NCBI GenBank assembly: GCA_963755975.1
Contig: CAVWLS010000016.1
Location: forward strand, 5,965-69,964
Length of the DNA: 64,000 nt
Direction: 5' to 3'
Source of the DNA: an uncultured Acidobacteriota bacterium
GTDB taxonomy: Bacteria > Acidobacteriota > Terriglobia > Terriglobales > Acidobacteriaceae
Under the pieces are notes generated by a model. That model did not search any database. It was not told the origin of the DNA and saw nothing but the letters and a program-made list of their open reading frames with translations. The translations under genes were made by a program, and so were the position numbers. This document shows, piece by piece, positions 1 to 64,000 of the stretch (positions within the stretch are counted from its first letter, which is position 1; the number at the start of each line of letters is the position of its first letter).

Positions 1-111
1 CCCACTCAAGCCTAAACATCGTGGAAAGACTGTCGTGGAACTTGACAAACAGAAGGCTTGAGTGGGGCACCGGGCATCGGGCGATTACCAGATCGATACA
101 ATCGACGAGGG

Positions 112-1269
112 ATGCCGACTACTGTACGTTCGTTCGCGAAGATCAACCTCGGCCTGGCCATAGGCCGGGTGCGGGCGGATGGGTTTCACTCGCTGACGAC
201 GCTCTACCAGACGATTGCGGCGCATGATCTCGTTACGGTCGAGGCGCATCGGGCGGGGAAGAACTCGATCACGCTGACGAGCAATGACGCCCGGGTGCCG
301 CTGGACGAGAGAAACACGGCATTCAAATCAGTCAAAGCGGCGCTAAGGATGGCGGCCGAGGTTCGTATCCATGCTGAGGTTCATATCCATATAGATAAGC
401 GGCTGCCGGTGCAGGGCGGGCTGGGGGCCGGATCGGCGAATGCCGCAGCGGCTCTGATTGGCCTCGAGCGCGAGCTTGCCGCCGAGGGGGTCGCCCAATT
501 GTCCGGGCCAGAGAGGCTGCGGATTGCGGCGGAAGTGGGGTCGGATGTGCCGCTCTTTCTGGTTGGTGGCGCGGTGCTGGGGGTGGGGCGCGGCGAGGAG
601 GTCTATCCTCTGCCCGATCTGCCGGTTACGGCGTGCGTTGTGGCGCTGCCGGATGTGGGCGTCTCGACGCCACAGGCCTTTCGCGACTGGGATGCAAAGG
701 AACAGAGATCAGGGATCAGGGAGCAGGGATTAGCAGACCAAGATCGTCGCCTCCCACCCTTCGCGCCAAAAGAGGGCGCTCAGGATTGGGCACCCAGCGC
801 GCAGGGGGGAAAATTGCCATCCAGCGCATTGACCGAAGCTGCCGGCTTCGATAGACTTAATAGGTTGAGTCGGGCTCTCTCTGCAGCACTTTGCGAGCCG
901 CACTCCTCCGGTGTCTTCTTAGAAGACCTGGCCGCGACCTCGGGGCTTCCAGCCAACTTTTCCGCTGGGGCCAATGATCCGCTCCTCGCGCTTGTCCGAA
1001 CCGGGATTGAAAACGACTTCGAAGAAGTTGTCTTTCCTCAGAATCCCCTCCTCGGTGAAATCAAGCGCGTACTTGCGGATGCGGAACATCCGGAGAGCGC
1101 GGCTCTTTATGCGTCGCTCTCAGGCTCCGGATCGGCCCTCTTCGGCCTGTACGGAACGCTGGAAGCGGCAAGAGCGACAGTGGCACGGCTCGATGCGATG
1201 GGAATCCGGTCGTTGCAAACGGAGACCCTGCCGCGCGAGCGGTATTGGCGGTCGATGGTGGTGAGGTGA
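112..1269 (+). CDS. ispE: 4-diphosphocytidyl-2-C-methyl-D-erythritol kinase (IspE) carrying an unusual ~90-100 aa in-frame insertion
   Basis: ORF 58..1269 starts at TTG; the ATG at 112 gives MPTTVRSFAKINLGLAIG. GHMP-kinase motif PVQGGLGAGSANAAAAL and C-terminal SLSGSGSALFGLY are present. The ispE-tRNAGln-prs-rplY-pth gene order is conserved. Confidence 0.85.
   Translation: MPTTVRSFAKINLGLAIGRVRADGFHSLTTLYQTIAAHDLVTVEAHRAGKNSITLTSNDARVPLDERNTAFKSVKAALRMAAEVRIHAEVHIHIDKRLPVQGGLGAGSANAAAALIGLERELAAEGVAQLSGPERLRIAAEVGSDVPLFLVGGAVLGVGRGEEVYPLPDLPVTACVVALPDVGVSTPQAFRDWDAKEQRSGIREQGLADQDRRLPPFAPKEGAQDWAPSAQGGKLPSSALTEAAGFDRLNRLSRALSAALCEPHSSGVFLEDLAATSGLPANFSAGANDPLLALVRTGIENDFEEVVFPQNPLLGEIKRVLADAEHPESAALYASLSGSGSALFGLYGTLEAARATVARLDAMGIRSLQTETLPRERYWRSMVVR
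701..735 (+). repeat. Five heptamer-phased units (aacagag atcaggg atcaggg agcaggg attagca) lying inside the ispE reading frame
   Basis: Read directly. Same NNCAGGG family as the intergenic arrays at 2651-2685, 5153-5173 and 5741-5834. Confidence 0.7.
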
Positions 1270-1270
1270 A

Positions 1271-1291
1271 GCACAGGGCACAGGGCACAGG
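1271..1291 (+). repeat. Heptamer tandem repeat GCACAGG x3 immediately after the ispE stop
   Basis: gcacagg gcacagg gcacagg, read directly. Confidence 0.8.
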
Positions 1292-1340
1292 GAGTGGATT
1301 GTGCCAGCGGTTCGAGGTTGTAGCGCGAAGTTTTAGTTAC

Positions 1341-1414
1341 TGGGCGATCGACTAACGGTAGGTCAAGTGCCTTTGGAGCACTTTGTCCAGGTTCGAATCC
1401 TGGTCGCCCAGCCA
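1341..1414 (+). tRNA. tRNA-Gln (anticodon TTG)
   Basis: 74 nt. Acceptor stem TGGGCGA/TCGCCCA, D stem GACT/GGTC, anticodon stem AGTGC/GCACT with loop CTTTGGA, T arm CCAGG-TTCGAAT-CCTGG, discriminator G, encoded CCA. Confidence 0.92.
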
Positions 1415-1482
1415 GAAGTAAGTCCAGAAGTAAGTTTTGAACGCCGGTGTCAACCCCTCCGACGTACTGAAGCCCTGGCAGC

Positions 1483-2649
1483 ATGATCGCCAGACGACCC
1501 GGATGCAGGACCAACCAGAGCCAACCAGCTTGGGAGAATCTTGTGAAAAGCGAAACGGTGTTGGAAGGGGCAGTCGCGGAGCCGGTGAGCCCCGCGGTGA
1601 ATGCAGATCAGAACGGCGGCGCGGCGCGGAATCAGGCGCATGCGGAGACGAAGGCTCCAGTGGAGACGAAGGCGCCGGCGGAAAAGAAGAAGTCGCGCTC
1701 GCACAGCGAGGACAAGCGCTTCAAGATATTCTCCGGCTCGGCTAATCGCACTCTGTCTGCAGATATCTGCAAGCATATCGGCGTCACGCTCGGCGAAACC
1801 AAGATGCAGCGCTTCGCCGACGGCGAGGTTTACTTTCAGCTGCTCGAGAATGTGCGCGGCGCGGATGTCTTCATCGTGCAGCCGACGTGCAATCCGGTGG
1901 ACCAGCACCTGGTGGAGCTGCTGATCATGATCGATGCGGTGAAGCGGGCATCGGCGGGGCGCATCACGACGGTGGTTCCGTATTACGGCTATGCCCGGCA
2001 GGACCGCAAGGACCGGCCGCGGGTGGCGATTTCGTCGAAGCTGATTGCCGATCTGCTGACCACTGCCGGAGCGAACCGGGCATTATTTATGGACCTGCAC
2101 GCTGCGCAAATTCAAGGATTTTTCAACATTCCGGTAGATCATATGTTTGCAAGCCCGGTGATGGTGAGCTATTTCCGGGAAATGAACCTGCCGAACCTGA
2201 CCGTGGTTTCGCCGGATGCGGGAGGCGTGGAACGGGCGCGCTTCTTTGCGACAAAGATGGGGGCTCCGCTGGCCATCGTGGACAAGCGGAGAACCGACAT
2301 CAACGTGACCGAAGTGATGCATGTGATCGGCGATGTGCAGGGCCAGACGTGCCTGATCATCGACGACATTGTCGACACGGCGGGCACGCTGGTGAAGACG
2401 GTCGATGCGCTGCTGGAAAAGGGCGCGACGAAAGTGTATGCGTGCGCTTCGCACCCGGTGCTGTCGGGACCGGCGGTTGAGCGCATTGCGAACTCCCGGC
2501 TCGAAGAGCTGGTGGTAACCGATTCGATTCCGCTGAGCGAGGCGGCACAGAAGGTGGCGAAGATCAAGGTGCGTTCGGTGGCGGGGCTGATTGCGGCCAC
2601 CATCGAGAACATCCACATGGAGACCAGCGTCAGTTCGCTGTTCATTTAG
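1483..2649 (+). CDS. prs: Ribose-phosphate pyrophosphokinase (PRPP synthetase) with a ~70 aa N-terminal extension if the first start is used
   Basis: KIFSGSANRTLSADICKHIGV..GEVYFQLLENVRGADVFIVQPTC..VVPYYGYARQDRK..DLHAAQIQGFF..LIIDDIVDTAGT. The true start is uncertain. Confidence 0.9.
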   Translation: MIARRPGCRTNQSQPAWENLVKSETVLEGAVAEPVSPAVNADQNGGAARNQAHAETKAPVETKAPAEKKKSRSHSEDKRFKIFSGSANRTLSADICKHIGVTLGETKMQRFADGEVYFQLLENVRGADVFIVQPTCNPVDQHLVELLIMIDAVKRASAGRITTVVPYYGYARQDRKDRPRVAISSKLIADLLTTAGANRALFMDLHAAQIQGFFNIPVDHMFASPVMVSYFREMNLPNLTVVSPDAGGVERARFFATKMGAPLAIVDKRRTDINVTEVMHVIGDVQGQTCLIIDDIVDTAGTLVKTVDALLEKGATKVYACASHPVLSGPAVERIANSRLEELVVTDSIPLSEAAQKVAKIKVRSVAGLIAATIENIHMETSVSSLFI

Positions 2650-2650
2650 A

Positions 2651-2685
2651 AGCAGGGAACAGGGGTCAGGGCTCAGGGCTCAGAG
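2651..2685 (+). repeat. Heptamer-phased array NNCAGGG x5 just after the prs stop
   Basis: agcaggg aacaggg gtcaggg ctcaggg ctcagag. Confidence 0.75.
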
Positions 2686-2822
2686 GTTGTAAAGTGACGG
2701 GCTGCGGCCCCACAACAAAAGGGAGCGGGAAACAGGGGAAACCGGCAGCCAGCAGCAGGAAATTCTGAACGCTGATCGCTGTGCCCTAAGCCCTGCTGTA
2801 CCGTGCCCGAAGGAAGAGGACA

Positions 2823-3515
2823 ATGATCAGTCAGGAAGTAGTAGCAGCCACGCCCCGCGAGGGCAAGTTCAACAAGAATGCCGCGCGCCGGGTGCGCGTA
2901 AAGGGCAGGATTCCCGCTGTGGTGTATGGCGCGGCGGAGCCTGCGGTGGCCATTGAGGTCGATCCCAAGCAGATCCAGAAGATCCTGCACTCGGACACCG
3001 GCCACAACTCGATTTTCGATCTGGAGATCACGGGTTCGACGGCAAAAACAAAGGCCATGATCGTCGACTGGCAGTATGAGCCGATCAAGGGCACGCTGAT
3101 GCACATCGACCTGAAGCGGATTGCGCTCGACAAGGTGATGCGCGTCGAAGTGCCGATTCAGACGGTGGGTACAGCGATTGGCGTCAAGACGCAGGGCGGC
3201 ATCCTCGACCAGGTATTACGCGAGGTCGAGATTGAGTGCCTGCCGGGCGATATTCCCAGCCATATCGATATCGATGTGACGCAGATGTCGATCGGCGATG
3301 TGCTGCGCGTTTCCGACCTGCCGCACTCGGAAAAGATCAAGTTCATCACCGACGAGGGCACGACGGTCGCTCACGTGGTCGCGATCAAGGAAGAGGTTGC
3401 GCCTGCTGCGGAAGAAGTGGCAGCCGTGGCTGCGCCTGCCGAGCCGGAAGTCGTCAAGAAGGGCAAGACGGATACCGCCGAAGCACCGGCGGCCGAGAAG
3501 GGCGCGAAGAAGTAA
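2823..3515 (+). CDS. rplY: 50S ribosomal protein L25 / general stress protein Ctc
   Basis: GKFNKNAARRVRVKGRIPAVVYG..HIDLKRI..VEVPI; acidic/Ala-rich tail; position between prs and pth. Confidence 0.9.
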   Translation: MISQEVVAATPREGKFNKNAARRVRVKGRIPAVVYGAAEPAVAIEVDPKQIQKILHSDTGHNSIFDLEITGSTAKTKAMIVDWQYEPIKGTLMHIDLKRIALDKVMRVEVPIQTVGTAIGVKTQGGILDQVLREVEIECLPGDIPSHIDIDVTQMSIGDVLRVSDLPHSEKIKFITDEGTTVAHVVAIKEEVAPAAEEVAAVAAPAEPEVVKKGKTDTAEAPAAEKGAKK

Positions 3516-3518
3516 GTT

Positions 3519-4172
3519 TTGGCGACTGCGACAGAGGCCGGAAGTGATTCGTCGTCGCGCGGCGTGCTGCTGGTGGTCGGGCTCGGAAATCCGGGCATCG
3601 AATACCAGTTCACGCCGCACAACGCGGGCTTTCTTGCAGTCGACCGTATCGCCGATCAGAACCGCGTGGCTGTGGCTAACCGCCGCTGCCGCGCCCTGAC
3701 GGCAAAAGTTCAGATCGCCGGACGTGAAGTGATCCTGGCCAAGCCGGAAACCTTCATGAACCTCAGCGGTCTTTCCGTCGCGGCACTCGTGGCCGAGTTC
3801 GAAGTCGATCCGGCTCGCGACCTGCTGGTTTTGTACGACGAACTGGATTTGCCCCTGGGCACCATCCGCGTGAGAGAACGCGGCAGCGCCGCAGGGCACA
3901 ACGGAGCACGATCCATCTCCGGGGCGCTGCGCTCCGACGAGTGGAAGCGCATCCGGATCGGAGTGGGCTCCAGCGGTGAGCCCGAAGACGCATTCCGGCG
4001 CGGCAAGGATTACCTGCTGACGCCGCTGCGCAAGAAGGATCTGGCGACACTGGACGAGATTCTCGACCGCGTGGCGCAGGCAGTGGAAGTGGTCGCGACG
4101 AAGGGCATCTCGGCCGCGATGAACGAGTTTAATCGTAAGGAAAACGGGAAGGAAAACGGCCCGGCGGAGTAA
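3519..4172 (+). CDS. pth: Peptidyl-tRNA hydrolase
   Basis: LLVVGLGNPGIEYQFTPHNAGF..KPETFMNLSG..YDELDLPLGTIRVRERGSAAGHNG. The TTG at 3519 or the in-frame GTG at 3564 could be the start. Confidence 0.9.
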   Translation: MATATEAGSDSSSRGVLLVVGLGNPGIEYQFTPHNAGFLAVDRIADQNRVAVANRRCRALTAKVQIAGREVILAKPETFMNLSGLSVAALVAEFEVDPARDLLVLYDELDLPLGTIRVRERGSAAGHNGARSISGALRSDEWKRIRIGVGSSGEPEDAFRRGKDYLLTPLRKKDLATLDEILDRVAQAVEVVATKGISAAMNEFNRKENGKENGPAE

Positions 4173-4271
4173 GTGAACCGGCCCGCCGCGGCGGGCCGCA
4201 GAAAAATTTAGTTTCGGTCACAGTGACCCGCCACGGCGGGCCGCCGCGGCCAAAGAAAAGAGAAGCAGAGC

Positions 4272-4727
4272 ATGGATCGTTTCTACGAAGTAATGTTTAT
4301 CGTCCGTCCCGACATTGAGGACGCCGACCTGGACAAGCTGATCGCCGGCTTTGAGCACACGATCGTCAGTGGCGGCGGCACGCTCCGCTCCACCGAAAAG
4401 CTTGGCCGCCGCAAGCTCGCGTACATGGTGCGCAAGTTCAACGACGGCAACTACGTACTGCTGACCATCGACGCCGATGGCACGCTGGTACACGAGCTTG
4501 AGCGCCGCCTGCGCGTCTCCGAGCCGGTGATCAAGTTCATCACCGTGCGCATGGATGAAGAGCAGAAGCGCCTCGACAAGGTGAAGGCTCTGCGCGCCAC
4601 GCGTAAGAAGCTGAGCGCCCAGCCGGTGGCTGCGGCTCCGGCTCCGGTGGAGACTCCGGCTGCCGAGGCTCCAGCTCCAGTTGTCGAGACTGCTGCACCG
4701 GCTGAAGCCGCGCCGGTGAACGCCTAA
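4272..4727 (+). CDS. rpsF: 30S ribosomal protein S6
   Basis: MDRFYEVMFIVRPDIEDADLDKLI..LGRRKLAYMVRKFNDGNYVLL with an Ala/Pro-rich tail. Confidence 0.93.
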   Translation: MDRFYEVMFIVRPDIEDADLDKLIAGFEHTIVSGGGTLRSTEKLGRRKLAYMVRKFNDGNYVLLTIDADGTLVHELERRLRVSEPVIKFITVRMDEEQKRLDKVKALRATRKKLSAQPVAAAPAPVETPAAEAPAPVVETAAPAEAAPVNA

Positions 4728-4755
4728 GAATTCAAGTTTCAGAATTCAAGTTTAG
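4728..4755 (+). repeat. 14-nt (2x7) unit gaattcaagtttNN repeated twice directly after the rpsF stop
   Basis: gaattcaagtttca gaattcaagtttag, read directly. Confidence 0.7.
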
Positions 4756-4816
4756 GGAACGGGGCCTCCGCGATGAACGGACGCTCCTAAAAATTGATTG
4801 AAGGACAGGAAACACT

Positions 4817-5152
4817 ATGGCTGACGAAACAACACCTCATCGCTCCTCCGAAGGCGGAGCGCCATCCTCATCCGGCTCGGGTCCGCGCACCGGCCCGCCC
4901 CGCACCGGCGGTCCGGGCGGCCCCGGCGGACGCAAGTTCTTCCGCCGCAAGAAGGTCTGCAAGTTCTGCACCGAGAAGATCGACGCGATTCCGTATCGCG
5001 ACGTTCGCCTTCTGCAAGGCTTCGTGGCCGAGCGCGGCAAGATCGTGCCGCGGCGCCTGACCGGCGTCTGCACGACGCACCAGCGCCGCCTTACCCGCGC
5101 CATCAAGCAGGCCCGCAATATCGCTCTGCTGCCGTTTGCAGCGAGATTCTAA
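4817..5152 (+). CDS. rpsR: 30S ribosomal protein S18
   Basis: [67 protein letters not shown]. Confidence 0.93.
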
Positions 5153-5173
5153 GGGCTCAGGGCTCAGGGCTCA
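5153..5173 (+). repeat. Heptamer tandem repeat GGGCTCA x3 directly after the rpsR stop
   Basis: taa gggctca gggctca gggctca. Confidence 0.8.
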
Positions 5174-5277
5174 GAAGGGTTATATCAGGCATGGCTTCGG
5201 CTGTGCGATAGCAAGGCGCAAGAGATCATCGCAGGCGCAGTTCCTGCTGTGCTCCGCGTTCTTAATTGGAGATCTGC

Positions 5278-5736
5278 ATGGAAGTTATTCTGAAAGAAGA
5301 CATCGACAGCCTCGGCCACCGCGGAGACGTGGTGAAGGTAGCCGACGGCTATGGCCGCAACTACCTTCTGCCCAAAAAGCTGGCCATGGAAGCTAACGCC
5401 GCAAACAAGGCCGTCATCGAGCAGATGAAGGCATCCGCTGTCCGTCGCTCGGCAAAGGAAAAGTCCGAGGCCGAGGCACTGGTGGGGCAGCTCGACAATG
5501 TCGCGCTGGTCTTCGAGCGCAAGGTGGGCGATCACGATCACCTCTTCGGCTCGGTCACATCGGCCGACATCGCGAACGCGCTGGAAGCCAAGGGCTTCAA
5601 CATCGACCGCCGCAAGGTGCATCTCGAAGAGCCGCTCAAGCAGCTCGGCGAGTTTCACATTCCCGTGCGCCTGCACCGCGAAGTGACGGCGCATGTCGCG
5701 GTCACGGTCAAGGGCGAAGCAGAGCCGGCTGAGTAA
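5278..5736 (+). CDS. rplI: 50S ribosomal protein L9
   Basis: MEVILKEDIDSLGHRGDVVKVADGYGRNYLLPKKLAMEA. The ATG at 5278 is in frame with ORF 5266..5736. Confidence 0.93.
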   Translation: MEVILKEDIDSLGHRGDVVKVADGYGRNYLLPKKLAMEANAANKAVIEQMKASAVRRSAKEKSEAEALVGQLDNVALVFERKVGDHDHLFGSVTSADIANALEAKGFNIDRRKVHLEEPLKQLGEFHIPVRLHREVTAHVAVTVKGEAEPAE

Positions 5737-5740
5737 AGAC

Positions 5741-5834
5741 AGGGCTCAGGGCTCAGGGCTCAGGGCTCAGGGCTCAGGGCTCAGGGCTCAGGGCTCAGGG
5801 CTCAGGGCTCAGGGCTCAGGGCTCAGGGCTCAGG
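5741..5834 (+). repeat. Perfect heptamer tandem array (GGGCTCA) of about 13 copies, the largest of the family
   Basis: agggctcagggctca... runs uninterrupted from 5741 to 5834, 5 nt after the rplI stop. Confidence 0.95.
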
Positions 5835-5863
5835 AAAAGCTAACGCTTACTTCACGTAAAGCA

Positions 5864-5903
5864 AGAGGGCAGGCCTTTTGGGGTCTGCCCTCTTCGTTTC
5901 TGT
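5864..5903. terminator. Hairpin plus T-rich tail between convergent rplI and the 1337-aa gene (possible bidirectional terminator)
   Basis: Stem AGAGGGCAG (5864-5872) / CTGCCCTCT (5885-5893), followed by tcgtttctgtgtt. Confidence 0.6.
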
Positions 5904-5928
5904 GTTGCTGATTTGTTGCGCTGCTCCT

Positions 5929-8900
5929 CTACTTCAGAGTCTGCAGGCTCGGCTCAAGCCAGGAGAAGAGGAAGTTGCTGATCTCGGGGAAGGCCGATGC
6001 GAGCAACCCGATGGCGGGAACTCCGAGCACGGAGATGAGCTTCTCGTAGAAGCCGATATCGAGTTTTCCGGGCTCGGTCGAGGTCGTGCGGCTGAGGATG
6101 CTGTCGCGATGCATCTGCGAGAAGACGACGACGACCGCGATCACGAAGCCGGCGAAGATGAGAATCATCATCACCATGATGGAGTGGTGCGGCCCCACCG
6201 GATATGCCGTCAGCGCCAGCAGCAGGAAGAAGTAGCCAAAGGTGAAGGCGAGGATGTGGCTGCGGATATCCATCAGGACGTGCTGGATTCCGTAGATGTA
6301 GACCAGGCCGACAAATTCTTCCGCGTTCGCACCGAGCGGGTCGTCCTTGGCCGACTCCTTCAGGACATCTTCGATCTCCTTGGCCGGGACATCAAGGCTG
6401 GTGCCCAGCTGGTCCTTCTGCCGGCTCCTGCCGGAGAGGATATGTCCGATGACCGCGCTTGCGGCGCCGCATAACGCCACCTGGAACCTGGCGAATGCGG
6501 CCACGCGGCTTTTAGGCTCAAGGTCAGTCATCAGCCCGTTGTACTCCCTGCGCGCGCGTCCGAAGGCCGGCTTCAAGCCGGCCGGACAAGAGGCGTCCTT
6601 TTCGATGTGCAGCATGGATTCGTAGGCGCGGAAGAGCGGCCGGAAGCGAACCGCGGGCGACAAGTCGATGCTGAACCACAGCCTTTGCCAGGAGAATCCC
6701 GACGCACGGCTGAAGCAGGCGCGCAGAGTGGTGCGCTCGAGCGGATTCAGGAGACCTTTATGCAGACTGATCCACATCAGGATGACCCATCCGATCTCGT
6801 GCAGCAGGAAGATGAGGATTGCGAAGCTGCAGATGCTGAGCCAGATGGAATACGCCCGCGTCTCAAAGGTCTCAAAGCCGCGCGGGAAGAGCAGATAGGC
6901 GGATACGAGCAGGATGACAAGGGTAAGGACCAGCAGCACAGCGGGCAGCTTCGGAACGTTGCCAACCGGGGGACAGCCGCTCTGCTTGCGCAGCCGGTTG
7001 AGCCGCTTTACGCGCTGGTTCGGGTCGGGCTGCAAACCCTGGTCCTGCGGATGCTTCCGCTTCCGGTCGGGAAGCAGGTACCTCAACTTCGAAGCCAGCA
7101 TGCGCCACGGGGAATAACAGGCGCGCAGGATGTCATTGATTGCGCAGCGATGGATGCTGCGCAGTATCTCCGGCGAGCGGTTTCCCTCGTAACAGGGAAT
7201 GCGCGGCATCAGGCGGGGAGAAAAGATGAGCAGCGAGTGGATGTGCCGCGAGATGAGGCAGACGACCGCGATCGAAAGAAAGAGGAAAGGCACGACCGGC
7301 GAGACGCCGTTAAAAAGGTGCTCGCTGCGGTAGAGGAAAAAGATCCTGGCAGAGAACTCGCCCGGCTTGATCCAGGCGAAGGCAAACTGCGCCATGAGGG
7401 TAAGCGCGATCAGAACCCAGGCAAAGTAGCGCCGCTCTCCCTCCCAGAGCGCCCTGCGGACGAGCCATAGCGCGAAAAGAAGAAGGACGATCTGAAGGAA
7501 GATGAGGCCGCTGTTGACCGGGTCCTGGAAGAATTTCGCTCCGGGCAGGTCGAGAATCAGCAGCCGCGCCATCCAGGAAAAGCTGAGGACGATCACGAGC
7601 ACGATCCAGCCGCGCCGCTCGCTGTTGGTTCCCTTGATATCGAAGACATACTCCGGCCAGCGCTCCAGCCGTGCGAAGGTGCATAGGACCAGGCCGAAGA
7701 ACACGAAGAGGGCGAGCAGGCAGACGACTGCCAGGCGCGCTACGACCAGCTTTTGCGCAACCAGGCGCGGGAAGCTTACGGGGCCAAGGCGGGAGCCGCT
7801 TTGCGACCAGCTGTCAAACATGGCGGGAGGAATCGAGTCACTCCCGGAAGGCCCGCCATCGCCGACCCCGGGTATGTCCGCGAGAGATGTCCTGCCTTGG
7901 GTACGGGAAGCGGATGGATCGCGGCCCAGGAGAGCGACGGGCCAGAAGCCCCCGCGCCCCACGGCATTGAGCCATAAAGGCGGGTGATCTCCTCCGTGGA
8001 ACGGGTCGGTGTACTCGGCCAGCCAGAGAGGTTTGGGCGGCTCTTGCGCCGCGGGCGGCGTGGATTCTCCAGTCTTCGTTCCGATACTGCCCCCGGTTCC
8101 GGAAGTGCCCTCGGGCGAAGTCTGGCCGGCCATTAGAAAAGGTAACGGCGCCATTTCGAGGACACGGACGGCGTTATAGATGCCGTTTTCCTCATAGGAA
8201 GCGAAGATCCGCTCCGGCAGATAGGTGCCGAATGGGCCCGGATGGTCTTCGGTAGCCGCGCCATCCCCGTTCTCGGGCACATGCATAAAGCGCCCGGTCC
8301 AGGCGATATTGTCCGGGATCAACGGATAGCTGTTGGCCATGAGCATGCCGCGAAAATCGCTGACGTCGGGAGAGCGCTCGAAGAACAGGTCGGCGTTCAA
8401 CAGGACCACGCGCACATTGGGCAAGTTGCGGCCGAAGTAGCGCGCAACAAAGATCACATCGAGGACATCGCTGCCGTTGATGACGGCCACGCGGACATGC
8501 TCGCGGTCCATCGCCCGCGTCATGGCGGAGAGAACCGATTCCTCGGAGATCGGGCTCTGATTATCGGAAAACGACGGGACGCTGTCCTCTTCCTCGTGGC
8601 GATCTTCGAGACTGAGGGTCAGGTCCTGCTGATTGGGGTTGTCGGACGACTGTGCCTGCGAGGGGCGATGAAGGATCGAGCTCTTCGCGTAGGCGTTGCG
8701 CAGCTGGGAGATCTCGCGCGGGTAGTGAAAGAGGAGTGGACGCTCCGGGGCTGAACGATCGCCGGGGGACTGGGGTATCGAGGAGAGCAGATTTCCAAAC
8801 GCCGTCTCGTCCTCGGAAACGAAGGCCACCTGGCTTCGAGGAATATGCTCATGCGACGCCAGATAATTCAGCAGCATCTCCTGGATCGCATCCGAGCTTT

Positions 8901-9942
8901 CATTCATGGAGATGAAGCTGGCGTCCTTCAGTCCGGGGAAATTTCCTGAGTTGTAGATAATCCATCGGCTGGTTGAGACCGATCCGCTGGCCACCTGCGC
9001 CTGCTTAAAGCAGGGCTTCGGGCTCTTGTCCCCCTCCGCGCACTTGTTGGTCATCAGCAGGTTGTCGAGCGCGGGAAGCGAAGCCGAGAAGGACGGCCCG
9101 AGAATGCGCAGCGGCGCGTCGGGATGACTACTGCCGGAGCTCTCTTCGCCCGGCCGGGTACGCGCCTGTTCTTTGCCGGGCGGTTCTTCGGGTGGCTTCA
9201 GCGCTTCGGCGGCATCCTCTGCGGCCAGAGTTCTGGCCACGGCCTCGGTGCGCAGCGCAATCGTATGCCAGCTCTGCAGCGCATACAGAATCTGTCTCCT
9301 GTGCAGTATGCCGCTGGTCGGCGACTCGCCGACCAGAAAAACAATCAAGTATTCTCCCCGGACTCTGGCCTGCTGGTAGCGATTCCGGCGAAAGATCAGA
9401 ACGCCGGGAGCACATTCACGATCTGTGTCGAACCCGTGGACGTTGGTGCGGTCGATGGGGTCCTGCGACGACTGGTAGGGCACGGGATCCCAGGGCAGCC
9501 ACTGGCTGACGTAAACCCAGCCGGGAGATTTTTCCGAGGTCCCGTCCTGAAGCGCCTGCTGGAGCACGTCAATATAGCGGTCGAAACGCAGCGCGAGATG
9601 CGTGTGCACCGGATCGGGCACAAGGGCAATCATGGATTCGGTGAGCTGACTCCTCTGCCTTGTCTCCGTCGCTGGTCCTGCTGGGGGCTTGCCGGCTTCA
9701 TCCGGCTCGGGGAAGTCCACGCCGAATTCGGCGAGCTTTTCGTGCATCTCGTATCTGGCAACGGAGCAGATGTCCCCGGGATTAAAGAGCTTCTTGCTGC
9801 CTTCAATCTGAGGGACTTCGCGGGGCGTCTGCCTCCTCGGAGCTTGCGGAGACGGCGCGGTCTGGGCTCCAGAGCCGGCTGGTTGCGGCGCGCGAGGGCA
9901 ACGACCGCGGCGAGGCGAAGACAGCGAGCAATACCAGCGCAA
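5929..9942 (-). CDS. Large (~1330 aa) polytopic membrane protein of unknown function; the N-terminal soluble part is possibly periplasmic-binding-protein-like
   Basis: Uninterrupted 4-kb ORF with at least 10 hydrophobic helices in the C-terminal 650 aa (e.g. LAVVCLLALFVFFGLVLCTF, SIMVMMILIFAGFVIAVVVVF). N-terminal alternating beta-alpha-like segments (MIALVPDP, YLIVFLVGESPTSGI, LRILGPSFSASL). A signal-peptide-like start sits out of frame at 9970 (see findings). Confidence 0.7.
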   Translation of the reverse strand: MRWYCSLSSPRRGRCPRAPQPAGSGAQTAPSPQAPRRQTPREVPQIEGSKKLFNPGDICSVARYEMHEKLAEFGVDFPEPDEAGKPPAGPATETRQRSQLTESMIALVPDPVHTHLALRFDRYIDVLQQALQDGTSEKSPGWVYVSQWLPWDPVPYQSSQDPIDRTNVHGFDTDRECAPGVLIFRRNRYQQARVRGEYLIVFLVGESPTSGILHRRQILYALQSWHTIALRTEAVARTLAAEDAAEALKPPEEPPGKEQARTRPGEESSGSSHPDAPLRILGPSFSASLPALDNLLMTNKCAEGDKSPKPCFKQAQVASGSVSTSRWIIYNSGNFPGLKDASFISMNESSDAIQEMLLNYLASHEHIPRSQVAFVSEDETAFGNLLSSIPQSPGDRSAPERPLLFHYPREISQLRNAYAKSSILHRPSQAQSSDNPNQQDLTLSLEDRHEEEDSVPSFSDNQSPISEESVLSAMTRAMDREHVRVAVINGSDVLDVIFVARYFGRNLPNVRVVLLNADLFFERSPDVSDFRGMLMANSYPLIPDNIAWTGRFMHVPENGDGAATEDHPGPFGTYLPERIFASYEENGIYNAVRVLEMAPLPFLMAGQTSPEGTSGTGGSIGTKTGESTPPAAQEPPKPLWLAEYTDPFHGGDHPPLWLNAVGRGGFWPVALLGRDPSASRTQGRTSLADIPGVGDGGPSGSDSIPPAMFDSWSQSGSRLGPVSFPRLVAQKLVVARLAVVCLLALFVFFGLVLCTFARLERWPEYVFDIKGTNSERRGWIVLVIVLSFSWMARLLILDLPGAKFFQDPVNSGLIFLQIVLLLFALWLVRRALWEGERRYFAWVLIALTLMAQFAFAWIKPGEFSARIFFLYRSEHLFNGVSPVVPFLFLSIAVVCLISRHIHSLLIFSPRLMPRIPCYEGNRSPEILRSIHRCAINDILRACYSPWRMLASKLRYLLPDRKRKHPQDQGLQPDPNQRVKRLNRLRKQSGCPPVGNVPKLPAVLLVLTLVILLVSAYLLFPRGFETFETRAYSIWLSICSFAILIFLLHEIGWVILMWISLHKGLLNPLERTTLRACFSRASGFSWQRLWFSIDLSPAVRFRPLFRAYESMLHIEKDASCPAGLKPAFGRARREYNGLMTDLEPKSRVAAFARFQVALCGAASAVIGHILSGRSRQKDQLGTSLDVPAKEIEDVLKESAKDDPLGANAEEFVGLVYIYGIQHVLMDIRSHILAFTFGYFFLLLALTAYPVGPHHSIMVMMILIFAGFVIAVVVVFSQMHRDSILSRTTSTEPGKLDIGFYEKLISVLGVPAIGLLASAFPEISNFLFSWLEPSLQTLK

Positions 9943-10245
9943 AACCCGGCATCAGGTAGTTCCGCAGCATGGAACTCTCCTAAGACTTTGGCCCTGGGGG
10001 TTAGGCCCGCAAAGAATGGTGAGAGATCGCGCGTGTCAGTTACGGCGCAGGCTGAGCTCGATTTGTGCCTGCGGGAAGTACGGACCCGATGCTATCGGAA
10101 GGAGGTTGTGGAATCAAGAGATTACGACCTTCGAGGGATATCTGCATCGCGAAAGTTTGTGGGAAACTTACGATATCCTGAAACAGCTACACAGTTTTGC
10201 TTTGCCAGCTAATCCTGCCCTGGGCCCCGTTCTCCCTGCTTAAAG

Positions 10246-11490
10246 ATGCGCGTCTGCATTGTTGCCGAACATGCTTCGTATAAATTCGGTGGAGAAGCCG
10301 TCCTGCCTCTCCACTACTTCGCGGGCCTGCGGGCGCGCGGGGTCGAGGCATGGCTGGTGGTGCACAGCCGCACGCGTAACGAGCTCGAAGCCGCCTTCGC
10401 AAGCGACTCCAGCCGGCTGCGCTTCATCCCCGATGCCTGGTTTCACAAGCTGCTCAATTGGCTGAGCGGATTTCTTCCCCGCCGCCTCTCGGGCGCCACC
10501 CTGGGATTGCTCAGCCAGCTGATTACGCAATATCTGGCACGCAGGATTGTGCGCGAGCTTATCGCAAGCGAGGCAATCGACGTGGTGCATCAGCCGATTC
10601 CGGTCTCGCCACGATTTCCGTCGCTCATGACCGGGCTCGGCGTGCCCGTTGTGATCGGCCCAATGAACGGAGGCATGGAATATCCCGCGGCTTTCCGGAA
10701 CGCCGAATCACCCTTCAGCCGGATAGCCATCAGTATTGGACGTCAGTTTTCAAACTTCTTCAATTCGATGCTGCCCGGCAAGAAGCGCGCCGCCGTCCTG
10801 CTCGTTGCCAACGAGCGGACACGGCTGGCACTTCCCGCCGGAGTGCGCGGCCAGGTGATCGAGCTGGTCGAAAATGCGGTTCACCTGAAGACATGGTCGA
10901 GGGTTGCAAATGCAGAGGAAACGGCTCCGAAGCCGCGATTCGTCTTCATTGGCCGGCTGGTTGACTGGAAGGCGCTTGATATTGTCATCGAAGCGCTCGG
11001 CCTGGTGCCAGGCGCCGAGCTGACAATCATCGGCGACGGGCCGATGCGCGAGCCATGGAGACAGGCAACGGAAAACCTCGGCGTATCGGATCGCGTGAAC
11101 TTTACCGGCTGGCTTCCGCAGATCGAATGCGCGCCGCATCTGCATGCTTCTCTCGCGCTTGTGCTGCCGAGCGTCTACGAATGCGGAGGCGCGGTGGTGC
11201 TCGAAGCGATGGCCAGCGGGATTCCGGTGATCGCAACAAAGTGGGGTGGCCCGGCGGATTATCTCGATAGTTCCTGCGGATTTCTCATTGAACCATCCAG
11301 CCGGGAGACGATGGTTCAGGGCTTCGTTGCGGCCATGAGCAAGCTGGTTCAGGAGCCGCGACTGCGAGATCAGCTTGGCGCAAACGGTCGACAGCGTGTG
11401 GAGCAGAGCTTTGACTGGGATAAAAAGATCGATCGAATGCTCGAGATTTACGGTGAAGCCCGGCAACTCGCCGCGCTACTGCGGCCGTAA
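10246..11490 (+). CDS. Glycosyltransferase, GT4 (GT-B fold) family
   Basis: C-terminal signature SVYECGGAVVLEAMASGIPVIATKWGGPADYL; N-terminal MRVCIVAEHASYKFGGEA. Confidence 0.85.
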   Translation: MRVCIVAEHASYKFGGEAVLPLHYFAGLRARGVEAWLVVHSRTRNELEAAFASDSSRLRFIPDAWFHKLLNWLSGFLPRRLSGATLGLLSQLITQYLARRIVRELIASEAIDVVHQPIPVSPRFPSLMTGLGVPVVIGPMNGGMEYPAAFRNAESPFSRIAISIGRQFSNFFNSMLPGKKRAAVLLVANERTRLALPAGVRGQVIELVENAVHLKTWSRVANAEETAPKPRFVFIGRLVDWKALDIVIEALGLVPGAELTIIGDGPMREPWRQATENLGVSDRVNFTGWLPQIECAPHLHASLALVLPSVYECGGAVVLEAMASGIPVIATKWGGPADYLDSSCGFLIEPSSRETMVQGFVAAMSKLVQEPRLRDQLGANGRQRVEQSFDWDKKIDRMLEIYGEARQLAALLRP

Positions 11491-12432
11491 GATTTGATAG
11501 TAACCCAGGGCTTTCAGCACATTCTTAAAGGCCCGATCTCTTGAAAACTCCGCGGGTTTCAATTCCACAAATGGAATCACGCGCCCGGGCCGGGTGTGTT
11601 CAGCGTCGCTCTCCATCAGCCCGGCGTCGCGCACCGACTCAAGCCACCACTTGGACTCGCCGCCCGCGTGGAAGCACTTGACGCTGCCCCATGGCTCCGA
11701 CCGCAGAATACGCACGCCGCTCACGCCCACTTTCGTCATGACCCGTTTGGGCACCGAGCGATGCCAGCATTTCCAATATCCCGGGTCGAGGTGTCCCCCG
11801 CCGATGCGCATGGCCAGGGCCGCCCACACGATGGCTTCAATATGCGCAAGCCGGGGCAGATTTGTTCCGCCCAGCTGCGCCACCAGCCAGTTAAGCCAGT
11901 CAAGGTCGGCGGAAGCGCGCCAATTCGCCACCCCGATATCGACGTGGTGCGAGAGGCGGATCCCGTCTCCCATGGCCTTCCACACCACTTCCGGCGGGTA
12001 GAGGCAGCTGGTGCGCTGCCACATAAGCAGCACACCGCTCGGGGGCGTCGCTTCGAATGTGAAGCGGTTGGGAAAGTAAAGGTCGGGGTCGAGCAGCACC
12101 AGCTCTTCGCCTGGCTCGCTCAGCAGCAGCGGATCAGTGATCTTGCGCCAGCAGGGATGACCGTGGCGAAAAACGCGCAGGTGCTCATGTTTGGCAAAGA
12201 GCTCCTCTTCGCGCGCCGCGAGATCCTCCTCGGCATACACCGTCCACTGGTGATGTTTGGCATCCACCTTGGCCACGGCTTCCGACAATACGTCCTTGTC
12301 CTCACGTGAGTCGGTAATCAGGCGTATGTGAAGCGTCTCAAGAGAATTGAGAAAGAGGCTCTCCAACGCACCCCTGGCATAGCCCAGGGCGCGCGGTGAG
12401 AGGATCATATAGACTTGGCGGGTTGCGGGCAT
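11476..12432 (-). CDS. Hypothetical protein, possibly a DxD-type glycosyltransferase
   Basis: 318-aa ORF convergent with, and overlapping by 15 nt, the GT4 gene. The LVLLDPDLYF motif resembles a DxD nucleotide-sugar site. No family recognised with certainty. Confidence 0.55.
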   Translation of the reverse strand: MPATRQVYMILSPRALGYARGALESLFLNSLETLHIRLITDSREDKDVLSEAVAKVDAKHHQWTVYAEEDLAAREEELFAKHEHLRVFRHGHPCWRKITDPLLLSEPGEELVLLDPDLYFPNRFTFEATPPSGVLLMWQRTSCLYPPEVVWKAMGDGIRLSHHVDIGVANWRASADLDWLNWLVAQLGGTNLPRLAHIEAIVWAALAMRIGGGHLDPGYWKCWHRSVPKRVMTKVGVSGVRILRSEPWGSVKCFHAGGESKWWLESVRDAGLMESDAEHTRPGRVIPFVELKPAEFSRDRAFKNVLKALGYYQILRPQ

Positions 12433-12726
12433 CAGGTGGCTTTCTTGTTATTCACGGGGCGCTGGGTTTGGTTCGCGGGGGGCCCTGGCTGCGTCGGATC
12501 GGTCGAAAATTAACCGGGGGAATTCCGTTACGGACCCCGATATTCGGCCCTCAAAATACTGATTTTACGATCATCAACAGGAAAAGTCGAAGATCGAAGC
12601 TGCGGCTTTCGGGGGATCGCTCCCCGGCATTGTCTCGTCACCCCCGCGTATGCCGAGGGCTCGGCGATGAAGATCACCGTCGCTTGGCGCTCCTGAAAGT
12701 CCGGCATGTAAAATGGCCTGAGTAAT

Positions 12727-13779
12727 ATGCTCAAAGGCTTTCCCACGAACTTTCGCCCCGTTTCTGCTTTGTTGTTTGCGCTTTCCGCCGCTTTTGCTTT
12801 CGGACAGACCGCTCCCACACAGCCCGCGCCGGCTCCCCAGACCCAGCAGCCGCAGAATGCCGATGTGCCGGCTCCCGGCCAGCAGGCCCCCGCGCCCAGC
12901 CAGCAGGCGCCAGCTCCCGGTCAGCCGGCAAACGACCAGCAGTACACCATTACCCGGCAGGTCAACGAAGTCGATCTCGTTTTTACGGTCACCGACAAGC
13001 ATGGCCACTTCATCTCCGACCTCAAGCAGAGCGACTTCGCTCTTCTCGACGACCAGAAGGCTCCCGATCGCGTCTACAGCTTCACCCAGCAGACCAATCT
13101 GCCTCTGCGCGTCGGCATCGTCATTGACACCAGCACCTCCATCCGCACGCGCTTCAACTTCGAGCAGCAGGCGGCCATCGAATTTCTTCTGCAGATCGTC
13201 AAGCCCAGAAGCGACAAGGGCTTCGTGATGGGCTTCGATGTCACCCCCGACTACAAGCAGGACTGGACCAACAATCTCGACCTGCTGACCACCGGCATCA
13301 ACGCGCTGCGCCCCGGCGGTGGCACCGCGCTCTTTGACGCCGTATACAGCGCCTGCCGCGACAAGCTTCTCGATGCCTCGCGCGGGCAGGAGCCCGTCCG
13401 CAAGGCCATGGTCCTCATCTCTGACGGCGACGACAACCAGAGCCACGCCTATCTCGACGACGCTATCAAGGAGTGCCAGCGCGCCGAGACCATCGTCTAC
13501 GCCATCAGCACCAATACCAGCCCCAGCCGCGATCGCGGCGACGACATCCTGCAGAAGATTGCCGACGCCACCGGAGGCCGCGCCTTCTTTCCCAAGCGCC
13601 TGGAAGAAATGCCTGTCAGCTTCCAGGACATCACGGACGAGCTCCGCAGCCAGTACGCGCTGGTTTACAAGCCGGCCGACTTCATCGCGAATGGAGCCTT
13701 CCGCCCCATCTATCTCTTTTGCCTCGACCGGCGGTACGTTGTGCGCGTGCGCAAGGGGTATTTCGCGCCCAAGGGGTGA
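12727..13779 (+). CDS. Secreted VWA-domain protein (VWFA-related Acidobacterial type)
   Basis: Signal peptide, Pro/Gln-rich linker, then VDLVFTVTDKHGHFISDLKQSDFALLDDQK..LRVGIVIDTSTS..GGTALFDAVY..MVLISDGDDNQS (MIDAS-like DxSxS). Confidence 0.85.
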   Translation: MLKGFPTNFRPVSALLFALSAAFAFGQTAPTQPAPAPQTQQPQNADVPAPGQQAPAPSQQAPAPGQPANDQQYTITRQVNEVDLVFTVTDKHGHFISDLKQSDFALLDDQKAPDRVYSFTQQTNLPLRVGIVIDTSTSIRTRFNFEQQAAIEFLLQIVKPRSDKGFVMGFDVTPDYKQDWTNNLDLLTTGINALRPGGGTALFDAVYSACRDKLLDASRGQEPVRKAMVLISDGDDNQSHAYLDDAIKECQRAETIVYAISTNTSPSRDRGDDILQKIADATGGRAFFPKRLEEMPVSFQDITDELRSQYALVYKPADFIANGAFRPIYLFCLDRRYVVRVRKGYFAPKG

Positions 13780-13819
13780 GAACGAAGCCGAATTCTCTTT
13801 TTTATTGGGTGACGGAAGG

Positions 13820-14128
13820 CTAACTGCGAAATAACGATTCGATGTCCCGTCTGCCGTGTAAAACGTGCAGGATCAGAACTGCGCTGCCTGTCTCTATACG
13901 ATAGATAACAACATACTCGTCAACGACCAGACTGCGCAGTCCAGGTTTCAAATCATCATCCCGACGTCGCCCAAGGTAGGGATGGCGTGCCAACAACCAA
14001 AAGTGATCCATGATACCGTCTATAATCCGGCTGGCAATTTCCTGATTGTGAGTTGTTCGCGCGAGATAGAGCCAGATTTCATCCAACTCAGATTCTGCTT
14101 CGGAAGAGATGCGAATCTCAACCATCAC
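13820..14128 (-). CDS. parE: Type II toxin, ParE/RelE superfamily
   Basis: AESELDEIWLYLAR..ASRIIDGIMDHFWLLARHPYLGRRRDDL..VVDEYVVIYRIE..VLILHVLHGRRD. The stop of the upstream antitoxin gene lies 2 nt away. Confidence 0.85.
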   Translation of the reverse strand: MMVEIRISSEAESELDEIWLYLARTTHNQEIASRIIDGIMDHFWLLARHPYLGRRRDDDLKPGLRSLVVDEYVVIYRIETGSAVLILHVLHGRRDIESLFRS

Positions 14129-14130
14129 CG

Positions 14131-14406
14131 CTAGCTGTTCTCAGCGGCTAAACGTTCCGTTCCGCGCCGCTTGATGTCGGCAGCAAGCTGCGCGATCTGC
14201 TCGCGACTCGTGATTCTGCGTCCTTCGCCACGCGCCAGGGAGTCTTCTGAAGCTTCTACTGCGGCTAAGATCTCCATCCGTCGCCGCTCGCGTTCTTCCC
14301 ACAATGCCATTGCCTGCTCGAACGCTTCTTCAGCTGTTCGAAGGCGTCCGCTTTCGATGCCTTCTCGAATAAGAGCCTGCTGATCTTCACTCAAACGAAC
14401 GTCCAT
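14131..14406 (-). CDS. parD: Type II antitoxin, ParD family
   Basis: MDVRLSEDQQALIREGIESGRLRTAEEAFEQAMALWEERERRR..SLARGEGR; immediately upstream of parE. Confidence 0.8.
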   Translation of the reverse strand: MDVRLSEDQQALIREGIESGRLRTAEEAFEQAMALWEERERRRMEILAAVEASEDSLARGEGRRITSREQIAQLAADIKRRGTERLAAENS

Positions 14407-14437
14407 AGCTCGAACATAGGATGCAGATGATCACAAG

Positions 14438-14528
14438 TCAACTGCCCAGCATCTCTACCAGCGCCGCCTCGTCCAGCACCTTCACGCCCAGCTCGCGTGC
14501 CTTGTCGAGCTTCGAACGCGTCTTCGCC
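14438..14528 (-). pseudogene. Orphan 3'-terminal fragment of a ligA gene (last ~29 codons plus stop)
   Basis: The minus strand reads AKTRSKLDKARELGVKVLDEAALVEMLGS*, compared with the intact ligA end [31 protein letters not shown] at 15448-15545. Confidence 0.75.
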
Positions 14529-14537
14529 TACTCTGGA

Positions 14538-15398
<861 letters not shown>

Positions 15399-15447
15399 TT
15401 ATTCCTTGCATTGGAGAATCAGTCTCGCTAGAGATAGCCGAGCTAAG

Positions 15448-18991
<3,544 letters not shown>

Positions 18992-19128
18992 GCTCGCAAT
19001 GACTCTACCGTCTCAAGGCTGCTGATCCTATCAAATCTCTTTTCCACCCCATCACACACATTACCTTGACCCCACCCCCGGCAGTCCGCAGAATAAAAGA
19101 GCCAAGTTCTTATCCCACCGAGGTTTTC

Positions 19129-19659
19129 ATGTCCGCCTATCTGCTGATTCTTCTGGCTGTTCTGAGCCGCGTTGTCCCGCATCCCGCGTGGCTCAACTTC
19201 ACCGCCGTCGGCGGCGCACTGCTCTTCTTCGGAGCCCGCCGACCGCTGCGCCAGGCCATCCTGCCCGTCGCCCTGCTGGCCGCGACCGACTACTACCTGA
19301 CGGTCTATTTCTACAACTATCCCTTCCACATCTCGGCTTACCTTCTCACCTGGGCCTGGTACGCCGCCGTTATCATCCTCGGACGGATCCTGCTGGCAAA
19401 GCACGTCTCTGCCCTGCGCGTCGGGAGCGCTGTGCTCATCGCGCCCACGTCCTTCTTCCTGATCACGAATTTCGCCGCATGGCTTAGCATGCCGACGGTG
19501 TATCCGCGGAGCTTCGCCGGACTCGGCATGTCATACGTGGCCGGTCTGCCCTTCTACCGCAATGATCTGATCTCGACGGCGCTGGTGGCCGGATTGGCCT
19601 TCGGCCTGCCCGCGCTGGCGCGGCAGCTGACGACGCATCATCAGCCGGCCGGCGTTTAG
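19129..19659 (+). CDS. Polytopic membrane protein of unknown function
   Basis: MSAYLLILLAVLSRVVPHP.WLNFTAVGGALLFFG.. with 5-6 predicted helices. The ATG at 19129 is in frame with ORF 19066..19659. Confidence 0.65.
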   Translation: MSAYLLILLAVLSRVVPHPAWLNFTAVGGALLFFGARRPLRQAILPVALLAATDYYLTVYFYNYPFHISAYLLTWAWYAAVIILGRILLAKHVSALRVGSAVLIAPTSFFLITNFAAWLSMPTVYPRSFAGLGMSYVAGLPFYRNDLISTALVAGLAFGLPALARQLTTHHQPAGV

Positions 19660-19764
19660 CCGCGCGGCTAACGCGAATCACAAGGCGGGTCTCAAAAAAG
19701 ACCCGCCTCTTGGTTTGGGCGGCACTCCCCTGGGCGGCACTCACGGACTTGCCCACAGATCATC

Positions 19765-20271
19765 ATGGCGCATATCGAAGTTCTTCCCGCCACGCTCGAG
19801 CAGAAGCCGATCGTGGCCAATTTACTTGAGCTGTACGCTCACGACTTCAGCGAGTTCCATCCTGTGGAACTGGGAGCGGATGGCCGATTCGGCTACCGGG
19901 ATCTTTCGCTCTACTGGCTTGAGCCCGACCGGCACCCGTTTCTTGTCAACGTTGGCGGCAAATTGGCAGGCTTTGTTCTGGTGAGAAAAGGATCGAAGCT
20001 CTCAGGCAATGAGACGGTCTGGGACATGGTGGAGTTCTTTGTCGTTCGTGGTTATCGGAGGCGCGGCGTTGGAACGGCCATTGCGCGTGAAGTGTGGAGG
20101 CGGTTTCCAGGGCCGTGGGAAGTTCGCGTGATGGAAGCGAATCATTCGGCGCACCACTTCTGGGAGCAAGCGGTCACGAAGTTTACCGGTGAGGCTGTTT
20201 ACCCGGCTCACATCGAAAAAAATGGCGAGCGCTGGCGTCTTTTTTCATTCGAATCCAGTGGCGCCGCGTAA
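19765..20271 (+). CDS. GNAT-family N-acetyltransferase
   Basis: Acetyl-CoA motif FFVVRGYRRRGVGTAIAREVW. Confidence 0.8.
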   Translation: MAHIEVLPATLEQKPIVANLLELYAHDFSEFHPVELGADGRFGYRDLSLYWLEPDRHPFLVNVGGKLAGFVLVRKGSKLSGNETVWDMVEFFVVRGYRRRGVGTAIAREVWRRFPGPWEVRVMEANHSAHHFWEQAVTKFTGEAVYPAHIEKNGERWRLFSFESSGAA

Positions 20272-20276
20272 CCCGC

Positions 20277-21422
20277 CTATCTGGGCTGCGGATTCCCCGG
20301 CTGATACGGGCCCTTCTGATTCCCGGGACCGCCCACGAACTGCACCGTCGGGATGCGTTCGCTCATCTCGGGCAGCGGCGGGAACGGCATGTGCGGCTCG
20401 TTCTGGTACCAGTACGCGACCGAGTAGAAGTTGTCGGACCGCGCATTGGCGTGGCCGTGCTCGATGCTCGCCTTCATGTATTTCGTAAATGGCACCGGCG
20501 AGTCCAGGTGGAAGCGGTAGACACTCGTCCGCTCTCCCGCCAACTCTTTGCCCACCACCGGCGCGCCGTGCAATGGAAATGTCTGCGGCGACAAAAAGCC
20601 CCATGCGCCCAGGAAATAATCCTCGCTCCCCGTCCCTACTGACGCGATCTTGTCCGGGTCGTCGATCCAGAAGGCGTCGTTGCCTTCGCCCCACCATCCA
20701 TCCTGGTTCTGGAGAATCGACATGGTCACGCCAACAAACTGACCGTACCCTTTGGCTTCGAACCAGACGTAGTTGTCCTTGCCATCGAGATTGCGCCGGT
20801 AATTCACCTCGGGATCGCCATTCTCATACCAGTTCTTAGCCCATCCCTGCGCCGGCTGAGCCTGCCGGTACTGCGCGTGGAAATAGAGCGTGCCCAAAGG
20901 GAGCGGCTGCGCGTTCACGCGATAGTCGATGTTCCAGTAGAGATTGCTCAGCGTCTGCTTGCCTTCATTCGTAACTGTGATCCGGGCGTGTTTCGCGTAC
21001 GGCATGGGAAACCAGCAGTTCATCGCTTTGTCCGGGCCCACGGAGAGCACCGCCGACTGCCACGCGTAGTAGATGCCATTGCCCAGACCGAAGAAATCAC
21101 CGATCGGCGTTTCCACGCTGGGCGAGTCTTCACCGTCCCAATACATCCGCAGCACAATACGCTTGAGGCTGTAGGGCTCCCCGTCGTTGAGGGTGAACCA
21201 GATGTGCGAGATCATTCCCGGCCCGTCGACGTCGAGAATGGTCATCGTCTGGCCCGGCGTCACGGTGCGGTAGTCGGCATTCGCCCCGGTCGCCTCGCGG
21301 CTCGACGAGCGGTGCAGCGTGTAGGTCTGCTGCTGCGTCGGGTCGGGCATCCACGCCGGAATCTGGCCGAAAACCGGGGCCGCAAGGCACAGCCCGGCAA
21401 GCATCATCAGGAAACGTCGCAT
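20277..21422 (-). CDS. Secreted DUF2961 / glycoside hydrolase family 172-like protein
   Basis: Signal peptide MRRFLMMLAGLCLAAPVFG; DGWWGEGNDAFWIDD..GTGSEDYFLGAWGF. Confidence 0.8.
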   Translation of the reverse strand: MRRFLMMLAGLCLAAPVFGQIPAWMPDPTQQQTYTLHRSSSREATGANADYRTVTPGQTMTILDVDGPGMISHIWFTLNDGEPYSLKRIVLRMYWDGEDSPSVETPIGDFFGLGNGIYYAWQSAVLSVGPDKAMNCWFPMPYAKHARITVTNEGKQTLSNLYWNIDYRVNAQPLPLGTLYFHAQYRQAQPAQGWAKNWYENGDPEVNYRRNLDGKDNYVWFEAKGYGQFVGVTMSILQNQDGWWGEGNDAFWIDDPDKIASVGTGSEDYFLGAWGFLSPQTFPLHGAPVVGKELAGERTSVYRFHLDSPVPFTKYMKASIEHGHANARSDNFYSVAYWYQNEPHMPFPPLPEMSERIPTVQFVGGPGNQKGPYQPGNPQPR

Positions 21423-21608
21423 GCAACCTCCGTTACGGAAATAGCAATGAATCATACCGTCTCGCGTCCATCAGGGAAAAGATGCATCTGGACCGGATGT
21501 TGAATCCCTTACCCGGGGAAACTCCCCGAAGCTGCCCCGCGTCTACCCTTCAGCGCCTTGAGCCGCAACGCGCGAGGTGCACGCAAGCTGATCGGCCAGA
21601 GGAAGTTT

Positions 21609-22661
21609 ATGCTCACCCACGCGCGTCTTGCTGCTGTTCTTGTTCTGTCCTGGCTCCCCACCGTTGTAACTTCCGCGCAACAGGATGCGTCGCCACCCCC
21701 GCAGCCCGGCAGCACGATTAGTCTCGACGTCGTCGCCACTCCCAAATCCGGCGGTCCGCCCTTCGCCGGCCTGGAGCAGAAGGATTTCACCCTCCTCGAC
21801 AACAAGACCCCGCGGCCTATCACGTCGTTCAGGGCGGTCAGCGGCAGCCAGGAGCCGGTGGAGGTTATCCTCCTTATCGATGCCGTCAACACCGATTACC
21901 AGACGATCGCCTATGAGCGGAGCCAGATTGATGCCTTTCTCCGCGCCAATGGAGGCAAGCTGGCGCATCCCGTGAAACTCGCCATCTTCGGCGATACAGG
22001 AACCCAGATTCAGGGCAGCTTCTCGATCGACGGCAACGCGATCGCCACCTCACTCGACCAGCAGACCGTGGCACTTCGCACCCTCCGCCGGTCGGCGGGC
22101 TTCTACGGTGCGGAAGAACGCTTTGATCTGTCCATGAAGGCGCTCTCGCAGCTCGCGGCCGTCGAGGCCAGCCATCCCGGCCGCAAGCTGGTCCTCTGGG
22201 TTTCTCCCGGCTGGCCGATCCTCAGCGGTCCCGCTGTCCAGATCGACGGAAAGCAGCAACAGCAGCTCTTCGGCGCAATCGTGGAAGCGTCCACGGAGCT
22301 TCGAGAGGCGCGCATCACCCTTTACAATGTCGATCCGCTGGGCGCCACGGAATCACCTCTAAGGGTCTCCTATTACCAGCAGTTCCTAAAGGGAGTCGCC
22401 AAGCCTTCGCAGGTATCCGTCGGTAACCTTGCGCTGCAGGTGCTCGCGGCGCAAAGCGGCGGTCTGGTTCTCAACTCCAGTAACGACATCACCGCCCTCC
22501 TGAGGCAAGCCTTTGCCGATGCCGACAACTGGTACGAAATCTCCTTCGAGGCCGCCGGGGCGGAGCGCCCGAACGAATATCACCAGATCCAGATCCAGGT
22601 CGACAAACCCGGCCTCGCCGCGCGCACGCGGCAGGGCTACTACGCGCAGCCTTCGCGCTGA
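21609..22661 (+). CDS. Secreted VWA-domain protein (VWFA-related Acidobacterial type), paralogue of 12727..13779
   Basis: MLTHARLAAVLVLSWLP..; ISLDVVATPKSGGPPFAGLEQKDFTLLDNKTPRPITSF..VILLIDAVN..KLVLWVSPGWP. Confidence 0.8.
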   Translation: MLTHARLAAVLVLSWLPTVVTSAQQDASPPPQPGSTISLDVVATPKSGGPPFAGLEQKDFTLLDNKTPRPITSFRAVSGSQEPVEVILLIDAVNTDYQTIAYERSQIDAFLRANGGKLAHPVKLAIFGDTGTQIQGSFSIDGNAIATSLDQQTVALRTLRRSAGFYGAEERFDLSMKALSQLAAVEASHPGRKLVLWVSPGWPILSGPAVQIDGKQQQQLFGAIVEASTELREARITLYNVDPLGATESPLRVSYYQQFLKGVAKPSQVSVGNLALQVLAAQSGGLVLNSSNDITALLRQAFADADNWYEISFEAAGAERPNEYHQIQIQVDKPGLAARTRQGYYAQPSR

Positions 22662-22734
22662 CGGGGCTGAACTGATCCTGAGGCCCGCCGTTATACTTGC
22701 AGCCGGGCAGCTCGCCAGTCCGTATACATAGCTT

Positions 22735-25488
22735 ATGGGACGCTGGGCATCACTTACGATCGCAGCGCTGTTCCTGATCTCCTTCCCTGGCCGCGCCCAG
22801 GCTCCGCCCGAAGCGATCACACCAACTCCGGTCGGACAAACCACCGCACCCAACCCGGCCCAGACCATTACTCCGGGAAGCCTTCTGCAACAGAACCAGC
22901 AGCAACAATCGGCCGGCGCGAACTCCGGCCTTTATCACGAGCTCGATCTGCTCCGGCGAGATGGCTTTTCCGCGGCAAAATCGGCAACCGTCTCGCTCCG
23001 CGTCGTCGACCATGAAGGCGTGATCCCGCCCGGCTTGCAGGCCGGGGACTTCACTCTCATCGTCAACGGCAAGCAACGCGCCTTTCGCCTGCACGCGCCC
23101 GGTACGGCGGCCAGCGTCGTGCCTCCCATGGTTCTGCTCGTCTTTCCGCCGAACGATCCCGTCGTCCACAACATCGGCATAAGAGAGGCTGTTAAGTATT
23201 TCTCAGCGCAGCCCGCTGAGCTGCTCCCATGGCGCGTCGCCATCTTCGATTCCAACGGCGAAATGACGCCCTTCACCAACGGACGCAGCCAGCTTCTCGC
23301 CTTTCTCGATGAAGTCGCGCATACGAAAGAGCCCTTCGAGTACGCCAACGATGTCACCCTGGCCAGAAGTTTTCGCTGGGAGGGCCCCTGGCTGAGCAAG
23401 GCAGAGCTAGCAGTCGGCATGATGCAGCATTACGAAGGCCCCAAGATCATTATTGCCATGAATCCCGTCGACTCCTTTTACGGCCTGAATGACCAGATGC
23501 TCGCCCACGCCGGCCCCGAAGCCCTCACCGGGGTCGCCCAGCGCATCGGCGCTCACATCTACATCGGAAACGTGGGCGGGCCGGATGTCATTATTCCCGG
23601 CGGAGATGCTACTGTCGATCTGTCCCACAAAAGGCCCTCGTACTACATGCAGGTCGATCCTTCGATGACGGCTGCTTTGGGTTTCTCCGCCTATCGCAGC
23701 TCGCAAATGATGCAGACCGCCGCAGCCACTTACGGAGGCTTTGCCAATTCGCTCAACGACCTTGCCGCGCAGATCCACCGCGACCTTGACGGAGGCTACG
23801 CCCTCGACTTTGACATGACGCCCGAGGACCAGGACCACGGCATTCCGGACGTCGGGGTTCGCCTTGCACGCCATGATCTGCGCGTCGCCATTCTCGACGT
23901 CGTCCCGGTCGGTGTGTCAACCGATATCCAGCGCGATATGAACAGGGAGCAGATCTCTGCGCTGTTCAAGAAGGCCGCTGCCACGCCCATCGTGTCGCCT
24001 GAATTCCGCGTCGCCCAGCAAGTCGATTACTTCCCGCTCCGCGACGGCCTGGAACCGGTGCTGCCCATGAGCGCTGTTGTCGAGTGGACCGGCCATGGCC
24101 GGGGGCCGATACTGATCTCGATCGCAGAGCGTGTCGAAGATCCGAACCTGGCCCACGTGATCCTCGAGCGCGAGCTGCGCGTGCACTGGGACGGCCGCAG
24201 CCTTACCTGGGAACGCGACGGGCGGCTCAGCCCCGGCCACTATCTCTGGAGCATCGTCGTACACGACGGCCAGGGAAATATCTACGCCTTCAGCGAAAAG
24301 AAGATCGATGTCGTCTTCCCGCGCAGCGGAGCCATAGGCGTCAGCAGCCTGATCATTGGCAAGTCGTGCCGCGACGATTCCCCATCAACCACCGGCCTTC
24401 AGCATCGCCAGCCGCCGGGCGCAAAAGAGCAGCCACACCTGGCCATCGATCCCATGCGCGCCAACGATTGCCGCCTCAAGCCCGACACCCTCGGGAGCTT
24501 TACCTCGACCGACACCATGCATGCCTTCGTGCGCATCTATCCGCCAGAGAAGCTGGACAAAGGCAGGCCCGAGAGTTGGACGGCAAAATTCGTGCTGCGC
24601 TCGCCGTCGGGTGCCGTCGAAACGGAGCGCGAGATTCCCTTCACGCTCGACTCCAGCTCCGGCTATCTGGCCTCGGTCGAGATGCCCTTAAGCGCCGCCG
24701 AGGTCACCCCCGGCCCGCACACGCTTGACGTTGAGATGCGCGGCCCCGGCATCCATAACGGACTTCAGGGAATCGCGACCGGTGTCGATTTTGGCTCCGA
24801 ACGCTATTCATTGATCGCTGAAGGCTGTCTCCCTTCACCGCAGCAGATCGACCACATTCACGATAAAGCCCGTGCGCGGGTCGTAGACCACCACGTATCC
24901 CTGGAAGTACCCCATCATGTATCCCGGAGGAGGAGGCGGCAGATATCCGTAGAGATGCGGCGGCAGCGGCGTCAGGTAGGGGATGTAGGAATACGGGATA
25001 AATCCCCCGACAATCCAGATCGGACGCGCCCCGCGGTTGATATACCCGAGATTGCGGTAGTAATAGCGGTGGATGTAATTCCAGTCGCCCGGCCGCCATT
25101 GATAGGGCGGACGATACTGCGGCGGCCTGCCCCAGTTCGGTGGACGCGGCGGTGGCGGCTTGGGTCCGGGATTGGGCGGAGGGTAGATCCCAGGTGGTCT
25201 TCCACCTGGTGGTGGCGGCTTGGGTCCGGGGTTCGGAGGCTTAGGACCCGGTTGCGGCGGCTTCGGGCCGGGTTGCGGAGGCTTGGGGCCAGGTTGTGGC
25301 GGCTTCGGGCCGGGCTGTACCGGCTTTGGCGGGTTCGGATAGGGCTGGATGCTCATGTCGCCGCCGGGCTTGGACGGCGGACGCGGATTTTGACTCGGCG
25401 GCCGGTTCGGAGGCGGGGCCGGTCGGGTACTCGGCGGTGGAGGCTGCTGCTGGGTACTTTGCGCCGCTGCCGGCAGCATTGCCGCTAA
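22735..25488 (+). CDS. Large secreted protein distantly related to the two VWFA-related paralogues; literal ORF, but the true 3' end probably lies near 24.8 kb
   Basis: Signal peptide MGRWASLTIAALFLISFPGRAQA; VSLRVVDHEGVIPPGLQAGDFTLIVNGKQRAF. After about 24835 the frame becomes Arg-rich antisense read-through of the proline-rich gene on the other strand. No stop occurs before 25488. Confidence 0.6.
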   Translation: MGRWASLTIAALFLISFPGRAQAPPEAITPTPVGQTTAPNPAQTITPGSLLQQNQQQQSAGANSGLYHELDLLRRDGFSAAKSATVSLRVVDHEGVIPPGLQAGDFTLIVNGKQRAFRLHAPGTAASVVPPMVLLVFPPNDPVVHNIGIREAVKYFSAQPAELLPWRVAIFDSNGEMTPFTNGRSQLLAFLDEVAHTKEPFEYANDVTLARSFRWEGPWLSKAELAVGMMQHYEGPKIIIAMNPVDSFYGLNDQMLAHAGPEALTGVAQRIGAHIYIGNVGGPDVIIPGGDATVDLSHKRPSYYMQVDPSMTAALGFSAYRSSQMMQTAAATYGGFANSLNDLAAQIHRDLDGGYALDFDMTPEDQDHGIPDVGVRLARHDLRVAILDVVPVGVSTDIQRDMNREQISALFKKAAATPIVSPEFRVAQQVDYFPLRDGLEPVLPMSAVVEWTGHGRGPILISIAERVEDPNLAHVILERELRVHWDGRSLTWERDGRLSPGHYLWSIVVHDGQGNIYAFSEKKIDVVFPRSGAIGVSSLIIGKSCRDDSPSTTGLQHRQPPGAKEQPHLAIDPMRANDCRLKPDTLGSFTSTDTMHAFVRIYPPEKLDKGRPESWTAKFVLRSPSGAVETEREIPFTLDSSSGYLASVEMPLSAAEVTPGPHTLDVEMRGPGIHNGLQGIATGVDFGSERYSLIAEGCLPSPQQIDHIHDKARARVVDHHVSLEVPHHVSRRRRRQISVEMRRQRRQVGDVGIRDKSPDNPDRTRPAVDIPEIAVVIAVDVIPVARPPLIGRTILRRPAPVRWTRRWRLGSGIGRRVDPRWSSTWWWRLGSGVRRLRTRLRRLRAGLRRLGARLWRLRAGLYRLWRVRIGLDAHVAAGLGRRTRILTRRPVRRRGRSGTRRWRLLLGTLRRCRQHCR

Positions 25489-25536
25489 GCAGCACAACAA
25501 CACCCCCCTAACCACCGCAGTGAACCCGCTTCTCAT
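24835..25536 (-). CDS. Secreted proline-rich protein with an RcnB-like C-terminal domain
   Basis: Signal peptide MRSGFTAVVRGVLLCCLAAMLPAAAQ; (PGPKPPQ)n repeats; C-terminal LPPPPPGYMMGYFQGYVVVYDPRTGFIVNVVDLL. Confidence 0.7.
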   Translation of the reverse strand: MRSGFTAVVRGVLLCCLAAMLPAAAQSTQQQPPPPSTRPAPPPNRPPSQNPRPPSKPGGDMSIQPYPNPPKPVQPGPKPPQPGPKPPQPGPKPPQPGPKPPNPGPKPPPPGGRPPGIYPPPNPGPKPPPPRPPNWGRPPQYRPPYQWRPGDWNYIHRYYYRNLGYINRGARPIWIVGGFIPYSYIPYLTPLPPHLYGYLPPPPPGYMMGYFQGYVVVYDPRTGFIVNVVDLLR

Positions 25537-25655
25537 GAGCTTCTCCTGCTCTGCGATCATTCGGCGCCAGATTACTTCGATTGCGGAGGAAACGCAAACC
25601 GCCGGGCAGCCCGGAACGTTACTGAATTCCTGCCGCGCCCCTATGTTGTCCGGCT

Positions 25656-26285
25656 TTACGGCGCCGCCGCTGCCTTCCTGCCCATGCCTTTGCGCACTGC
25701 AACCACCGCCAGAACCAGCAGGATGACGCCCAGCGCCGCCAGAGTTGCCAGCATGTGCGCATGCATCAACTCGGTCAACTCGTGGACAATCTGCGGACCA
25801 TACCGGATCGTCAGCAGGCTCACCACTGTCCACCGCACCGCCCGGCCCGCCGCCACAGCGAGCATGAATGTGACGACCCGCATCTCGAAGACGCCCGCCG
25901 CGAAGACAAAGAGCTTCCACGGAGTCGGCGGCGGCATCATCGACGGAATCATCAGCGCCAGGAACTCCTGCTTCTCGAACTTATTGCGCATCTTCTCGTA
26001 GCGCGCCCGGTCGATGCGCTTCATCAGAAAGATCTCGCCGCCGGCGCGCCCGAGCCAGTAGGGAACCAGCCCGCCGATCGCCGAGCCGATCGCCGCCATC
26101 AGCACATAGAGGTAAAAACGGTGGGGATCGCTCCACGCATACCCCGCGACGATCAGGTCCATCGGCACCGGGATGGAGCTCGAATCGAGCACCGCCACCG
26201 CGCCCACCCCCCAGAAGCCCAGCGGCTTCAGGAATCCGAGCAGCAGCGCCTTGTATTTCGTCGAAAGCTCCGCCAGCCGCTTCAA
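25656..26285 (-). CDS. DedA/YqaA-family membrane protein
   Basis: [65 protein letters not shown]. Confidence 0.8.
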
Positions 26286-26776
26286 TCCTCGTCTCCCTCA
26301 TGGCGCGCCCGGCCAGCGAGCAGATCCAATGCGTGATTGAGCAGCGGCGCCACCGCTCTCAGCGAGGTCACCGCGCCAGCCGGATTTCCCGGCAGATTGA
26401 GCACCAGCGCCTTGTGCGCGTCGACGGTTCCGCAGATGCCGCGGCTCAGGGCGGCCAGAGGAGTCTCTTCGCGGCCCGCCGCACGCATCACCTCGGCCAC
26501 ACCGTCAAGCACGCGGTTGCAGACGGCGCGTGTCGCCTCGGGTGTTACATCGCGGGGGCCGATCCCGGTACCGCCTGTCGTCACCACCAGGCGCGCCTGC
26601 CGGACGGCTGAGTGGAGTGCGTCCTCGATCGCCTTGCGCTCGTCTGGTACTAAAATGCGCGCGTTCACGTCGAACCCTTGGGATTCGAGTTCCTGCGCCA
26701 CCGCCGGCCCGGAGAAATCTTCGCGCTCTCCCCGGCTCGACCGGTCGCTCACGGTAATCACGACTGCCTGAGTCAT
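26282..26776 (-). CDS. mog: Molybdenum cofactor biosynthesis protein MogA/MoaB family
   Basis: [62 protein letters not shown]. 4-nt overlap with the downstream DedA gene. Confidence 0.85.
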
Positions 26777-26958
26777 CCTCAACGATTGTAGGGGATCGAA
26801 AGATAGTTGCCGCAACACCTGTTGAAAGAGGCGCATCCCCGGCAAAACAGGGCTGCGGAAAAGCCTCAGGAATGAGAGAATATATATGATCCTCAACAGT
26901 GTGCCGGCGGCCGGATCTCACGTCCCTGCGCGGCACGGAATGTCCACACAGTCTTAGA

Positions 26959-28008
26959 ATGCCGATCACCGAAGTTCCGCCCAGCCCTCCGAGCGCCGCG
27001 CCTGAACCGCCCCGTCTTCGCCGGCCGAATCGATACGAGGATTACGAAGTCCACGACCTGCTCAACGTCATTGAGGAGCTCGAAGGCGATCGCAACTGGG
27101 CCAGCCTGCGCGAAAAGATCTGGATCGCGCTCATCATCCACATGATCGTCTTCTGGTTTATCGCTTACGGGCCGCGATATCTCTTCAATGTGAAGGTCCG
27201 CGATGCCTCACTGGTGCTCAAAGACCGCCAAAAGGACATGACCTTCCTCGACCTGCCTCCTGATGCCCTCAAACAGGTCAAACCAAAGCCGGCGCCGCTC
27301 TCCGACAAGAACCGCGTGGCCGAGACGCGCAAGCCCACCCTCGACAAGAAGACTCTCCAGCAGCTTGAGGCCATGCGCCGGGCCGGTCCGCCCACGCCTC
27401 AGCCGGAGGCGCAACCGTCGCCCGCACCGCCGGCTCCGCAGGTGGCCCAGCAGCCGCAACCGCAACCTCCCGCGCAGCCTTTGCCGCAGAATCAGCAGAG
27501 CCAGATCGAAGCGCCGCGTCCGGCGCCCACCAAGCCCAACTTTGACACCGGGCACTCCACCGTCGGCCAGGATATCCAGCAGCTCGCCCGCCAGGCGCGC
27601 GGTTCCGGCCAGTCCGGTGGAGACATGGGCGCCAACGCGCCCGTGCAGCATCCTGGCCTGCAGGGCGGAGCCGAGATCCTCAGCGACACCATGGGCGTCG
27701 ACTTCGGTCCGTATCTCCAGCGCATTGTCTATGACACCAAGCGCGCCTGGTATCCGATCATCCCCGAGGCCGCGCAGCCGCCCCTGCTCAAGCAGGGCCG
27801 CGTCATGATCCGCTTCCATATCCTGCGCGACGGCAGCGTGAAGAGCATGCAACTCGAGCTGCCCTCGGGAGATGTCTCGCTCGACCGCGCCGCCTGGGGA
27901 GGCATCACCGGAGCCTCGCCCTATCCGCCGCTGCCGAAAGAATTCAAAGGCCAGGATATCGAGCTGCGCTTCATGTTCCTCTACAACATTCCCGCAGGCC
28001 AGGAATAG
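26959..28008 (+). CDS. TonB-family energy transducer
   Basis: N-terminal TM (IWIALIIHMIVFWFIAY), Pro/Gln-rich spacer, C-terminal TonB domain (QPPLLKQGRVMIRFHILRDGSVKSMQLELPSGDVSLDRAAWGGI). Confidence 0.8.
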   Translation: MPITEVPPSPPSAAPEPPRLRRPNRYEDYEVHDLLNVIEELEGDRNWASLREKIWIALIIHMIVFWFIAYGPRYLFNVKVRDASLVLKDRQKDMTFLDLPPDALKQVKPKPAPLSDKNRVAETRKPTLDKKTLQQLEAMRRAGPPTPQPEAQPSPAPPAPQVAQQPQPQPPAQPLPQNQQSQIEAPRPAPTKPNFDTGHSTVGQDIQQLARQARGSGQSGGDMGANAPVQHPGLQGGAEILSDTMGVDFGPYLQRIVYDTKRAWYPIIPEAAQPPLLKQGRVMIRFHILRDGSVKSMQLELPSGDVSLDRAAWGGITGASPYPPLPKEFKGQDIELRFMFLYNIPAGQE

Positions 28009-28175
28009 GGATTTCCGAGTGGCGGCGAATGAACGGCTGTTCCGTCGACAGATTTCGGGATTGCTGATCATCGCGGCGATTATCCTGGTCATCGCGCTGC
28101 TGCGCGCCGACCGGCATGTGCTCTTCTCGCCGGGGTGGTGGCGTTGGTGAACGGAGCGACCGAGCGCAGCATTCG

Positions 28176-28203
28176 CTGAGCGAAAGTAACGTAGTCGAAC
28201 GAT
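28176..28203 (+). repeat. Degenerate partial copy of the REP-like element seen at 32143 and 60687
   Basis: ctgagcgaaagtaacgtagtcgaacgat compared with ctgagcgaagtacgcgcagcgtacgtagtcgaaggat. Confidence 0.4.
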
Positions 28204-28259
28204 TTGAAATTATTTAATCTTGTGGATGAGCGGCAAAATAAGCCGCAGGAGAACGCAAG

Positions 28260-28457
28260 ATGCATGACGCTCTGACCATTGGGATTCCGCTCGTTGCGAT
28301 TATTGCCGGCATTCTTTTCAATCGATCGGACTTCCAGAAGCTGGAGAGTCGCATTGACGCTATGCAAGCGGAAATCCACCGCGAGTTCCGCGAGTTCTAT
28401 CGCACACTCGGGCAGCATGACGTGCGCCTGGACCACGTTGAAAAGAAAGGTGCATAG
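28260..28457 (+). CDS. Small hypothetical protein (one TM helix plus a coiled-coil-like tail)
   Basis: MHDALTIGIPLVAIIAGILFNRSDFQKLESRIDAMQAEIHREF... Its TAG stop is in frame with the miaA body that follows. Confidence 0.35.
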   Translation: MHDALTIGIPLVAIIAGILFNRSDFQKLESRIDAMQAEIHREFREFYRTLGQHDVRLDHVEKKGA

Positions 28458-29419
28458 GCTACGCCGACGGCCTTCGCCACCAGCCCCGATCCCCTCGTTG
28501 TCATTCTCCTCGGCCCTACCGCCAGCGGCAAAACCGCCCTCTCGCTCACCCTCGCCGAAAAATTCCACGGAGAAATTGTCAGCTGCGACTCGGTCGCCGT
28601 GTATCAGGAAATGGAGATCGGCACCGCCAAGCCTTCACTCGCCGAACGCCGCCGGATCCCGCATCATCTGATCGATGTCTATGCGCCGAACGAGCACTCG
28701 ACTGCCGGAGACTACTCACGCCTCGCCCGTGCCGCACTGCACGAGATCGCCGGTCGCAATCAACTTCCCATCGTGACCGGAGGCACCGGCCTTTACCTTC
28801 GTGCCTTGATCGAAGGCCTCTTCGCCGGACCGCAGCGCTCGCCTGACCTGCGCGCCCGGCTCGAACGGAGTGCCCAGCGCCACGCGCCCGGCTGGCTGCA
28901 TCGCATTCTCGCCCGCCTCGACTCCCCTGCAGCCGCGCGCATCCACGCGAACGACACGCCCAAGCTCATCCGGGCTATTGAAGTTTCGCTCGCCGGGCGT
29001 CGGCCTATGTCCCAGGCGTGGAAAGAAGGCCGCGACCCGCTCACCGGATTCCGCTTCCTGCGCATCGGCCTCGACCCTGACCGCAAGGCTTTGTATGCCC
29101 GCATCGACGCCCGGGCGAAAGCGATGTTTGACCTGAAGGCACTCAGTCAGAAGAAACCCGCCGCCTCATCTCGAAATATGGAGACACGCCCCGCGCCTTC
29201 GACTCTCTCGGATACAAGCAGGCCCGCGCCGTTCTGCGCGGCGAGATGACACTTCCGGAAGCTACCGCCTCTGCCCAGCAGGGACACCGCAACTACGCCA
29301 AGCGACAGTTGACGTGGTTTCGCCGCGAGCCGGATGTTCTTTGGCTCAAGGGATTCGGAGATGAGGCGGGGATTGCTGCAGGGGCAATAGCGGCTGTCGA
29401 AGACGCGACTCCCGATTAA
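28458..29419 (+). pseudogene. miaA: tRNA dimethylallyltransferase MiaA with no canonical start upstream of its P-loop and a frameshift near 29133
   Basis: Frame 0: ..PLVVILLGPTASGKTALSLTLAEKFHGEIVSCDSVAVYQEMEIGTAKP..RIDARAKAMFD. Frame 2 from 29135: EETRRLISKYGD..LGYKQARAVLRGE..NYAKRQLTWFRRE..*. The first ATG/GTG/TTG in frame 0 is at 28599, after the Walker A motif (28512-28535). Confidence 0.8.
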
Positions 29420-29464
29420 TGATCGACTCCCATTTGCCGGTCTCGCCTTCGCAGTGCGCAATGT

Positions 29465-30658
29465 ATGATGGTGGCCGCTGAGGCCCTGTGGCCAGAAATA
29501 TATTCGCCGCCCGAGGTACGATTGCACGCAAAGAAGCCATCGCCAGCTGCCGTAAGCGCAGGAGCCAGTAACCAACCCCGCTGGGATGTATTCATTGCGC
29601 ACGCCGCCAGTGACATTCGTTTCGCGATAAGTCTCTACCGGCAACTTCTCCCCAGATTTCGGGTCTTTCTCGCATCCGAGACGCTAATTCCCGGCGATGT
29701 CTGGACCACTGCTATACCAGCCGCTCAACGCAACTCCTTAGTTACTGTTGTCCTTATGTCCAGCTCCGATAGCGGGTATTACCGGCAAGAGGAGATTGCC
29801 GCCGCGATCGAAATGGCGCGACGCCCGGACTCCAGGACGCGTGTGATTCCCGTCTTTCTGTCCAGACAGATTCCTGACGATGTTCCGTATGGCTTGCGTC
29901 AGCTTCACGCCATCAAAGGTGTGACTTCAATGAAGGTGATCGCTGAAAAGATTGGCAAAGTCGTAGAGAGAGTCGCCAACCTGGAGAGTGACACGGCTGC
30001 AACTCCTGGGTCTGGTTCGACCCTGAAATCCGACGTCTCCGGCACTGCATACGTATCCGGCAGAATGGATATATCTCCAGAGATCCTCCGCGTCTCTCCA
30101 ACAGAAGAACAGGCCGCCGCACCGAAAGAGAACCTGTCGTCTCTAAATAAGCACGAAGGCCACAACTTCCTCACGACCACGCTCATCCATAAAGTCGCGC
30201 AATGGAACGAGCTGAACGTTCACCTGTCTGTGTTGCTACTTGATTTAGACAAGCTCACCAAGATCAACAATGAATACAGCGTTGAAGTCGGAAATCAGGC
30301 ATTGGAAATTGTATTTGAGATTCTAAGGAACTCTAAGGCCAAATACTATGGCCGTTGCGGCGACGACACCTTCTATGCGATTTTTACCGGCCACGCTGCG
30401 ATCAATGCAATCCGGCGGGCCAATCTTCTCCGCAGGAACATCGAGCAATATCCATGGGATCGTCTTGCCAGCGGGCTCTACGTTACTTGCAGCATCGGAG
30501 TCGCAGTCCTGCGCCCCAGGGAGCCCGTTCCTGACTGGCTCGTCCGCGCAGCCATGGGAATGAAGGAAGCAAAGCGCCACGGAGGCAATCAGGTCGCAGC
30601 TGCGCCTGTGTTCATTCCACGATCGACTAGCCGAGAGTTGCGCGACCACTATTCCTGA
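29465..30658 (+). CDS. TIR domain - degenerate GGDEF domain fusion protein
   Basis: TIR: WDVFIAHAASDIRFAISLYRQLLPRFRVFLASETLIPGDVW..VVLMSSS..YYRQEEIAAAIE..VIPVFL. GGDEF fold: LLLDLDKLTKINNEY..YGRCGDDTFYAIF..CSIGVAVL..MKEAKRHGGNQV. Lower GC than the neighbours. Confidence 0.75.
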   Translation: MMVAAEALWPEIYSPPEVRLHAKKPSPAAVSAGASNQPRWDVFIAHAASDIRFAISLYRQLLPRFRVFLASETLIPGDVWTTAIPAAQRNSLVTVVLMSSSDSGYYRQEEIAAAIEMARRPDSRTRVIPVFLSRQIPDDVPYGLRQLHAIKGVTSMKVIAEKIGKVVERVANLESDTAATPGSGSTLKSDVSGTAYVSGRMDISPEILRVSPTEEQAAAPKENLSSLNKHEGHNFLTTTLIHKVAQWNELNVHLSVLLLDLDKLTKINNEYSVEVGNQALEIVFEILRNSKAKYYGRCGDDTFYAIFTGHAAINAIRRANLLRRNIEQYPWDRLASGLYVTCSIGVAVLRPREPVPDWLVRAAMGMKEAKRHGGNQVAAAPVFIPRSTSRELRDHYS

Positions 30659-30662
30659 ATCG

Positions 30663-30726
30663 TTGACACAGAAATCCCTCCAGCTTAAAGGTGTATCGTG
30701 GATAACGGTTTCATATAACGGTTTCA
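30663..30726 (+). promoter_or_regulatory. Candidate promoter (TTGACA-17 nt-TAAAGG) followed by a 12-nt direct repeat, upstream of the oxidoreductase gene
   Basis: ttgaca at 30663-30668; taaagg at 30686-30691; ataacggtttca at 30702-30713 and again at 30715-30726. Confidence 0.3.
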
Positions 30727-30782
30727 GCCGGGGCACGATTCAGGCTGCCGAAACACCACACGATACGGAGACGCCTTCGCCA

Positions 30783-32120
30783 ATGTTCGACCGCAGAAAA
30801 TTCCTTCAAGCCGCTGCCGCAGCTGCCGTCACTAGCCGCCTCGAACCTCTGTTCGGACAAGCCTCGTCAACGCCAACCTCGCCCAACGACAACATCCAGC
30901 TCGCCCTCATCGGCGCGGGTATCCAGGGACAGGGCGACACCAAGACCGCGATCCAGGTGCCGGGCGTGAAGCTGGTTGCCGTGGCCGACTGCTACGACGG
31001 ACGCCTCGCCCACTCCAAAGAACTCTGGGGCGCGGACATCTTCACCACGCGCGACTACCGCGAGATTCTTTCGCGTAAAGACGTTGACGCCGTTCTGATC
31101 GCCACGCCCGATCACTGGCACAAAACCGTCGCCGTAGACGCCATGAAAGCCGGCAAAGATGTCTACCTCGAGAAGCCGATGATCCACATCTATCCCGACG
31201 GCCCGGAGATCATCGAGACCGCCCGCTCCACCAACCGCATCATCCAAGTCGGCAGCCAGCGCGTCAGCTCCATCGTCTACGCCAAGGCCAAGGAGCTGCT
31301 CGCATCGGGCATCATCGGCAAGCTCAACATGGTGAGCGCCTGGTGGGACCGCAATTCTTCGATTGGAGCATGGAACTACTCCATCCCGCTCGACGCCTCG
31401 ACCGAAACCTGCGACTGGCCGCAGTTCCTCGGCAGCGCGCCCAAGATCCCCTGGAACGCCGAGCACTTCTTCCAGTGGCGCAAATGGAAGGCTTACGGAT
31501 CGGGCGTCGCCGGCGATCTCTTCGTGCACCTCTTCAGCGGCACGCACTTCATCACCGGCTCCCACGGCCCCACCCGCGCCATGGCCACCGGCGCGCTCCG
31601 CTACTGGAAGGATGGCCGCGATGTCGACGACGTCCTGCTCGCGCTCTTCGATTATCCAGAGGGCTTCAACCTCAGCCTGCGCGTCAACTTCGTCGATGGA
31701 GGCGAGGAGAGCGAGGGCTTCGTATTTGTCGGTTCCGAGGGCCAGATGGTCATCGCCGGGCAATCGGTCGCGGTGAACCGCGTTCCGCGTGAGAGCGAGC
31801 CCGGCTACACCGTCTCGACCTTCACCGACGCCATGCAGAAGGAGTACATCGCCGAGTACCGCAAGAAATATCCTGAGCAGCATTTTTCCGGGGCGGTACC
31901 GACGGCCATGGAGAAGTTTGCTCCGCCCGCCGGATACTCCGACAGCTACGACCACTTCCATAACTTCTTCAACGCGGTGCGCAGCCGTAAGCCCGTCGTT
32001 GAGGACGCCACCTTTGGATTCCGCGCCGCCGGCGCCGCCCTGCTCAGCAACCTGAGCGCGGACAAAGGCACCGTCGTTCACTGGAATCCCGAGACGATGA
32101 AGGTGGTTGAAAAATCGTAA
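30783..32120 (+). CDS. Gfo/Idh/MocA-family oxidoreductase with a twin-arginine signal
   Basis: MFDRRKFLQAAAAAAVTS; Rossmann LALIGAGIQGQGD; VDAVLIATPDHWH; EKPM. Confidence 0.85.
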   Translation: MFDRRKFLQAAAAAAVTSRLEPLFGQASSTPTSPNDNIQLALIGAGIQGQGDTKTAIQVPGVKLVAVADCYDGRLAHSKELWGADIFTTRDYREILSRKDVDAVLIATPDHWHKTVAVDAMKAGKDVYLEKPMIHIYPDGPEIIETARSTNRIIQVGSQRVSSIVYAKAKELLASGIIGKLNMVSAWWDRNSSIGAWNYSIPLDASTETCDWPQFLGSAPKIPWNAEHFFQWRKWKAYGSGVAGDLFVHLFSGTHFITGSHGPTRAMATGALRYWKDGRDVDDVLLALFDYPEGFNLSLRVNFVDGGEESEGFVFVGSEGQMVIAGQSVAVNRVPRESEPGYTVSTFTDAMQKEYIAEYRKKYPEQHFSGAVPTAMEKFAPPAGYSDSYDHFHNFFNAVRSRKPVVEDATFGFRAAGAALLSNLSADKGTVVHWNPETMKVVEKS

Positions 32121-32142
32121 TGTTGACGGTTACTTTTGGATT

Positions 32143-32236
32143 GTCATCCCGAGCGAAGCACGCCGTGGCGTGTGCAGTTGAGGGAGCTACAGAGTCTTAA
32201 TCCCGGGTGCCCCACGTCCGGATTTTCGGACGTGGG
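32143..32236 (+). repeat. REP-like intergenic element (GTCATCCYGAGCGAAG... module plus a 10-bp-stem hairpin)
   Basis: gtcatcccgagcgaagcacgccgtggcgtgtgcagttgagggagc is near-identical in layout to 60687-60730. The hairpin is cccacgtccg-gattttc-ggacgtggg at 32211-32236. Confidence 0.7.
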
Positions 32237-32265
32237 CTTCAACCAACAACACTGGAGCCCAAACG

Positions 32266-33648
32266 ATGATTTCCTTCAAGCGCCTCGCGCCTCTTCTTCT
32301 CTTGCTCGCGCCGCTCGCGTATGCCCAGGAACCGGGAAAAGCCACCGAGTTCCGCATGCAACATCCCGGCAACGGACCCGGCGGCGAGCCGCGCATCGCC
32401 TTTCTCTCCCACCGCCTCGGCACCGACCACGCCGAAGGCATCTCCCTGCTGGACATGAACGGCGACGGCTTTCCCGACCTGCTGAGCGGAGCCTACTGGT
32501 ACGAGAACCCCGGCGCCAACGGCGGTGTGTGGAAGCAGCACCAGTTCCGCACCGTGGGTATTCATAATGAATTCGTCTCCGACTGCGGCGAGTGGATCGT
32601 CGACGTCGACCACGACGGCCTGCCCGACCTGGTCACCACCGGCTGGATCTCGAACGGCGTCTGGGTCTATCACAACCCCGGACCCGAGGCGACCAAGGCT
32701 GGTCAGATGTGGAAAGCGGAAAAGATCGCTGACAGTTACGATACCGAGGGCGGAGCCTTCTTCGACATCAACGGAGACGGCAAGCCCGACCTGGCGCTCG
32801 CCCACTACAACCGCTCCGGAGTCCTCTGGATCGACTTCAGCAAGGACAAGCCGCGCGTCCACCATCTCGGAGGCAAGGAGCAGGACGGCCACGGCATCGG
32901 CGTCGCCGACATCAACGGCGACGGCAAGGCCGACGTGATCACCACCCACGGATGGTTCGAGCAGATCGACGCCGACAACGACCAGTGGAAGTGGCATGGC
33001 GACTGGGACCTCGGCGATACCGGCTTCCCCATCCTTGGCTATGACGTGAACCACGACGGCAAGATGGATCTCATCTACGGCCAGGGCCACGGCTACGGAC
33101 TCTACTGGCTCGAACAGGCGGGCACGCCCGATAAGCCTCTCTGGATCCGCCATACCATCGACGAATCCTTCTCGCAGTCGCACGCCGTTCTGCTCGCCGA
33201 CATTGACGGCGACGGCCAGCCTGAGCTCATCACCGGGAAGCGCTACCGCGGCCACTCGGGCAACGACCCCGGCTCGTATGATCCCGTCGTCGTTTACGCC
33301 TACAAGCTGCCCACGAACGCGGCAAAGACCCCTGAGGAGAACACCACGCCCGGCGCAGTCGCCACCATGCGCATTGCCAATCCCGCCTCCGATCCGCTCT
33401 TCACCCGCTATGCACTCTCCGTCAATGGAACCGCCAGCGCGGGAACGCAATTCATCGCCGCCGACCTCGACAAGGACGGTGACATCGACATCGCGAGCGC
33501 CGGCAAGCTCGGCGTGCACGTTCTCGAAAACCTCAAGATCAACAACGTCCCCAAGGCTGTCCGCGAAGAAGAGCAGCCCATCAATCGCCAATGGCCCTTC
33601 CCAGGCGAAGGCCAGGAGGTCCCGCAGGAAGATGGCCCCAAGCCTTAA
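32266..33648 (+). CDS. Secreted FG-GAP/VCBS repeat (beta-propeller) protein
   Basis: Seven repeats of the DxNGDGxxD type: DMNGDGFPDLL, DVDHDGLPDLV, DINGDGKPDLA, DINGDGKADVI, DVNHDGKMDLI, DIDGDGQPELI, DLDKDGDIDIA. Confidence 0.85.
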   Translation: MISFKRLAPLLLLLAPLAYAQEPGKATEFRMQHPGNGPGGEPRIAFLSHRLGTDHAEGISLLDMNGDGFPDLLSGAYWYENPGANGGVWKQHQFRTVGIHNEFVSDCGEWIVDVDHDGLPDLVTTGWISNGVWVYHNPGPEATKAGQMWKAEKIADSYDTEGGAFFDINGDGKPDLALAHYNRSGVLWIDFSKDKPRVHHLGGKEQDGHGIGVADINGDGKADVITTHGWFEQIDADNDQWKWHGDWDLGDTGFPILGYDVNHDGKMDLIYGQGHGYGLYWLEQAGTPDKPLWIRHTIDESFSQSHAVLLADIDGDGQPELITGKRYRGHSGNDPGSYDPVVVYAYKLPTNAAKTPEENTTPGAVATMRIANPASDPLFTRYALSVNGTASAGTQFIAADLDKDGDIDIASAGKLGVHVLENLKINNVPKAVREEEQPINRQWPFPGEGQEVPQEDGPKP

Positions 33649-33660
33649 GCGCGGCGACTG

Positions 33661-33689
33661 TTCAGGGCCTTTTAAACAGGCCCTGAACA
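33661..33689 (+). terminator. Hairpin downstream of the FG-GAP gene
   Basis: ttcagggcc-ttttaaaca-ggccctgaa. There is no clear T tail, so it may be only a structural element. Confidence 0.4.
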
Positions 33690-33826
33690 GGATTCATTGA
33701 AACGGACGCTTTAAAGCATCACCATCTGGATATACTGTTGCGGTCCTTAAACCAGCGGAATTCCTGCGCGGCAACTGTGCAGGGCTGGGTTATCGATTTC
33801 AGAGCGTCAACTATCAGCTCGGTATC

Positions 33827-34138
33827 GTGGCCAGCGGCGTCGACTTCGATGCAATGGGCATTGCCGAGATCGATGTCGCAATCACAATTCCCGCGCTGCC
33901 CAATGTCAGCGTTCCCAACTCATCACTGAGCGCGCTCAGCCTGGCGACCAATGCGCAGATCTCCATTCCGATCCAGTATGCGATCAGCTCTCTGCCGGCT
34001 GTGATCGCCTTCACGGTCAAGTCCAAGGTCACAACCCAGGCCGATGTGCAATTTTCCGCCAACAACGACTTCATCGATCAGCCGGTTTATGTTCTGCAGC
34101 CATCGAGCATTCCGCCATTTTCCGCAACTCCGGGCTGA
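33827..34138 (+). CDS. Hypothetical small protein
   Basis: 103-aa GTG-started ORF in a lower-GC spacer (..IAEIDVAITIPALPNVSVPNSS..VIAFTVKSKVTTQADVQF..). No family recognised; competing antisense ORF at 33814..34074. Confidence 0.3.
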   Translation: MASGVDFDAMGIAEIDVAITIPALPNVSVPNSSLSALSLATNAQISIPIQYAISSLPAVIAFTVKSKVTTQADVQFSANNDFIDQPVYVLQPSSIPPFSATPG

Positions 34139-34185
34139 TAAAATCGCGCCGCAGGCCGTATTCTCAAAGCCGCGGGAGTTAAATC

Positions 34186-34878
34186 ATGCGCCCGATCGAA
34201 CGCGATGTCCTGCTGTGCATGCTCGCCGCCTGCGCCGGGTCTGCCGACGGATGGAGTTTTTTCGGGCTCAGTCACGCCTTCGTCGCCAATATGACCGGCA
34301 ACACCGTCCTGCTCGGCATGGCGGTATTCGCGATACACGGCGACGTGCTTCATCCACTCACTTCGATCGCCTGTTATGTCTCGGGCGTGATCGCCGGATC
34401 GCTGCTGACGCGAAACGCTGAGCCGGAGCGAGCAGGCGCGCCGTGGTCGCGACGGGTTCCTCTGACACTGCTGATCGAGGCCCTGCTGCTGGCCGGTGCA
34501 GAGGCCGCATGGATCAGGATGCATCCCACCGGCGTGCCGCATCCGAACCACACTTTCCTGCAGGGATCGGTCGCCTTCGCCATGGGACTGCAGAGTGCCG
34601 CCATGCTGCAACTGAAGATTCCCGGCGTCGTTACCACCTATATCACCGGCACCTGGACGACCTTCATGAGCGGTCTGACCCGGCTCGGAAAGCAGCAGCC
34701 GCCCGCAGAAAAACAGCAATTCGAGAGTCGGCTGGGCATGCAGGCCGCCGTCCTGGCCGTTTACTTTCTGTCAGCTGTGTTTACCGGCTGTCTCTTCCGC
34801 TATTTCCCGGCCGCAGTCGGAGCACTCCCCGCCGGCTCCGTGCTGCTCGTAGCCGTCTACAGCCTTGCAAAATCGTAA
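34186..34878 (+). CDS. YoaK/DUF1275-family membrane protein
   Basis: LLCMLAACAGSADGWSFFGLSHAFVANMTGNTVLLGMA.. with six hydrophobic helices. Confidence 0.8.
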   Translation: MRPIERDVLLCMLAACAGSADGWSFFGLSHAFVANMTGNTVLLGMAVFAIHGDVLHPLTSIACYVSGVIAGSLLTRNAEPERAGAPWSRRVPLTLLIEALLLAGAEAAWIRMHPTGVPHPNHTFLQGSVAFAMGLQSAAMLQLKIPGVVTTYITGTWTTFMSGLTRLGKQQPPAEKQQFESRLGMQAAVLAVYFLSAVFTGCLFRYFPAAVGALPAGSVLLVAVYSLAKS

Positions 34879-34915
34879 CCGCCGAAATCACATTCTCCCG
34901 CGATAACCTGAATAC

Positions 34916-36571
34916 ATGTTCTGGTCTGCTCGTCGACTCCTTCTTTTCTGCGCGCTCCCCGTTTTGTCCGTTACCCTCCACGCCCAGCAGGCTCCCGCTC
35001 CGCAGGCTCCCACTCACGCCGACATCCTGCGCGGAGGTTACGGGCCTTATCGCGCCAACAACGACCTGCTCTACTACCACCTCGATATTCGCGTCGATCC
35101 GGACAAGCAGACCATCACCGGCAAGAACACCATCCGCTTCAAGATGCTCAGCGACGCGAGCCGTATCCAGATTGATCTCAGCGATGCCCTGCACGTTGAC
35201 AAGATCCTCCTCGGAGACAGCCCTCTCAAATATCGACGCGACTCGGGCGCCGTCTTCATCGACTTTCCCGAGACCCTCCACGCGGGCCAGGTTTACTCCA
35301 TCGACTTCTACTACTCCGGCCACCCGCTCACCATCGGGCGCTTCGGCGGCATGGTCTTCACCAAAGATCCGGCCGGCCATCCCTGGATCTACACCTCCTG
35401 CGAAGACGATGGAGCCAGCATCTGGTGGCCCAACAAAGATCAGTGGCGCGACGAGGTCGAATCCATGGACATCAGCGTCGCCGTCCCCAACGGCCTCACC
35501 GACGTCTCCAACGGCAGGTTGCAGGGCTCAACCAACCTCGGCGACGGATACACGCGATGGGACTGGCACGTCAGCTATCCCATCAACGCTTACGACGTTG
35601 CGCTCAACATCGGCGACTACGTTCACTTCTCCGACCACTACGGCACGCTGCCCCTCGACTACTACGTGCTGCCCGCCGACCTCGACAAGGCGAAGAAGCA
35701 ATTCGCGCAGGTTCCCGGCATGCTTGAAGCCTTCGCGCACTACTTCGGTCCGTACCCCTTCGAGCGCGACGGATACAAGCTCATCCAGGTCCCCTACTCC
35801 GGCATGGAGCACCAGACGGCCGTCGCCTACGGCAATCTCTTCAAGAACGGCTACCTTGGGCGTGACTGGACCGGCGTGGGCATCAGCCCCAAATTCGACT
35901 TCATCATCATCCACGAGAGCGCGCACGAATGGTTCGGGAACAGCATCACCGCACAGGACCGCTCCGATATGTGGATTCATGAGGGCTGGGCTACGTATCT
36001 CGAATCGCTCTACGTCGAGTACTGGTACGGCAAGGACGCCGCGATTCGTTACCTTAGCGGTTACAAATCAAAGGTGCGGAACAAGCGCCCCATTATCACC
36101 GAGCGCGGCATCAACGCTACGCCTCCGGAAGACCAGTATTTCAAGGGCGCGCTCATGCTTAACACGCTGCGCAGCGTCATCGACAACGACCCGCGCTGGT
36201 TACAGCTCATCCACGACTTCTATCAGCACTTCAAGTATCAGAACATCATGACCGAGGACGTCGTTGCGTGGTTCGACGAGCAGACGAAGCTCAATCTGAC
36301 GCCGATTTTCAACCAGTACCTGCGCCACACCGCGATCCCACTGCTCGAACTGAAGTTTGATCCCGCCGCCGGAACTGTTGCCTATCGCTGGAAGGCAGAC
36401 GAAGCGGACTTCGCGATGCCTGTACGCGTCGGCGATCCTGCCCACTGGCAGACGATCCGGGCGACGACACAGTGGCAGACGATGAAGACGACGCTCACGC
36501 CCACCGCGTTCGCTGTCGACACCGACCACTTCTACATCGATGTAAGCAAGATCGAGGTGAGCAAGGAATAA
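34916..36571 (+). CDS. M1-family zinc metallopeptidase (aminopeptidase N-like)
   Basis: Signal peptide; GMEHQT; zinc motif IIHESAHEWFGNSIT..x18..WIHEGWATYLE. Confidence 0.88.
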   Translation: MFWSARRLLLFCALPVLSVTLHAQQAPAPQAPTHADILRGGYGPYRANNDLLYYHLDIRVDPDKQTITGKNTIRFKMLSDASRIQIDLSDALHVDKILLGDSPLKYRRDSGAVFIDFPETLHAGQVYSIDFYYSGHPLTIGRFGGMVFTKDPAGHPWIYTSCEDDGASIWWPNKDQWRDEVESMDISVAVPNGLTDVSNGRLQGSTNLGDGYTRWDWHVSYPINAYDVALNIGDYVHFSDHYGTLPLDYYVLPADLDKAKKQFAQVPGMLEAFAHYFGPYPFERDGYKLIQVPYSGMEHQTAVAYGNLFKNGYLGRDWTGVGISPKFDFIIIHESAHEWFGNSITAQDRSDMWIHEGWATYLESLYVEYWYGKDAAIRYLSGYKSKVRNKRPIITERGINATPPEDQYFKGALMLNTLRSVIDNDPRWLQLIHDFYQHFKYQNIMTEDVVAWFDEQTKLNLTPIFNQYLRHTAIPLLELKFDPAAGTVAYRWKADEADFAMPVRVGDPAHWQTIRATTQWQTMKTTLTPTAFAVDTDHFYIDVSKIEVSKE

Positions 36572-36599
36572 GACTGGGGACTGGAGACTGACAACTGTC
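36572..36599 (+). repeat. Heptamer-phased array RACTGNN x4 directly after the peptidase stop
   Basis: gactggg gactgga gactgac aactgtc. The reverse complement of the same family occurs at 54974-55001. Confidence 0.75.
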
Positions 36600-36613
36600 A
36601 CCCACAAAGCGAA

Positions 36614-36657
36614 AGGGCGACTTCTCTTGCGAGTCGTCGCCCTCTCTTCCGATTTTT
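36614..36657 (+). terminator. Rho-independent terminator of the M1 peptidase gene
   Basis: Stem agggcgac / gtcgccct, followed by ctcttccgattttt. Confidence 0.65.
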
Positions 36658-37104
36658 CGAAGGTCTGGTTCGGCTTCCAAACCACAACTTCGTTACGCGA
36701 ATCCTTCGAGACCTGCGAGCTTGCGCCCGTGTTTCCCGCTCTCTTCCGCCGTCACTCCGTTGTAAGAGCTTTGTCGGTTCCATCTCAGAGCCTCCGGTTT
36801 CCCGGCTGCTCTGTGAGTCCCGTCGCCGGGCCTCTTGATGTCCCCTTCTACTCTCTCCCTCTGGAGGATCTCTCCTCCGTTGTTTTGAATGTACTCGCGA
36901 TTCGGATAAATTCAAGTGGCTGTTACAAATTTTACGGTGTGGAAATAGCGTGTTTTCTGTGGGAAACGCGCTAGTGCTCCTGAAATGCACACTGAGCGGT
37001 GCAGCCGGATCCGATTCATGGAGCTGATGAGCAGTACCTCTGGTTCGCATGCTTCGCAAATGTAACCGCGACTATCACATAAAGATCAGAACGCAGCCCT
37101 AACC

Positions 37105-40100
37105 TCAGAACAGCGATTTGACGGTAAGAGTAACGACCGCGGAATGGCTGAGTGTCTGACCGTCCTGCGACACCGAAGCAGTCACGGCAATGTGGTAAGT
37201 TCCCGGCGGAGTGCCTCCCGCAATTGGCGCAGGCCCACCGCATCCGGAGATGCTCAAGGCAAATAGCGCAAAGACCAGCATGAGCCATGAGCCACGACGG
37301 CGCAGCTGGCGCGGCAGAACCAGGAAGGCCAGTGAAGCCATGAATCCGGCTCTGAGCGCCGTTCCCTCCAACCCGGTTCCCCAGGGTTTGCGCGCTGCTG
37401 CGCCGGCGCTAGTTACCTCGTGTGCGCCTGTTGTCTGGATAACGAGCGTCGAGGCTCCGCTTCCATCGGCAATAGAAGGAGCATTAAAGGTGCAGGTGGT
37501 TGCCTGCGGAAGACCGGCGCAGGACAAGACCAACGTCTGGTGGAAGCCTCCCTTAGCCGCAACATTGACCTTGAAGCTCGTCAGTTCTCCCGGATAAACA
37601 CTTCTGCTGACCGGTGACGCCAGGATGGAGAAGTCTCCGATGAAGGGCACGATCGTCTCCTGCATCGCAGCGGAAACGGCCGGCAGGAAGTTCGGCGTCC
37701 CCGAATAATAAGCCGTGATCGAATGGGTTCCGACAGCAAGCGAATTCGTGTGGAAGGTAGCGACTCCTCCTGCGCTGACTGCTACCGGAGCGCCGAGCGC
37801 CGTGCTGCCCTCCAGCAAGGTTACGCTTCCGCCTGGCGAGCCTTGCGCAGCCGTCACGTTCGTTGTAAACGTCACATCGCTGCCGATCTCCGCCGGATTG
37901 GGGCTGCCGGAAAGGTCGAGGTGAACCCCCTCAGGAATAATGCTCAGCGAATATGGGCTCGATGTACTGGCGCTGAATGCTGTGTCCCCACCGTAAGCCG
38001 CCGTAATCGAATACGCGCCAGCGTTCAAGGCCGAGGTCGAATAGACAGCATTGCCGTTATGCACCGGCGCAGTGCCCAGCACTGCAGATCCGGCATAGAA
38101 CGTCACGGCGCCACCTGGATTGGAGCCCGACGGGTTTGAGCCCGACGGAGAAGTCACAGCGGCAGTAAAGGTAACCGTCTGGAAAACGGTCGCCGGATTC
38201 GGAGTAGCGGAGACCGTCGTCGCCGAAGCATTGAGCACGACGTTTTCCGTATATACCGGCGAGGTGCTCGTGTTGAAAACTCTATCTCCTCCATAGGCAG
38301 CGGTAAGTGAGTGCGCGCCCGCAGTCGAAAAGCTCGTAGACAAAACGGATGTCCCGTTGGCGGCCAGTGGCGCGTTCCCAAGGCTGGTTCCGCCGTCGAA
38401 GAAGGTTACAGTTCCGGTAGGCGCACCGCTTACCGCGCTGACCTTCGCGGTCAGTGTTACAGATTGCAGGGCGTTCGCCGGGTTCGGAGAAGCGCTGAGG
38501 ACCGTGCTGCTCGCCAGGCCGTTGATCACCTCGGTCAGGCTGCCCGAGCTGCCCGCGAAAGTCCCGTTTGCAGAGTATGTGGCAGTAATGGTGTGGCTGC
38601 CCACCGACAACGAGCTCGTGCTGTAAGCCGCGACCCCGTTATTCAGTGCCTGGGTGGCGAGAGTGGTTGTGCCATCGCTGAACGTGATCGAACCCGTGGG
38701 TACCCCTTGCGTAGAAGTCACGGTCGCTGTAAACGTAACCGTCTGTCCCGAATTCGCGGGATTCAGAGATGAGGCAATAGCGGTGTCGGTCGTGTAGCCG
38801 TTCAACACCTGCTGTCCAGTGCGGAGCCTCGGCTGAGAAGATAGGTCGTGTTCGCCGGATAGATGGCTGTGATGGAGTTGGTGCCGACTGCGAGCGAGTT
38901 GGTTGATATGTGGCAACACCGTTCGCCTGCGGAGTAAGAGTCGCAGGCGTCGCGGCTACATTTGTTAATGTTATCGGTCCCGGCGGTATGCCGTTCGTAG
39001 AGCTGATCGTTGCGGTGAACGTGACTGCCTGCCCGACAAGCGAAGGATTCGGAGAAGAGCCCAGAGTCAGCGTGACGCCATACATATCCACCAGCACATA
39101 GATCTTGACCGAGGTGGCTGGAGTAAATTCGCCCTGTCCCGGATACGTTGCAAGAAACGCATGGACGCCCGGCACCACGGAATTTACCGTCCACTCTGCG
39201 TTCCCGCTGCCGTCGATGTCGCTCGATCCGAGTTTGTTGCCGTCCTCAAAGAAAGTCACCGTTGCCTGCCGGGATGCCATTCGGTGAGACCAGTTTGGCC
39301 GTGAGGGTAAGAGCGGTGCCGCCACTCACCTCGTATCCCGATGGCGTGAGCACGATGGTCGTGGGACTGGTTTCCTGCGACGCCCGCGTACTCGTAGGCG
39401 CCCATATCCACGATCGGATATCCCTTCCCGGTCGCATCCTGGATGCGGGGATTTCCATCGAGATCCTTGGTGAGTGAACACCTGCATTTGCGAGCAACTG
39501 TAGCGCGCTGTTGTTTCCCGCGTCGATAGCCGGCGAGCCTGACCTTAAGATGATAGTCGCCGCCGGAAGCATTCACGAATTGCGGATCGGCCGAGATATT
39601 CCCATAGCTGCCGGTTTGGTCAGTGCAGGCGCCACCGTAAGGGTTGCCCTTGAGAGTTGTAGATATCGTTGTGATCTATAACTAATGGGGTCAGGCTCAG
39701 GTAGTTGTAATCTTCTCCGCATACAAGACGCCGGGTTCGAGTCGATGCCGACGATGATGTTGTTGACAAGAGCAGATTGGCTAAGATTGACCGTCAAGAC
39801 AAGATCTGCGAAGCCGAAGCTCCTGAGACAGCGTTGTCTGTTAGCCGACGATGGTATTATTGACGATCGGGTTGAATAATGGGCCCCAGTGGTCGCCAGG
39901 AGGGCGAAGATCAATTCCTCCATTCCACCCGCCGAATTCCCGTAGATCAGGTTTCCGGCGACAGGAGTTCCATCGACATGAATGAGAGTGATGGCGCCCC
40001 CGTCGCCGATGGCGTCGGAGTTGTTGCGGATGATGTTGCTTTCAATCGCGGTGCCGTCCGCTCCAGTCGGCAATCGCCGCACCTCCGTTTCCCCCTGCAT

Positions 40101-40765
40101 CTTCGACCCGAATTCGGTATTGTTCTCGATGATGTTGCCGGCTATCACAGTCGGATCGGCGGCCTGGGGAGTGTATAAATGCCAATCGTCCACCCATATG
40201 CGCCGATCCTCCGGCGAACGCACGCGGTCTCCCGCGTCAAGTGTGAAACTGATCTCGTTGTTCTGAATCAGCGGAGCGGCGTCATACAGCGTGGAGTCCA
40301 TAACAGTGTTGTGGTAATTACGTTATTCAGAATCGATGGCGCTGCGTTCTCGACATAGATGTCCGCTGGTGTCCAGGAATTGTGCGTCCCTCTGCCGCCA
40401 TTCTGGATGGTGAAGCCGCTGATGATGCTGGTCGCTTGGTCTCGTTGGTCTTGAAGTGACAACCGTCATGGACCTTCCGTGCTGCCATCAATCACCGTCG
40501 TGCCCGGCCCCGCCGAGCTGATAACGGTAATTGCCTTACCCATGAAATCGATGTTCTCGGTATAAGTCCCCGGAGAAACCAGCACCGTGTCTCCCGGATT
40601 TGCGGCATTGATACCGGCCTGAATGGTGGGTTGATCGACAGGGACATGGATGGTCCGCTGTGCGGCGGCGGCGACCCCGTAAATCCATAGTAAAAAGAAA
40701 ATGCTGAAGAGAATTCCGCCTGCGGCCTTCTCAGGCCGGAGAACTCCACTGCGGGCGCATGTCAC
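37105..40765 (-). pseudogene. Giant secreted beta-helix plus Ig-like-repeat adhesin-type protein, fragmented into at least 6 frames
   Basis: Co-linear same-strand fragments: 40466..40765 (signal peptide, QPTIQAGINAANPGDTVLVSPGTY), 40268..40462, 39573..40301 (NIIENN.., SNIIRNNSD.., GNLIYGNS beta-helix turns), 39256..39576 / 39246..39572 (GGDYHLK | SGSPAIDAGNN | DLDGNPR..VDMGAYEY alternating between two frames), 38639..39325, and 37105..38919 (repeats of VTFTATV..G.VTF.DG...LG...L..G.A....S.L..G.H.ITA.Y.G plus a C-terminal TM helix). Confidence 0.75.
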
Positions 40766-40960
40766 TTTCGACGTCCTTTGGGCTAGCTCGCCTTACAAAT
40801 GAATCACGTTGGGGGATATCTCAGGAGAAAATACCACAATGAGGTTCAGGCAGCAGGGCATGGCCTCCGGGGCCGAAATACCGATCCTCTCCCAGTCCAT
40901 AAAATCAGGTATTTAAGAGATGAGCCCCACCAACCCGTGGAGCCTGGCCAGCCAGGCTGC

Positions 40961-42651
40961 CTACTGCGATCCGCCCGTTGAGAAGACCTGCTCGACCGAC
41001 CGGTCCTGCACCTTGTAGATCGCAAATTGCTGATCGGTCTTTCCGGCCAGCTCGAAAATCAGCTCCGCGCGGTTGTCCGCGTCCGTATCGACCGCATCGA
41101 CAAGCTGCATCCGCGGGATCACATCGAGCTGAGCTTCGCTCGTCACCTGCTTGAACAGGATCTGCGGCACGCCGTTGAAGTCCGGCTCGGCGATGATGGT
41201 CACGTATTTCGTCTGATCGCCCTGCCCGGTCTTCGCTGAAAAGACCAGCGTTGCCCCGCCGCCGAACGACAGCTCATAAGCCTTGAACTGCTCGTCCGCC
41301 AGGGCTGGCAGAGCCGGCTTCGACGCGGCCTTGTGCGCCGGATGACCCGCCGTCCCCGTCGCGCCAGCCGTCTTTGTGCCGGCCGTTTTCGCAGGAGTCT
41401 TCGCAGGAGCCTTTGCCGCCCCAAACGTCTGTCCCGAGAGCGTGTCCTTCAGCGTATTCCCGGCCAGCAGATTCTTCGCCACGTCTTCGAGCGCCGCCTG
41501 CACCTTCTTCGCGTCCTCGGGATCGCTCCACGAATACACATAGGAGTGCGGCTCGCGCGTCCGCGCGTCCGATACCGCGGCCATCAGCTTCAGGTTTTGC
41601 GTGCCGCCGGCGGCCTTGGCAAGCTGCACCGTCGTCGGCACGTCGAGCGACTCCTGCTCCGCCGGCTTGCCATATCCCAGCCGCGGCCGGTCCGGGTCGA
41701 TATTCATCGTTGCCGAAACAGGAGCGCCGTTGTCATTGGGATTCGCCGTTGCTTCAGTATGCCGGTGCAGGGTGGGGCGGTCTGGATCAACGTCGGGTGC
41801 GTTGCTGGTTGTGCTCGATCCGGAGCCGGAACCTGAACCGCTTTGACTCGTCGAATCCGTGCGCCGGTGCAGTGTCGGCCGGTCTGGGTCAACGTCCGGT
41901 GCGTTGCTCGTTGTGCTCGATCCCGAGCCGGAAGCAGACCCGAACCAGAACTCGACCCGCTCTGCTCTCCCGTCGTCGAATCCGTTCGGCGGTGCAGCGT
42001 TGGCCCGCCAGAGTCCGTTGACGAGGAATTGCCTGCCGAGCCCGAGCCGCTGCCCGAGCTCGAACCCGACCCGGAACCCGAAGCCGTCCCCGATGTAGAC
42101 CCGGAGCTCGACCCGCTTCCAGACCCGGAGCCTGAATCCCCCGGCGGACGATGCGCAAAGTGCGGCTTGCTGTCATCGGTCCCGGCATCATGCACGAACT
42201 GCGGAAGCGTCTTCGACGGCTTCAGCCTCGCCACCTTCACCGGAGCCGGCCTCTGATACGTCCCGGTCGCCACCCACGAGCCGGACACATTCGCCGCCGC
42301 CTTCACGTCGAAGAGTCCCTTCGAGGAGCCCGCGTCCAGCAGCTCATACACCGTGCCCGACTCGACTGCCAGCGGCATCGGCTGCGCCATGTAGAGCCCG
42401 CCTGGCTGGTAGCGCTCCCCGTCCCACACCGCAACGGGAACCAGCCGCGCCGCGGTTGGTTTGGTGAGGTCGCCGGTGTATTCAAGCACCGCTGTCGCCC
42501 GAAGCACCGGAACCGGCGTCGCGCCGTCGTTCGGGTTCACTCTGCCCGGATACTGCGCGTGCGCCATGGTAAAAAATCCCGCCGCCAGCATCCATCCGGC
42601 AAAAACCGCGCCGCACCGCAGCCTCAATCCGTGCTCTCCAGCTCGTGACAT
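40961..42651 (-). pseudogene. Secreted repeat protein (Ser/Gly tract plus ~102-nt DPDRPTLHR repeats) split by one frameshift near 41936
   Basis: ORF 41704..42798 (signal MSRAGEHGLRLRCGAVFAGWMLAAGFFTMAHAQ) loses sense after ..SGSSSGSG. Shifting one base restores SASGSGSSTTSNAPDVDPDRPTLHRRTDSTSQSGSGSGSGSSTTSNAPDVDPDRPTLHRHTEATANPNDNGAPVSAT, which runs in frame into MNIDPDRPRLGYGKP.. of ORF 40961..41707. Confidence 0.7.
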
Positions 42652-42739
42652 ACTTCGCGCTCTAGGCAACAATCTATAGGACACTCTTATAGGACGCGGC
42701 GCAAGGCCGCGCGTGATTCTCTCCACCGAAGGAAGATTT

Positions 42740-43207
42740 ATGGAATTGCACGAGAAAGTTGCCGATTTCACGCTCCAGGACGACCAGGAAAAGACCATTC
42801 ACCTCAGCGACTTCGCCGGAAAACCTGTCGTCCTCTTCTTCTACCCCCGCGCCGATACCCCCGGCTGCACCATCGAGGCCTGCGGCTTCCGCGACACCTT
42901 CAAAAAGCTTCAGAACGCCGGTGCCGTCGTTCTCGGCATCTCCCGCGACACGCCTAAAGCCCAGGCCAAATTCAAAGCCAAGTACGACCTGCCGTATCCG
43001 CTCCTTGCTGATGTAGACGAAAAAGTCTGCAAACAGTTTGGCGTGCTGAAGGAAAAGAACATGTATGGGAAGAAAGTCATAGGCATCGAGCGGACGACGT
43101 TTCTCATCGGCCCCGATCAGACACTGGTCGAGATCTTCCCCAAGGTCAAGCCCGAGGGCCACGCCGAAGAGGTGCTGGCCGCGATCAAGGAGTGGAAGAA
43201 GGGATAA
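42740..43207 (+). CDS. bcp: Thioredoxin-dependent peroxiredoxin Bcp
   Basis: KPVVLFFYPRADTPGCTIEACGFRD..GISRDTPKAQAKFKAKYDLPYPLLAD. GGAAG lies 7 nt upstream of the ATG at 42740. Confidence 0.9.
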   Translation: MELHEKVADFTLQDDQEKTIHLSDFAGKPVVLFFYPRADTPGCTIEACGFRDTFKKLQNAGAVVLGISRDTPKAQAKFKAKYDLPYPLLADVDEKVCKQFGVLKEKNMYGKKVIGIERTTFLIGPDQTLVEIFPKVKPEGHAEEVLAAIKEWKKG

Positions 43208-43209
43208 AG

Positions 43210-43725
43210 CTATTCAGAAGCTACACACGAATGAATCGAAGCCTTGCGACAACCCTTTTGTGCATGCAATGAAGGCTCTCCACTTTCTTTGGCCGGATTT
43301 CGTCTCGAAGATGGGATGGTGCTCCTGGCCAAACATTCCGGAAGCAATGCCTCCAGTTCAGGAACGATCACTGACTGGGAATCTCCATAAATCACACCCA
43401 TGTCTTCGATGAGATCGGCGATAAGTCAAGAGCTGTTCGCAAGACTACCGTGGGTCATGCAGAAGATTTGGAAATGATCGGGGTGACCTACGATGCGATG
43501 CACCCGGACTTCATCGCCGCCTGCGAATTGGGCAAAACGGCAGCCAGTTGTGGGCGTTAAAGCTAAGCCAGGATTTCCCTCATGAGATTTTTCGGGTCTA
43601 TTACACCCAATATACGATCCAATAGTCAGGTTCCATAAGGTGCGATCGAGGACCGCCTTGACTGCCTGATGAAGCATCCATGCGGCGGAGTGACCGAAGA
43701 TACGCACTCGTCGCGACACTCGCAT
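43210..43725 (-). pseudogene. Hypothetical gene in a lower-GC patch, split by a single in-frame TGA (43426-43428)
   Basis: ORFs 43426..43725 and 43210..43401 share one frame (324 nt apart) and are separated only by TGA plus 8 sense codons (..GSLANSS*LIADLIEDMGVIYG..). No family recognised. Confidence 0.35.
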
Positions 43726-43807
43726 TTGGCGCTTCCCGTATCGGCTCGCAAATTTCCATCCATTGATTCTGCAATGGGAATGATCGTCCGATGGCCTTGT
43801 CGAAGGT

Positions 43808-44395
43808 TCAGGACGCAGGCGGCAGAGTGGTATCGCTGGCTACGAATACCTTGAGCGGTGTTCCCTCTTTGATATCGATCTCTTTGCCATGCTTGACTAG
43901 CCCGATTGGTCCAAAGAAGACGGTCAGCGCGACTGTGGTTCCCGTCGCGTCGTCTCCGGTCTTGTCCCTCGTTCCGCGAAGCATCACTCGAGTGTCGCCC
44001 ACCTTCAGGTAGTCCAGCCGGATGTTCAGTTCTCCGCCCCTGCCCATCATCCCGGCTCTTTTGGCGTGGCTGACCTCACCGACCGCTTTGTCCCCTGCCT
44101 TTGCAACCACGACACTATCGACGGTCAGGTCCTCGGCAAGGATCAGAGTGACCGGGTACTTCTTCCGTGGCGGTATGGGAAGAAAGATCTGTGCGAATTT
44201 GAGCTGCACATCTGGGCCTTCATTGAGCACAGCTTAGGTTTCTCCGGGGAGGGAACAGCGGCAGGGGCAGCAGGCACGGCAGCAGGCGAACGGCTGGACC
44301 GGAGTATCCTGCGGGGCCGGGCTTTGCTGCGCTAGAGCTATACCGGGATAGATCATCCCGAGGATTGCTAAGGTCCGAATTTTTGCTCGGTTCAT
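43808..44395 (-). pseudogene. Hypothetical secreted protein split by a single in-frame TAA (44234-44236)
   Basis: ATG at 44395 gives signal peptide MNRAKIRTLAILGMIYPGIALAQQ..; TAA; then, in the same frame, ORF 43808..44230 (..LKVGDTRVMLRGTRDKTGDD..). The Cys-rich stretch before the stop may hide compensating indels. Confidence 0.4.
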
Positions 44396-44489
44396 CGTTC
44401 CTCCTATTGCCTGTCTTGGCAGCAGTCATAAGATAAATACGGAGAACATGAGAAAAGTCCCCTCGAAAAGCTACCTTTTTTCACCGCAC

Positions 44490-44517
44490 GTTACTAAAGA
44501 GCTTTAAGGTAATCGGC
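44490..44517 (+). repeat. Left copy of a 28-nt imperfect direct repeat flanking the peroxidase/cytochrome operon
   Basis: gttactaaagagctttaaggtaatcggc compared with gttaccaaagagcgttatggtaatcggc at 46499-46526 (25/28 identical). Confidence 0.6.
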
Positions 44518-44592
44518 GAGTGAGGACACACTGACCCGTTATATCCCTGCGCGCTCTGTGCGTCTTCGGGCCAAGTTCATGCCTGCGTAGGG

Positions 44593-45156
44593 TCAGTCGA
44601 TCAACTTGTGCTGGTCCCGTGTGACCACAGGCGCCATTGTCTCGAATATGCCGTCATTCCTGATCAGTTTGTGAAAGAGAATCGCGCCGACATGCATCAG
44701 GATGGTGGCGAAGAAGGCAAAGGCCAGGTAGTGATGGGCACGCCACAACCACGTATGCAGGGTGGGACTCAACGGCAGGATGGGCGGAAGATGCACGCTG
44801 CCGAAGAGCACTACCGGATAAGACGCAGCGGACAACATACCCCATCCGATAAGCGGCATGCTGATCATCAGCGCATAGAGGACATACTGCGAGAGCTCTG
44901 CGCCCAGCTTGATTGGCTCCGGCAGGTCGGGCGGCAGCGCGGGCGCCTTGTAGATAAGGCGCAGCGTCAGGCGTATGAGCACGAGCACCAGGATGGCGAT
45001 ACCCAGCGGCTTATGAATCTGGACCAGTGTCAGGTATTTCGGAGTAACGGTCGAGACCATGCCGACGCCGATGAACAACATGGTCAGGATGCAGATTGCC
45101 ATGAGCCAGTGAAGCAGTCGCTGCGGCACGGTGAAGCGTTTTCGGCTGGTAGTCAT
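44593..45156 (-). CDS. Cytochrome b561-family membrane protein
   Basis: RFTVPQRLLHWLMAICILTMLFIG..IHKPLGIAILVLVLIRL..YVLYALMISMPLIGW..HHYLAFAFFATILMHVGAILFH (four helices with conserved His). Confidence 0.85.
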   Translation of the reverse strand: MTTSRKRFTVPQRLLHWLMAICILTMLFIGVGMVSTVTPKYLTLVQIHKPLGIAILVLVLIRLTLRLIYKAPALPPDLPEPIKLGAELSQYVLYALMISMPLIGWGMLSAASYPVVLFGSVHLPPILPLSPTLHTWLWRAHHYLAFAFFATILMHVGAILFHKLIRNDGIFETMAPVVTRDQHKLID

Positions 45157-46226
45157 TGCTTGGCTCCTGTCTCTTTACCCGGATAATAGGAGGCTTCGGC
45201 TGTGCGGCTGTTGTACGACCGGGAATAGGCGGCCGAGCGAGCGGCGGGGAAGGGGTCATCCGACGTCGTAATGCCGGCCGGCAACACGGTCGGGTCGAAA
45301 TTGATGTTGAGACACGGACCGGTAGGCTCGGGCTCAATTTGCTGCACGGTAAGCGTGCCAACCTCAACTGTGCGCCGATCCGGGGGCCAGGCCTTGTTAG
45401 GATCCGCCGTGGGATCTCCCGGGTTGGCGAGCGTCACCACCATTGTCCACCGTTGAGGTCCTGAAGCGACACGCTGGGTAATCTCCTGCTCCAGGGCATC
45501 GGGACCACGTTTGGCCAGATCCTCCGGTGAGATGGGTACAGGCTGCGCCGCAGGAACCCACGACCAGCGTACTGTATGTGTGGCGCCTGACCCATCGACA
45601 AACAGAAAGGAGTTGAGACTGTTGTAGCGCTCCTCCGCATAGCTCCCGGTCCAGGGAGCACTCTTGGCCCAACCGACGAAGGAGAGGAATCCCGGATGCG
45701 CGCCAATGAAGGTCTTCATCGCGTTTGGATCCTTGCTTCCGGAGGCAGTGAGCAGCTTATAGAAGTCTTGCGGAGTCGATACAGGGAAGATGGGCGCGTC
45801 GATCATGGCCATGCGCCATTCCTGCCCGTCCGGCGTCTTGATGCTTATCCCGATGCCCCGTACGCGCACCATGGCATCTGCGGCATTGGGGTCCGCAGTG
45901 GCCAGGTTAAAGCGTCCCACCACCGGATATTGGCCGGGAGCGAAAACAGTCGCTTTGGAAAGCTCCGACCCATTGCCGTTGGCCTCGAAGGTGCCGGTGA
46001 AACAGATGCCTTTCGCATGGTTACGGCGATGGCCCAACGCGGGGCCACCGGGCGGCGCCAGTCCGGCTACCAGTTTTTTGGGAGTCAGCCGATGCGGCGA
46101 GAGCCACCCAGCCGTATACGCGAAAGCAATTGCGGCTACACCGAGGACTGCGGCAATGAATAGCAGCGGTCCAAGCCTGAAAGCTCCTGGTGATGAAGTT
46201 CCGGGTGATTTGGATGACTCAACCAT
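45153..46226 (-). CDS. Catalase-related peroxidase (small catalase-family haem protein)
   Basis: HRRNHAKGICFTGTFEANGNGS..YPVVGRFNLATADPN..VRGIGISIK; N-terminal TM anchor; ATGA overlap with the downstream cytochrome b561 gene. Confidence 0.8.
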   Translation of the reverse strand: MVESSKSPGTSSPGAFRLGPLLFIAAVLGVAAIAFAYTAGWLSPHRLTPKKLVAGLAPPGGPALGHRRNHAKGICFTGTFEANGNGSELSKATVFAPGQYPVVGRFNLATADPNAADAMVRVRGIGISIKTPDGQEWRMAMIDAPIFPVSTPQDFYKLLTASGSKDPNAMKTFIGAHPGFLSFVGWAKSAPWTGSYAEERYNSLNSFLFVDGSGATHTVRWSWVPAAQPVPISPEDLAKRGPDALEQEITQRVASGPQRWTMVVTLANPGDPTADPNKAWPPDRRTVEVGTLTVQQIEPEPTGPCLNINFDPTVLPAGITTSDDPFPAARSAAYSRSYNSRTAEASYYPGKETGAKQ

Positions 46227-46498
46227 TCCAACCTCTTTTCGAAGTTACGAAACAGAAACTGTTGCGAGGTCTACGCAGCGAATCCCGGACTCGAATTCTA
46301 GTACATGGCACGGCTGCCCTGGGCTCGCAGCACATTTACAGCATTTCTTTCCAGGACCCACTGCCCGGCATGTGCCAGGACTATGTTGACTTGAGATTCT
46401 GCTAAAGCCATATAGTTCTCTTTTTTTCATTCGAGTGGCAGACCAGGCATGTCGGAATTCGCGCGACTGTGATTCCGGTCTTGGCATATCGTCGTCAA

Positions 46499-46526
46499 GT
46501 TACCAAAGAGCGTTATGGTAATCGGC
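46499..46526 (+). repeat. Right copy of the 28-nt imperfect direct repeat
   Basis: See 44490-44517. It lies about 60 nt upstream of the probable glycosylase ATG. Confidence 0.6.
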
Positions 46527-46586
46527 TGGGATTCCCGCGAAAACCGCGCCCTTCCGCCTTCCCACTGCATCTTCTACTTGAACTCA

Positions 46587-47192
46587 ATGCAGAAGCTCCT
46601 GCCGCGCAGTTTCTACCTCGACCCGCCTGACATTGTCGCCCGCAAGCTGCTTGGCAAGCTCATCCGCCGCCGTATCGACGGACACCGCGTTACCGGCCGC
46701 ATCGTCGAGATTGAAGCCTATCTCGGCCTCGACGACCCCGCCTCCCACTCCTACATCGGCAAGACCGCACGCAACGCCGTCCTCTTCGGGCCGCCCGGCT
46801 TCGCCTATGTCTACTTCATCTATGGGATGTATTACTGCCTTAATGTATCCTGCCAGCCCGACGGACATGCCGGCGGCGTCCTCATCCGCGCTCTCGAGCC
46901 CGTTGAAGGCCTCGACATCATGGCCCGCCTGCGCAAGCTGCCCAAGTCGGCCGCGCCACGCCTGCTCACCTCCGGCCCGGGACGCCTCTGCCAGGCTCTC
47001 GACATCACCCGCGCCGCCCACAACGGACTCGACGTCACCAGCCGCACTTCGGTCCTGCAAATCCTCGACGACGGCTACGAACCTGAGATGATCCGCTCCA
47101 CGCCCCGGATCGGCATCAATAAGGCAGTCGAGCATCCGCTGCGTTTTGTGATCGAGGGCAATGCGTTTGTAGCGGATAGCGAAGCTGGGTAA
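46587..47192 (+). CDS. DNA-3-methyladenine glycosylase (Mpg/AAG family)
   Basis: LPRSFYLDPPDIVARKLLGKLI..GRIVEIEAYLGLDDPASHSY.GKT.RN..LFGPPGFAYVYFIYGMYYCLNV. The last ~26 codons are duplicated at 48475-48552. Confidence 0.85.
   Translation: MQKLLPRSFYLDPPDIVARKLLGKLIRRRIDGHRVTGRIVEIEAYLGLDDPASHSYIGKTARNAVLFGPPGFAYVYFIYGMYYCLNVSCQPDGHAGGVLIRALEPVEGLDIMARLRKLPKSAAPRLLTSGPGRLCQALDITRAAHNGLDVTSRTSVLQILDDGYEPEMIRSTPRIGINKAVEHPLRFVIEGNAFVADSEAG
47103..47180 (+). repeat. Left copy of a direct repeat (65 nt perfect, ~78 nt near-perfect), the 3' end of the glycosylase gene
   Basis: ccccggatcggcatcaataaggcagtcgagcatccgctgcgttttgtgatcgagggcaatgcgtt is identical at 47103-47167 and 48475-48539. Confidence 0.9.
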
Positions 47193-47249
47193 ACTCGGAA
47201 TTATGAGTTCATTAACGGTAGGTTTGGAATGCAAAAGGGGAAATTCCGG

Positions 47250-48452
47250 ATGAAACTGCGCGTTAGCCTTCTGCTGGCTCCCATTCTGCTGAGCTAGATT
47301 GGTTCTGTCGCGATGGCGGCTGAAGGTTCGATATGGTGCTTTTGGGCGGAAAGGTCTATATAGCGGACGCGGACCGATAGACAACGCAATAGTACTTATT
47401 CGGAATGGTTGGATTGTCGCGGTTGGTAAACGGAGAGAGCTGAAGGTTTGGAAGTGGGTGCATGTGATAGATTGCATTGGTAAGGTAATGTCGTTGGATT
47501 CTGGAATAGTTATGTGTATTTTGAAATTGGATGGTAGGATATTTTGCATGTTTTGGTAGAGAAAATTGAAGCGCATATGCAGGAGATGCTGACTAGTTGG
47601 GGTTTCACGACGGTGTGGGATCTCGGTTCTGATTTTGACAACACACTGGCGCTTTGGCTTTGGATTGAGGTTGGAGAGATGCAGTAGTAAATTTTGATGG
47701 TAGGAGATATTTTCTCTAAGAATGGTTATTTGGTCTATCTTTCAGTAGAAATGTAGTTGTGGAAGCTGTCACTCTAGAAGAAGAGAAAGAGATGGCGTAG
47801 CAGTATTTGAAGATGGGTCTTGATGGTATCAAGCTCTTTACGGTGTATTTATGGGTGACAAGCTAGTGATAAATATGGATACCGCTATAGTGAGAGCGCG
47901 TCAGATGTGGCGCACGTAGAGGGTAAGAAGGTCTTTGCGTATAAGTAGAACAGAAAGGGGGTGGACAATGCGCTGGCTGGTGGTGTTGAAGTGCTGGCAC
48001 ACACTATTTAGAATGAAGGTAGTTTTACAGTAGATGAGTTGTAATGGATGAAGCAACAACACATTGCTTTTATTGAGACTCTGATTTTGTGGAAGAAGGT
48101 GGTTTCAGATATCGCTGTGGTAGATAAACTTGTGGTATCAGGAGTGGATGAGTTGAAGGTGTATTTCTCAGAGGGCGGCACAATCCTCTTTGGAACTGAT
48201 GTGGGCTTCCAGTACAAGTACGACACCGCAATGGAGTTTGAGTTTATGGGACGAGCGATGCTCTGGCGCGATATTCTCGTATCGCTAACCACCAATCACA
48301 GTGCGTTCTTCAAGGAGAAGGCGAAAGGTAGCGTAGAGAAGGATATGAACGACGATCTGGTAGTGCTCAATGCAGATCTAGCGAAAGATGTAAGGAATCT
48401 TGCAAAGGTGGTGTACAAGATGAGAGGAGGAAAGATAATATACTATGGTTAA
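47250..48452 (+). pseudogene. Amidohydrolase-superfamily gene relic, C-depleted and hypermutated, with many stops
   Basis: Signal MKLRVSLLLAPILLS then TAG; NAIVLIRNGWIVAVGKRRELKV..VHVIDC.GKV; HMQEMLTSWGFTTVWDLGSDFDNTLAL; C-terminal third intact (48048..48452: GGTILFGTDVGF..DLVVLNADLAKDVRNLAKVVYKMRGGKIIY). More than 10 in-frame TAG/TAA/TGA codons and at least one frame change. My hand count for 47401-48180 is about 86 C against about 252 G. Confidence 0.75.
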
Positions 48453-48474
48453 GGTAAATAGCAGTAGTAGCTCT

Positions 48475-48552
48475 CCCCGGATCGGCATCAATAAGGCAGT
48501 CGAGCATCCGCTGCGTTTTGTGATCGAGGGCAATGCGTTCGTAAGCGGATAA
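48475..48552 (+). repeat. Right copy of the glycosylase 3'-end direct repeat (reads PRIGINKAVEHPLRFVIEGNAFVSG*)
   Basis: See 47103-47180. Confidence 0.9.
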
Positions 48553-48614
48553 CGGGCATCCAACTTTTAGGCGTTAATTTATCCTGTTCACGGCAAACGC
48601 TTTCGAGGTCATGA

Positions 48615-50144
48615 GTGAAGCATGGACATACCAGCCCGACACCCAGTCCGCCCGATGGCGCCCCGCAGACAACGGTTGACCCCCGCTCTCACCTGGCCGC
48701 CATCGTCGACAGCTCCGATGATCCCATCATCAGCAAGGACCTGAATGGAACGATCATCAGCTGGAATCAGGCTGCCGTTCGCGTCTTCGGCTACCGCCCA
48801 GAGGAGATGGTCGGCCAGTCGATTCTTCGGCTGATTCCCCCAGAGTTGCGTCACGAAGAGGACGAAATTCTGCTTAAGGTGAGGGCCGGTGAACGAATCG
48901 ACCACTACGAAACGGTGCGCGTCAAAAAGAACGGCGAAAAGTTCCCCGTGTCCGTCACCATTTCTCCCATCCGGGATGTCTCCGGCCGCGTAGTCGCCGC
49001 CTCCAAGGTCGTTCGCGATATATCCGACCGCAGGAGAAGCGAGGAGAGCCGCTTCCGGCTGGCGGCCATCGTTGATTCTGCGGAGGACGCCATTGTCAGC
49101 AAAGACTTAAATGGCGTTGTTACAAGCTGGAATGAAGGGGCACACCGGATGTTTGGCTATACCCCGGATGAGATGGTCGGCCAGCCCATCCTGCGTCTCA
49201 TTCCTCCAGAGCTGCACTACGAAGAAGATCACATCCTGCGGACGCTGAGGGCCGGAGGCCGCCTCGATCATTACGAGACCACACGGATGAAGAAAAATGG
49301 CGAGACTTTCGAAGTCTCCGTCACCATTTCTCCTATCAGGGATGCGACCGGCCGGGTTGTCGGCGCTTCAAAGATTGCCCGCGATATCTCCGACCGCAAA
49401 CGCATCCAACAGCTTCTTGTCCAGTCTGAAAAACTCGCCGTCACCGGACGGATGGCAGCTGCGATCGCTCACGAGATCAACAATCCTCTCGAATCGCTGA
49501 TCAACCTTATTTTTCTGGCGCGGCAAAACAGCGCCGTAGGCGGCAAAGCTCATAACTATCTGCTGACCGCCGAGCAGGAGATGGAGCGCGTCTCCCACAT
49601 TGCCCGGCAGACGCTGGGCTATTATCGAGATACGAATTCGCCCGTCGACCTGTACCTCCATGAGCTGATCGATAATGTGTTGACCGTATATAACTCGAAG
49701 CTGCTTGCCGGCAAAATTTCTGTCGACACGCGCTTCAATGACCCGCAGAAGATCGCAGTCAGCAGGGGGGAAATGCTCCAGGTCTTCACGAATATTATTG
49801 CCAACGCCATGGATGCGATGCGTCGGGGAGGAGTGCTGCGTATCTCGACCCATAAGCATCAGAGTTCCGCAGGCGAGGGGATTGAGACCGTCATTCAGGA
49901 TAGCGGTGTCGGCATAGCCCAGGAGCACCTGGAAAAGGTTTTCGAACCCTTCTTCACGACCAAGGGCGACCTGGGGACCGGCATCGGCCTTTGGGTCGCC
50001 AGGCAGCTTATCGAAAACCGCGGAGGCAAGATCTCCCTCACCAGCAGCACAAAAGACGGAAACAGCGGCACAACCATTACGATTTTTCTCCCCTTTGCTG
50101 CTCCTGTCTCGCGCACTCCTAACGAAAATGCGTTATCACTTTGA
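48615..50144 (+). CDS. Sensor histidine kinase with two PAS domains
   Basis: Two PAS units (AIVDSS.DPIISKDLNGTIISWNQAA..FGY.PEEMVGQSILRLIPPEL.HEED), H-box AAIAHEINNPLESL, and N/G boxes in the HATPase domain. Confidence 0.88.
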   Translation: MKHGHTSPTPSPPDGAPQTTVDPRSHLAAIVDSSDDPIISKDLNGTIISWNQAAVRVFGYRPEEMVGQSILRLIPPELRHEEDEILLKVRAGERIDHYETVRVKKNGEKFPVSVTISPIRDVSGRVVAASKVVRDISDRRRSEESRFRLAAIVDSAEDAIVSKDLNGVVTSWNEGAHRMFGYTPDEMVGQPILRLIPPELHYEEDHILRTLRAGGRLDHYETTRMKKNGETFEVSVTISPIRDATGRVVGASKIARDISDRKRIQQLLVQSEKLAVTGRMAAAIAHEINNPLESLINLIFLARQNSAVGGKAHNYLLTAEQEMERVSHIARQTLGYYRDTNSPVDLYLHELIDNVLTVYNSKLLAGKISVDTRFNDPQKIAVSRGEMLQVFTNIIANAMDAMRRGGVLRISTHKHQSSAGEGIETVIQDSGVGIAQEHLEKVFEPFFTTKGDLGTGIGLWVARQLIENRGGKISLTSSTKDGNSGTTITIFLPFAAPVSRTPNENALSL

Positions 50145-50620
50145 GAGATCCGGTCATGTTCGAGATGATGTCGGGCTCCATTCAGGTAGGCGATGAATTA
50201 ACCCGGGAGCAGATCGAGGCTTCGTGGGGCAAGTCAGACTCGGAGGAGCTCGAGAAAAACCGGCCCAGGGTTCTGGTTGTCGACGATGAACGGCTGATCG
50301 CGGATACGATAACCGACATACTGGAGGGAGCCGGCTTTGACGCCATGGCTGCCTACGATGGCTGGAGCGCTCTGGAAACTGCCGCCAACGCTCACCCGGA
50401 TTATGTGCTCTCCGATATTTTGATGCCGACGATGAATGGCGTCGAGCTGGCGATCACGATGCAGAAGCTCTACCCGGCAGCCAGAATTCTCCTCTTCTCA
50501 GGACAGGCCGGAATCTCACAGATATTGCTGGACGGGCAGAAAAAGGGCTTTGAATTTAAGCTGATTCCGAAACCAATCCACCCCTTCAAGCTGATCGAGC
50601 TGCTCAAGAGCCGGCCATAA
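50141..50620 (+). CDS. Single-domain response regulator (receiver)
   Basis: RVLVVDDERLIADTITDILE..DYVLSDILMPTMNGVEL..LLFSGQ..KP. The TTG at 50141 overlaps the kinase stop; an alternative ATG lies at 50156. Confidence 0.8.
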   Translation: MRDPVMFEMMSGSIQVGDELTREQIEASWGKSDSEELEKNRPRVLVVDDERLIADTITDILEGAGFDAMAAYDGWSALETAANAHPDYVLSDILMPTMNGVELAITMQKLYPAARILLFSGQAGISQILLDGQKKGFEFKLIPKPIHPFKLIELLKSRP

Positions 50621-50705
50621 GAGGCGACTCGACGGGCTCCAGCGCCCCGTCCCCCTGTAGACCATTGACGACGGCTTCGAGCCTGGCATGATCCACCCTC
50701 ATGCT

Positions 50706-52443
50706 CTAACGCTGACCTGCTGCCGGCAGAACGCGGATGGTTCCCATCATTCCGCCATCCTCATGCTCCAGCAGATGACAGTGATAGACAAACGTCCCTA
50801 CCGCATCGGGATCGCGAAAATCCATGCGCAGCGTGACGCTGGGATAAGGCGTGCCCTTCCCCTTCCAGTAAGGCACATTGATCGTGTCGCGCAGAAAGGG
50901 TTCGTCCACCGGCGCGCCGTCCCACTGCGTCAGCATGAAATGAATCTGGTGGATGTGAAAGGTGTGCGATTCCGGCGAGCGGTTTTCAATCACCCAGTCC
51001 TCGACATCTCCCTGGTGCACCGTGATATCGGGCTCCGTCGCGTGCGGGTCGAAGGGCGCGGGAGTCTGGCCCTCCACGCGTGATCATAAAAACAGTCGGG
51101 CTGCCGGGGACGCCCGGCTCCGACGGCCGTTCGGAGAAGTAAAGCTTTCGCGTCCGCACCGGCTTCACATTGCCCAGCCAGACCAGCGGAGAGGCAGCCA
51201 GCGGCTCAGGGGCTGCCGCAAGCCGCGTGGCTGGCTCCGCGGCATCGTCTGAGGCCACAATCGCCGCAAGCGGACGCACCGGATCGTTTTCTCCTGCCGG
51301 TCCGGTATCGACGCTGCGCGTGATGAGGCGCGCGTCTGTTCCTTTTGGTATGCCCTTGAAGATGAATTCGACCCGCGCGGCAGGCGGCAGGAAGAGATGA
51401 TCCGTCCACAACACCCGGTCGCGCGACATGCCGTTTTCATTGATCGGCACCCCATCGAGCGACACCACGCCGATCGCCTGAGGCTGGTTCCCGATCACGA
51501 TCTGCAGGTCGAGATAGGTGATTGCCGAAGCGTTCAGAACCCTCCACAGCTGCCGCTCTGATGGCCTCACCATCAGCCGCGCCGGAGGATAGTCCGGATA
51601 AGGGACGGGAACGAAATTGATGGAGAGGTCCTTGGCCGGTTTGCCCGTTCCGGTTCCCGTGTTGAGAATGTCTCCCTCGGCGTCGCGAAAGACGGGCGGC
51701 ACGAGGCCCGATTTCGCGGGCTGCGCCTCGGGATTGAGCAGCTCCTGATCGCGGATCACGAAGACCCGCTCGGGCAGGCCCGCAAGCTGCCGGTTGGCGC
51801 GTTCGATCCCATCCACGATCATCGCTCCCGAAGCTCCCCCGAGAACCTGTGGATTCGTGAAGCCGTGGATATGGGGGTGATACCAGTAGACGCCGGGCGG
51901 CTCGTCGGCGGGAACCCGGAAACGGTATTCAAAGGGCGCGTCTCCCGGCTGGACCGCTGTGTGCAGGACATCGTCCTCGTGGCACATCGGCGGCACGGTC
52001 ATCCCGTGGAAATGCAGATTGGTGGAAAGCGCGGTCATCTGCGCGTTTGCGCAAGGCTCTGAGATGGCCATTCCCGGCCCAGGGCGCGATGCCGGCGAAT
52101 TTCCCGCTGAAGATGGCGAGGTCAGATTGTTTTTGAGGTGAAGAACCAGCAGATCGCCGGGTTGAAGACGCAGCGTAGGCGCCTGGCTGCCGTCTTTCGA
52201 CCGGTAACAGTACTCCTCCTGCCCATCGGATGCCCGGAAATTACTGTACGTCAGCTCGACTTCCAGAACGCCATTACGACTGCGCAGGTTCTCCGGTTCC
52301 GTAACCACGCTCCCCGGCGCGGGACGCGGGCAGATCTCCTGCGCGGTCGCCGCCGCCGTCGAGATCAGGGCTAGTGTCAGGGCCAGTGTCAGCCCCAGCG
52401 CCAGCCCGCCAACCACCCGCAATTTCAACAACGCCGCCTGCAT
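50706..52443 (-). pseudogene. Three-domain multicopper oxidase with one frameshift near 51080
   Basis: ORF 50986..52551 (signal MQAALLKLRVVGGLALG.., LHFHGM, WYHPHIHG) and ORF 50706..51077 (HTFHIHQIHF, HCHLLEHEDGGMM) are co-linear. The junction reads TVFMIT | VEGQTPAPFD. Confidence 0.8.
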
Positions 52444-52643
52444 TTTCCGGGAAGCAAAACTAATACACGCCGATGATTGACCTTCGATGAATAAGTCCCG
52501 CACCGCCGTCACCATTTCAGCGCCACATATTCCCCGCGATTTCATTTCCATGCAACAAAAGTGGTCTACGGTTCCTTTCGCCCACTACTTTACAGGCGGC
52601 TCCGCATTGAGATACTCGGTGGCACGCTGGAAAGGTCTTCGAA

Positions 52644-54149
52644 ATGAAAAAATATCCTGCCGCGCTTCTGGCGGTTGTTGCCCTCACCCTGTTTTCGAAC
52701 CCATCCGCATCCTGGGCGCAGTATGGCCATCCGCCCTCCGGAGCCGAGGGCTATGCAACGACGACTCCCGTCAAGCACCTGGTGATCATCTTCGATGAGA
52801 ACATCTCCTTCGATCATTACTTCGGCGCTTACCCGGTGGCCGCGAACCCTCCTGGTGAGCCGGTCTTCAGAGCGCTCCCCTTCACGCCGGCCGTCAATGG
52901 CCTGACCTCCACCCTGCTTAACGCCAACCCCAACGCCGCGGCGCCCTTCCGCCTCGACCGCTCCGAAGCCGTCACCTGCGACAACGACAATCACTATACC
53001 GATGAGCAGACGGCCTATGACGGCGGCCTGATCGACAAGGTCTCCGAGCTGCTGAGCGGCACGGGCGTGGGCTGCACGCCAAATCTCTCCATGGGCTACT
53101 ACGACGGCAACACCGTGACTGCCCTGTGGAACTACGCCCAGCACTACGCGATGAGCGACAACTTCTTCGGGACGACCTTCGGCACGACGGTCATGGGACA
53201 TCTGAATCTTGTTTCCGGCCAGACCCACGGAGCCACACCCACCACGGTCTCCGGCAAGGTGGCGAATGGCAGCGTGATCGCGAACATCGACCCCACGGGA
53301 GACGATTGCTCGACCGGTAAGACGATTCAGATGGCAGGTCCAAGCGTCGGCGATCTGCTGAACGCGAAGAAAGTCACCTGGGGCTGGTTTTACGGCGATT
53401 GGACGCCGGCTTCGACGACCGGCGGCGTAGCTACATGCATCGCCCAGGAAGATCCCCACTACACTCCATTCCAGTACTTCGCCTCGACGCTGAATCCGCA
53501 CCACACGCCGCCATCCTCGGTCGGCGCAATCGGATACACCGATCAGGCCAACCATCAGTACGCGCTTACCGATTTCTGGAATGCTGTCGCAGCCAACAAC
53601 CTGCCCGCGGTGAGTTTTCTGAAGGCTCCAGCCAACGAGACCGGCCACCCATCCACGTCGAGCCCGCTGCTTGAACAAACCTTCCTCGTCGAGACCATCA
53701 ACAAGCTGCAGCAGAGCCCGCAGTGGAAGGACATGGCCATCCTCATCGCGTGGGATGATTCCGACGGCTGGTACGATCACGTACTCGCGCCCATCGTCAA
53801 CAAATCGAGCGATTCCAACAATGATGCGCTGCTCGGACCGTCGGGACTCTGCGGCACCGCCGCCTCCGGAGCTTACCTCGACCGCTGCGGCTACGGCCCC
53901 CGGCTTCCATTTCTCGTGATTTCGCCCTTCGCAAAGGAAAACTTCGTCGCCCACACCGTCGCCGATCAAACTTCGATTCTCCGCTTCATCGAAGACAACT
54001 GGCAGCTCGGCCAGATCGGCAATCAATCCTTCGACGCCATCTCCGGATCGATCCAGAATCTGTTTGACTTCAACGCCTACGGCAGGATCGGGGCCCAGGA
54101 CCGAAAACTGATTCTCGATCCCGACAGCGGAGAGCCGCAGGGATGGTAG
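52644..54149 (+). CDS. Secreted phosphoesterase-family protein (phospholipase C / AcpA acid phosphatase type)
   Basis: Signal peptide; VKHLVIIFDENISFDHYFGAYP; ..AILIAWDDSDGWYDH..RLPFLVISPFAK. Confidence 0.8.
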   Translation: MKKYPAALLAVVALTLFSNPSASWAQYGHPPSGAEGYATTTPVKHLVIIFDENISFDHYFGAYPVAANPPGEPVFRALPFTPAVNGLTSTLLNANPNAAAPFRLDRSEAVTCDNDNHYTDEQTAYDGGLIDKVSELLSGTGVGCTPNLSMGYYDGNTVTALWNYAQHYAMSDNFFGTTFGTTVMGHLNLVSGQTHGATPTTVSGKVANGSVIANIDPTGDDCSTGKTIQMAGPSVGDLLNAKKVTWGWFYGDWTPASTTGGVATCIAQEDPHYTPFQYFASTLNPHHTPPSSVGAIGYTDQANHQYALTDFWNAVAANNLPAVSFLKAPANETGHPSTSSPLLEQTFLVETINKLQQSPQWKDMAILIAWDDSDGWYDHVLAPIVNKSSDSNNDALLGPSGLCGTAASGAYLDRCGYGPRLPFLVISPFAKENFVAHTVADQTSILRFIEDNWQLGQIGNQSFDAISGSIQNLFDFNAYGRIGAQDRKLILDPDSGEPQGW

Positions 54150-54156
54150 CCGCAGG

Positions 54157-54180
54157 CTAGGGCTTGTTAACAAGCCCTGG
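54157..54180 (+). terminator. Perfect palindromic hairpin after the phosphoesterase gene
   Basis: agggcttgttaacaagccct is a perfect 20-nt palindrome at 54159-54178, followed by ggcgcgtttta. Confidence 0.55.
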
Positions 54181-54367
54181 CGCGTTTTAGGAGTTTCTCA
54201 CTGTCGGATTCGACACGGCCCGGCTGCGCAAGCTGCCCGGGCCGGCTTGTGCAGCGTGGCAGCGTGAAACATCTCAAGCTCGATCGTCATTTCGCCGGCC
54301 CTGTGACGGCGGTCACTGAAATCGGCCAGACTCAGCATTACGCTGCTCAGTCAAGGAGATTTCCGGC

Positions 54368-54571
54368 ATGACCAGCACCAGATATGACGAATATCTCGCC
54401 GAGTACCGCCGCATTCACGACAGACTGAGAGAGATCGCCCAACGGGCCGAATGGATGGCCCATTCGCGCTGCGCTACGATGGACAACCCCAACTTCAGCC
54501 GGGCCTTCACCGAGCAGAGCGACCTCCTTCAGCGGCTGTCCGATATGGACAACGAGATCCTCTGTCGATAG
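54368..54571 (+). CDS. Small hypothetical protein
   Basis: 67-aa ATG ORF (MTSTRYDEYLAEYRRIHDRLREIAQRAEW..). No family recognised. Confidence 0.35.
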   Translation: MTSTRYDEYLAEYRRIHDRLREIAQRAEWMAHSRCATMDNPNFSRAFTEQSDLLQRLSDMDNEILCR

Positions 54572-54588
54572 TCATCGCCGGCCGCTAT

Positions 54589-54930
<342 letters not shown>

Positions 54931-54973
54931 GGAGGCAGTCATGCCATCCAGCATGCCACAATGCCGGGGAGTT

Positions 54974-55001
54974 AACAGTTATCAGTCTCCAGTCCCCAGT
55001 T
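54974..55001 (+). repeat. Heptamer-phased array NNCAGTY x4 (reverse complement of the 36572 family)
   Basis: aacagtt atcagtc tccagtc cccagtt. Confidence 0.75.
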
Positions 55002-55327
55002 TTTCGCCTACAACCCATCTCATAAATGCAATCAAGCCGGTTTGCACGTGATTCGTGGATAACTTCCGGGTTGCCGGTGATACGGCAACTTGAAGCGAAT
55101 TCGAAGCCCGCGATGTTCCTCAAGGGTTCCTCTCTGAAGCGGCGACAATATTCCGCGATTTCCGTCCATTTTAGTGGGACAGCTGTCGAGCGGAGGTTGG
55201 GATGAGTCGGCTTGAATATCGGGCGATGGCGACGGACAGTCGACATGACGAGTTGAATGAGGGGCATTTATCCTGTTGGATGAATAAACATCTCGTTCTA
55301 ACGCTGATTTGGCCGTAGGTCATTTGC

Positions 55328-56422
55328 ATGGTTGTTTCTGGTCAATCGAATTTCGATTTCACGACCTTGGCTGACTTTGCCGTTCAGTTCTTGGCTGTCG
55401 CCTACGGTGTATTTGCCACGGCCACTGATTTCAAGGAAACATCGGAGGACGGGAAGAAACGTCTTTCGAAGACGGGCGAAATCGGTATCGCGTTTCTGAT
55501 AATTATCTCCATCGCCAGCATCGGCGTAAAGATCTACCAGCACGCAAAGGATTCCAAAACAAAAGCAGATGCCCAGGCAGCCCAGCAGACTATGGTCCGG
55601 GAACTTGAACAAAGCCTCAGCGACTCGAAGGCCATGAACAGCGCTCTCGCCGACGCTAATGCCAAGCTGACCTCTCAAACTGGCTTGATGACGCACGAAG
55701 CTAACATCCTCGAACGTCAGACGGCGCAAATGGGTGACCTGATGCTGGGGACAAAACGAGTCCTCGATCCTCTCGATGACTCCTTTCGCATCCAGATCCG
55801 AGAATATATAAAACGAAGTGAACCCGATCTCGAGCCATATCTGCATCGCATTGGTTCACCCGAATCGGACGAGCCGACTGGTCAGAACTGGCCGAAAGAG
55901 GAAGATGGCGACTTCGATGTACACCTCGCCCGTTACCACATGTAAACTCGCGGATTTTCGAAATACGAGTCTATCCGATTTCAGAGTTGCGACAAGTTGG
56001 GTATCCCAAGCGCTATCTGGGTCCTCTGGACTACCAGTTACATCTAGAAGTTGTTTGCAACGCACCAGGCAAACAATCATCGTTGTCGATTGACGCAGAA
56101 CAAACCGCCTCCCTCAATTGAATTTCTCGAAATCTCGGGTGACGAAGTTCGTCTCGTCTGCCAGGTAGACGGTCTCCACTGGATCAGGGGGGCAAATATA
56201 AGATCGTATGTCGACCTTAAAAACTCCTTCATGATTGTTAGCCCAAGCACCTCTGTGTGGAGATTGGGCACTCTGTATCACTACGCGCCGCCCCTCAAAT
56301 TCATCAATGTGGAAATCGTCGGGAAGAATCATCATTTTTTGAGTTCGGCACCCGTTGCTGTTACTCCTTGTCCGCTTGAGGATCTGGAAACCTGCTACAT
56401 CTCGCCTATGCCCAGCGACTAG
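55328..56422 (+). pseudogene. Membrane-anchored coiled-coil protein of unknown function, a 365-codon frame with two in-frame stops
   Basis: ORFs 55328..55945 and 56051..56422 share one frame. Between them: TAA (55943-55945), 33 sense codons, TAG (56045-56047). N-terminus has 2 TM helices (FAVQFLAVAYGVFATA, IGIAFLIIISIASIGV), then an Ala/Gln-rich coiled coil. Lower-GC patch. Confidence 0.5.
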
Positions 56423-56538
56423 CGTTGAGCAATGTCCGGATGGTCGGCAATCCGGAAGTAATTCTGCCAAGGCTTCGTCTATCAGAGACATTTATGAGAT
56501 GGGTTGTAGTAGTTTTTCGCCTGCCTGTTTTTCCCCCG

Positions 56539-56587
56539 AACTGACAAACGGGGACTGGGAACCGGCAACTCAGGACTCACGACCGGG
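56539..56587 (+). repeat. Degenerate heptamer-phased tract (RACNNNN x7) just 3' of the M48 peptidase gene
   Basis: aactgac aaacggg gactggg aaccggc aactcag gactcac gaccggg. Confidence 0.5.
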
Positions 56588-56591
56588 TACT

Positions 56592-57823
56592 TCACCGCCC
56601 CACATATTTCGGCTTTTCTCCCGCTCGCCAAGGATCGTAATGCGCGGCAAAGGCTCCAGGCGCTCCGCCGTCGGCGGATGGCTGTAGGTCCAGAAGACCA
56701 CAAAGGGATTCGGGTCGGGCGCGTCGAGCCACATCTCGCCTAATCTCTGAAACGACCGCACCGTCGCCGCCTGTGCGTCGGGAACCAGCCCGTGGATCAC
56801 TTCCTGCCCATAGACATCCGCCGAGTGCTCCTCCCATCGGCTGAAAGCATTCCCGATCAGGCTCGGCAAGAAAACTGAGCACTGTCATCACCAGCAGCAG
56901 CAGCCCGAGCGATGCCCAGTCCTCGACAGATACGAATGCCCCCGCGCAGCACCATGCAGCCGCACCAGCCAGCGCATCAGCCGATACGCAATCCAGAGCC
57001 CCGCCAGCATCAGCGCCGCAAAAAACACCAGCCCCTTCTGGATATGCTCGAGCACATAATGCCCCTGCTCATGCCCGTACACGGCGAGGATCTCATCCTG
57101 CGGGACATGCTCGATCGTCGTGTCCCACACCACGATTCGTTTCGACGCACCAAAGCCCGTCACGTAGGCATTGGGAGCCGTGTATCGCTCGCTCGCGTCC
57201 ATCACAAACATGCGCGACGGCGGGATCGCGAGACCACCCCGCCCGGCCACCCGTTCCAGCTGCGGCACCAGCGCCGGATCGGCCTGGGCCAGCGGCGAGA
57301 AGTGATTAAATAAGGGGTCGACAAAAACAGGCACGGCATAGATCACCGCCACTTCGACCGGCAGCGCCAACAGCCAGAACCACAGCCACCATCGCCTTGG
57401 AGAATGCCGCATCAGCGCGTACAGCGCCCCCAGCGCCAGCGATCCGAAGACCACGGTCAGCGCTGTGGACTTGGCAAAATCGCCCAGCCACATCCCCCAG
57501 CTCTCGACAGAAATCCCGTAGGCGCGATACACCCGCTCCATCATCAACTCGACCGGCAGACTAAGGAGCGACAGCATCACCAGCCACACCGGCGCGACGA
57601 GAAATCCCTGCACCCACTCGCGTGAACTAAAACGCGCAGCCCCGTCGCGAATCCGCGCTCCCACGCCCCACCGCACCAGCAGCCACAGAGCCAGAATCGT
57701 CCACGCCGTATCGCCAAAGTGGGCGAGCGTCCGCGCATGATAAAGGTGGATCGCCTTCGCCAGCTTGTCGGGAGGCAGCGTGTAGACGGCCTTCGCCGCC
57801 GCATCCAGCAGCACCATGGACAC
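56592..57823 (-). pseudogene. M48-family (Ste24/HtpX-like) zinc metallopeptidase broken by about 3 frameshifts
   Basis: ORF 56888..57823 (TM helices; zinc motif VYGHEQGHYVLEH), ORF 56570..56869 (NAFSRWEEHSADVYG..YSHPPTAERL), and ORF 56592..56891 supplying ..DWASLGLLLLLVMTVLSFLAEP.. and the tail FAAHYDPWRAGEKPKYVGR*. Confidence 0.75.
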
Positions 57824-57868
57824 GATGATACGTCGCCGCTGACTAGGGGCAGGTGGGCGCGACGCTCG

Positions 57869-58216
57869 CTACATGTTCAAGAATGCCGATAACAAGCCGC
57901 CGTACCATCCGGCGAGGACCAGATATTTGTCATCCGCAAAGCCATTTGACGCCAGCCCAAACTGTGCGCCGTCGTCTCGCATGACAATCCTGTACCCGTC
58001 CGTTCGATTTTCCTGTCCCACAAGCCAGACGTTCAGCTTTTCGTCCGTTGCATGGCCATCTCTGACCTGTCGTGCGATGACGGAGATTCTTCGCGGCGCT
58101 ACCAGCGCTTGTTCTAAATTCAGGCCGTGATCGTTTGTAGCTGCCAGGCTCCCGGCACTTTGGGAAAGCACTAATGCTCGCACTTCTGTAATTGTCATCA
58201 TGAACCTGCGCTTCAA
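57869..58216 (-). CDS. Hypothetical protein
   Basis: 115-aa ORF (..LNVWLVGQENRTDGYRIVMRDDGAQFGLASNGFADDKYLVLAGWYGG..). No family recognised. Confidence 0.45.
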   Translation of the reverse strand: MKRRFMMTITEVRALVLSQSAGSLAATNDHGLNLEQALVAPRRISVIARQVRDGHATDEKLNVWLVGQENRTDGYRIVMRDDGAQFGLASNGFADDKYLVLAGWYGGLLSAFLNM

Positions 58217-58296
58217 CTGTGTTGCCCGAAGATCCCCATTCGTTACAGATGGGTCGGTCGTTGAAGCTTTTTGAGGAGACTCCCCAAACCGGGCGG

Positions 58297-58324
58297 CTAA
58301 TCGCTAATCCCTAATGTCTAATCA
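58297..58324 (+). repeat. Heptamer tandem array CTAATNN x4
   Basis: ctaatcg ctaatcc ctaatgt ctaatca, 7 nt downstream of the stop of the minus-strand gene at 58331. Confidence 0.75.
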
Positions 58325-58330
58325 CTGTAT

Positions 58331-58837
58331 TTAGTGCCGCGCGTCGGCGTCATGAACCCGGCTGGCCTCGAAGCTCACGATCTTCCACTGCCCCAGCCGC
58401 TTGTTGTAGACCCGCGTATAGCGATAGTTTCCGCTGATATCGCTCTGCCCATTGGTGCCCTCAAGCGCGGCCCGCGAAGTCACCACCGCCGTATCACCAT
58501 AAACCCGCACCTTCAGGTCGTTCAGATCCAGGCTCTTGATCCGCACCGTGCCCGCCTTGCGCTGCGCCAGCGCCTGGGCCTTGGTCTCCACCGTGCCGTT
58601 GGCGCTGATGCCGATATAGTCGTCGGCCAGCAGCTGATCCATTGCCGTCACGTTGTTGGAGATGACGGCCTCGCGCCACTGCTGCTCGAGCGCTTCTATC
58701 TCTTTATGAATGGCGTGGCTGTCGCGATGCGGCAATGCAAAGGCCGGATGCGCCATCACCAGGCACAACGCCACGATAAACAGCACCGGGGCGCTCGCCT
58801 GCAGCAACGATCCCTGAACGTAAACGCTTTTGCGCAT
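58331..58837 (-). CDS. Secreted SnoaL-like / DUF4440 (NTF2-fold) protein
   Basis: ATG at 58837: MRKSVYVQGSLLQASAPVLFIVALCLVMAHPAFA; EIEALEQQWREAVISNNVTAMDQLLADDYIGISANG..YRYTRVYNKRLGQWKIVSFEAS. Confidence 0.75.
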   Translation of the reverse strand: MRKSVYVQGSLLQASAPVLFIVALCLVMAHPAFALPHRDSHAIHKEIEALEQQWREAVISNNVTAMDQLLADDYIGISANGTVETKAQALAQRKAGTVRIKSLDLNDLKVRVYGDTAVVTSRAALEGTNGQSDISGNYRYTRVYNKRLGQWKIVSFEASRVHDADARH

Positions 58838-59006
58838 GTGCGTACCGGGATGGTAGTCCGCATCCTCGCGGCGAGTCAAAAAGAATGACCGGAGCCGCAA
58901 ATTTCGACGGCGAACGTCCGAATTCTGCCCCTCGGCTGCTATGCCTGACATCGAATCAAGGCCGTACAGAGTCATTATAGATTCGATGCCCGCAACGCCC
59001 GCAGCC

Positions 59007-59294
59007 CTACCCGAGCGCGTGCAGAGTCTCCACCGAGCGTTCCAGCATCCGCTGATAGAGACTTCCCACGATGTACTTCTTGAAGTGCGCCGACGCGCGG
59101 TGTGCATCTGCCGCTGCCGCGTCCTTATATTGTTCGTAGATGACGACCGTGTCAGAATCGCCGTCTACGATGTGCGGAATATAGGTCACGCAGCCCGGTT
59201 CGAGGCGCGATGCCTGGGTAACCGCGCGCAGCGACTCCTGAATCTCTTCCCGATCTTCGGCCTTGAACCTGAGGCGCACCGTAAAACTGATCAT
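59007..59294 (-). CDS. Antibiotic-biosynthesis-monooxygenase (ABM) domain protein
   Basis: MISFTVRLRFKAEDREEIQESLRAVTQASRLEPGCVTY..VVIYEQYKDAAAADAHRASAHFK. Confidence 0.75.
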   Translation of the reverse strand: MISFTVRLRFKAEDREEIQESLRAVTQASRLEPGCVTYIPHIVDGDSDTVVIYEQYKDAAAADAHRASAHFKKYIVGSLYQRMLERSVETLHALG

Positions 59295-59336
59295 TGCGAC
59301 GAACCTTCCATCGACAGGATAGCAAGGAAGAAATCC

Positions 59337-60675
59337 TCAGCCCTCGAGTTCCTTCAACGCCCCCGCAAATTCATCGAGCGCCATCGTCTGCTCCCGGTCC
59401 GGACCGGTCGACACCATCCCGATCTTCGCGCCCGACTCCCTCTCCAGAAACCCGAGATACTCCCGCGCCTCCTTCGGCAGCTTGTCCCACTCGACAATGC
59501 CTTCCGTCGGCTCGCTCCAGCCTTTCAGCTTCGTATACACCGGCTTGATCGACTCCATCCCGCGCACATCCGCCGGCATCGTGTCCACTTTCTTGCCGTC
59601 GATCTCGTAGCCGATGCACACCGGAATCTCCGCCATCCCGTCCAGCACATCCAGCTTCGTCACCACCAGCCATTCCGTCCCGTTGATCATGTTCGAGTAG
59701 CGCAGCAGCGGCAGGTCCATCCACCCGCAGCGCCTGGGGCGCCCGGTTACCGCCCCGAACTCATTGCCCCGCGCCCGCAGCAGCTCGCCCTGCTCATCAT
59801 GCGACTCCGTCGGGAACGGACCCTCGCCCACCCGCGTGACATAAGCTTTCGTCACGCCAATCACCGTCCCAATCGCCGTCGGGCCCACACCCGTGCCCGT
59901 GATCGCTCCGCCCGCCGTCGCCGACGACGAAGTCACAAACGGATACGTCCCGTGATCGATATCGAGCATCGTGCCCTGCGCGCCCTCAAACATCACGCTC
60001 TTGCCCGCGCGGATCGCTCCATTCAGCAGCGCCGCCGTATCCGTCACAAACGGAGCCACCTGCTCCGCCGCCCGTGCATACTCCTCATACATCTGCACCG
60101 GATCGAGCGGCTCAGTCCCGAAGAGCGCATGCGCCACCGTGTTCTTCTCGTGGCAGGCATTCTGGATATGCGTCTTCAGCAGATTCGTATTCAGCAGGTC
60201 GATCACGCGCAGCCCGTTGCGCGCCATCTTGTCCTCATACGCCGGACCGATCCCACGGCTCGTCGTCCCGATCTTCTGCCGCCCCGGAGCGCTCTCCGCC
60301 GCCAGCTCAATCATCCGGTGATAGGGCAGAATCACCTGCGCCCGGTTCGACACGAAGACCTGCTCATCGACCGCCCACGCCCAGGTCGCGCAGCTTGCCG
60401 ACCTCCTTCAGAAAGGCCATCGGATCGAGCACCACCCCGTTGCCGATCACCGCCTGGCAATCCGGCCGCAGAATCCCGCACGGAATCAGCTGCAGAATGA
60501 ACTTCTGCCCGCGAATGATGACCGTGTGCCCGGCATTGTGTCCGCCCGCATACCGCGCGACGACCGCAAACCGCTCCGACAGGACATCAACGATCTTGCC
60601 CTTACCCTCATCGCCCCACTGGGCGCCGACCACCACTGCTGTTTTTGCTCGCATCCCTGTCTTTTCTAATCCCAA
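59337..60675 (-). pseudogene. purA: Adenylosuccinate synthetase, single-base frameshift near 60358-60375 (possibly a sequencing artefact)
   Basis: N-terminus 60364..60675: [32 protein letters not shown]-terminus 59337..60353: SNRAQVILPYHR..KIGTTSRGIGPAYEDK..GTTTGRPRRCGW-like. The junction gcgtgggcggtcgatgag is one base too long in a G/C run. Confidence 0.85.
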
Positions 60676-60686
60676 ATTCCTAAGTT

Positions 60687-60730
60687 GTCATCCTGAGCGA
60701 AGTACGCGCAGCGTACGTAGTCGAAGGATC
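60687..60730 (+). repeat. REP-like element (GTCATCCTGAGCGAAG..TCGAAGGATC)
   Basis: gtcatcctgagcgaagtacgcgcagcgtacgtagtcgaaggatc, same architecture as 32143-32187, adjacent to the RAYT-like relic. Confidence 0.7.
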
Positions 60731-60792
60731 TGCTTTTCTCGCTGGTGAGGCCACGCTTCAGGAACAAAGGAGCCCTGTTCTTTTTACCAGAT

Positions 60793-61168
60793 TTAGTGGC
60801 GATGGCGGATGCGGAAGTGCCAGAGCTCTGAGGGCGGGTTACGGAGTGAACGTTGAAATCGTAATTGCCGTCGCTGCCAGAGCTGCTTCTCGCCTGAAGG
60901 CTTGAGCTCTCGCGAAGTTAACTGCTTGAAGATTTGAGGAAAGACCGCGACCGTGTCTCTGGCGGGCTCATCGGTGAGGAGATGAACATGCTCCGGCATG
61001 AATCATAAGCGGCGATCGGAGACCCTGCCTTCTGCGGGTCTCGTCGAGAATGCAACTTTCGGCAATACTGGCGGTGCCTGTTTCAAGGAAAGGCTGACGA
61101 CGATAGCAACTGAAGGTAATGAAATGGAGGTTTTGCGTCTGCTGATAACGTCGGAGACCCGCAGGCAT
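60793..61168 (-). mobile_element. Decayed REP-associated tyrosine transposase (RAYT / IS200-like Y1 transposase) gene
   Basis: MPAGLRRYQQTQNLHFITFSCYRRQPFL (61168 downward); MPEHVHLLTDEP (HUH-type HxH); LWQRR then out of frame YDFNVHS. At least two frame changes. Confidence 0.65.
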
Positions 61169-62062
61169 GGCTTTGCAAGGAGTGCCGTTCCCACTGTTCG
61201 CGCCCACAACCACGCGAAGGATGGGGCACCCGAACGTCTTTGGCCGTCCAGAGAATGAAGGGTGGGCCACCCTGCCCCTGAGGGTCGACTTGATCAGCGA
61301 ATGCAAACCAATTGTCCGTCAATATTTGCGATATTGTTTCCTATGCGGCAAGCTGTTCAGGTCCAGTCTGGCAAGCCTCGAGATTCCATTGCGACCTGTA
61401 CATCCTGCTGAGAGTAAAGTTCCCTTAACGGATGCGCCTTCACAACTTTCAAGATAGCTGCCACGGGGAACAGCGCGTCCAACGCCCCATGTCCCGGATT
61501 TCGCGAGGCAGAAGAGCGCACCCACGGCCTTGTTGGAGATATCGCTTCCGCATGCGCTGCGTGTCGATTGTTGACACAAACGCCCCCGGATCGCCCCCTG
61601 TGGCGCAGGACGCGGTGGAGAGCATCGTGCCATTCATCCGGAATTGCCCACACGACTTAAGATAAGCTTCCGTTAGGTACCTGCTGCCCCGGAGCTGGCA
61701 AGGCGGTGAGTAGCGGCAACATGCCGCAGATACATGAGTTGTTCTGGGCCCAATCGCCATTTTGACACCTCAGAGAGCTGAGGGCACAAGAAACCCTTGG
61801 TGTCAGCATAGTGAGAGTAGGCCTAGGAACGTTTCACTCTAATTTGTTCAGCCGGTGCCCCACTTAAGCCCGGTGTTGGCTTCCGTAGGGATGAGTCCCG
61901 CCCGCCCCTTCGATAGTAGAGAAAAGAGTTCGGTCCGCAAGACCGCATCTCGCTGCCCCTGGCCGGAGCGCAGACAGAGCCGCAGCGTGCTCTTGAAAGT
62001 ACTGGACTTCGCGCTCGCGCAGCTTCGTGTTCCCTGGTAAGCAGTCCCAATTCCCGAGGGAG

Positions 62063-62803
62063 CTAAGGCTTCGCGTCCACAATTCTGAAGTGGATTGGCC
62101 GCTTGCGGGCTGCGGCCGCGCTCAACGGCGCCGCTGACAGACTGGCTGGAACACACTTTCCCTGTCTGCGAAAGGCATCTCCGATCTCGGCTCTGCCCTG
62201 CGCCGCAGCAGCCGAAGATGCCGAGGATGCTGAAGCAGCCGCGGCTGGCGACTGAAGCGGACCTGCGATAACACGGTAGTGATGTCCCCCGCGCACGGGC
62301 AGGGCAGCAGGTAGAACTGCCGCTGGAGCGGGAGCTGCAACGGGAGCTGGGATCGGCATGGGTGCTGCAGCCTGGAACTCGGCCGATACAACTGAGGGGG
62401 CACAGCTTGTGGGGCTAATGGCGGGTTTTTTGCTCCTTGGCAATTGGGGCCTCTGACGGCGTTCAGCCAATTCTTTGAGCCGCTCGTCCGTGCGTTGCCG
62501 GAGCATGAGCTCCAACGTCATGGAATCCAAATCGAGTCCAATCTTCTGGTCTTTGAATTCTTTGTTAAGCGCCTTGCGCACGGCTAGCCTCTTTCGACAG
62601 CTCAGTGCGCAACAAGGAGTTCCCGGATCCGGGTCATTCTTAAGACGGGCATAGGCATCCACGTTCTTTTGTCGAGCCGCATTCAACGTGCGTTCAAGTG
62701 CATCCCTCTCATCGGGTTCGCCATAGTTGCTGGCCCCGATGCTCTTACCTTCAGGACTACTGGAAAGGCCAATCCATGCGTTATTTAGCGTTTCGTTTAG
62801 CAA
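62063..62803 (-). CDS. Hypothetical protein (helical N-terminal half, Ala/Pro-rich C-terminal half), last gene of the hcp-led cluster
   Basis: 246-aa ORF. Its TTG start overlaps the stop of the upstream ORF (ttgctaa). No family recognised. Confidence 0.5.
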   Translation of the reverse strand: MLNETLNNAWIGLSSSPEGKSIGASNYGEPDERDALERTLNAARQKNVDAYARLKNDPDPGTPCCALSCRKRLAVRKALNKEFKDQKIGLDLDSMTLELMLRQRTDERLKELAERRQRPQLPRSKKPAISPTSCAPSVVSAEFQAAAPMPIPAPVAAPAPAAVLPAALPVRGGHHYRVIAGPLQSPAAAASASSASSAAAAQGRAEIGDAFRRQGKCVPASLSAAPLSAAAARKRPIHFRIVDAKP

Positions 62804-63114
62804 CTCGATATAGCAACGTCGAACGAATGCACTCCCAGCTGCCCTAGCTGCGCTACCGCATTAATATTCAAGTTGGTTCCGGTACTGAAATCGCGGCCAT
62901 CCATAAACGAATACAGATGAGTTGCGCGTTCGTCATCGGTGCGAAGCCAGCCGGGGAAAAAGTCCCGGGCATGGCGTCCCAGTCCTGGGTTCAGGACGCG
63001 GACCATCTGGAGAAATTCCAGTTTTCGTGTCCACGCGGCTCCCCGTTCCTGTTGACAATATGCATAAAACTTGCCGAAAGCGTTTTGTGATCCGAGGACT
63101 TCATCGATAAACAT
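62797..63114 (-). CDS. Hypothetical protein immediately downstream of hcp
   Basis: 105-aa ATG ORF (MFIDEVLGSQNAFGKFYAYCQQERGAAWTRKLEFLQMVRVL..), 98 nt after the hcp stop. No family recognised. Confidence 0.5.
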   Translation of the reverse strand: MFIDEVLGSQNAFGKFYAYCQQERGAAWTRKLEFLQMVRVLNPGLGRHARDFFPGWLRTDDERATHLYSFMDGRDFSTGTNLNINAVAQLGQLGVHSFDVAISSC

Positions 63115-63212
63115 ACCTTGCTCTCCTGTATAGGGCTTTATCAGGCAGCGCCTCTTCGGGGAGAGCGCACGCCGGGTTGTTTCAGATCGCCTCCGCGCGG
63201 CGCCGAAGCAGC

Positions 63213-63688
63213 TTACGAGAGCTTGTTTTCTTTCGTGCTATAAGTGACCGGGCCAATGCTCTTGAGATTGCCGTTTTCGTCCTGCACGGAGTAGTCAATC
63301 TTGATCTCGTTATAGGAGAACGAAATGCTGACCGTAGGAATCTCGCTTGTTCCAGAAATCTGCAGGCTGCTAACAAACAGCTCCTTGAAGTCGACCTTCA
63401 AGTAAGGCTTGCCATCGGCGTCCGACTTGATCGCGCTCATCATGCCGGTCTTGATATGGGTACCCGCCCCGATCGACTTGAAGAACTTTGGCGTGGCCTT
63501 GTCGAAATAGGAAATGATGCTGAAATCGGACAGATCGGCCTTGCCGCGCCCGATCCGCCTGTGCCGGCGACCGAGGAAACCTGGGACGCGCCCCAGCTCC
63601 AGCTCATGATTTGTATTTCGTTCTTGTGGTTTGTGTCCTGGGATTCGCCTTCAATCCCGTCGAGTTTCAGAAAATAATCAACTGCCAT
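63213..63688 (-). pseudogene. hcp: Type VI secretion tube protein Hcp, single-base frameshift near 63548 (possibly a sequencing artefact)
   Basis: MAVDYFLKLDGIEGESQDTNHKNEIQIMSWSWGASQ..GGSGA, then a shift; the restored frame reads GKADLSDFSIISYFDKATPKFFKSIGAGTHIKTGMMSAIKSD.. and continues as ORF 63213..63443. AAGGAG lies 8 nt upstream of the ATG. Confidence 0.85.
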
Positions 63689-64000
63689 TGCAAGCTCCTT
63701 TTCGCATGTGCCAGGAGTCTCGCTCCTCGGCGGCGCAAACCCACCGTAGGAAATTCACCCGCCCAATGTCGTTTGAGATCGATTGGATTTATGTTGGACC
63801 GTCGCCCGCCAATGGTTTTAGAGAGTTAACTGGGAATGCTTGGAAAGCAGGAATCGGACACTGCCTGAGATGCGGCCTCCTCCGCAGGGCCAGGGTCCAC
63901 AGAACGCCCGATGTTGGCGTGCTGGGTGGGAGACCGAGTGCAGCGCAGGCAAAACGACCTTTTTTCGATGGGCGGGCAGGCAAAGCCGTGCCTTTTTCTA

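What the first reader, a model, noticed from the sequence alone, without database searches (positions are those of the whole stretch)
29465..30658. Solo TIR-GGDEF fusion gene in a lower-GC insert next to a damaged miaA
One 397-aa ORF joins two signalling domains. The N-terminus is a bacterial TIR domain (WDVFIAHAASDIRFAISLYRQLLPRFRVFLASETLIPGDVW..VTVVLMSSSDSGYYRQEEIAAAIEMAR..RVIPVFL). After a ~100-aa linker comes a GGDEF-fold domain (LLLDLDKLTKINNEYSVEVGNQALEIV..YGRCGDDTFYAIF..TCSIGVAVL..AAMGMKEAKRHGGNQV).

The GGDEF signature is degenerate: CGDDT replaces GGDEF, and the GH..GD element reads SVEVGN. Canonical c-di-GMP synthesis is therefore doubtful.

From established knowledge, bacterial TIR domains are NAD+-consuming, signal-generating modules in Thoeris and other antiphage systems, and GGDEF domains are nucleotide cyclases or nucleotide-binding modules.

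I infer that the fusion could be a nucleotide-gated NADase, or a cyclase coupled to a TIR product, working as a one-gene abortive-infection or signalling device. The ~1.2-kb patch has visibly lower GC than both flanks and no obvious partner genes.
Basis: partly seen in the sequence, partly recalled or inferred. Interest (0 to 1): 0.8.

Follow-up and report, generated by a model that had tools for sequence, protein, structure and literature searches.

The report
TIR effector fused to GGDEF-derived module
This gene is a horizontally inserted, stand-alone protein joining a probable NAD-destroying TIR "death" domain to an unusual, conserved relative of the c-di-GMP cyclase domain; the same module is fused to other cell-suicide domains in scattered bacteria, marking a probable undescribed one-gene immune or conflict family that databases label "diguanylate cyclase".

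Summary
ORF 29465-30658 (+, 397 aa) encodes TIR_2 (51 bits) and GGDEF (57 bits) domains, both above Pfam thresholds. It lies in a ~1.27-kb low-GC insert (0.545 vs 0.61-0.63).

Orthologous loci prove the insertion. Two relatives have an empty miaA-oxidoreductase junction (141 and 207 nt). Three carry a different TIR-like+pYEATS gene there.

The "degenerate" GGDEF is not decay. It is the signature (G-R-C-G-D-D-T-F-Y/F) of a distinct clade, with over 100 clusters at 50% identity. Both metal Asp and base/phosphate contacts are kept. Catalytic K332, E371 and R446 are replaced by T, T and G. There is an invariant Trp and a conserved C-terminal tail ending [FYW]-Ser.

The same module is fused to TIR, SEFIR, CHAT, caspase, PNP, class-III cyclase or EAD7/8 adaptor domains. 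It has no conserved neighbour gene and is rare and scattered across phyla.

The TIR resembles the NADase AbTIR and keeps the catalytic Glu (E110).

Best reading: a single-protein conflict or abortive-infection device. The GGDEF-derived module would bind a nucleotide and control the effector by induced proximity. It is not a c-di-GMP synthase.

Nothing is biochemically tested. No description was found in the searchable literature or in PADLOC.

The parts
29465..30658 (+). TIR / GGDEF-like fusion gene (397 aa plus stop)
   Evidence: ORF. Pfam TIR_2 and GGDEF both above gathering thresholds. Full-length homologues at 34-45% identity.
29582..29998 (+). TIR domain (residues 40-178; Pfam match 42-151)
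   Evidence: AF2 confident segment. Family TIR profile hits the AbTIR NAD+ hydrolase at E 4e-25.
29792..29794 (+). Codon of E110, the predicted TIR catalytic glutamate
   Evidence: Invariant in the 13 TIR-type members of alignment A4. Aligns to the Glu of AbTIR W-T-N-Y-E-L. Codon checked.
29999..30133 (+). Disordered linker (residues 179-223)
   Evidence: pLDDT below 50 in the AF2 model. Length and sequence are not conserved in A1 or A3.
30134..30601 (+). GGDEF-derived palm module (residues 224-379)
   Evidence: Pfam GGDEF 57 bits. pLDDT above 90. Foldseek to DosC GGDEF at rmsd 1.7-1.8 A. Clade defined.
30242..30268 (+). D260-L-D262-K-L-T265-K-I-N268: metal-binding Asp pair, Thr replacing PleD K332, base-contacting Asn
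   Evidence: Clade against canonical residue table. PleD register from the HMMER alignment.
30350..30376 (+). Signature G296-R-C-G-D-D-T-F-Y304, replacing xRYGG(D/E)EF
   Evidence: 87 of 103 clade members read GRCGDDTF[YF], counting the window gene. R, G299, D301 and F303 are invariant, and T/S302 replaces catalytic E371 in all members.
30602..30655 (+). Clade-specific C-terminal extension (residues 380-397, A-P-V-F-I-P...S-R-E-L-R-D-H-Y-S-COOH)
   Evidence: P381 in 99/103. Terminal Ser in 92/103 by sequence end, or 96/103 in the alignment column. Penultimate residue is aromatic. pLDDT about 90. The tail is absent from canonical GGDEF hits.
29422..30687 (.). Inserted segment (GC 0.545), from just after the miaA stop to the point where homology with empty sites resumes
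   Evidence: L026 and L030 have only 207 and 141 nt between miaA and the oxidoreductase. Homology resumes at GGTGTATCGTGGATAACGG.
28461..29421 (+). miaA remnant: no canonical start codon, and one frameshift at about 29135-29160
   Evidence: IPPT profile split over two frames. Three-frame translation. Orthologues are intact and start with ATG.
30783..32120 (+). Downstream housekeeping gene: Tat-signal GFO/IDH/MocA oxidoreductase, used as the synteny anchor
   Evidence: Pfam. 80 orthologous loci at 73-90% identity.

Best explanation
The gene is a horizontally acquired, self-contained conflict (immune or abortive-infection type) protein.

**Effector.** The N-terminal TIR domain is the effector. 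It is an AbTIR-like NAD+ glycohydrolase with its catalytic Glu (E110) intact.

**Control module.** The C-terminal domain is not a diguanylate cyclase. It belongs to a distinct GGDEF-derived clade with these features:
- It keeps the metal- and nucleotide-binding scaffold: D260, D262, N268, D/N277, R297, D301, K370.
- It has replaced the residues that carry out c-di-GMP synthesis: PleD K332->T265, E371->T302, R446->G374, G369->D300.
- It carries an invariant Trp (W331) and a conserved 18-residue tail ending aromatic-Ser-COOH.

**Proposed mechanism (inferred, not shown).** The module binds a nucleotide ligand, either an NTP-Mg or a nucleotide-derived signal whose level changes on infection or stress. 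Like catalytic GGDEF domains, it then pairs or oligomerises around that ligand. This brings the N-terminal domains together and switches on effectors that work by induced proximity: TIR here, and SEFIR, CHAT, caspase or EAD-recruited peptidases in relatives. The outcome would be NAD+ depletion and growth arrest or death of the infected cell.

**Shown versus inferred.**
- Shown: domain identities, the clade signature, effector swapping, solo architecture, insertion into a variable site.
- Inferred: ligand binding, oligomerisation, NADase activity, a defence phenotype.
For: 1. **Both domains are real.**
2. **The TIR is of the enzymatic type.** The family TIR profile hits the AbTIR NAD+ hydrolase best (E 4e-25 and 1e-24). 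E110 is invariant and aligns to the catalytic Glu motif.
3. **The clade is well defined.** Of the top 150 hits of an exhaustive profile search, 103 sequences (including the window gene) carry [GA]R.G.D[TS]F[YF], and 92 end in Ser. The remaining ~47 are canonical GG[DE]EF proteins without the tail.
4. **The active site is remodelled, not decayed** (clade against canonical):
   - K332 position: T 89/105 against K 30/41.
   - E371 position: T or S 105/105 against E 41/41.
   - G369 position: D or E 99/105 against G 41/41.
   - R446 position: G 71/105 against R 38/41.
   - D327, N335, R366, E370(D) and K442 are kept at 93% or more.
   - There is no I-site RxxD.
5. **Effectors are swapped on a constant module.** Pfam on 103 members gives TIR_2 34, TIR 18, CHAT 10, SEFIR 6, ThsB_TIR 3, plus DUF4062, EAD7, EAD8, PNP_UDP_1 and caspase. 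PADLOC bSEFIR E 2.7e-49 and CHAT E 4e-16. Caspase-EAD8-EAD8-module and class-III cyclase-module architectures also occur.
6. **A Nostoc operon links the module to a known conflict system.** Three adjacent genes encode EAD8-module, EAD8-trypsin and EAD8-iSTAND. This is the conflict-system grammar of Kaur et al. 2020, PMC7159879.
7. **No partner gene is conserved.** No neighbour family recurs in three or more of 24 loci.
8. **The distribution is rare and scattered.** 18 loci in about 185,000 species genomes, spread over seven phyla. Some loci sit beside integrases, T4SS coupling proteins, R-M, MADS, Cas10d and SoFic.
9. **The insertion site is a hotspot.** Relatives have either an empty site or a different low-GC TIR-like+pYEATS gene there.
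10. **There are precedents.** Sensor-TIR fusions (TIR-STING, TIR-SAVED, Cat1) appear among the PDB hits. A stand-alone TIR-SAVED has been shown to sense a host cyclic dinucleotide.
Against: - There is no experimental evidence for any member. PADLOC has no model for the module.
- The window locus is flanked by housekeeping genes, not by a defence island.
- No hits were found on viral contigs or plasmids.
- Strong conservation of both metal-binding Asp and the base and phosphate contacts fits catalysis as well as binding. The mCpol enzyme OptS is active with only two Asp and almost no GGDEF motif (PMC12657218), so loss of E371 and K332 does not prove inactivity.
- In the Nostoc operon the module occupies the EAD-tagged 'effector or signalling enzyme' slot rather than the core slot.
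- The ligand is unknown, and the role of the tail is unknown.
- The window protein carries minority variants at two base-pocket positions: S272 (9 of 105) and N277 (23 of 105).
Confidence: 0.5

Rival explanations
1. The module is an active nucleotidyltransferase with new chemistry. The GGDEF-derived palm domain would still use its two Asp and bound NTP to make a non-c-di-GMP product: a different cyclic or linear oligonucleotide, or nucleotidylation of a protein hydroxyl such as its own invariant C-terminal Ser. That product or modification would control the effector in cis, or act as a decoy or guard signal as in Panoptes.
For: - D260, D262, D301, N268, R297 and K370 are conserved at 93-100%.
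- The mCpol OptS is active with two Asp and almost no GGDEF motif.
- Six members also hit the Cas10 palm profile, best E 4.6e-6, and PADLOC Cas10 at E 8e-4.
- In the Nostoc operon the module sits in the slot that Kaur et al. assign to effector or signalling enzymes. Kaur et al. also note rare GGDEF domains as nucleotide-signal generators in VMAP systems.
- The invariant aromatic-Ser-COOH tail is unexplained.
Against: - E371, K332 and R446 are all replaced. From established knowledge of PleD and WspR, these residues activate the acceptor 3'-OH, stabilise the transition state and hold the gamma-phosphate.
- A solo protein has no recognisable receptor domain for a product.
- The fold is closer to bona fide GGDEF domains than to Cas10 or mCpol: the top 50 Foldseek hits are all GGDEF domains.
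Confidence: 0.25
2. The protein is an ordinary c-di-GMP signalling protein: a housekeeping diguanylate cyclase whose N-terminal TIR (a flavodoxin-like fold, like a receiver domain) is merely a regulatory or interaction domain. This is what automatic annotation implies with the name 'diguanylate cyclase'.
For: - GGDEF profiles match above threshold.
- Foldseek's top full-length hit is PleD, which has a receiver domain plus GGDEF.
- Public sources name clade members 'diguanylate cyclase'.
Against: - The GG[DE]EF motif is not met. The catalytic Glu is T or S in 105 of 105 clade members, against E in 41 of 41 canonical controls.
- The partners are death or effector domains such as CHAT, caspase, SEFIR and PNP.
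- The gene is absent from the closest relatives, sits in a variable low-GC insert, and is very rare.
- The TIR keeps a NADase-type catalytic Glu.
Confidence: 0.04
3. The copy in this genome is a decaying or inactive relic, or part of the picture is an assembly or sequencing artefact. The neighbouring miaA is broken and the public gene call is truncated, so the locus may not express a functional protein.
For: - miaA immediately upstream has a frameshift and no start codon.
- The database gene call is 300 aa and lacks half of the TIR.
- No promoter or terminator consensus was found.
- The window protein has minority residues S272 and N277.
Against: - The 397-aa frame is uninterrupted.
- All invariant clade residues and the TIR catalytic Glu are present.
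- The AF2 model is confident for both domains.
- The sigma-70 consensus scan is weakly informative in this high-GC genome, which its closest relatives suggest is Acidobacteriota.
Confidence: 0.08

Closest known systems
Nucleotide-sensor / TIR effector fusions of CBASS and type III CRISPR (TIR-STING, TIR-SAVED, CARF-TIR Cat1)
   Same: - One polypeptide joins a NADase-type TIR to a nucleotide-handling domain.
- The effector is activated by ligand-induced assembly (established knowledge for those systems).
- The sensor domain is also paired with CHAT in relatives (SAVED-CHAT; PADLOC hit on P0039).
- A stand-alone TIR-SAVED can work without its cyclase.
   Different: - The partner domain here is derived from the GGDEF cyclase fold itself, not from SAVED, CARF or STING.
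- It is C-terminal with a disordered linker.
- No cognate cyclase gene is nearby in any locus.
- The ligand is unknown.
Canonical GGDEF diguanylate cyclases (PleD, WspR, DosC)
   Same: - Same fold (rmsd 1.7-2.4 A).
- The metal-binding Asp, base-contacting Asn and Asp, R366 and K442 equivalents are retained.
   Different: - The GG[DE]EF motif reads G-D-D-T-F.
- K332->T, E371->T, R446->G and Y367->C.
- No I-site.
- An extra invariant Trp and a conserved C-terminal tail.
- Fused to death or effector domains instead of sensory input domains.
Degenerate GGDEF domains used as nucleotide receptors (e.g. the GTP-sensing GEDEF domain of Caulobacter PdeA/CC3396; PelD, PopA). Recalled from established knowledge, not tested here.
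   Same: A GGDEF-fold domain that has lost cyclase activity binds a nucleotide and controls an attached or partner output.
   Different: - Those regulate c-di-GMP turnover or housekeeping outputs.
- PelD and PopA bind through the I-site, which is absent here.
- None is fused to TIR, CHAT or caspase domains.
- None carries the GRCGDDTF signature or the tail.
Minimal CRISPR polymerase (mCpol / OptS) of the Panoptes system, and the Cas10 palm domain
   Same: - A palm-domain relative of GGDEF in a defence role.
- The GGDEF motif is largely lost, yet acidic residues are retained (PMC12657218).
- A few clade members give weak Cas10 palm hits.
   Different: - mCpol is a small stand-alone enzyme with a separate 2TM effector gene.
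- The present module is much closer to true GGDEF domains in both sequence and fold.
- It is fused to its effector.
EAD-linked, NTP-dependent conflict systems of multicellular bacteria (Kaur, Burroughs, Iyer, Aravind 2020, eLife; PMC7159879)
   Same: - The same effector repertoire: TIR, caspase/CHAT, trypsin, PNP.
- EAD7 and EAD8 adaptors are fused to the module.
- A Nostoc operon encodes EAD8-module, EAD8-trypsin and EAD8-iSTAND.
- That paper notes rare GGDEF domains in these systems.
   Different: - Most clade members, including this one, are solo genes with no MoxR, vWA, VMAP, iSTAND or GTPase core nearby.
- The specific GRCGDDTF clade is not described in the paper's main text. Its supplements were not checked.
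bSEFIR and other single-gene TIR/SEFIR defence proteins (PADLOC bSEFIR, retron-TIR, SPARTA TIR-APAZ)
   Same: - A single-gene architecture with an N-terminal TIR or SEFIR effector.
- One clade member's N-domain matches PADLOC bSEFIR at E 2.7e-49.
- The window's TIR hits Aga_TIR and retron-TIR models weakly.
   Different: Only the effector domain is shared. The C-terminal domains are unrelated to the GGDEF-like module.

Membership tests
TIR domain, enzymatic (NADase) type | Match to a TIR profile above the curated threshold | tested here: met
   Pfam TIR_2 scores 51.1 bits against a cutoff of 28, at residues 42-151.
TIR domain, enzymatic (NADase) type | Catalytic glutamate in the alphaC-helix motif (S..W/Y...E) | tested here: met
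   E110 is invariant in 13 of 13 TIR-type clade members. It aligns to the Glu of AbTIR WTNYEL in the profile-PDB alignment.
TIR domain, enzymatic (NADase) type | NAD+ cleavage activity | not testable with these tools
   This needs a biochemical assay.
Diguanylate cyclase (GGDEF, c-di-GMP synthase) | GGDEF fold and profile match | tested here: met
   Pfam GGDEF 57.1 bits against a cutoff of 23.8. Foldseek to DosC and other GGDEF domains gives TMt up to 0.88.
Diguanylate cyclase (GGDEF, c-di-GMP synthase) | GG[DE]EF active-site motif with the catalytic fourth-position Glu | tested here: not met
   The motif reads G-D-D-T-F. T or S occupies the Glu position in 105 of 105 clade members, against E in 41 of 41 canonical controls.
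Diguanylate cyclase (GGDEF, c-di-GMP synthase) | Transition-state Lys (PleD K332) and gamma-phosphate Arg (PleD R446) | tested here: not met
   T265 (clade T 89, S 8) and G374 (clade G 71), against K 30/41 and R 38/41 in canonical controls.
Diguanylate cyclase (GGDEF, c-di-GMP synthase) | Inhibitory I-site RxxD upstream of the motif (common, not universal) | tested here: not met
   Positions 290 and 293 are S and K in the window, and neither is conserved in the clade.
GRCGDDTF clade of GGDEF-derived modules (defined here) | Signature [GA]-R-C-G-[DE]-D-[TS]-F-[YF], D-x-D-x-L-T-x-I-N, an invariant Trp, and a C-terminal extension ending aromatic-Ser | tested here: met
   The window has GRCGDDTFY, DLDKLTKIN, W331 and ...RDHYS-COOH.
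CBASS / type III CRISPR sensor-effector (TIR-SAVED, TIR-STING, CARF-TIR) | A SAVED, STING or CARF ligand-binding domain | tested here: not met
   No such domain was found by Pfam, NCBIfam or PADLOC.
CBASS / type III CRISPR sensor-effector (TIR-SAVED, TIR-STING, CARF-TIR) | A cognate CD-NTase or Cas10 cyclase encoded nearby | tested here: not met
   No neighbour is conserved across 24 loci. The window's neighbours are housekeeping genes.
Thoeris (ThsA/ThsB) | A ThsB-type TIR together with a ThsA (SIR2/Macro-SLOG) effector gene | tested here: not met
   PADLOC gives no Ths hits for the window protein. There is no partner gene. Only 3 of 103 clade members touch the ThsB_TIR profile.
EAD-linked ternary conflict systems (Kaur et al. 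2020) | An EAD adaptor shared with a core component (VMAP, iSTAND or GAP1) encoded nearby | tested here: not met
   The feature is met for relatives L010 and L009. The window protein has no EAD and no core component nearby.
mCpol / Panoptes | A minimal stand-alone palm protein with an adjacent 2TM-beta effector gene | tested here: not met
   The module is fused to a TIR, and there is no 2TM effector neighbour. The Cas10 palm profile matches the window protein only at E 0.059.

The most novel reading that the evidence does not exclude
The GRCGDDTF module would be a new class of immune sensor that evolved from a second-messenger cyclase. In this reading a palm domain is frozen in a substrate- or ligand-bound pairing state and so reports on the cell's nucleotide pool, or on phage proteins that sponge or degrade cyclic nucleotides. 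Its invariant aromatic-Ser-COOH tail would act either as an autoinhibitory pseudo-substrate or as a self-nucleotidylation acceptor in the active site. Trigger-dependent release or modification of the tail would license dimerisation and fire whichever death domain is attached (TIR, SEFIR, CHAT or caspase). This would amount to a complete sense-and-kill circuit in one chain, with a cyclase fold serving as the receptor.
Probability: 0.15. Interest if true: 0.85.

Novelty: new variant of a known kind. Interest (0 to 1): 0.68.

Why it matters
- **A testable candidate family.** If the reading is right, it adds a candidate family of single-gene immune or cell-suicide proteins in which the control domain is a remodelled GGDEF cyclase fold. 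GGDEF is one of the commonest bacterial signalling domains, and until now it has been linked to defence only indirectly, through its Cas10 and mCpol relatives.
- **An annotation error to correct.** Automatic annotation currently calls all clade members 'diguanylate cyclase'.
- **A compact natural experiment.** One constant module is wired to at least six different effector types, which can show how induced-proximity effectors are gated.
- **Practical follow-up.** The clade signature is simple to search for, and the proteins are small (about 330-420 aa). Cloning, phage challenge, NADase assays and ligand screens are all straightforward.
- **A small integration hotspot.** The miaA-oxidoreductase junction behaves as a one-gene variable site in this group of genomes (Acidobacteriota, judging from its closest relatives). 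It holds alternative TIR-type genes or is empty.

Tried and rejected
- **Partner genes.** All-vs-all blastp of 220 neighbour ORFs from 24 loci found no family shared by three or more independent loci. Hits were limited to near-identical genomes (L004/L006, L009/L012).
- **Mobile-element hallmarks at the insert.** No flanking direct or inverted repeats of note, no tRNA nearer than 28 kb, no integrase. One 12-nt tandem duplication lies just outside the boundary, and I cannot explain it.
- **Viral and plasmid carriage.** None was found.
- **Known defence models.** PADLOC hits only the TIR, weakly. There is no model for the module.
- **The 'CGDD = Cas10 GGDD' register.** Rejected. Members reading GRLGGDEF and RKWGKDEF, together with invariant R297 and F303, fix the canonical register.
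- **c-di-GMP binding through an I-site.** Rejected, because RxxD is absent.
- **A paired-cysteine (redox or metal) site at C298 and C342.** Both are Cys in 76 of 103 members, but either can vary on its own. This is unresolved and was not pursued.
- **Literature.** Six full-text searches found no description of TIR-, CHAT- or SEFIR-GGDEF fusions. The most likely prior source, Burroughs et al. 2015 (NAR), is not held in the library and could not be checked.
- **Source contig of the window.** The truncated database protein could not be located by exact look-up.
- **Tail docking.** It could not be examined, because model coordinates are not exposed.
- **Promoter and terminator scan.** Uninformative.
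Full report
**1. The observation**

The ORF 29465..30658 (+) exists and encodes 397 aa. Profile searches support both claimed domains above curated thresholds:
- Pfam TIR_2, residues 42-151, 51.1 bits against a cutoff of 28.
- Pfam GGDEF, residues 234-376, 57.1 bits against a cutoff of 23.8.
- NCBIfam TIGR00254, 61.6 bits.

An AlphaFold2 model built on 13 homologues has two confident domains, 40-178 and 224-397. The second has pLDDT above 90 through to the last residue. They are joined by a disordered stretch, 179-223. Foldseek superposes the C-terminal domain on solved GGDEF domains; for DosC the rmsd is 1.7-1.8 A over about 155 columns with TMt 0.82-0.85.

The gene is a compositional outlier. 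Its GC is 0.546 and GC3 is 0.60, against 0.61-0.65 and GC3 0.73-0.83 for its neighbours.

The public gene call for this locus (P0001, 100% identical) is only 300 aa. It starts at Met98 and so cuts the TIR in half. Full-length homologues of 333-377 aa that carry both domains show the long ORF is the real one.

**2. The 'degenerate' motif is a clade signature**

Aligning homologues showed that G-R-C-G-D-D-T-F-Y is conserved, including in proteins whose N-terminus is not a TIR. Two members read GRLGGDEF and RKWGKDEF. Together with the HMMER alignments to DosC and PleD, these fix the register as GGDEF <-> G299-D-D-T-F303.

I searched 1.84 billion cluster representatives with a profile of the C-terminal module. 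This gave 397 hits at E <= 1e-30. Of the best 150 hits plus earlier homologues:
- 103 sequences (including the window gene) carry [GA]R.G.D[TS]F[YF].
- 87 of those read exactly GRCGDDTF[YF].
- 92 end in Ser, preceded by Phe, Tyr or Trp in 79.
- The remaining ~47 are ordinary GG[DE]EF proteins without that tail.

I aligned clade members and canonical controls to the same profile and compared them position by position.

| PleD residue | Role | Window | Clade (n = 105) | Canonical (n = 41) |
|---|---|---|---|---|
| D327 | metal | D260 | D 104 | D 41 |
| D329 | | D262 | D 103 | D 41 |
| N335 | base | N268 | N 102 | N 41 |
| D344 | base | N277 | D 74, N 23 | D 40 |
| R366 | | R297 | R 105 | R 41 |
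| G368 | | G299 | G 105 | G 41 |
| E370 | metal | D301 | D 105 | E 38, D 3 |
| F372 | | F303 | F 105 | F 41 |
| K442 | phosphate | K370 | K 98 | K 41 |
| K332 | transition state | T265 | T 89, S 8, N 5 | K 30 |
| E371 | catalytic | T302 | T 99, S 6 | E 41 |
| G369 | | D300 | D 92, E 7 | G 41 |
| R446 | gamma-phosphate | G374 | G 71 | R 38 |
| Y367 | | C298 | C 97 | Y, W or F |

The first nine rows are retained and the last five are systematically replaced. In addition:
- W331 is invariant in the clade and has no counterpart in canonical domains.
- There is no RxxD I-site.
- An 18-20-residue extension follows the normal end of the domain (G/A380, P381, [FY]-L, S-R-x-L, aromatic-Ser-COOH).

The PleD residue roles are established knowledge. 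The numbering agrees with the alignment to 2wb4.

This is neofunctionalisation under purifying selection, not decay. The nucleotide-Mg binding scaffold is kept, while the residues that perform the GTP + GTP condensation are exchanged for small hydroxyl or acidic residues.

**3. What the module is attached to**

A Pfam scan of all 103 members found GGDEF in 103 of 103. The N-terminal domains were TIR_2 (34), TIR (18), CHAT (10), SEFIR (6), ThsB_TIR (3), and one each of DUF4062, EAD7, EAD8, PNP_UDP_1, Peptidase_C14 and CSD.

Genome loci added more architectures:
- caspase-EAD8-EAD8-module (Microseira, Phormidiaceae);
- EAD8-module (Nostoc);
- class-III cyclase-module (a deltaproteobacterial MAG);
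- bSEFIR-module (PADLOC bSEFIR, E 2.7e-49);
- CHAT-module (PADLOC chat and SAVED_CHAT);
- several N-domains with no match.

In Nostoc locus L010, three adjacent genes encode EAD8-module, EAD8-trypsin-like peptidase and EAD8-iSTAND. Kaur et al. 2020 (PMC7159879) define EADs as homotypic adaptors. One copy sits on a core component such as iSTAND. Further copies sit on effector or signalling enzymes, often in the adjacent gene, and EAD8 mainly recruits effectors.

So the module belongs, by two independent lines (fusion partners and operon grammar), to the world of biological-conflict systems.

**4. The TIR**

A profile of the clade's TIR domains hits the Acinetobacter NAD+ hydrolase AbTIR best (E 4e-25 and 1e-24), followed by PdTIR and TcpB. 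TIR-STING, Cat1 and SPARTA TIR-APAZ are further down the list. E110 is invariant in the 13 aligned TIR-type members and aligns to the Glu of AbTIR's W-T-N-Y-E-L motif. The effector is therefore of the enzymatic type, by sequence.

**5. Solo gene, rare, scattered, inserted**

*No conserved partner.* Homologue contexts differ completely: hydrogenase/complex I genes, PdxS, ABC-F/MFS. All-vs-all comparison of 220 ORFs within 6 kb of 24 loci found no neighbour family in three or more independent loci.

*Rare and scattered.* The peptide GRCGDDTF occurs in confirmed relatives in only 18 loci of about 185,000 species genomes. These span Acidobacteriota, Chloroflexota, Cyanobacteria, Alpha- and Deltaproteobacteria, Bacteroidota and Actinomycetota.

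*Some loci are in mobile or defence contexts.* Neighbours in some loci include T4SS coupling proteins (3), integrases (2), a resolvase, a reverse transcriptase, type I and IIG R-M, MADS components, Cas10d and SoFic. The window's own neighbours are housekeeping genes. No relatives were found on IMG/VR contigs or PLSDB plasmids.

*The insertion is proven by orthologous sites.* I used the downstream oxidoreductase as a synteny anchor (80 orthologous loci). Five of the closest relatives (86-90% identity) keep the miaA-oxidoreductase synteny.
- In L026 and L030 the two genes are 207 and 141 nt apart. These are empty sites.
- In L025, L027 and L029 the gap is about 1.1 kb of low-GC DNA (0.52-0.53). 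It carries, on the opposite strand, a 259-272-aa protein with a TIR-like domain and a pYEATS domain. In L027 pYEATS scores 27.5 bits against a cutoff of 26.9; TIR_2 scores 21-23 bits, below its cutoff.
- Homology between the window and the empty sites resumes at about 30688.

The insert is therefore about 29422-30687. The site behaves as a one-gene variable hotspot that accepts alternative TIR-type conflict genes.

**6. miaA**

The IPPT profile is split over two frames. The break lies in a short stretch of variable length after ...ARAKAMFD. The P-loop N-terminus is in frame, but no ATG, GTG or TTG precedes it. Orthologues start with ATG 8-10 codons upstream of the P-loop and read in one frame. 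Whether this damage is biological or a sequencing error cannot be decided here. It is not needed for the main conclusion.

**7. Mechanism**

*What is shown.* An enzymatic-type TIR is tethered by a flexible linker to a GGDEF-fold module. The module's ligand-binding scaffold is conserved and its cyclase chemistry is remodelled. The same module is fused to effectors that are all activated by induced proximity in their characterised relatives (TIR, SEFIR, CHAT, caspase). No partner gene is conserved.

*What I infer.* In a solo protein, the only folded domain left to perceive a trigger is the module. GGDEF domains naturally pair around bound nucleotide. A version that binds but does not turn over would be a ligand-dependent dimeriser. 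I therefore favour a nucleotide-gated sensor-effector that ends in NAD+ depletion (confidence about 0.5).

*The main rival* (about 0.25) is that the module is still an enzyme with new chemistry.
- Conservation of both Asp is as expected for catalysis.
- mCpol OptS is active with two Asp and almost no GGDEF motif (PMC12657218).
- The Nostoc operon places the module in the EAD-tagged 'enzyme' slot.
- The invariant terminal Ser could even be an acceptor.

*Other rivals.* A housekeeping diguanylate cyclase is essentially excluded by the motif test. A dead relic is unlikely, given the intact frame and full set of invariant residues.

**8. Comparison with what is known, and novelty**

Functionally, the closest analogues are TIR-STING, TIR-SAVED, SAVED-CHAT and CARF-TIR. 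These include a stand-alone TIR-SAVED that senses a host cyclic dinucleotide. The protein is not a member of those families: it has no SAVED, STING or CARF domain and no cyclase gene nearby. It is not a diguanylate cyclase, because the motif test is not met. It is not mCpol, Thoeris, or, for this locus, an EAD-linked ternary system.

PADLOC (2023) has no model for the module. NCBIfam offers only the generic GGDEF domain. Public sources call these proteins 'diguanylate cyclase'. Six full-text searches found no description of such fusions. Burroughs et al. 2015 could not be consulted, so prior mention in that survey or in supplements cannot be ruled out.

I rate it a new variant of a known kind: a sensor-effector single-chain conflict protein with a previously unrecognised, cyclase-derived control module.

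**9. Verdict**

- Interest is 0.68. This is a clean, searchable, experimentally tractable candidate family with an unexplained conserved tail and an unknown ligand, but there is no functional evidence yet.

Noticed in passing
window 28000-28600 (ORF 28260-28457, +): There is a second low-GC patch (0.52-0.56) immediately upstream of miaA. It encodes a 65-aa protein with one predicted TM helix and a coiled-coil-like tail, and its stop codon abuts the start-less miaA. The corresponding region in relatives L025-L027 and L030 holds a different upstream gene, and miaA there starts with ATG. A second small insertion may have removed the miaA start.
   Followed up: partly
window 30702-30726: A perfect 12-nt tandem duplication, ATAACGGTTTCA (spacing 13), lies 15 nt beyond the right boundary of the insert. 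It sits inside a conserved upstream region of the oxidoreductase gene. Relatives L026 and L030 have a single copy. This could be a footprint of the insertion event or a change to an operator.
   Followed up: partly
L025:4965-5744 (-), L027:4939-5757 (-), L029:4944-5741 (-): In three close relatives, the same miaA-oxidoreductase junction holds a low-GC gene for a TIR-like / nucleoside-deoxyribosyltransferase-like domain fused to a prokaryotic YEATS domain. PADLOC has no match. The site is a one-gene hotspot for TIR-type conflict genes.
   Followed up: partly
L010:9479-12715 (MAG Nostoc sp. TH1S01): Three consecutive genes share an EAD8 adaptor: EAD8-GGDEF-like module, EAD8-trypsin-like peptidase and EAD8-iSTAND. 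No MoxR or vWA genes were identified in the part of the locus examined.
   Followed up: partly
L009:4683-10543 and L012 (Microseira wollei NIES-4236; Phormidiaceae MAG): A caspase-EAD8-EAD8-module protein is preceded, on the opposite strand, by a 781-aa CHAT/C25-like protease and a 547-aa protein with no Pfam match. Both are conserved between the two cyanobacterial loci. They may be additional components of that variant.
   Followed up: no
L005:3860-5755 (-): About 4 kb from the TIR-module gene of homologue P0005, the same contig carries a TIR_2 + NB-ARC (STAND) gene. Several genes on this nanopore-style contig are split by frameshifts (peroxidase, ABC-F, phosphorylase), so its gene calls are unreliable.
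   Followed up: no
window 24835-25920 (-) and 22735-25488 (+): A 361-aa ORF with long Pro-rich PGPKPPQ repeats on the minus strand overlaps the tail of a 917-aa plus-strand ORF, whose C-terminal ~250 residues are Arg-rich and look non-coding. The plus-strand ORF is probably over-extended.
   Followed up: no
window gene residues 298 and 342 (30356-30358, 30488-30490): Two clade-specific cysteines (C298 in 95/103, C342 in 83/103; both Cys in 76/103) sit on neighbouring strands of the palm sheet next to the active-site hairpin. This may be a redox or metal site, or simply packing around the invariant Trp.
   Followed up: partly

Follow-up and report, generated by a model that had tools for sequence, protein, structure and literature searches.

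A gene relic inserted at the 3' end of mpg

On the + strand of the window (the whole 64-kb stretch of DNA analysed here, from a soil acidobacterium), a hypermutated amidohydrolase pseudogene (positions 47250–48467), delimited by its homologues, nucleotide alignments and substitution spectra, lies between mpg and a gene for a PAS-PAS histidine kinase. The mpg gene (46587–47192, with an alternative start at 46515) encodes a 3-methyladenine (methylpurine) DNA glycosylase; a first-pass annotation made from the letters alone had named it as such, and a match to PF02245 (E = 1.5e-66) bears this out. The histidine kinase gene (48615–50144), assigned by Pfam, lay next downstream of mpg in the ancestral arrangement and is free of hypermutation.

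The pseudogene is flanked by a direct repeat of the mpg 3' end. The left copy lies within mpg (47103–47167) and is identical over 65 nt to 48475–48539, the beginning of the right copy (48475–48554). The repeat extends to 69 nt with one mismatch (T at 47168 vs C at 48540) and to 80 nt at 96% identity, confirming the repeat of 65 perfect and about 78 near-perfect nucleotides that the first-pass annotation had described. Past its perfect part the left copy keeps a weaker likeness to the right copy until ~47186, with changes that are not C-specific (C>T, deletion of an A, A>G, G>A and G>A). Homology more than ~20 nt past the perfect part is not significant, and under both C-tolerant and standard scoring the left flank resembles the DNA downstream of the right repeat no more than shuffled sequences do.

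A junction, followed by upstream DNA that the amidohydrolase gene brought with it, occupies 47193–47249. In alignments to the upstream regions of three homologues (L001, L004 and L005), the likeness begins at ~47205–47222 and includes the ribosome-binding region. At the other end, 7 nt (TAGCTCT, 48468–48474) connect the original stop codon of the relic, a TAG at 48465–48467, to the right repeat copy.

The relic is the only content of the insert, which holds no site-specific recombinase. Our scan of the 64-kb window revealed no genes for a deaminase, uracil glycosylase, AlkB, translesion polymerase, reverse transcriptase, integrase or other recombinase, transposase or defence system, including any nucleotide-depleting defence enzyme, and no RVT-family match among the scanned ORFs. 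An Rfam search gave no match, and there was no close match indicating a plasmid or phage origin.

The mpg 3' end as an insertion hot spot

Orthologues of mpg (83–90% amino acid identity, from Acidobacteriaceae MAGs) end in ..FVSK* or ..FVSG*. The gene in the window instead ends in a frameshifted tail, ..FVADSEAG* (47168–47192), and the right repeat copy ends in ..AFVSG with a TAA stop at 48550–48552. The ..FVSG* of the right copy had initially been viewed as an alternative end; the comparison with orthologues reverses this assignment, the right copy being the original mpg 3' end and the left copy the derived one. The right copy, now severed from mpg, continues into the ancestral spacer between mpg and the histidine kinase gene. 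It aligns colinearly with the single mpg end and downstream DNA of a related contig, L088, as well as with the second mpg ends, now decayed, of L008 and L090.

With its single mpg 3' end, L088 represents the empty site in a related genome, and the first-pass proposal that the relic is an insertion is thereby upheld. Three other relatives (L007, L008 and L090) carry different cargo at the same place, behind a duplicated mpg end whose second copy is old. Judged by ORF homology, these cargos look like an epimerase-like protein, a methyltransferase-like protein and a secreted protein of 399–400 residues, and none of them appears to be an integrase or other recombinase. Because relatives hold different cargo behind a duplicated mpg end, we consider the mpg 3' end to be an insertion hot spot. 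The insertion and the accompanying duplication of the mpg end are thus shown; a single crossover, as suggested in the first-pass annotation, is a possible origin. The neighbouring glycosylase is probably relevant only in that its 3' end is the hot spot.

The arrangement resembles integrative elements and cis-mobilisable islets that use gene 3' ends and are bounded by att repeats: a gene-end direct repeat flanks the insert, the left copy keeps mpg whole, an empty site exists and the cargo varies among relatives. Unlike those elements, the insert consists of a single gene without a recombinase, and its repeat has no notable secondary structure, attC-like or other (z-scores −1.2 to +1.2).

This amidohydrolase gene is not present near mpg in any of the relatives examined (160 related loci), and the window holds no second copy. 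Exact-protein look-ups of the relic's 134-residue ORF and of two Mpg start variants gave no record. Mpg-based scans of genomes and metagenomes returned no contig of the same species (best match 90% amino acid identity).

The relic is a dead amidohydrolase gene

A homology search with the relic returned 2594 matches, the best of which is 65% identical over 99% of the query (E = 4.5e-122). Although a Pfam scan of the raw translation, read through its stop codons, yielded nothing above thresholds, the homologues at about E = 1e-122 carry PF07969 and PF01979, and the full-length homology to these proteins confirms the amidohydrolase-superfamily identity first suggested by inspection.

Compared with its homologues, the relic has 11 premature stops, five 1-nt deletions and three 3–4-nt deletions, and about 55% of the ancestral C on its + (coding) strand has been substituted or deleted. 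All 11 premature stops derive from C-containing codons, as the first-pass annotation had surmised. What it had called an intact C-terminal third (48048–48452, a 134-residue ORF) is not intact: the TAA that closes this ORF descends from CAC, and the true stop lies at 48465–48467. Reverting the changes at C sites alone restores an intact reading frame. Since every premature stop and frameshift traces to a C position, the amidohydrolase gene was intact before the event that damaged it. As it stands, the relic is dead and without a function in its own right.

The loss of C is evident in base composition. The 780 nt from 47401 to 48180 contain 206 A, 85 C, 249 G and 240 T (10.9% C, 31.9% G), in close agreement with an earlier hand count of 86 C and 252 G. 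The whole window has 30.8% C and 28.7% G, and 780-nt windows outside the locus average 31.2% C (sd 3.5%, minimum 24.6%). GC skew reaches +0.64 in 200-nt windows of the tract. Across 1.07 Mb (the window plus fetched loci), the rarest base of a 400-nt window falls to 9.75% at the locus and is at least 12% elsewhere. A strong skew by itself is nevertheless not unusual in a GC-skew scan of related loci; related coding strands are natively C-rich at normal G+C, and the case is therefore built on comparison with homologues rather than on skew.

This comparison disposes of plain horizontal transfer of a gene natively AT-rich and skewed. The tract does have a lower G+C content than the surrounding DNA, as such a transfer would leave it, but the closest homologues are neither AT-rich nor similarly skewed (55–58% G+C, with 25–27% C and 30–31% G). 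The stops and frameshifts at C positions throughout the tract, together with the C-specific spectrum described below, complete the refutation, and we regard the probability of this explanation as negligible.

Substitutions and deletions target cytosine on one strand

We determined the substitution spectrum at sites where the homologues L001 and L005 agree. Here 132 of 248 C are changed (82 to T, 39 to A, 11 to G), compared with 10% of A, 11% of G and 6% of T. Sites invariant in three lineages give a similar result: 52% of C changed (65 to T, 29 to A, 9 to G and 6 deleted), with only 4–9% of A, G and T changed. The spectrum is thus far from strand-symmetric (C 53% vs G 11%, Fisher p = 3e-28; C>A vs G>T, p = 1e-10), and G, which the first-pass annotation had described as not depleted, changes at the background rate of 9–11%. 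C changes occur at all three codon positions. Loss of C on the + strand is indistinguishable from loss of G on the − strand.

About 62% of the changed C became T, 30% A and 8% G, so that 38% of the changes are transversions. Indels relative to the homologues are exclusively deletions. At three of the five 1-nt deletions both homologues have C, and at the other two one has C and the other T; the 3–4-nt deletions remove CCGC, CCG and ACT/TCT. The one-strand, C-to-T-like change reported in the first-pass annotation is therefore cytosine- and strand-specific as claimed, but it is not pure C-to-T. With ~38% of the changed C going to A or G, and deletions at C, plain deamination read as T is not the whole story.

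The ability to recover an intact frame by undoing the C-site changes alone would also be expected of a sequencing, basecalling or assembly artefact, in which the real gene is intact and about half of its + strand C has been miscalled, perhaps on DNA carrying dense strand-specific base modification or damage, or in which the junctions are chimeric. Changes at ~50% of sites, with both substitutions and deletions, fit a strand-discordant consensus, and the close relatives in public data are mostly long-read MAGs. None of the collections searched contains the species, so the locus has no independent copy for comparison. On the other hand, we know of no failure mode that produces one-base errors of this density confined to 1.3 kb; known methylation-linked sequencing errors are bound to motifs. 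The window otherwise contains long intact ORFs (up to 1337 residues), and the boundaries fit a sensible insertion, given the empty site in L088 and the use of the same hot spot in L007, L008 and L090. Dense modification of one strand of a single gene would itself need explaining. We consider an artefact improbable.

The damage is confined to the insert and is patchy

The damage lies within 47168–48474, beginning at the first base past the left repeat and reaching to within ~7 nt of the right repeat. In the perfect part of the right repeat, 17 of 17 C are unchanged (P = 2.7e-6 at the rate of the relic). The flanking genes, the histidine kinase gene included, have symmetric substitution spectra against L008, and neither the unselected spacer (48553–48614) nor the synonymous sites of mpg have lost C. 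At non-C sites, the relic differs from its homologues by 11–15%, no more than the homologues differ among themselves (9–13%), indicating that almost no ordinary mutations have accumulated since the insertion.

Slow decay in place, with an old insert undergoing gradual, strand-asymmetric loss of C (for example, by deamination on the strand left untranscribed when transcription reads through from mpg) and with the repeats kept identical by gene conversion, is hard to reconcile with that low divergence or with the retention of C in the spacer and at mpg synonymous sites. The greater than 10-fold asymmetry, the 38% transversions and the deletions at C are likewise unlike transcription-associated deamination. 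The + strand is indeed the non-transcribed strand of mpg read-through, a perfect repeat core with ragged edges is what gene conversion leaves, and the second mpg ends of the three cargo-bearing relatives are old. Weighing these points, we think slow decay very unlikely.

Within the insert, the depletion is patchy, as had been noted by eye, and the patchiness is statistically real (block-variance P = 0.0008). A short patch (47608–47652) retains 11 of 14 ancestral C, and a long, largely spared patch (48176–48373) retains 34 of 43. Non-C sites are changed in 7.2% of cases in hypermutated segments and 6.4% in spared segments, and those beside a changed C are not changed more often, so we detected no collateral errors. 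Outcomes at C are mixed in different proportions in the first and second halves of the gene. In structures predicted for the ancestral single strand, the changed C show no excess of unpaired positions; the slight trend is in the opposite direction. There is also no dislocation signature, the new base matching a neighbour no more often than expected.

Sequence context has modest effects. Tabulated by 5' neighbour, C is changed in 67% of cases after C, 57% after T, 44% after A and 39% after G (p = 0.017), a weak 5' pyrimidine preference without an enzyme-typical motif; neither TC, CC nor WRC deaminase motifs were found at changed C. The strongest effect is protection by a 3' T, only 20% of such C being changed. 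CpA is not preferred (55% changed vs 61% of CpG).

Besides an ssDNA deaminase, the first-pass annotation had proposed a DddA-like deaminase or a RIP-like process, which would attack double-stranded DNA or be triggered by repeats, respectively, and act in place. Dense C changes in a discrete segment associated with a duplication are in keeping with this proposal, and deaminase toxins are described as mutagenising surviving bacteria in one report (PMC7901873). That mutagenesis is genome-wide rather than local, however. The relic was hit on one strand only, with G at background; transversions and deletions are abundant; there is neither a TC nor a CpA preference; and the 65-nt repeats, the sole duplicated DNA visible, are unharmed. 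Fungal RIP offers a parallel in the dense, C-targeted killing of a newly duplicated or inserted gene by TAG and TAA stops, but it acts on both strands of long duplicates, converts C:G to T:A only and prefers CpA, unlike the relic with its one-strand damage, its 38% transversions and deletions, and its untouched repeats. A process of either kind is unsupported and, by the one-strand spectrum, largely refuted, leaving a DddA- or RIP-like process as a highly improbable source of the damage.

A single-stranded intermediate as a candidate source of the damage

The data show one-strand cytosine specificity with deletions at C, confined to the insert and without collateral errors. Our tentative preference is for lesions on the cytosines of a single-stranded intermediate, either uracil processed to an abasic site or 3-methylcytosine, that were copied by translesion synthesis. 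The single-stranded intermediate, the identity of the lesion, the translesion synthesis and the timing relative to integration are inferred.

An intact amidohydrolase gene, with ~45–65 nt of its own upstream DNA and ~7 nt past its stop codon, would have entered between mpg and the histidine kinase gene at a point within the last ~80 nt of mpg, duplicating the last 65–88 nt of mpg. Shortly before or during insertion, the + (coding) strand of the insert would have been single-stranded, and more than half of its cytosines would have taken on a lesion to which DNA is prone only, or mainly, when single-stranded: uracil, produced by deamination and then excised to leave an abasic site, or N3-methylcytosine. 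Translesion synthesis of the complement would then have inserted A (giving C to T), T (C to A) or C (C to G) opposite the lesion, or skipped it (giving a deletion). The flanking repeats, paired with intact chromosomal DNA, would therefore have been protected or repaired.

Both candidate lesions have precedents. APOBEC3 and AID edit single-stranded DNA in hypermutated retroviral cDNA, kataegis clusters and yeast single-strand reporters. Like their products, the relic has dense, strand-coordinated, C-specific changes over a segment of ~1 kb with the adjoining duplex DNA spared. The order of insertion during abasic-site bypass in Escherichia coli is A > T > C. In yeast single-stranded DNA, APOBEC3G together with uracil glycosylase yields C to T, C to G and 6% indels, and without the glycosylase C to T only, in clusters of up to 12 mutations per reporter (PMC3521656); the relic's small indels and its outcomes other than C to T are those to be expected after uracil excision. 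Its proportions of T, A and G, with deletions, would be compatible with such excision and subsequent bypass of abasic sites in a bacterium. Unlike these cases, the relic lies in a bacterial chromosome, no deaminase gene accompanies it in the window, its context effects (weak 5' pyrimidine preference, 3' T protection) are not those of TC, CC or WRC motifs, and its second outcome is C to A (30%) rather than C to G.

N3-methylcytosine is a product of MMS-type damage and is repaired by AlkB. In alkB-deficient E. coli it causes mostly C to T and C to A, and the relic likewise has T and A outcomes above G. The order T > A > G in the relic thus appears to agree with both bypass patterns in E. coli. 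The lesion arises mainly in single-stranded DNA, and translesion synthesis past it yields C to A, C to G or C to T along with 1-nt deletions and complex mutations (PMC8610418), matching the C to T, A and G changes and 1-nt deletions of the relic. The density in the relic is, however, orders of magnitude higher than in MMS-type mutagenesis, and adenine, the other target of alkylation in single-stranded DNA, is not clearly affected (A changed 6.8–10% vs T 3.9–6%; A>G vs T>C, p = 0.11).

Several observations sit uneasily with the single-strand lesion model. Some 140 lesions would have to be bypassed on one 1.2-kb strand without loss of the molecule, and because this density is far above that of the yeast clusters, several rounds or another mechanism are suggested. 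C to A is the second commonest change, unlike in the yeast data; a single, simple event would not be expected to leave different outcome mixes in the two gene halves; and the changes in the left tail (47168–47186) are not C-specific. Also counting against the model are the lack of candidate enzyme genes in the window, the weak 5' preference, the predicted folds in which changed C are not preferentially unpaired, and the equivalence of + strand C loss to − strand G loss.

Altering ~55% of one base in one tract would be easier by misincorporation than by bypass of ~140 lesions. This consideration favours nucleotide-pool starvation, in which the insert would have been copied once by a non-proofreading polymerase (a reverse transcriptase acting on the gene's mRNA, or else a polymerase of repair or translesion synthesis) with one nucleotide nearly absent, and then joined at the mpg hot spot. 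With the + strand as the newly made strand, the scarce nucleotide would be dCTP; with the + strand or mRNA serving as template, it would be dGTP. About half of the positions needing it would have received a wrong nucleotide or been skipped. Mispairs rank G:T, then G:A, then G:G, and the T > A > G order in the relic equals this ranking. The deletions lie at the starved base, other bases show no excess of errors, and the gene-sized insert (from ~45–65 nt before the start codon to 7 nt past the stop) suits a copy derived from mRNA. Defence enzymes that deplete dCTP or dGTP exist in bacteria, as described in one preprint (bioRxiv 10.1101/2021.04.26.441389). Against starvation, the window contains neither a reverse transcriptase nor a nucleotide-depleting defence gene, the dislocation signature is absent, a uniform shortage predicts neither the sharp spared patches nor the shift in outcomes between the gene halves, and the insert stops 7 nt past the stop codon, not at a transcript terminator. 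Starvation is the main rival explanation, though a doubtful one.

Diversity-generating retroelements provide a related comparison. They too replace one base by any of the other three, at roughly every second position and in one pass, with sharp edges at flanking homology and without collateral errors, as in the relic. They differ in that they target A rather than C, over ~100–150 bp rather than 1.2 kb; the relic has deletions, is a dead gene rather than a diversified binding domain, and has no reverse transcriptase, accessory gene or template repeat in the window.

Implications

Hypermutation of cytosines in a strand-coordinated manner is a familiar feature of retroviral restriction, antibody genes, cancer genomes and yeast models. 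In the literature we found no account of a bacterial chromosome that bears such a natural footprint. The relic may, although we think this unlikely, be the first recognised fossil of a bacterial process, whether defence-like or a by-product of recombination or repair, in which incoming or integrating DNA has the cytosines of one strand attacked, as densely as in APOBEC restriction of retroviruses or in fungal RIP, and the gene is killed; a variant that we include in the same guarded assessment is that a reverse transcriptase short of dGTP copied the gene from its mRNA and that this copy was integrated at the hot spot.

The locus supplies a search image for further cases: tracts the size of a gene in which one base falls below ~12%, flanked by repeats and with homologues whose composition is normal. 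If the tract is instead a consensus artefact of dense strand-specific modification, it is relevant to assembly quality control. If the tract is genuine, DNA on its way into a bacterial genome can stay single-stranded for long, become nearly saturated with damage at one base and still be fixed. This would bear on how horizontally acquired genes are inactivated, on the mutation load that a single recombination event can carry and on the possible existence in bacteria of an APOBEC-like or nucleotide-depletion-linked barrier that leaves fossils in genomes.

Composition and identity of the relic

Base counts over 47401-48180 (A 206, C 85, G 249, T 240) gave 10.9% C and 31.9% G, reproducing the C-poor, G-normal tract described in the first-pass annotation. 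C makes up 30.8% of the whole window, and 780-nt windows outside the locus averaged 31.2% C (sd 3.5%, minimum 24.6%). From ~47200 to ~48500 the GC skew rises up to +0.64 and G+C drops to about 40-48%; both are normal again on either side, and no other C-poor or G-poor patch was found in the window. Among related loci, Edaphobacter- or Tunturibacter-like loci (L034, L037, L040, L053, L054, L057, L061, L063, L066) show GC skews between -0.35 and -0.54 that persist for many kilobases while G+C stays normal, with G down to 12-13% in 400-nt windows, so their coding strands are natively very C-rich. Strong GC skew alone is thus not rare among these relatives, and the case for the relic rests on comparison with homologues.

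The relic (47250-48467, + strand) lies between mpg and a histidine-kinase gene. Its raw translation is too damaged to match any Pfam family. The read-through translation has 2594 homologues (lowest E 4.5e-122), the best of which are 410-aa amidohydrolases (PF07969, PF01979) that cover 99% of the query with 62-65% identity, in line with the superfamily first assigned to the tract. The homologue genes, compared as DNA in three lineages (L001-L004, L005-L006 and L167-L169), show no unusual base composition (C 25-27%, G 30-31%, T 19-21%), which rules out a natively AT-rich donor with the same skew.

The relic begins with an ATG at 47250, with likeness to the upstream regions of homologues from about 47205-47222, and ends at the original TAG stop (48465-48467), only 7 nt from the right-hand repeat described below. 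The C-terminal third (48048-48452) had been considered intact, but the TAA at 48450 that closes this ORF of 134 aa arose by mutation of a CAC codon. All 11 premature stops arose from C-containing codons (e.g. CAG, CCG, CAC and TCC to TAG or TAA), and every frameshift lies at a C position, so the gene was intact before the event. Undoing the C-site changes gives back an intact gene; the same result could come from a strand-discordant consensus called over modified DNA, although we regard such an artefact as very unlikely.

Changes fall on C of one strand

Where L001 and L005 share the same base, 132/248 ancestral C (53%) are changed in the relic (82 to T, 39 to A, 11 to G), compared with 10% of A, 11% of G and 6% of T. 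At sites invariant in all three homologue lineages, 52% of C are changed (65 to T, 29 to A, 9 to G, 6 deleted), compared with 6.8% of A, 9.2% of G and 3.9% of T. The spectrum is strand-asymmetric both for C versus G changes (p = 3e-28) and for C>A versus G>T (p = 1e-10), and the excess over the complementary G changes, taken as background, amounts to about 61 C>T, 35 C>A and 8 C>G. All indels relative to the homologues are deletions in the relic. Of five 1-nt deletions, three are at positions with C in both homologues and two at positions with C in one and T in the other; longer deletions remove CCGC, CCG and ACT/TCT. All three codon positions are affected (48%, 48% and 64% of C changed). The one-strand C specificity claimed in the first-pass annotation thus stands, but the change is not simply C to T. 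The process acted specifically on cytosines of the + strand or on guanines of the - strand, two readings that are indistinguishable.

The 5' neighbour had a weak effect on the fraction of C changed (C 67%, T 57%, A 44%, G 39%), and the 3' neighbour a stronger one: only 20% of C before T are changed (GCT 0/10, TCT 1/7; p = 0.0008 over 16 contexts). C to A changes are concentrated at C with a 3' G. The depletion is patchy, as had been noted, with the spared patches at 47608-47652 and 48176-48373 (23% of C changed versus 61% elsewhere). Outcomes differ between 47250-47900 (T 55, A 12, G 7, deleted 10) and 47901-48467 (T 25, A 28, G 4, deleted 0; p = 0.015). Non-C sites are changed equally in hypermutated and spared parts (7.2% and 6.4%), with no elevation beside changed C. 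The new base at changed C matches a neighbour no more often than expected, and the folds predicted for the reconstructed single strand do not account for which C survived.

In columns without C in any homologue, identity between relic and homologues is 85-89%, against 87-91% among the homologues, so ordinary divergence covers practically all non-C differences. The C changes came either in a burst or under conditions that left all other bases unmutated. In principle, the relic could instead have decayed slowly and strand-asymmetrically in place, with gene conversion keeping the repeats alike, but this would need a >10-fold asymmetry together with many transversions and deletions, and neighbouring unselected DNA lacks the asymmetry it requires.

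The relic at an insertion hot spot behind mpg

The upstream gene encodes a methylpurine DNA glycosylase (mpg; PF02245, E 1.5e-66), and the reported 65-nt perfect repeat of its 3' end is exact at 47103-47167 and 48475-48539 (with one mismatch it reaches 69 nt, and at 96% identity about 80 nt). In L088, a metagenome contig whose Mpg is 89% identical, a single mpg end continues directly into sequence orthologous to window 48553-48597. L088 is the empty site, which identifies the right-hand copy (..FVSG*, stop at 48550-48552) as the original mpg end; the left-hand tail is derived (..FVADSEAG*, with a 1-nt deletion). No amidohydrolase was found near mpg in about 160 related loci, and the window holds no second copy.

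Damage is confined to the insert. Spectra of mpg, the genes upstream of it and the downstream histidine kinase are symmetric relative to their orthologues in the related locus L008. A C-to-T difference occupies the first base beyond the left repeat, and changes extend to about 7 nt from the right repeat, in which all C are intact (17/17; P = 2.7e-6 at the relic's rate).

Other cargo occupies this position in related loci. L007 (6594-9205) has 2.5 kb of different cargo immediately after mpg; then comes a second copy of the repeated mpg segment, diverged (77%) and starting at about the same CCCCG. In L008 (6594-8960) and L090 (3911-4743) the cargo is different again and gives way to a decayed second copy of the mpg 3' end and then to the kinase. 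Judged by ORF homology, the cargos of these loci comprise a secreted protein of 399-400 aa and two genes, one methyltransferase-like and one epimerase-like, with no recombinase gene among them; the repeat has no notable structure. The relic is an insertion at this hot spot.

A fragment at 50626-50694 resembles mpg nt 440-508 (80% identity to the mpg of L007; 78% to that of the window over 41 nt). It sits between a response-regulator gene (50141-50620) and a multicopper-oxidase gene, and L090 lacks both regulator and fragment, so the regulator may be another insert that brought a piece of mpg.

Other features of the window

The multicopper-oxidase gene (50706-52551, -) comprises two overlapping ORFs, split relative to L090 by a 1-nt insertion near 51078, outside any homopolymer; the frameshift is either genuine or an error in the consensus. 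A 300-nt direct repeat within the histidine-kinase gene (48683-48982 and 49049-49348, 68% identity) corresponds to its two PAS domains, an ordinary domain duplication. The protein encoded at 29465-30658 (+) joins a TIR domain to a GGDEF diguanylate-cyclase domain and has weak PADLOC matches to TIR-containing models. An NAD-dependent DNA ligase ORF (15448-18783, -; 1111 aa) has an N-terminal extension of ~415 aa without a Pfam match and adjoins a small ORF (14538-15152, -) with a marginal BRCT match (E 5.6e-4, just under the Pfam cut-off). Large ORFs at 5929-9942 (-), 34443-36251 (+), 52590-54173 (-) and 58941-60500 (+) match no Pfam, NCBIfam or PADLOC family, and the sole match of that at 22735-25488 (+) in these collections is a weak acidobacterial VWA-domain family; these ORFs range in length from 519 to 1337 aa.

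Origin of the footprint

The footprint works like those of APOBEC editing, kataegis and single-strand alkylation clusters, but differs from APOBEC-type editing in having no deaminase motif. It resembles DGR mutagenesis in that one base is changed to any base at half of the sites, but the target is C instead of A and the window contains no retroelement; unlike RIP, it affects one strand and includes transversions. The relic fails defining tests of APOBEC-type editing, DGR mutagenesis and RIP. Literature searches found no natural bacterial example of such a footprint, and the relic is a single instance from which we infer a mechanism.

One strand, one base, all outcomes plus deletions, no collateral errors and sharp limits at the homologous flanks point to a state in which only the + strand of the insert was vulnerable while the flanks were duplex. 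We tentatively favour, at somewhat less than even odds, a model in which a single-stranded intermediate acquired cytosine lesions and was then copied by translesion synthesis. Its main difficulty is density, with about 140 lesions to be placed on 1.2 kb. In the chief rival, the insert was copied in one pass by a non-proofreading polymerase or reverse transcriptase short of dCTP or dGTP. This accounts for the density and the absence of collateral errors and suits a gene-sized unit; it leaves the spared patches unaccounted for, no relevant gene was found in the window, and we consider this rival unlikely.

For the lesion model, the outcome order T > A > G agrees with bypass of abasic sites and 3-methylcytosine in E. 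coli. Cytosines on the single strand could have been converted to uracil and then to abasic sites: in yeast single-stranded DNA, APOBEC3G yields only C to T without uracil glycosylase, and C to T, transversions and 6% indels with it (PMC3521656). The second candidate lesion, N3-methylcytosine, arises mainly in single-stranded DNA, and when bypassed it causes substitution of C by A, G or T as well as 1-nt deletions and complex mutations (PMC8610418). With either lesion, the + strand of the insert would have been single-stranded between duplex flanks, and translesion synthesis would then have copied the lesioned cytosines.
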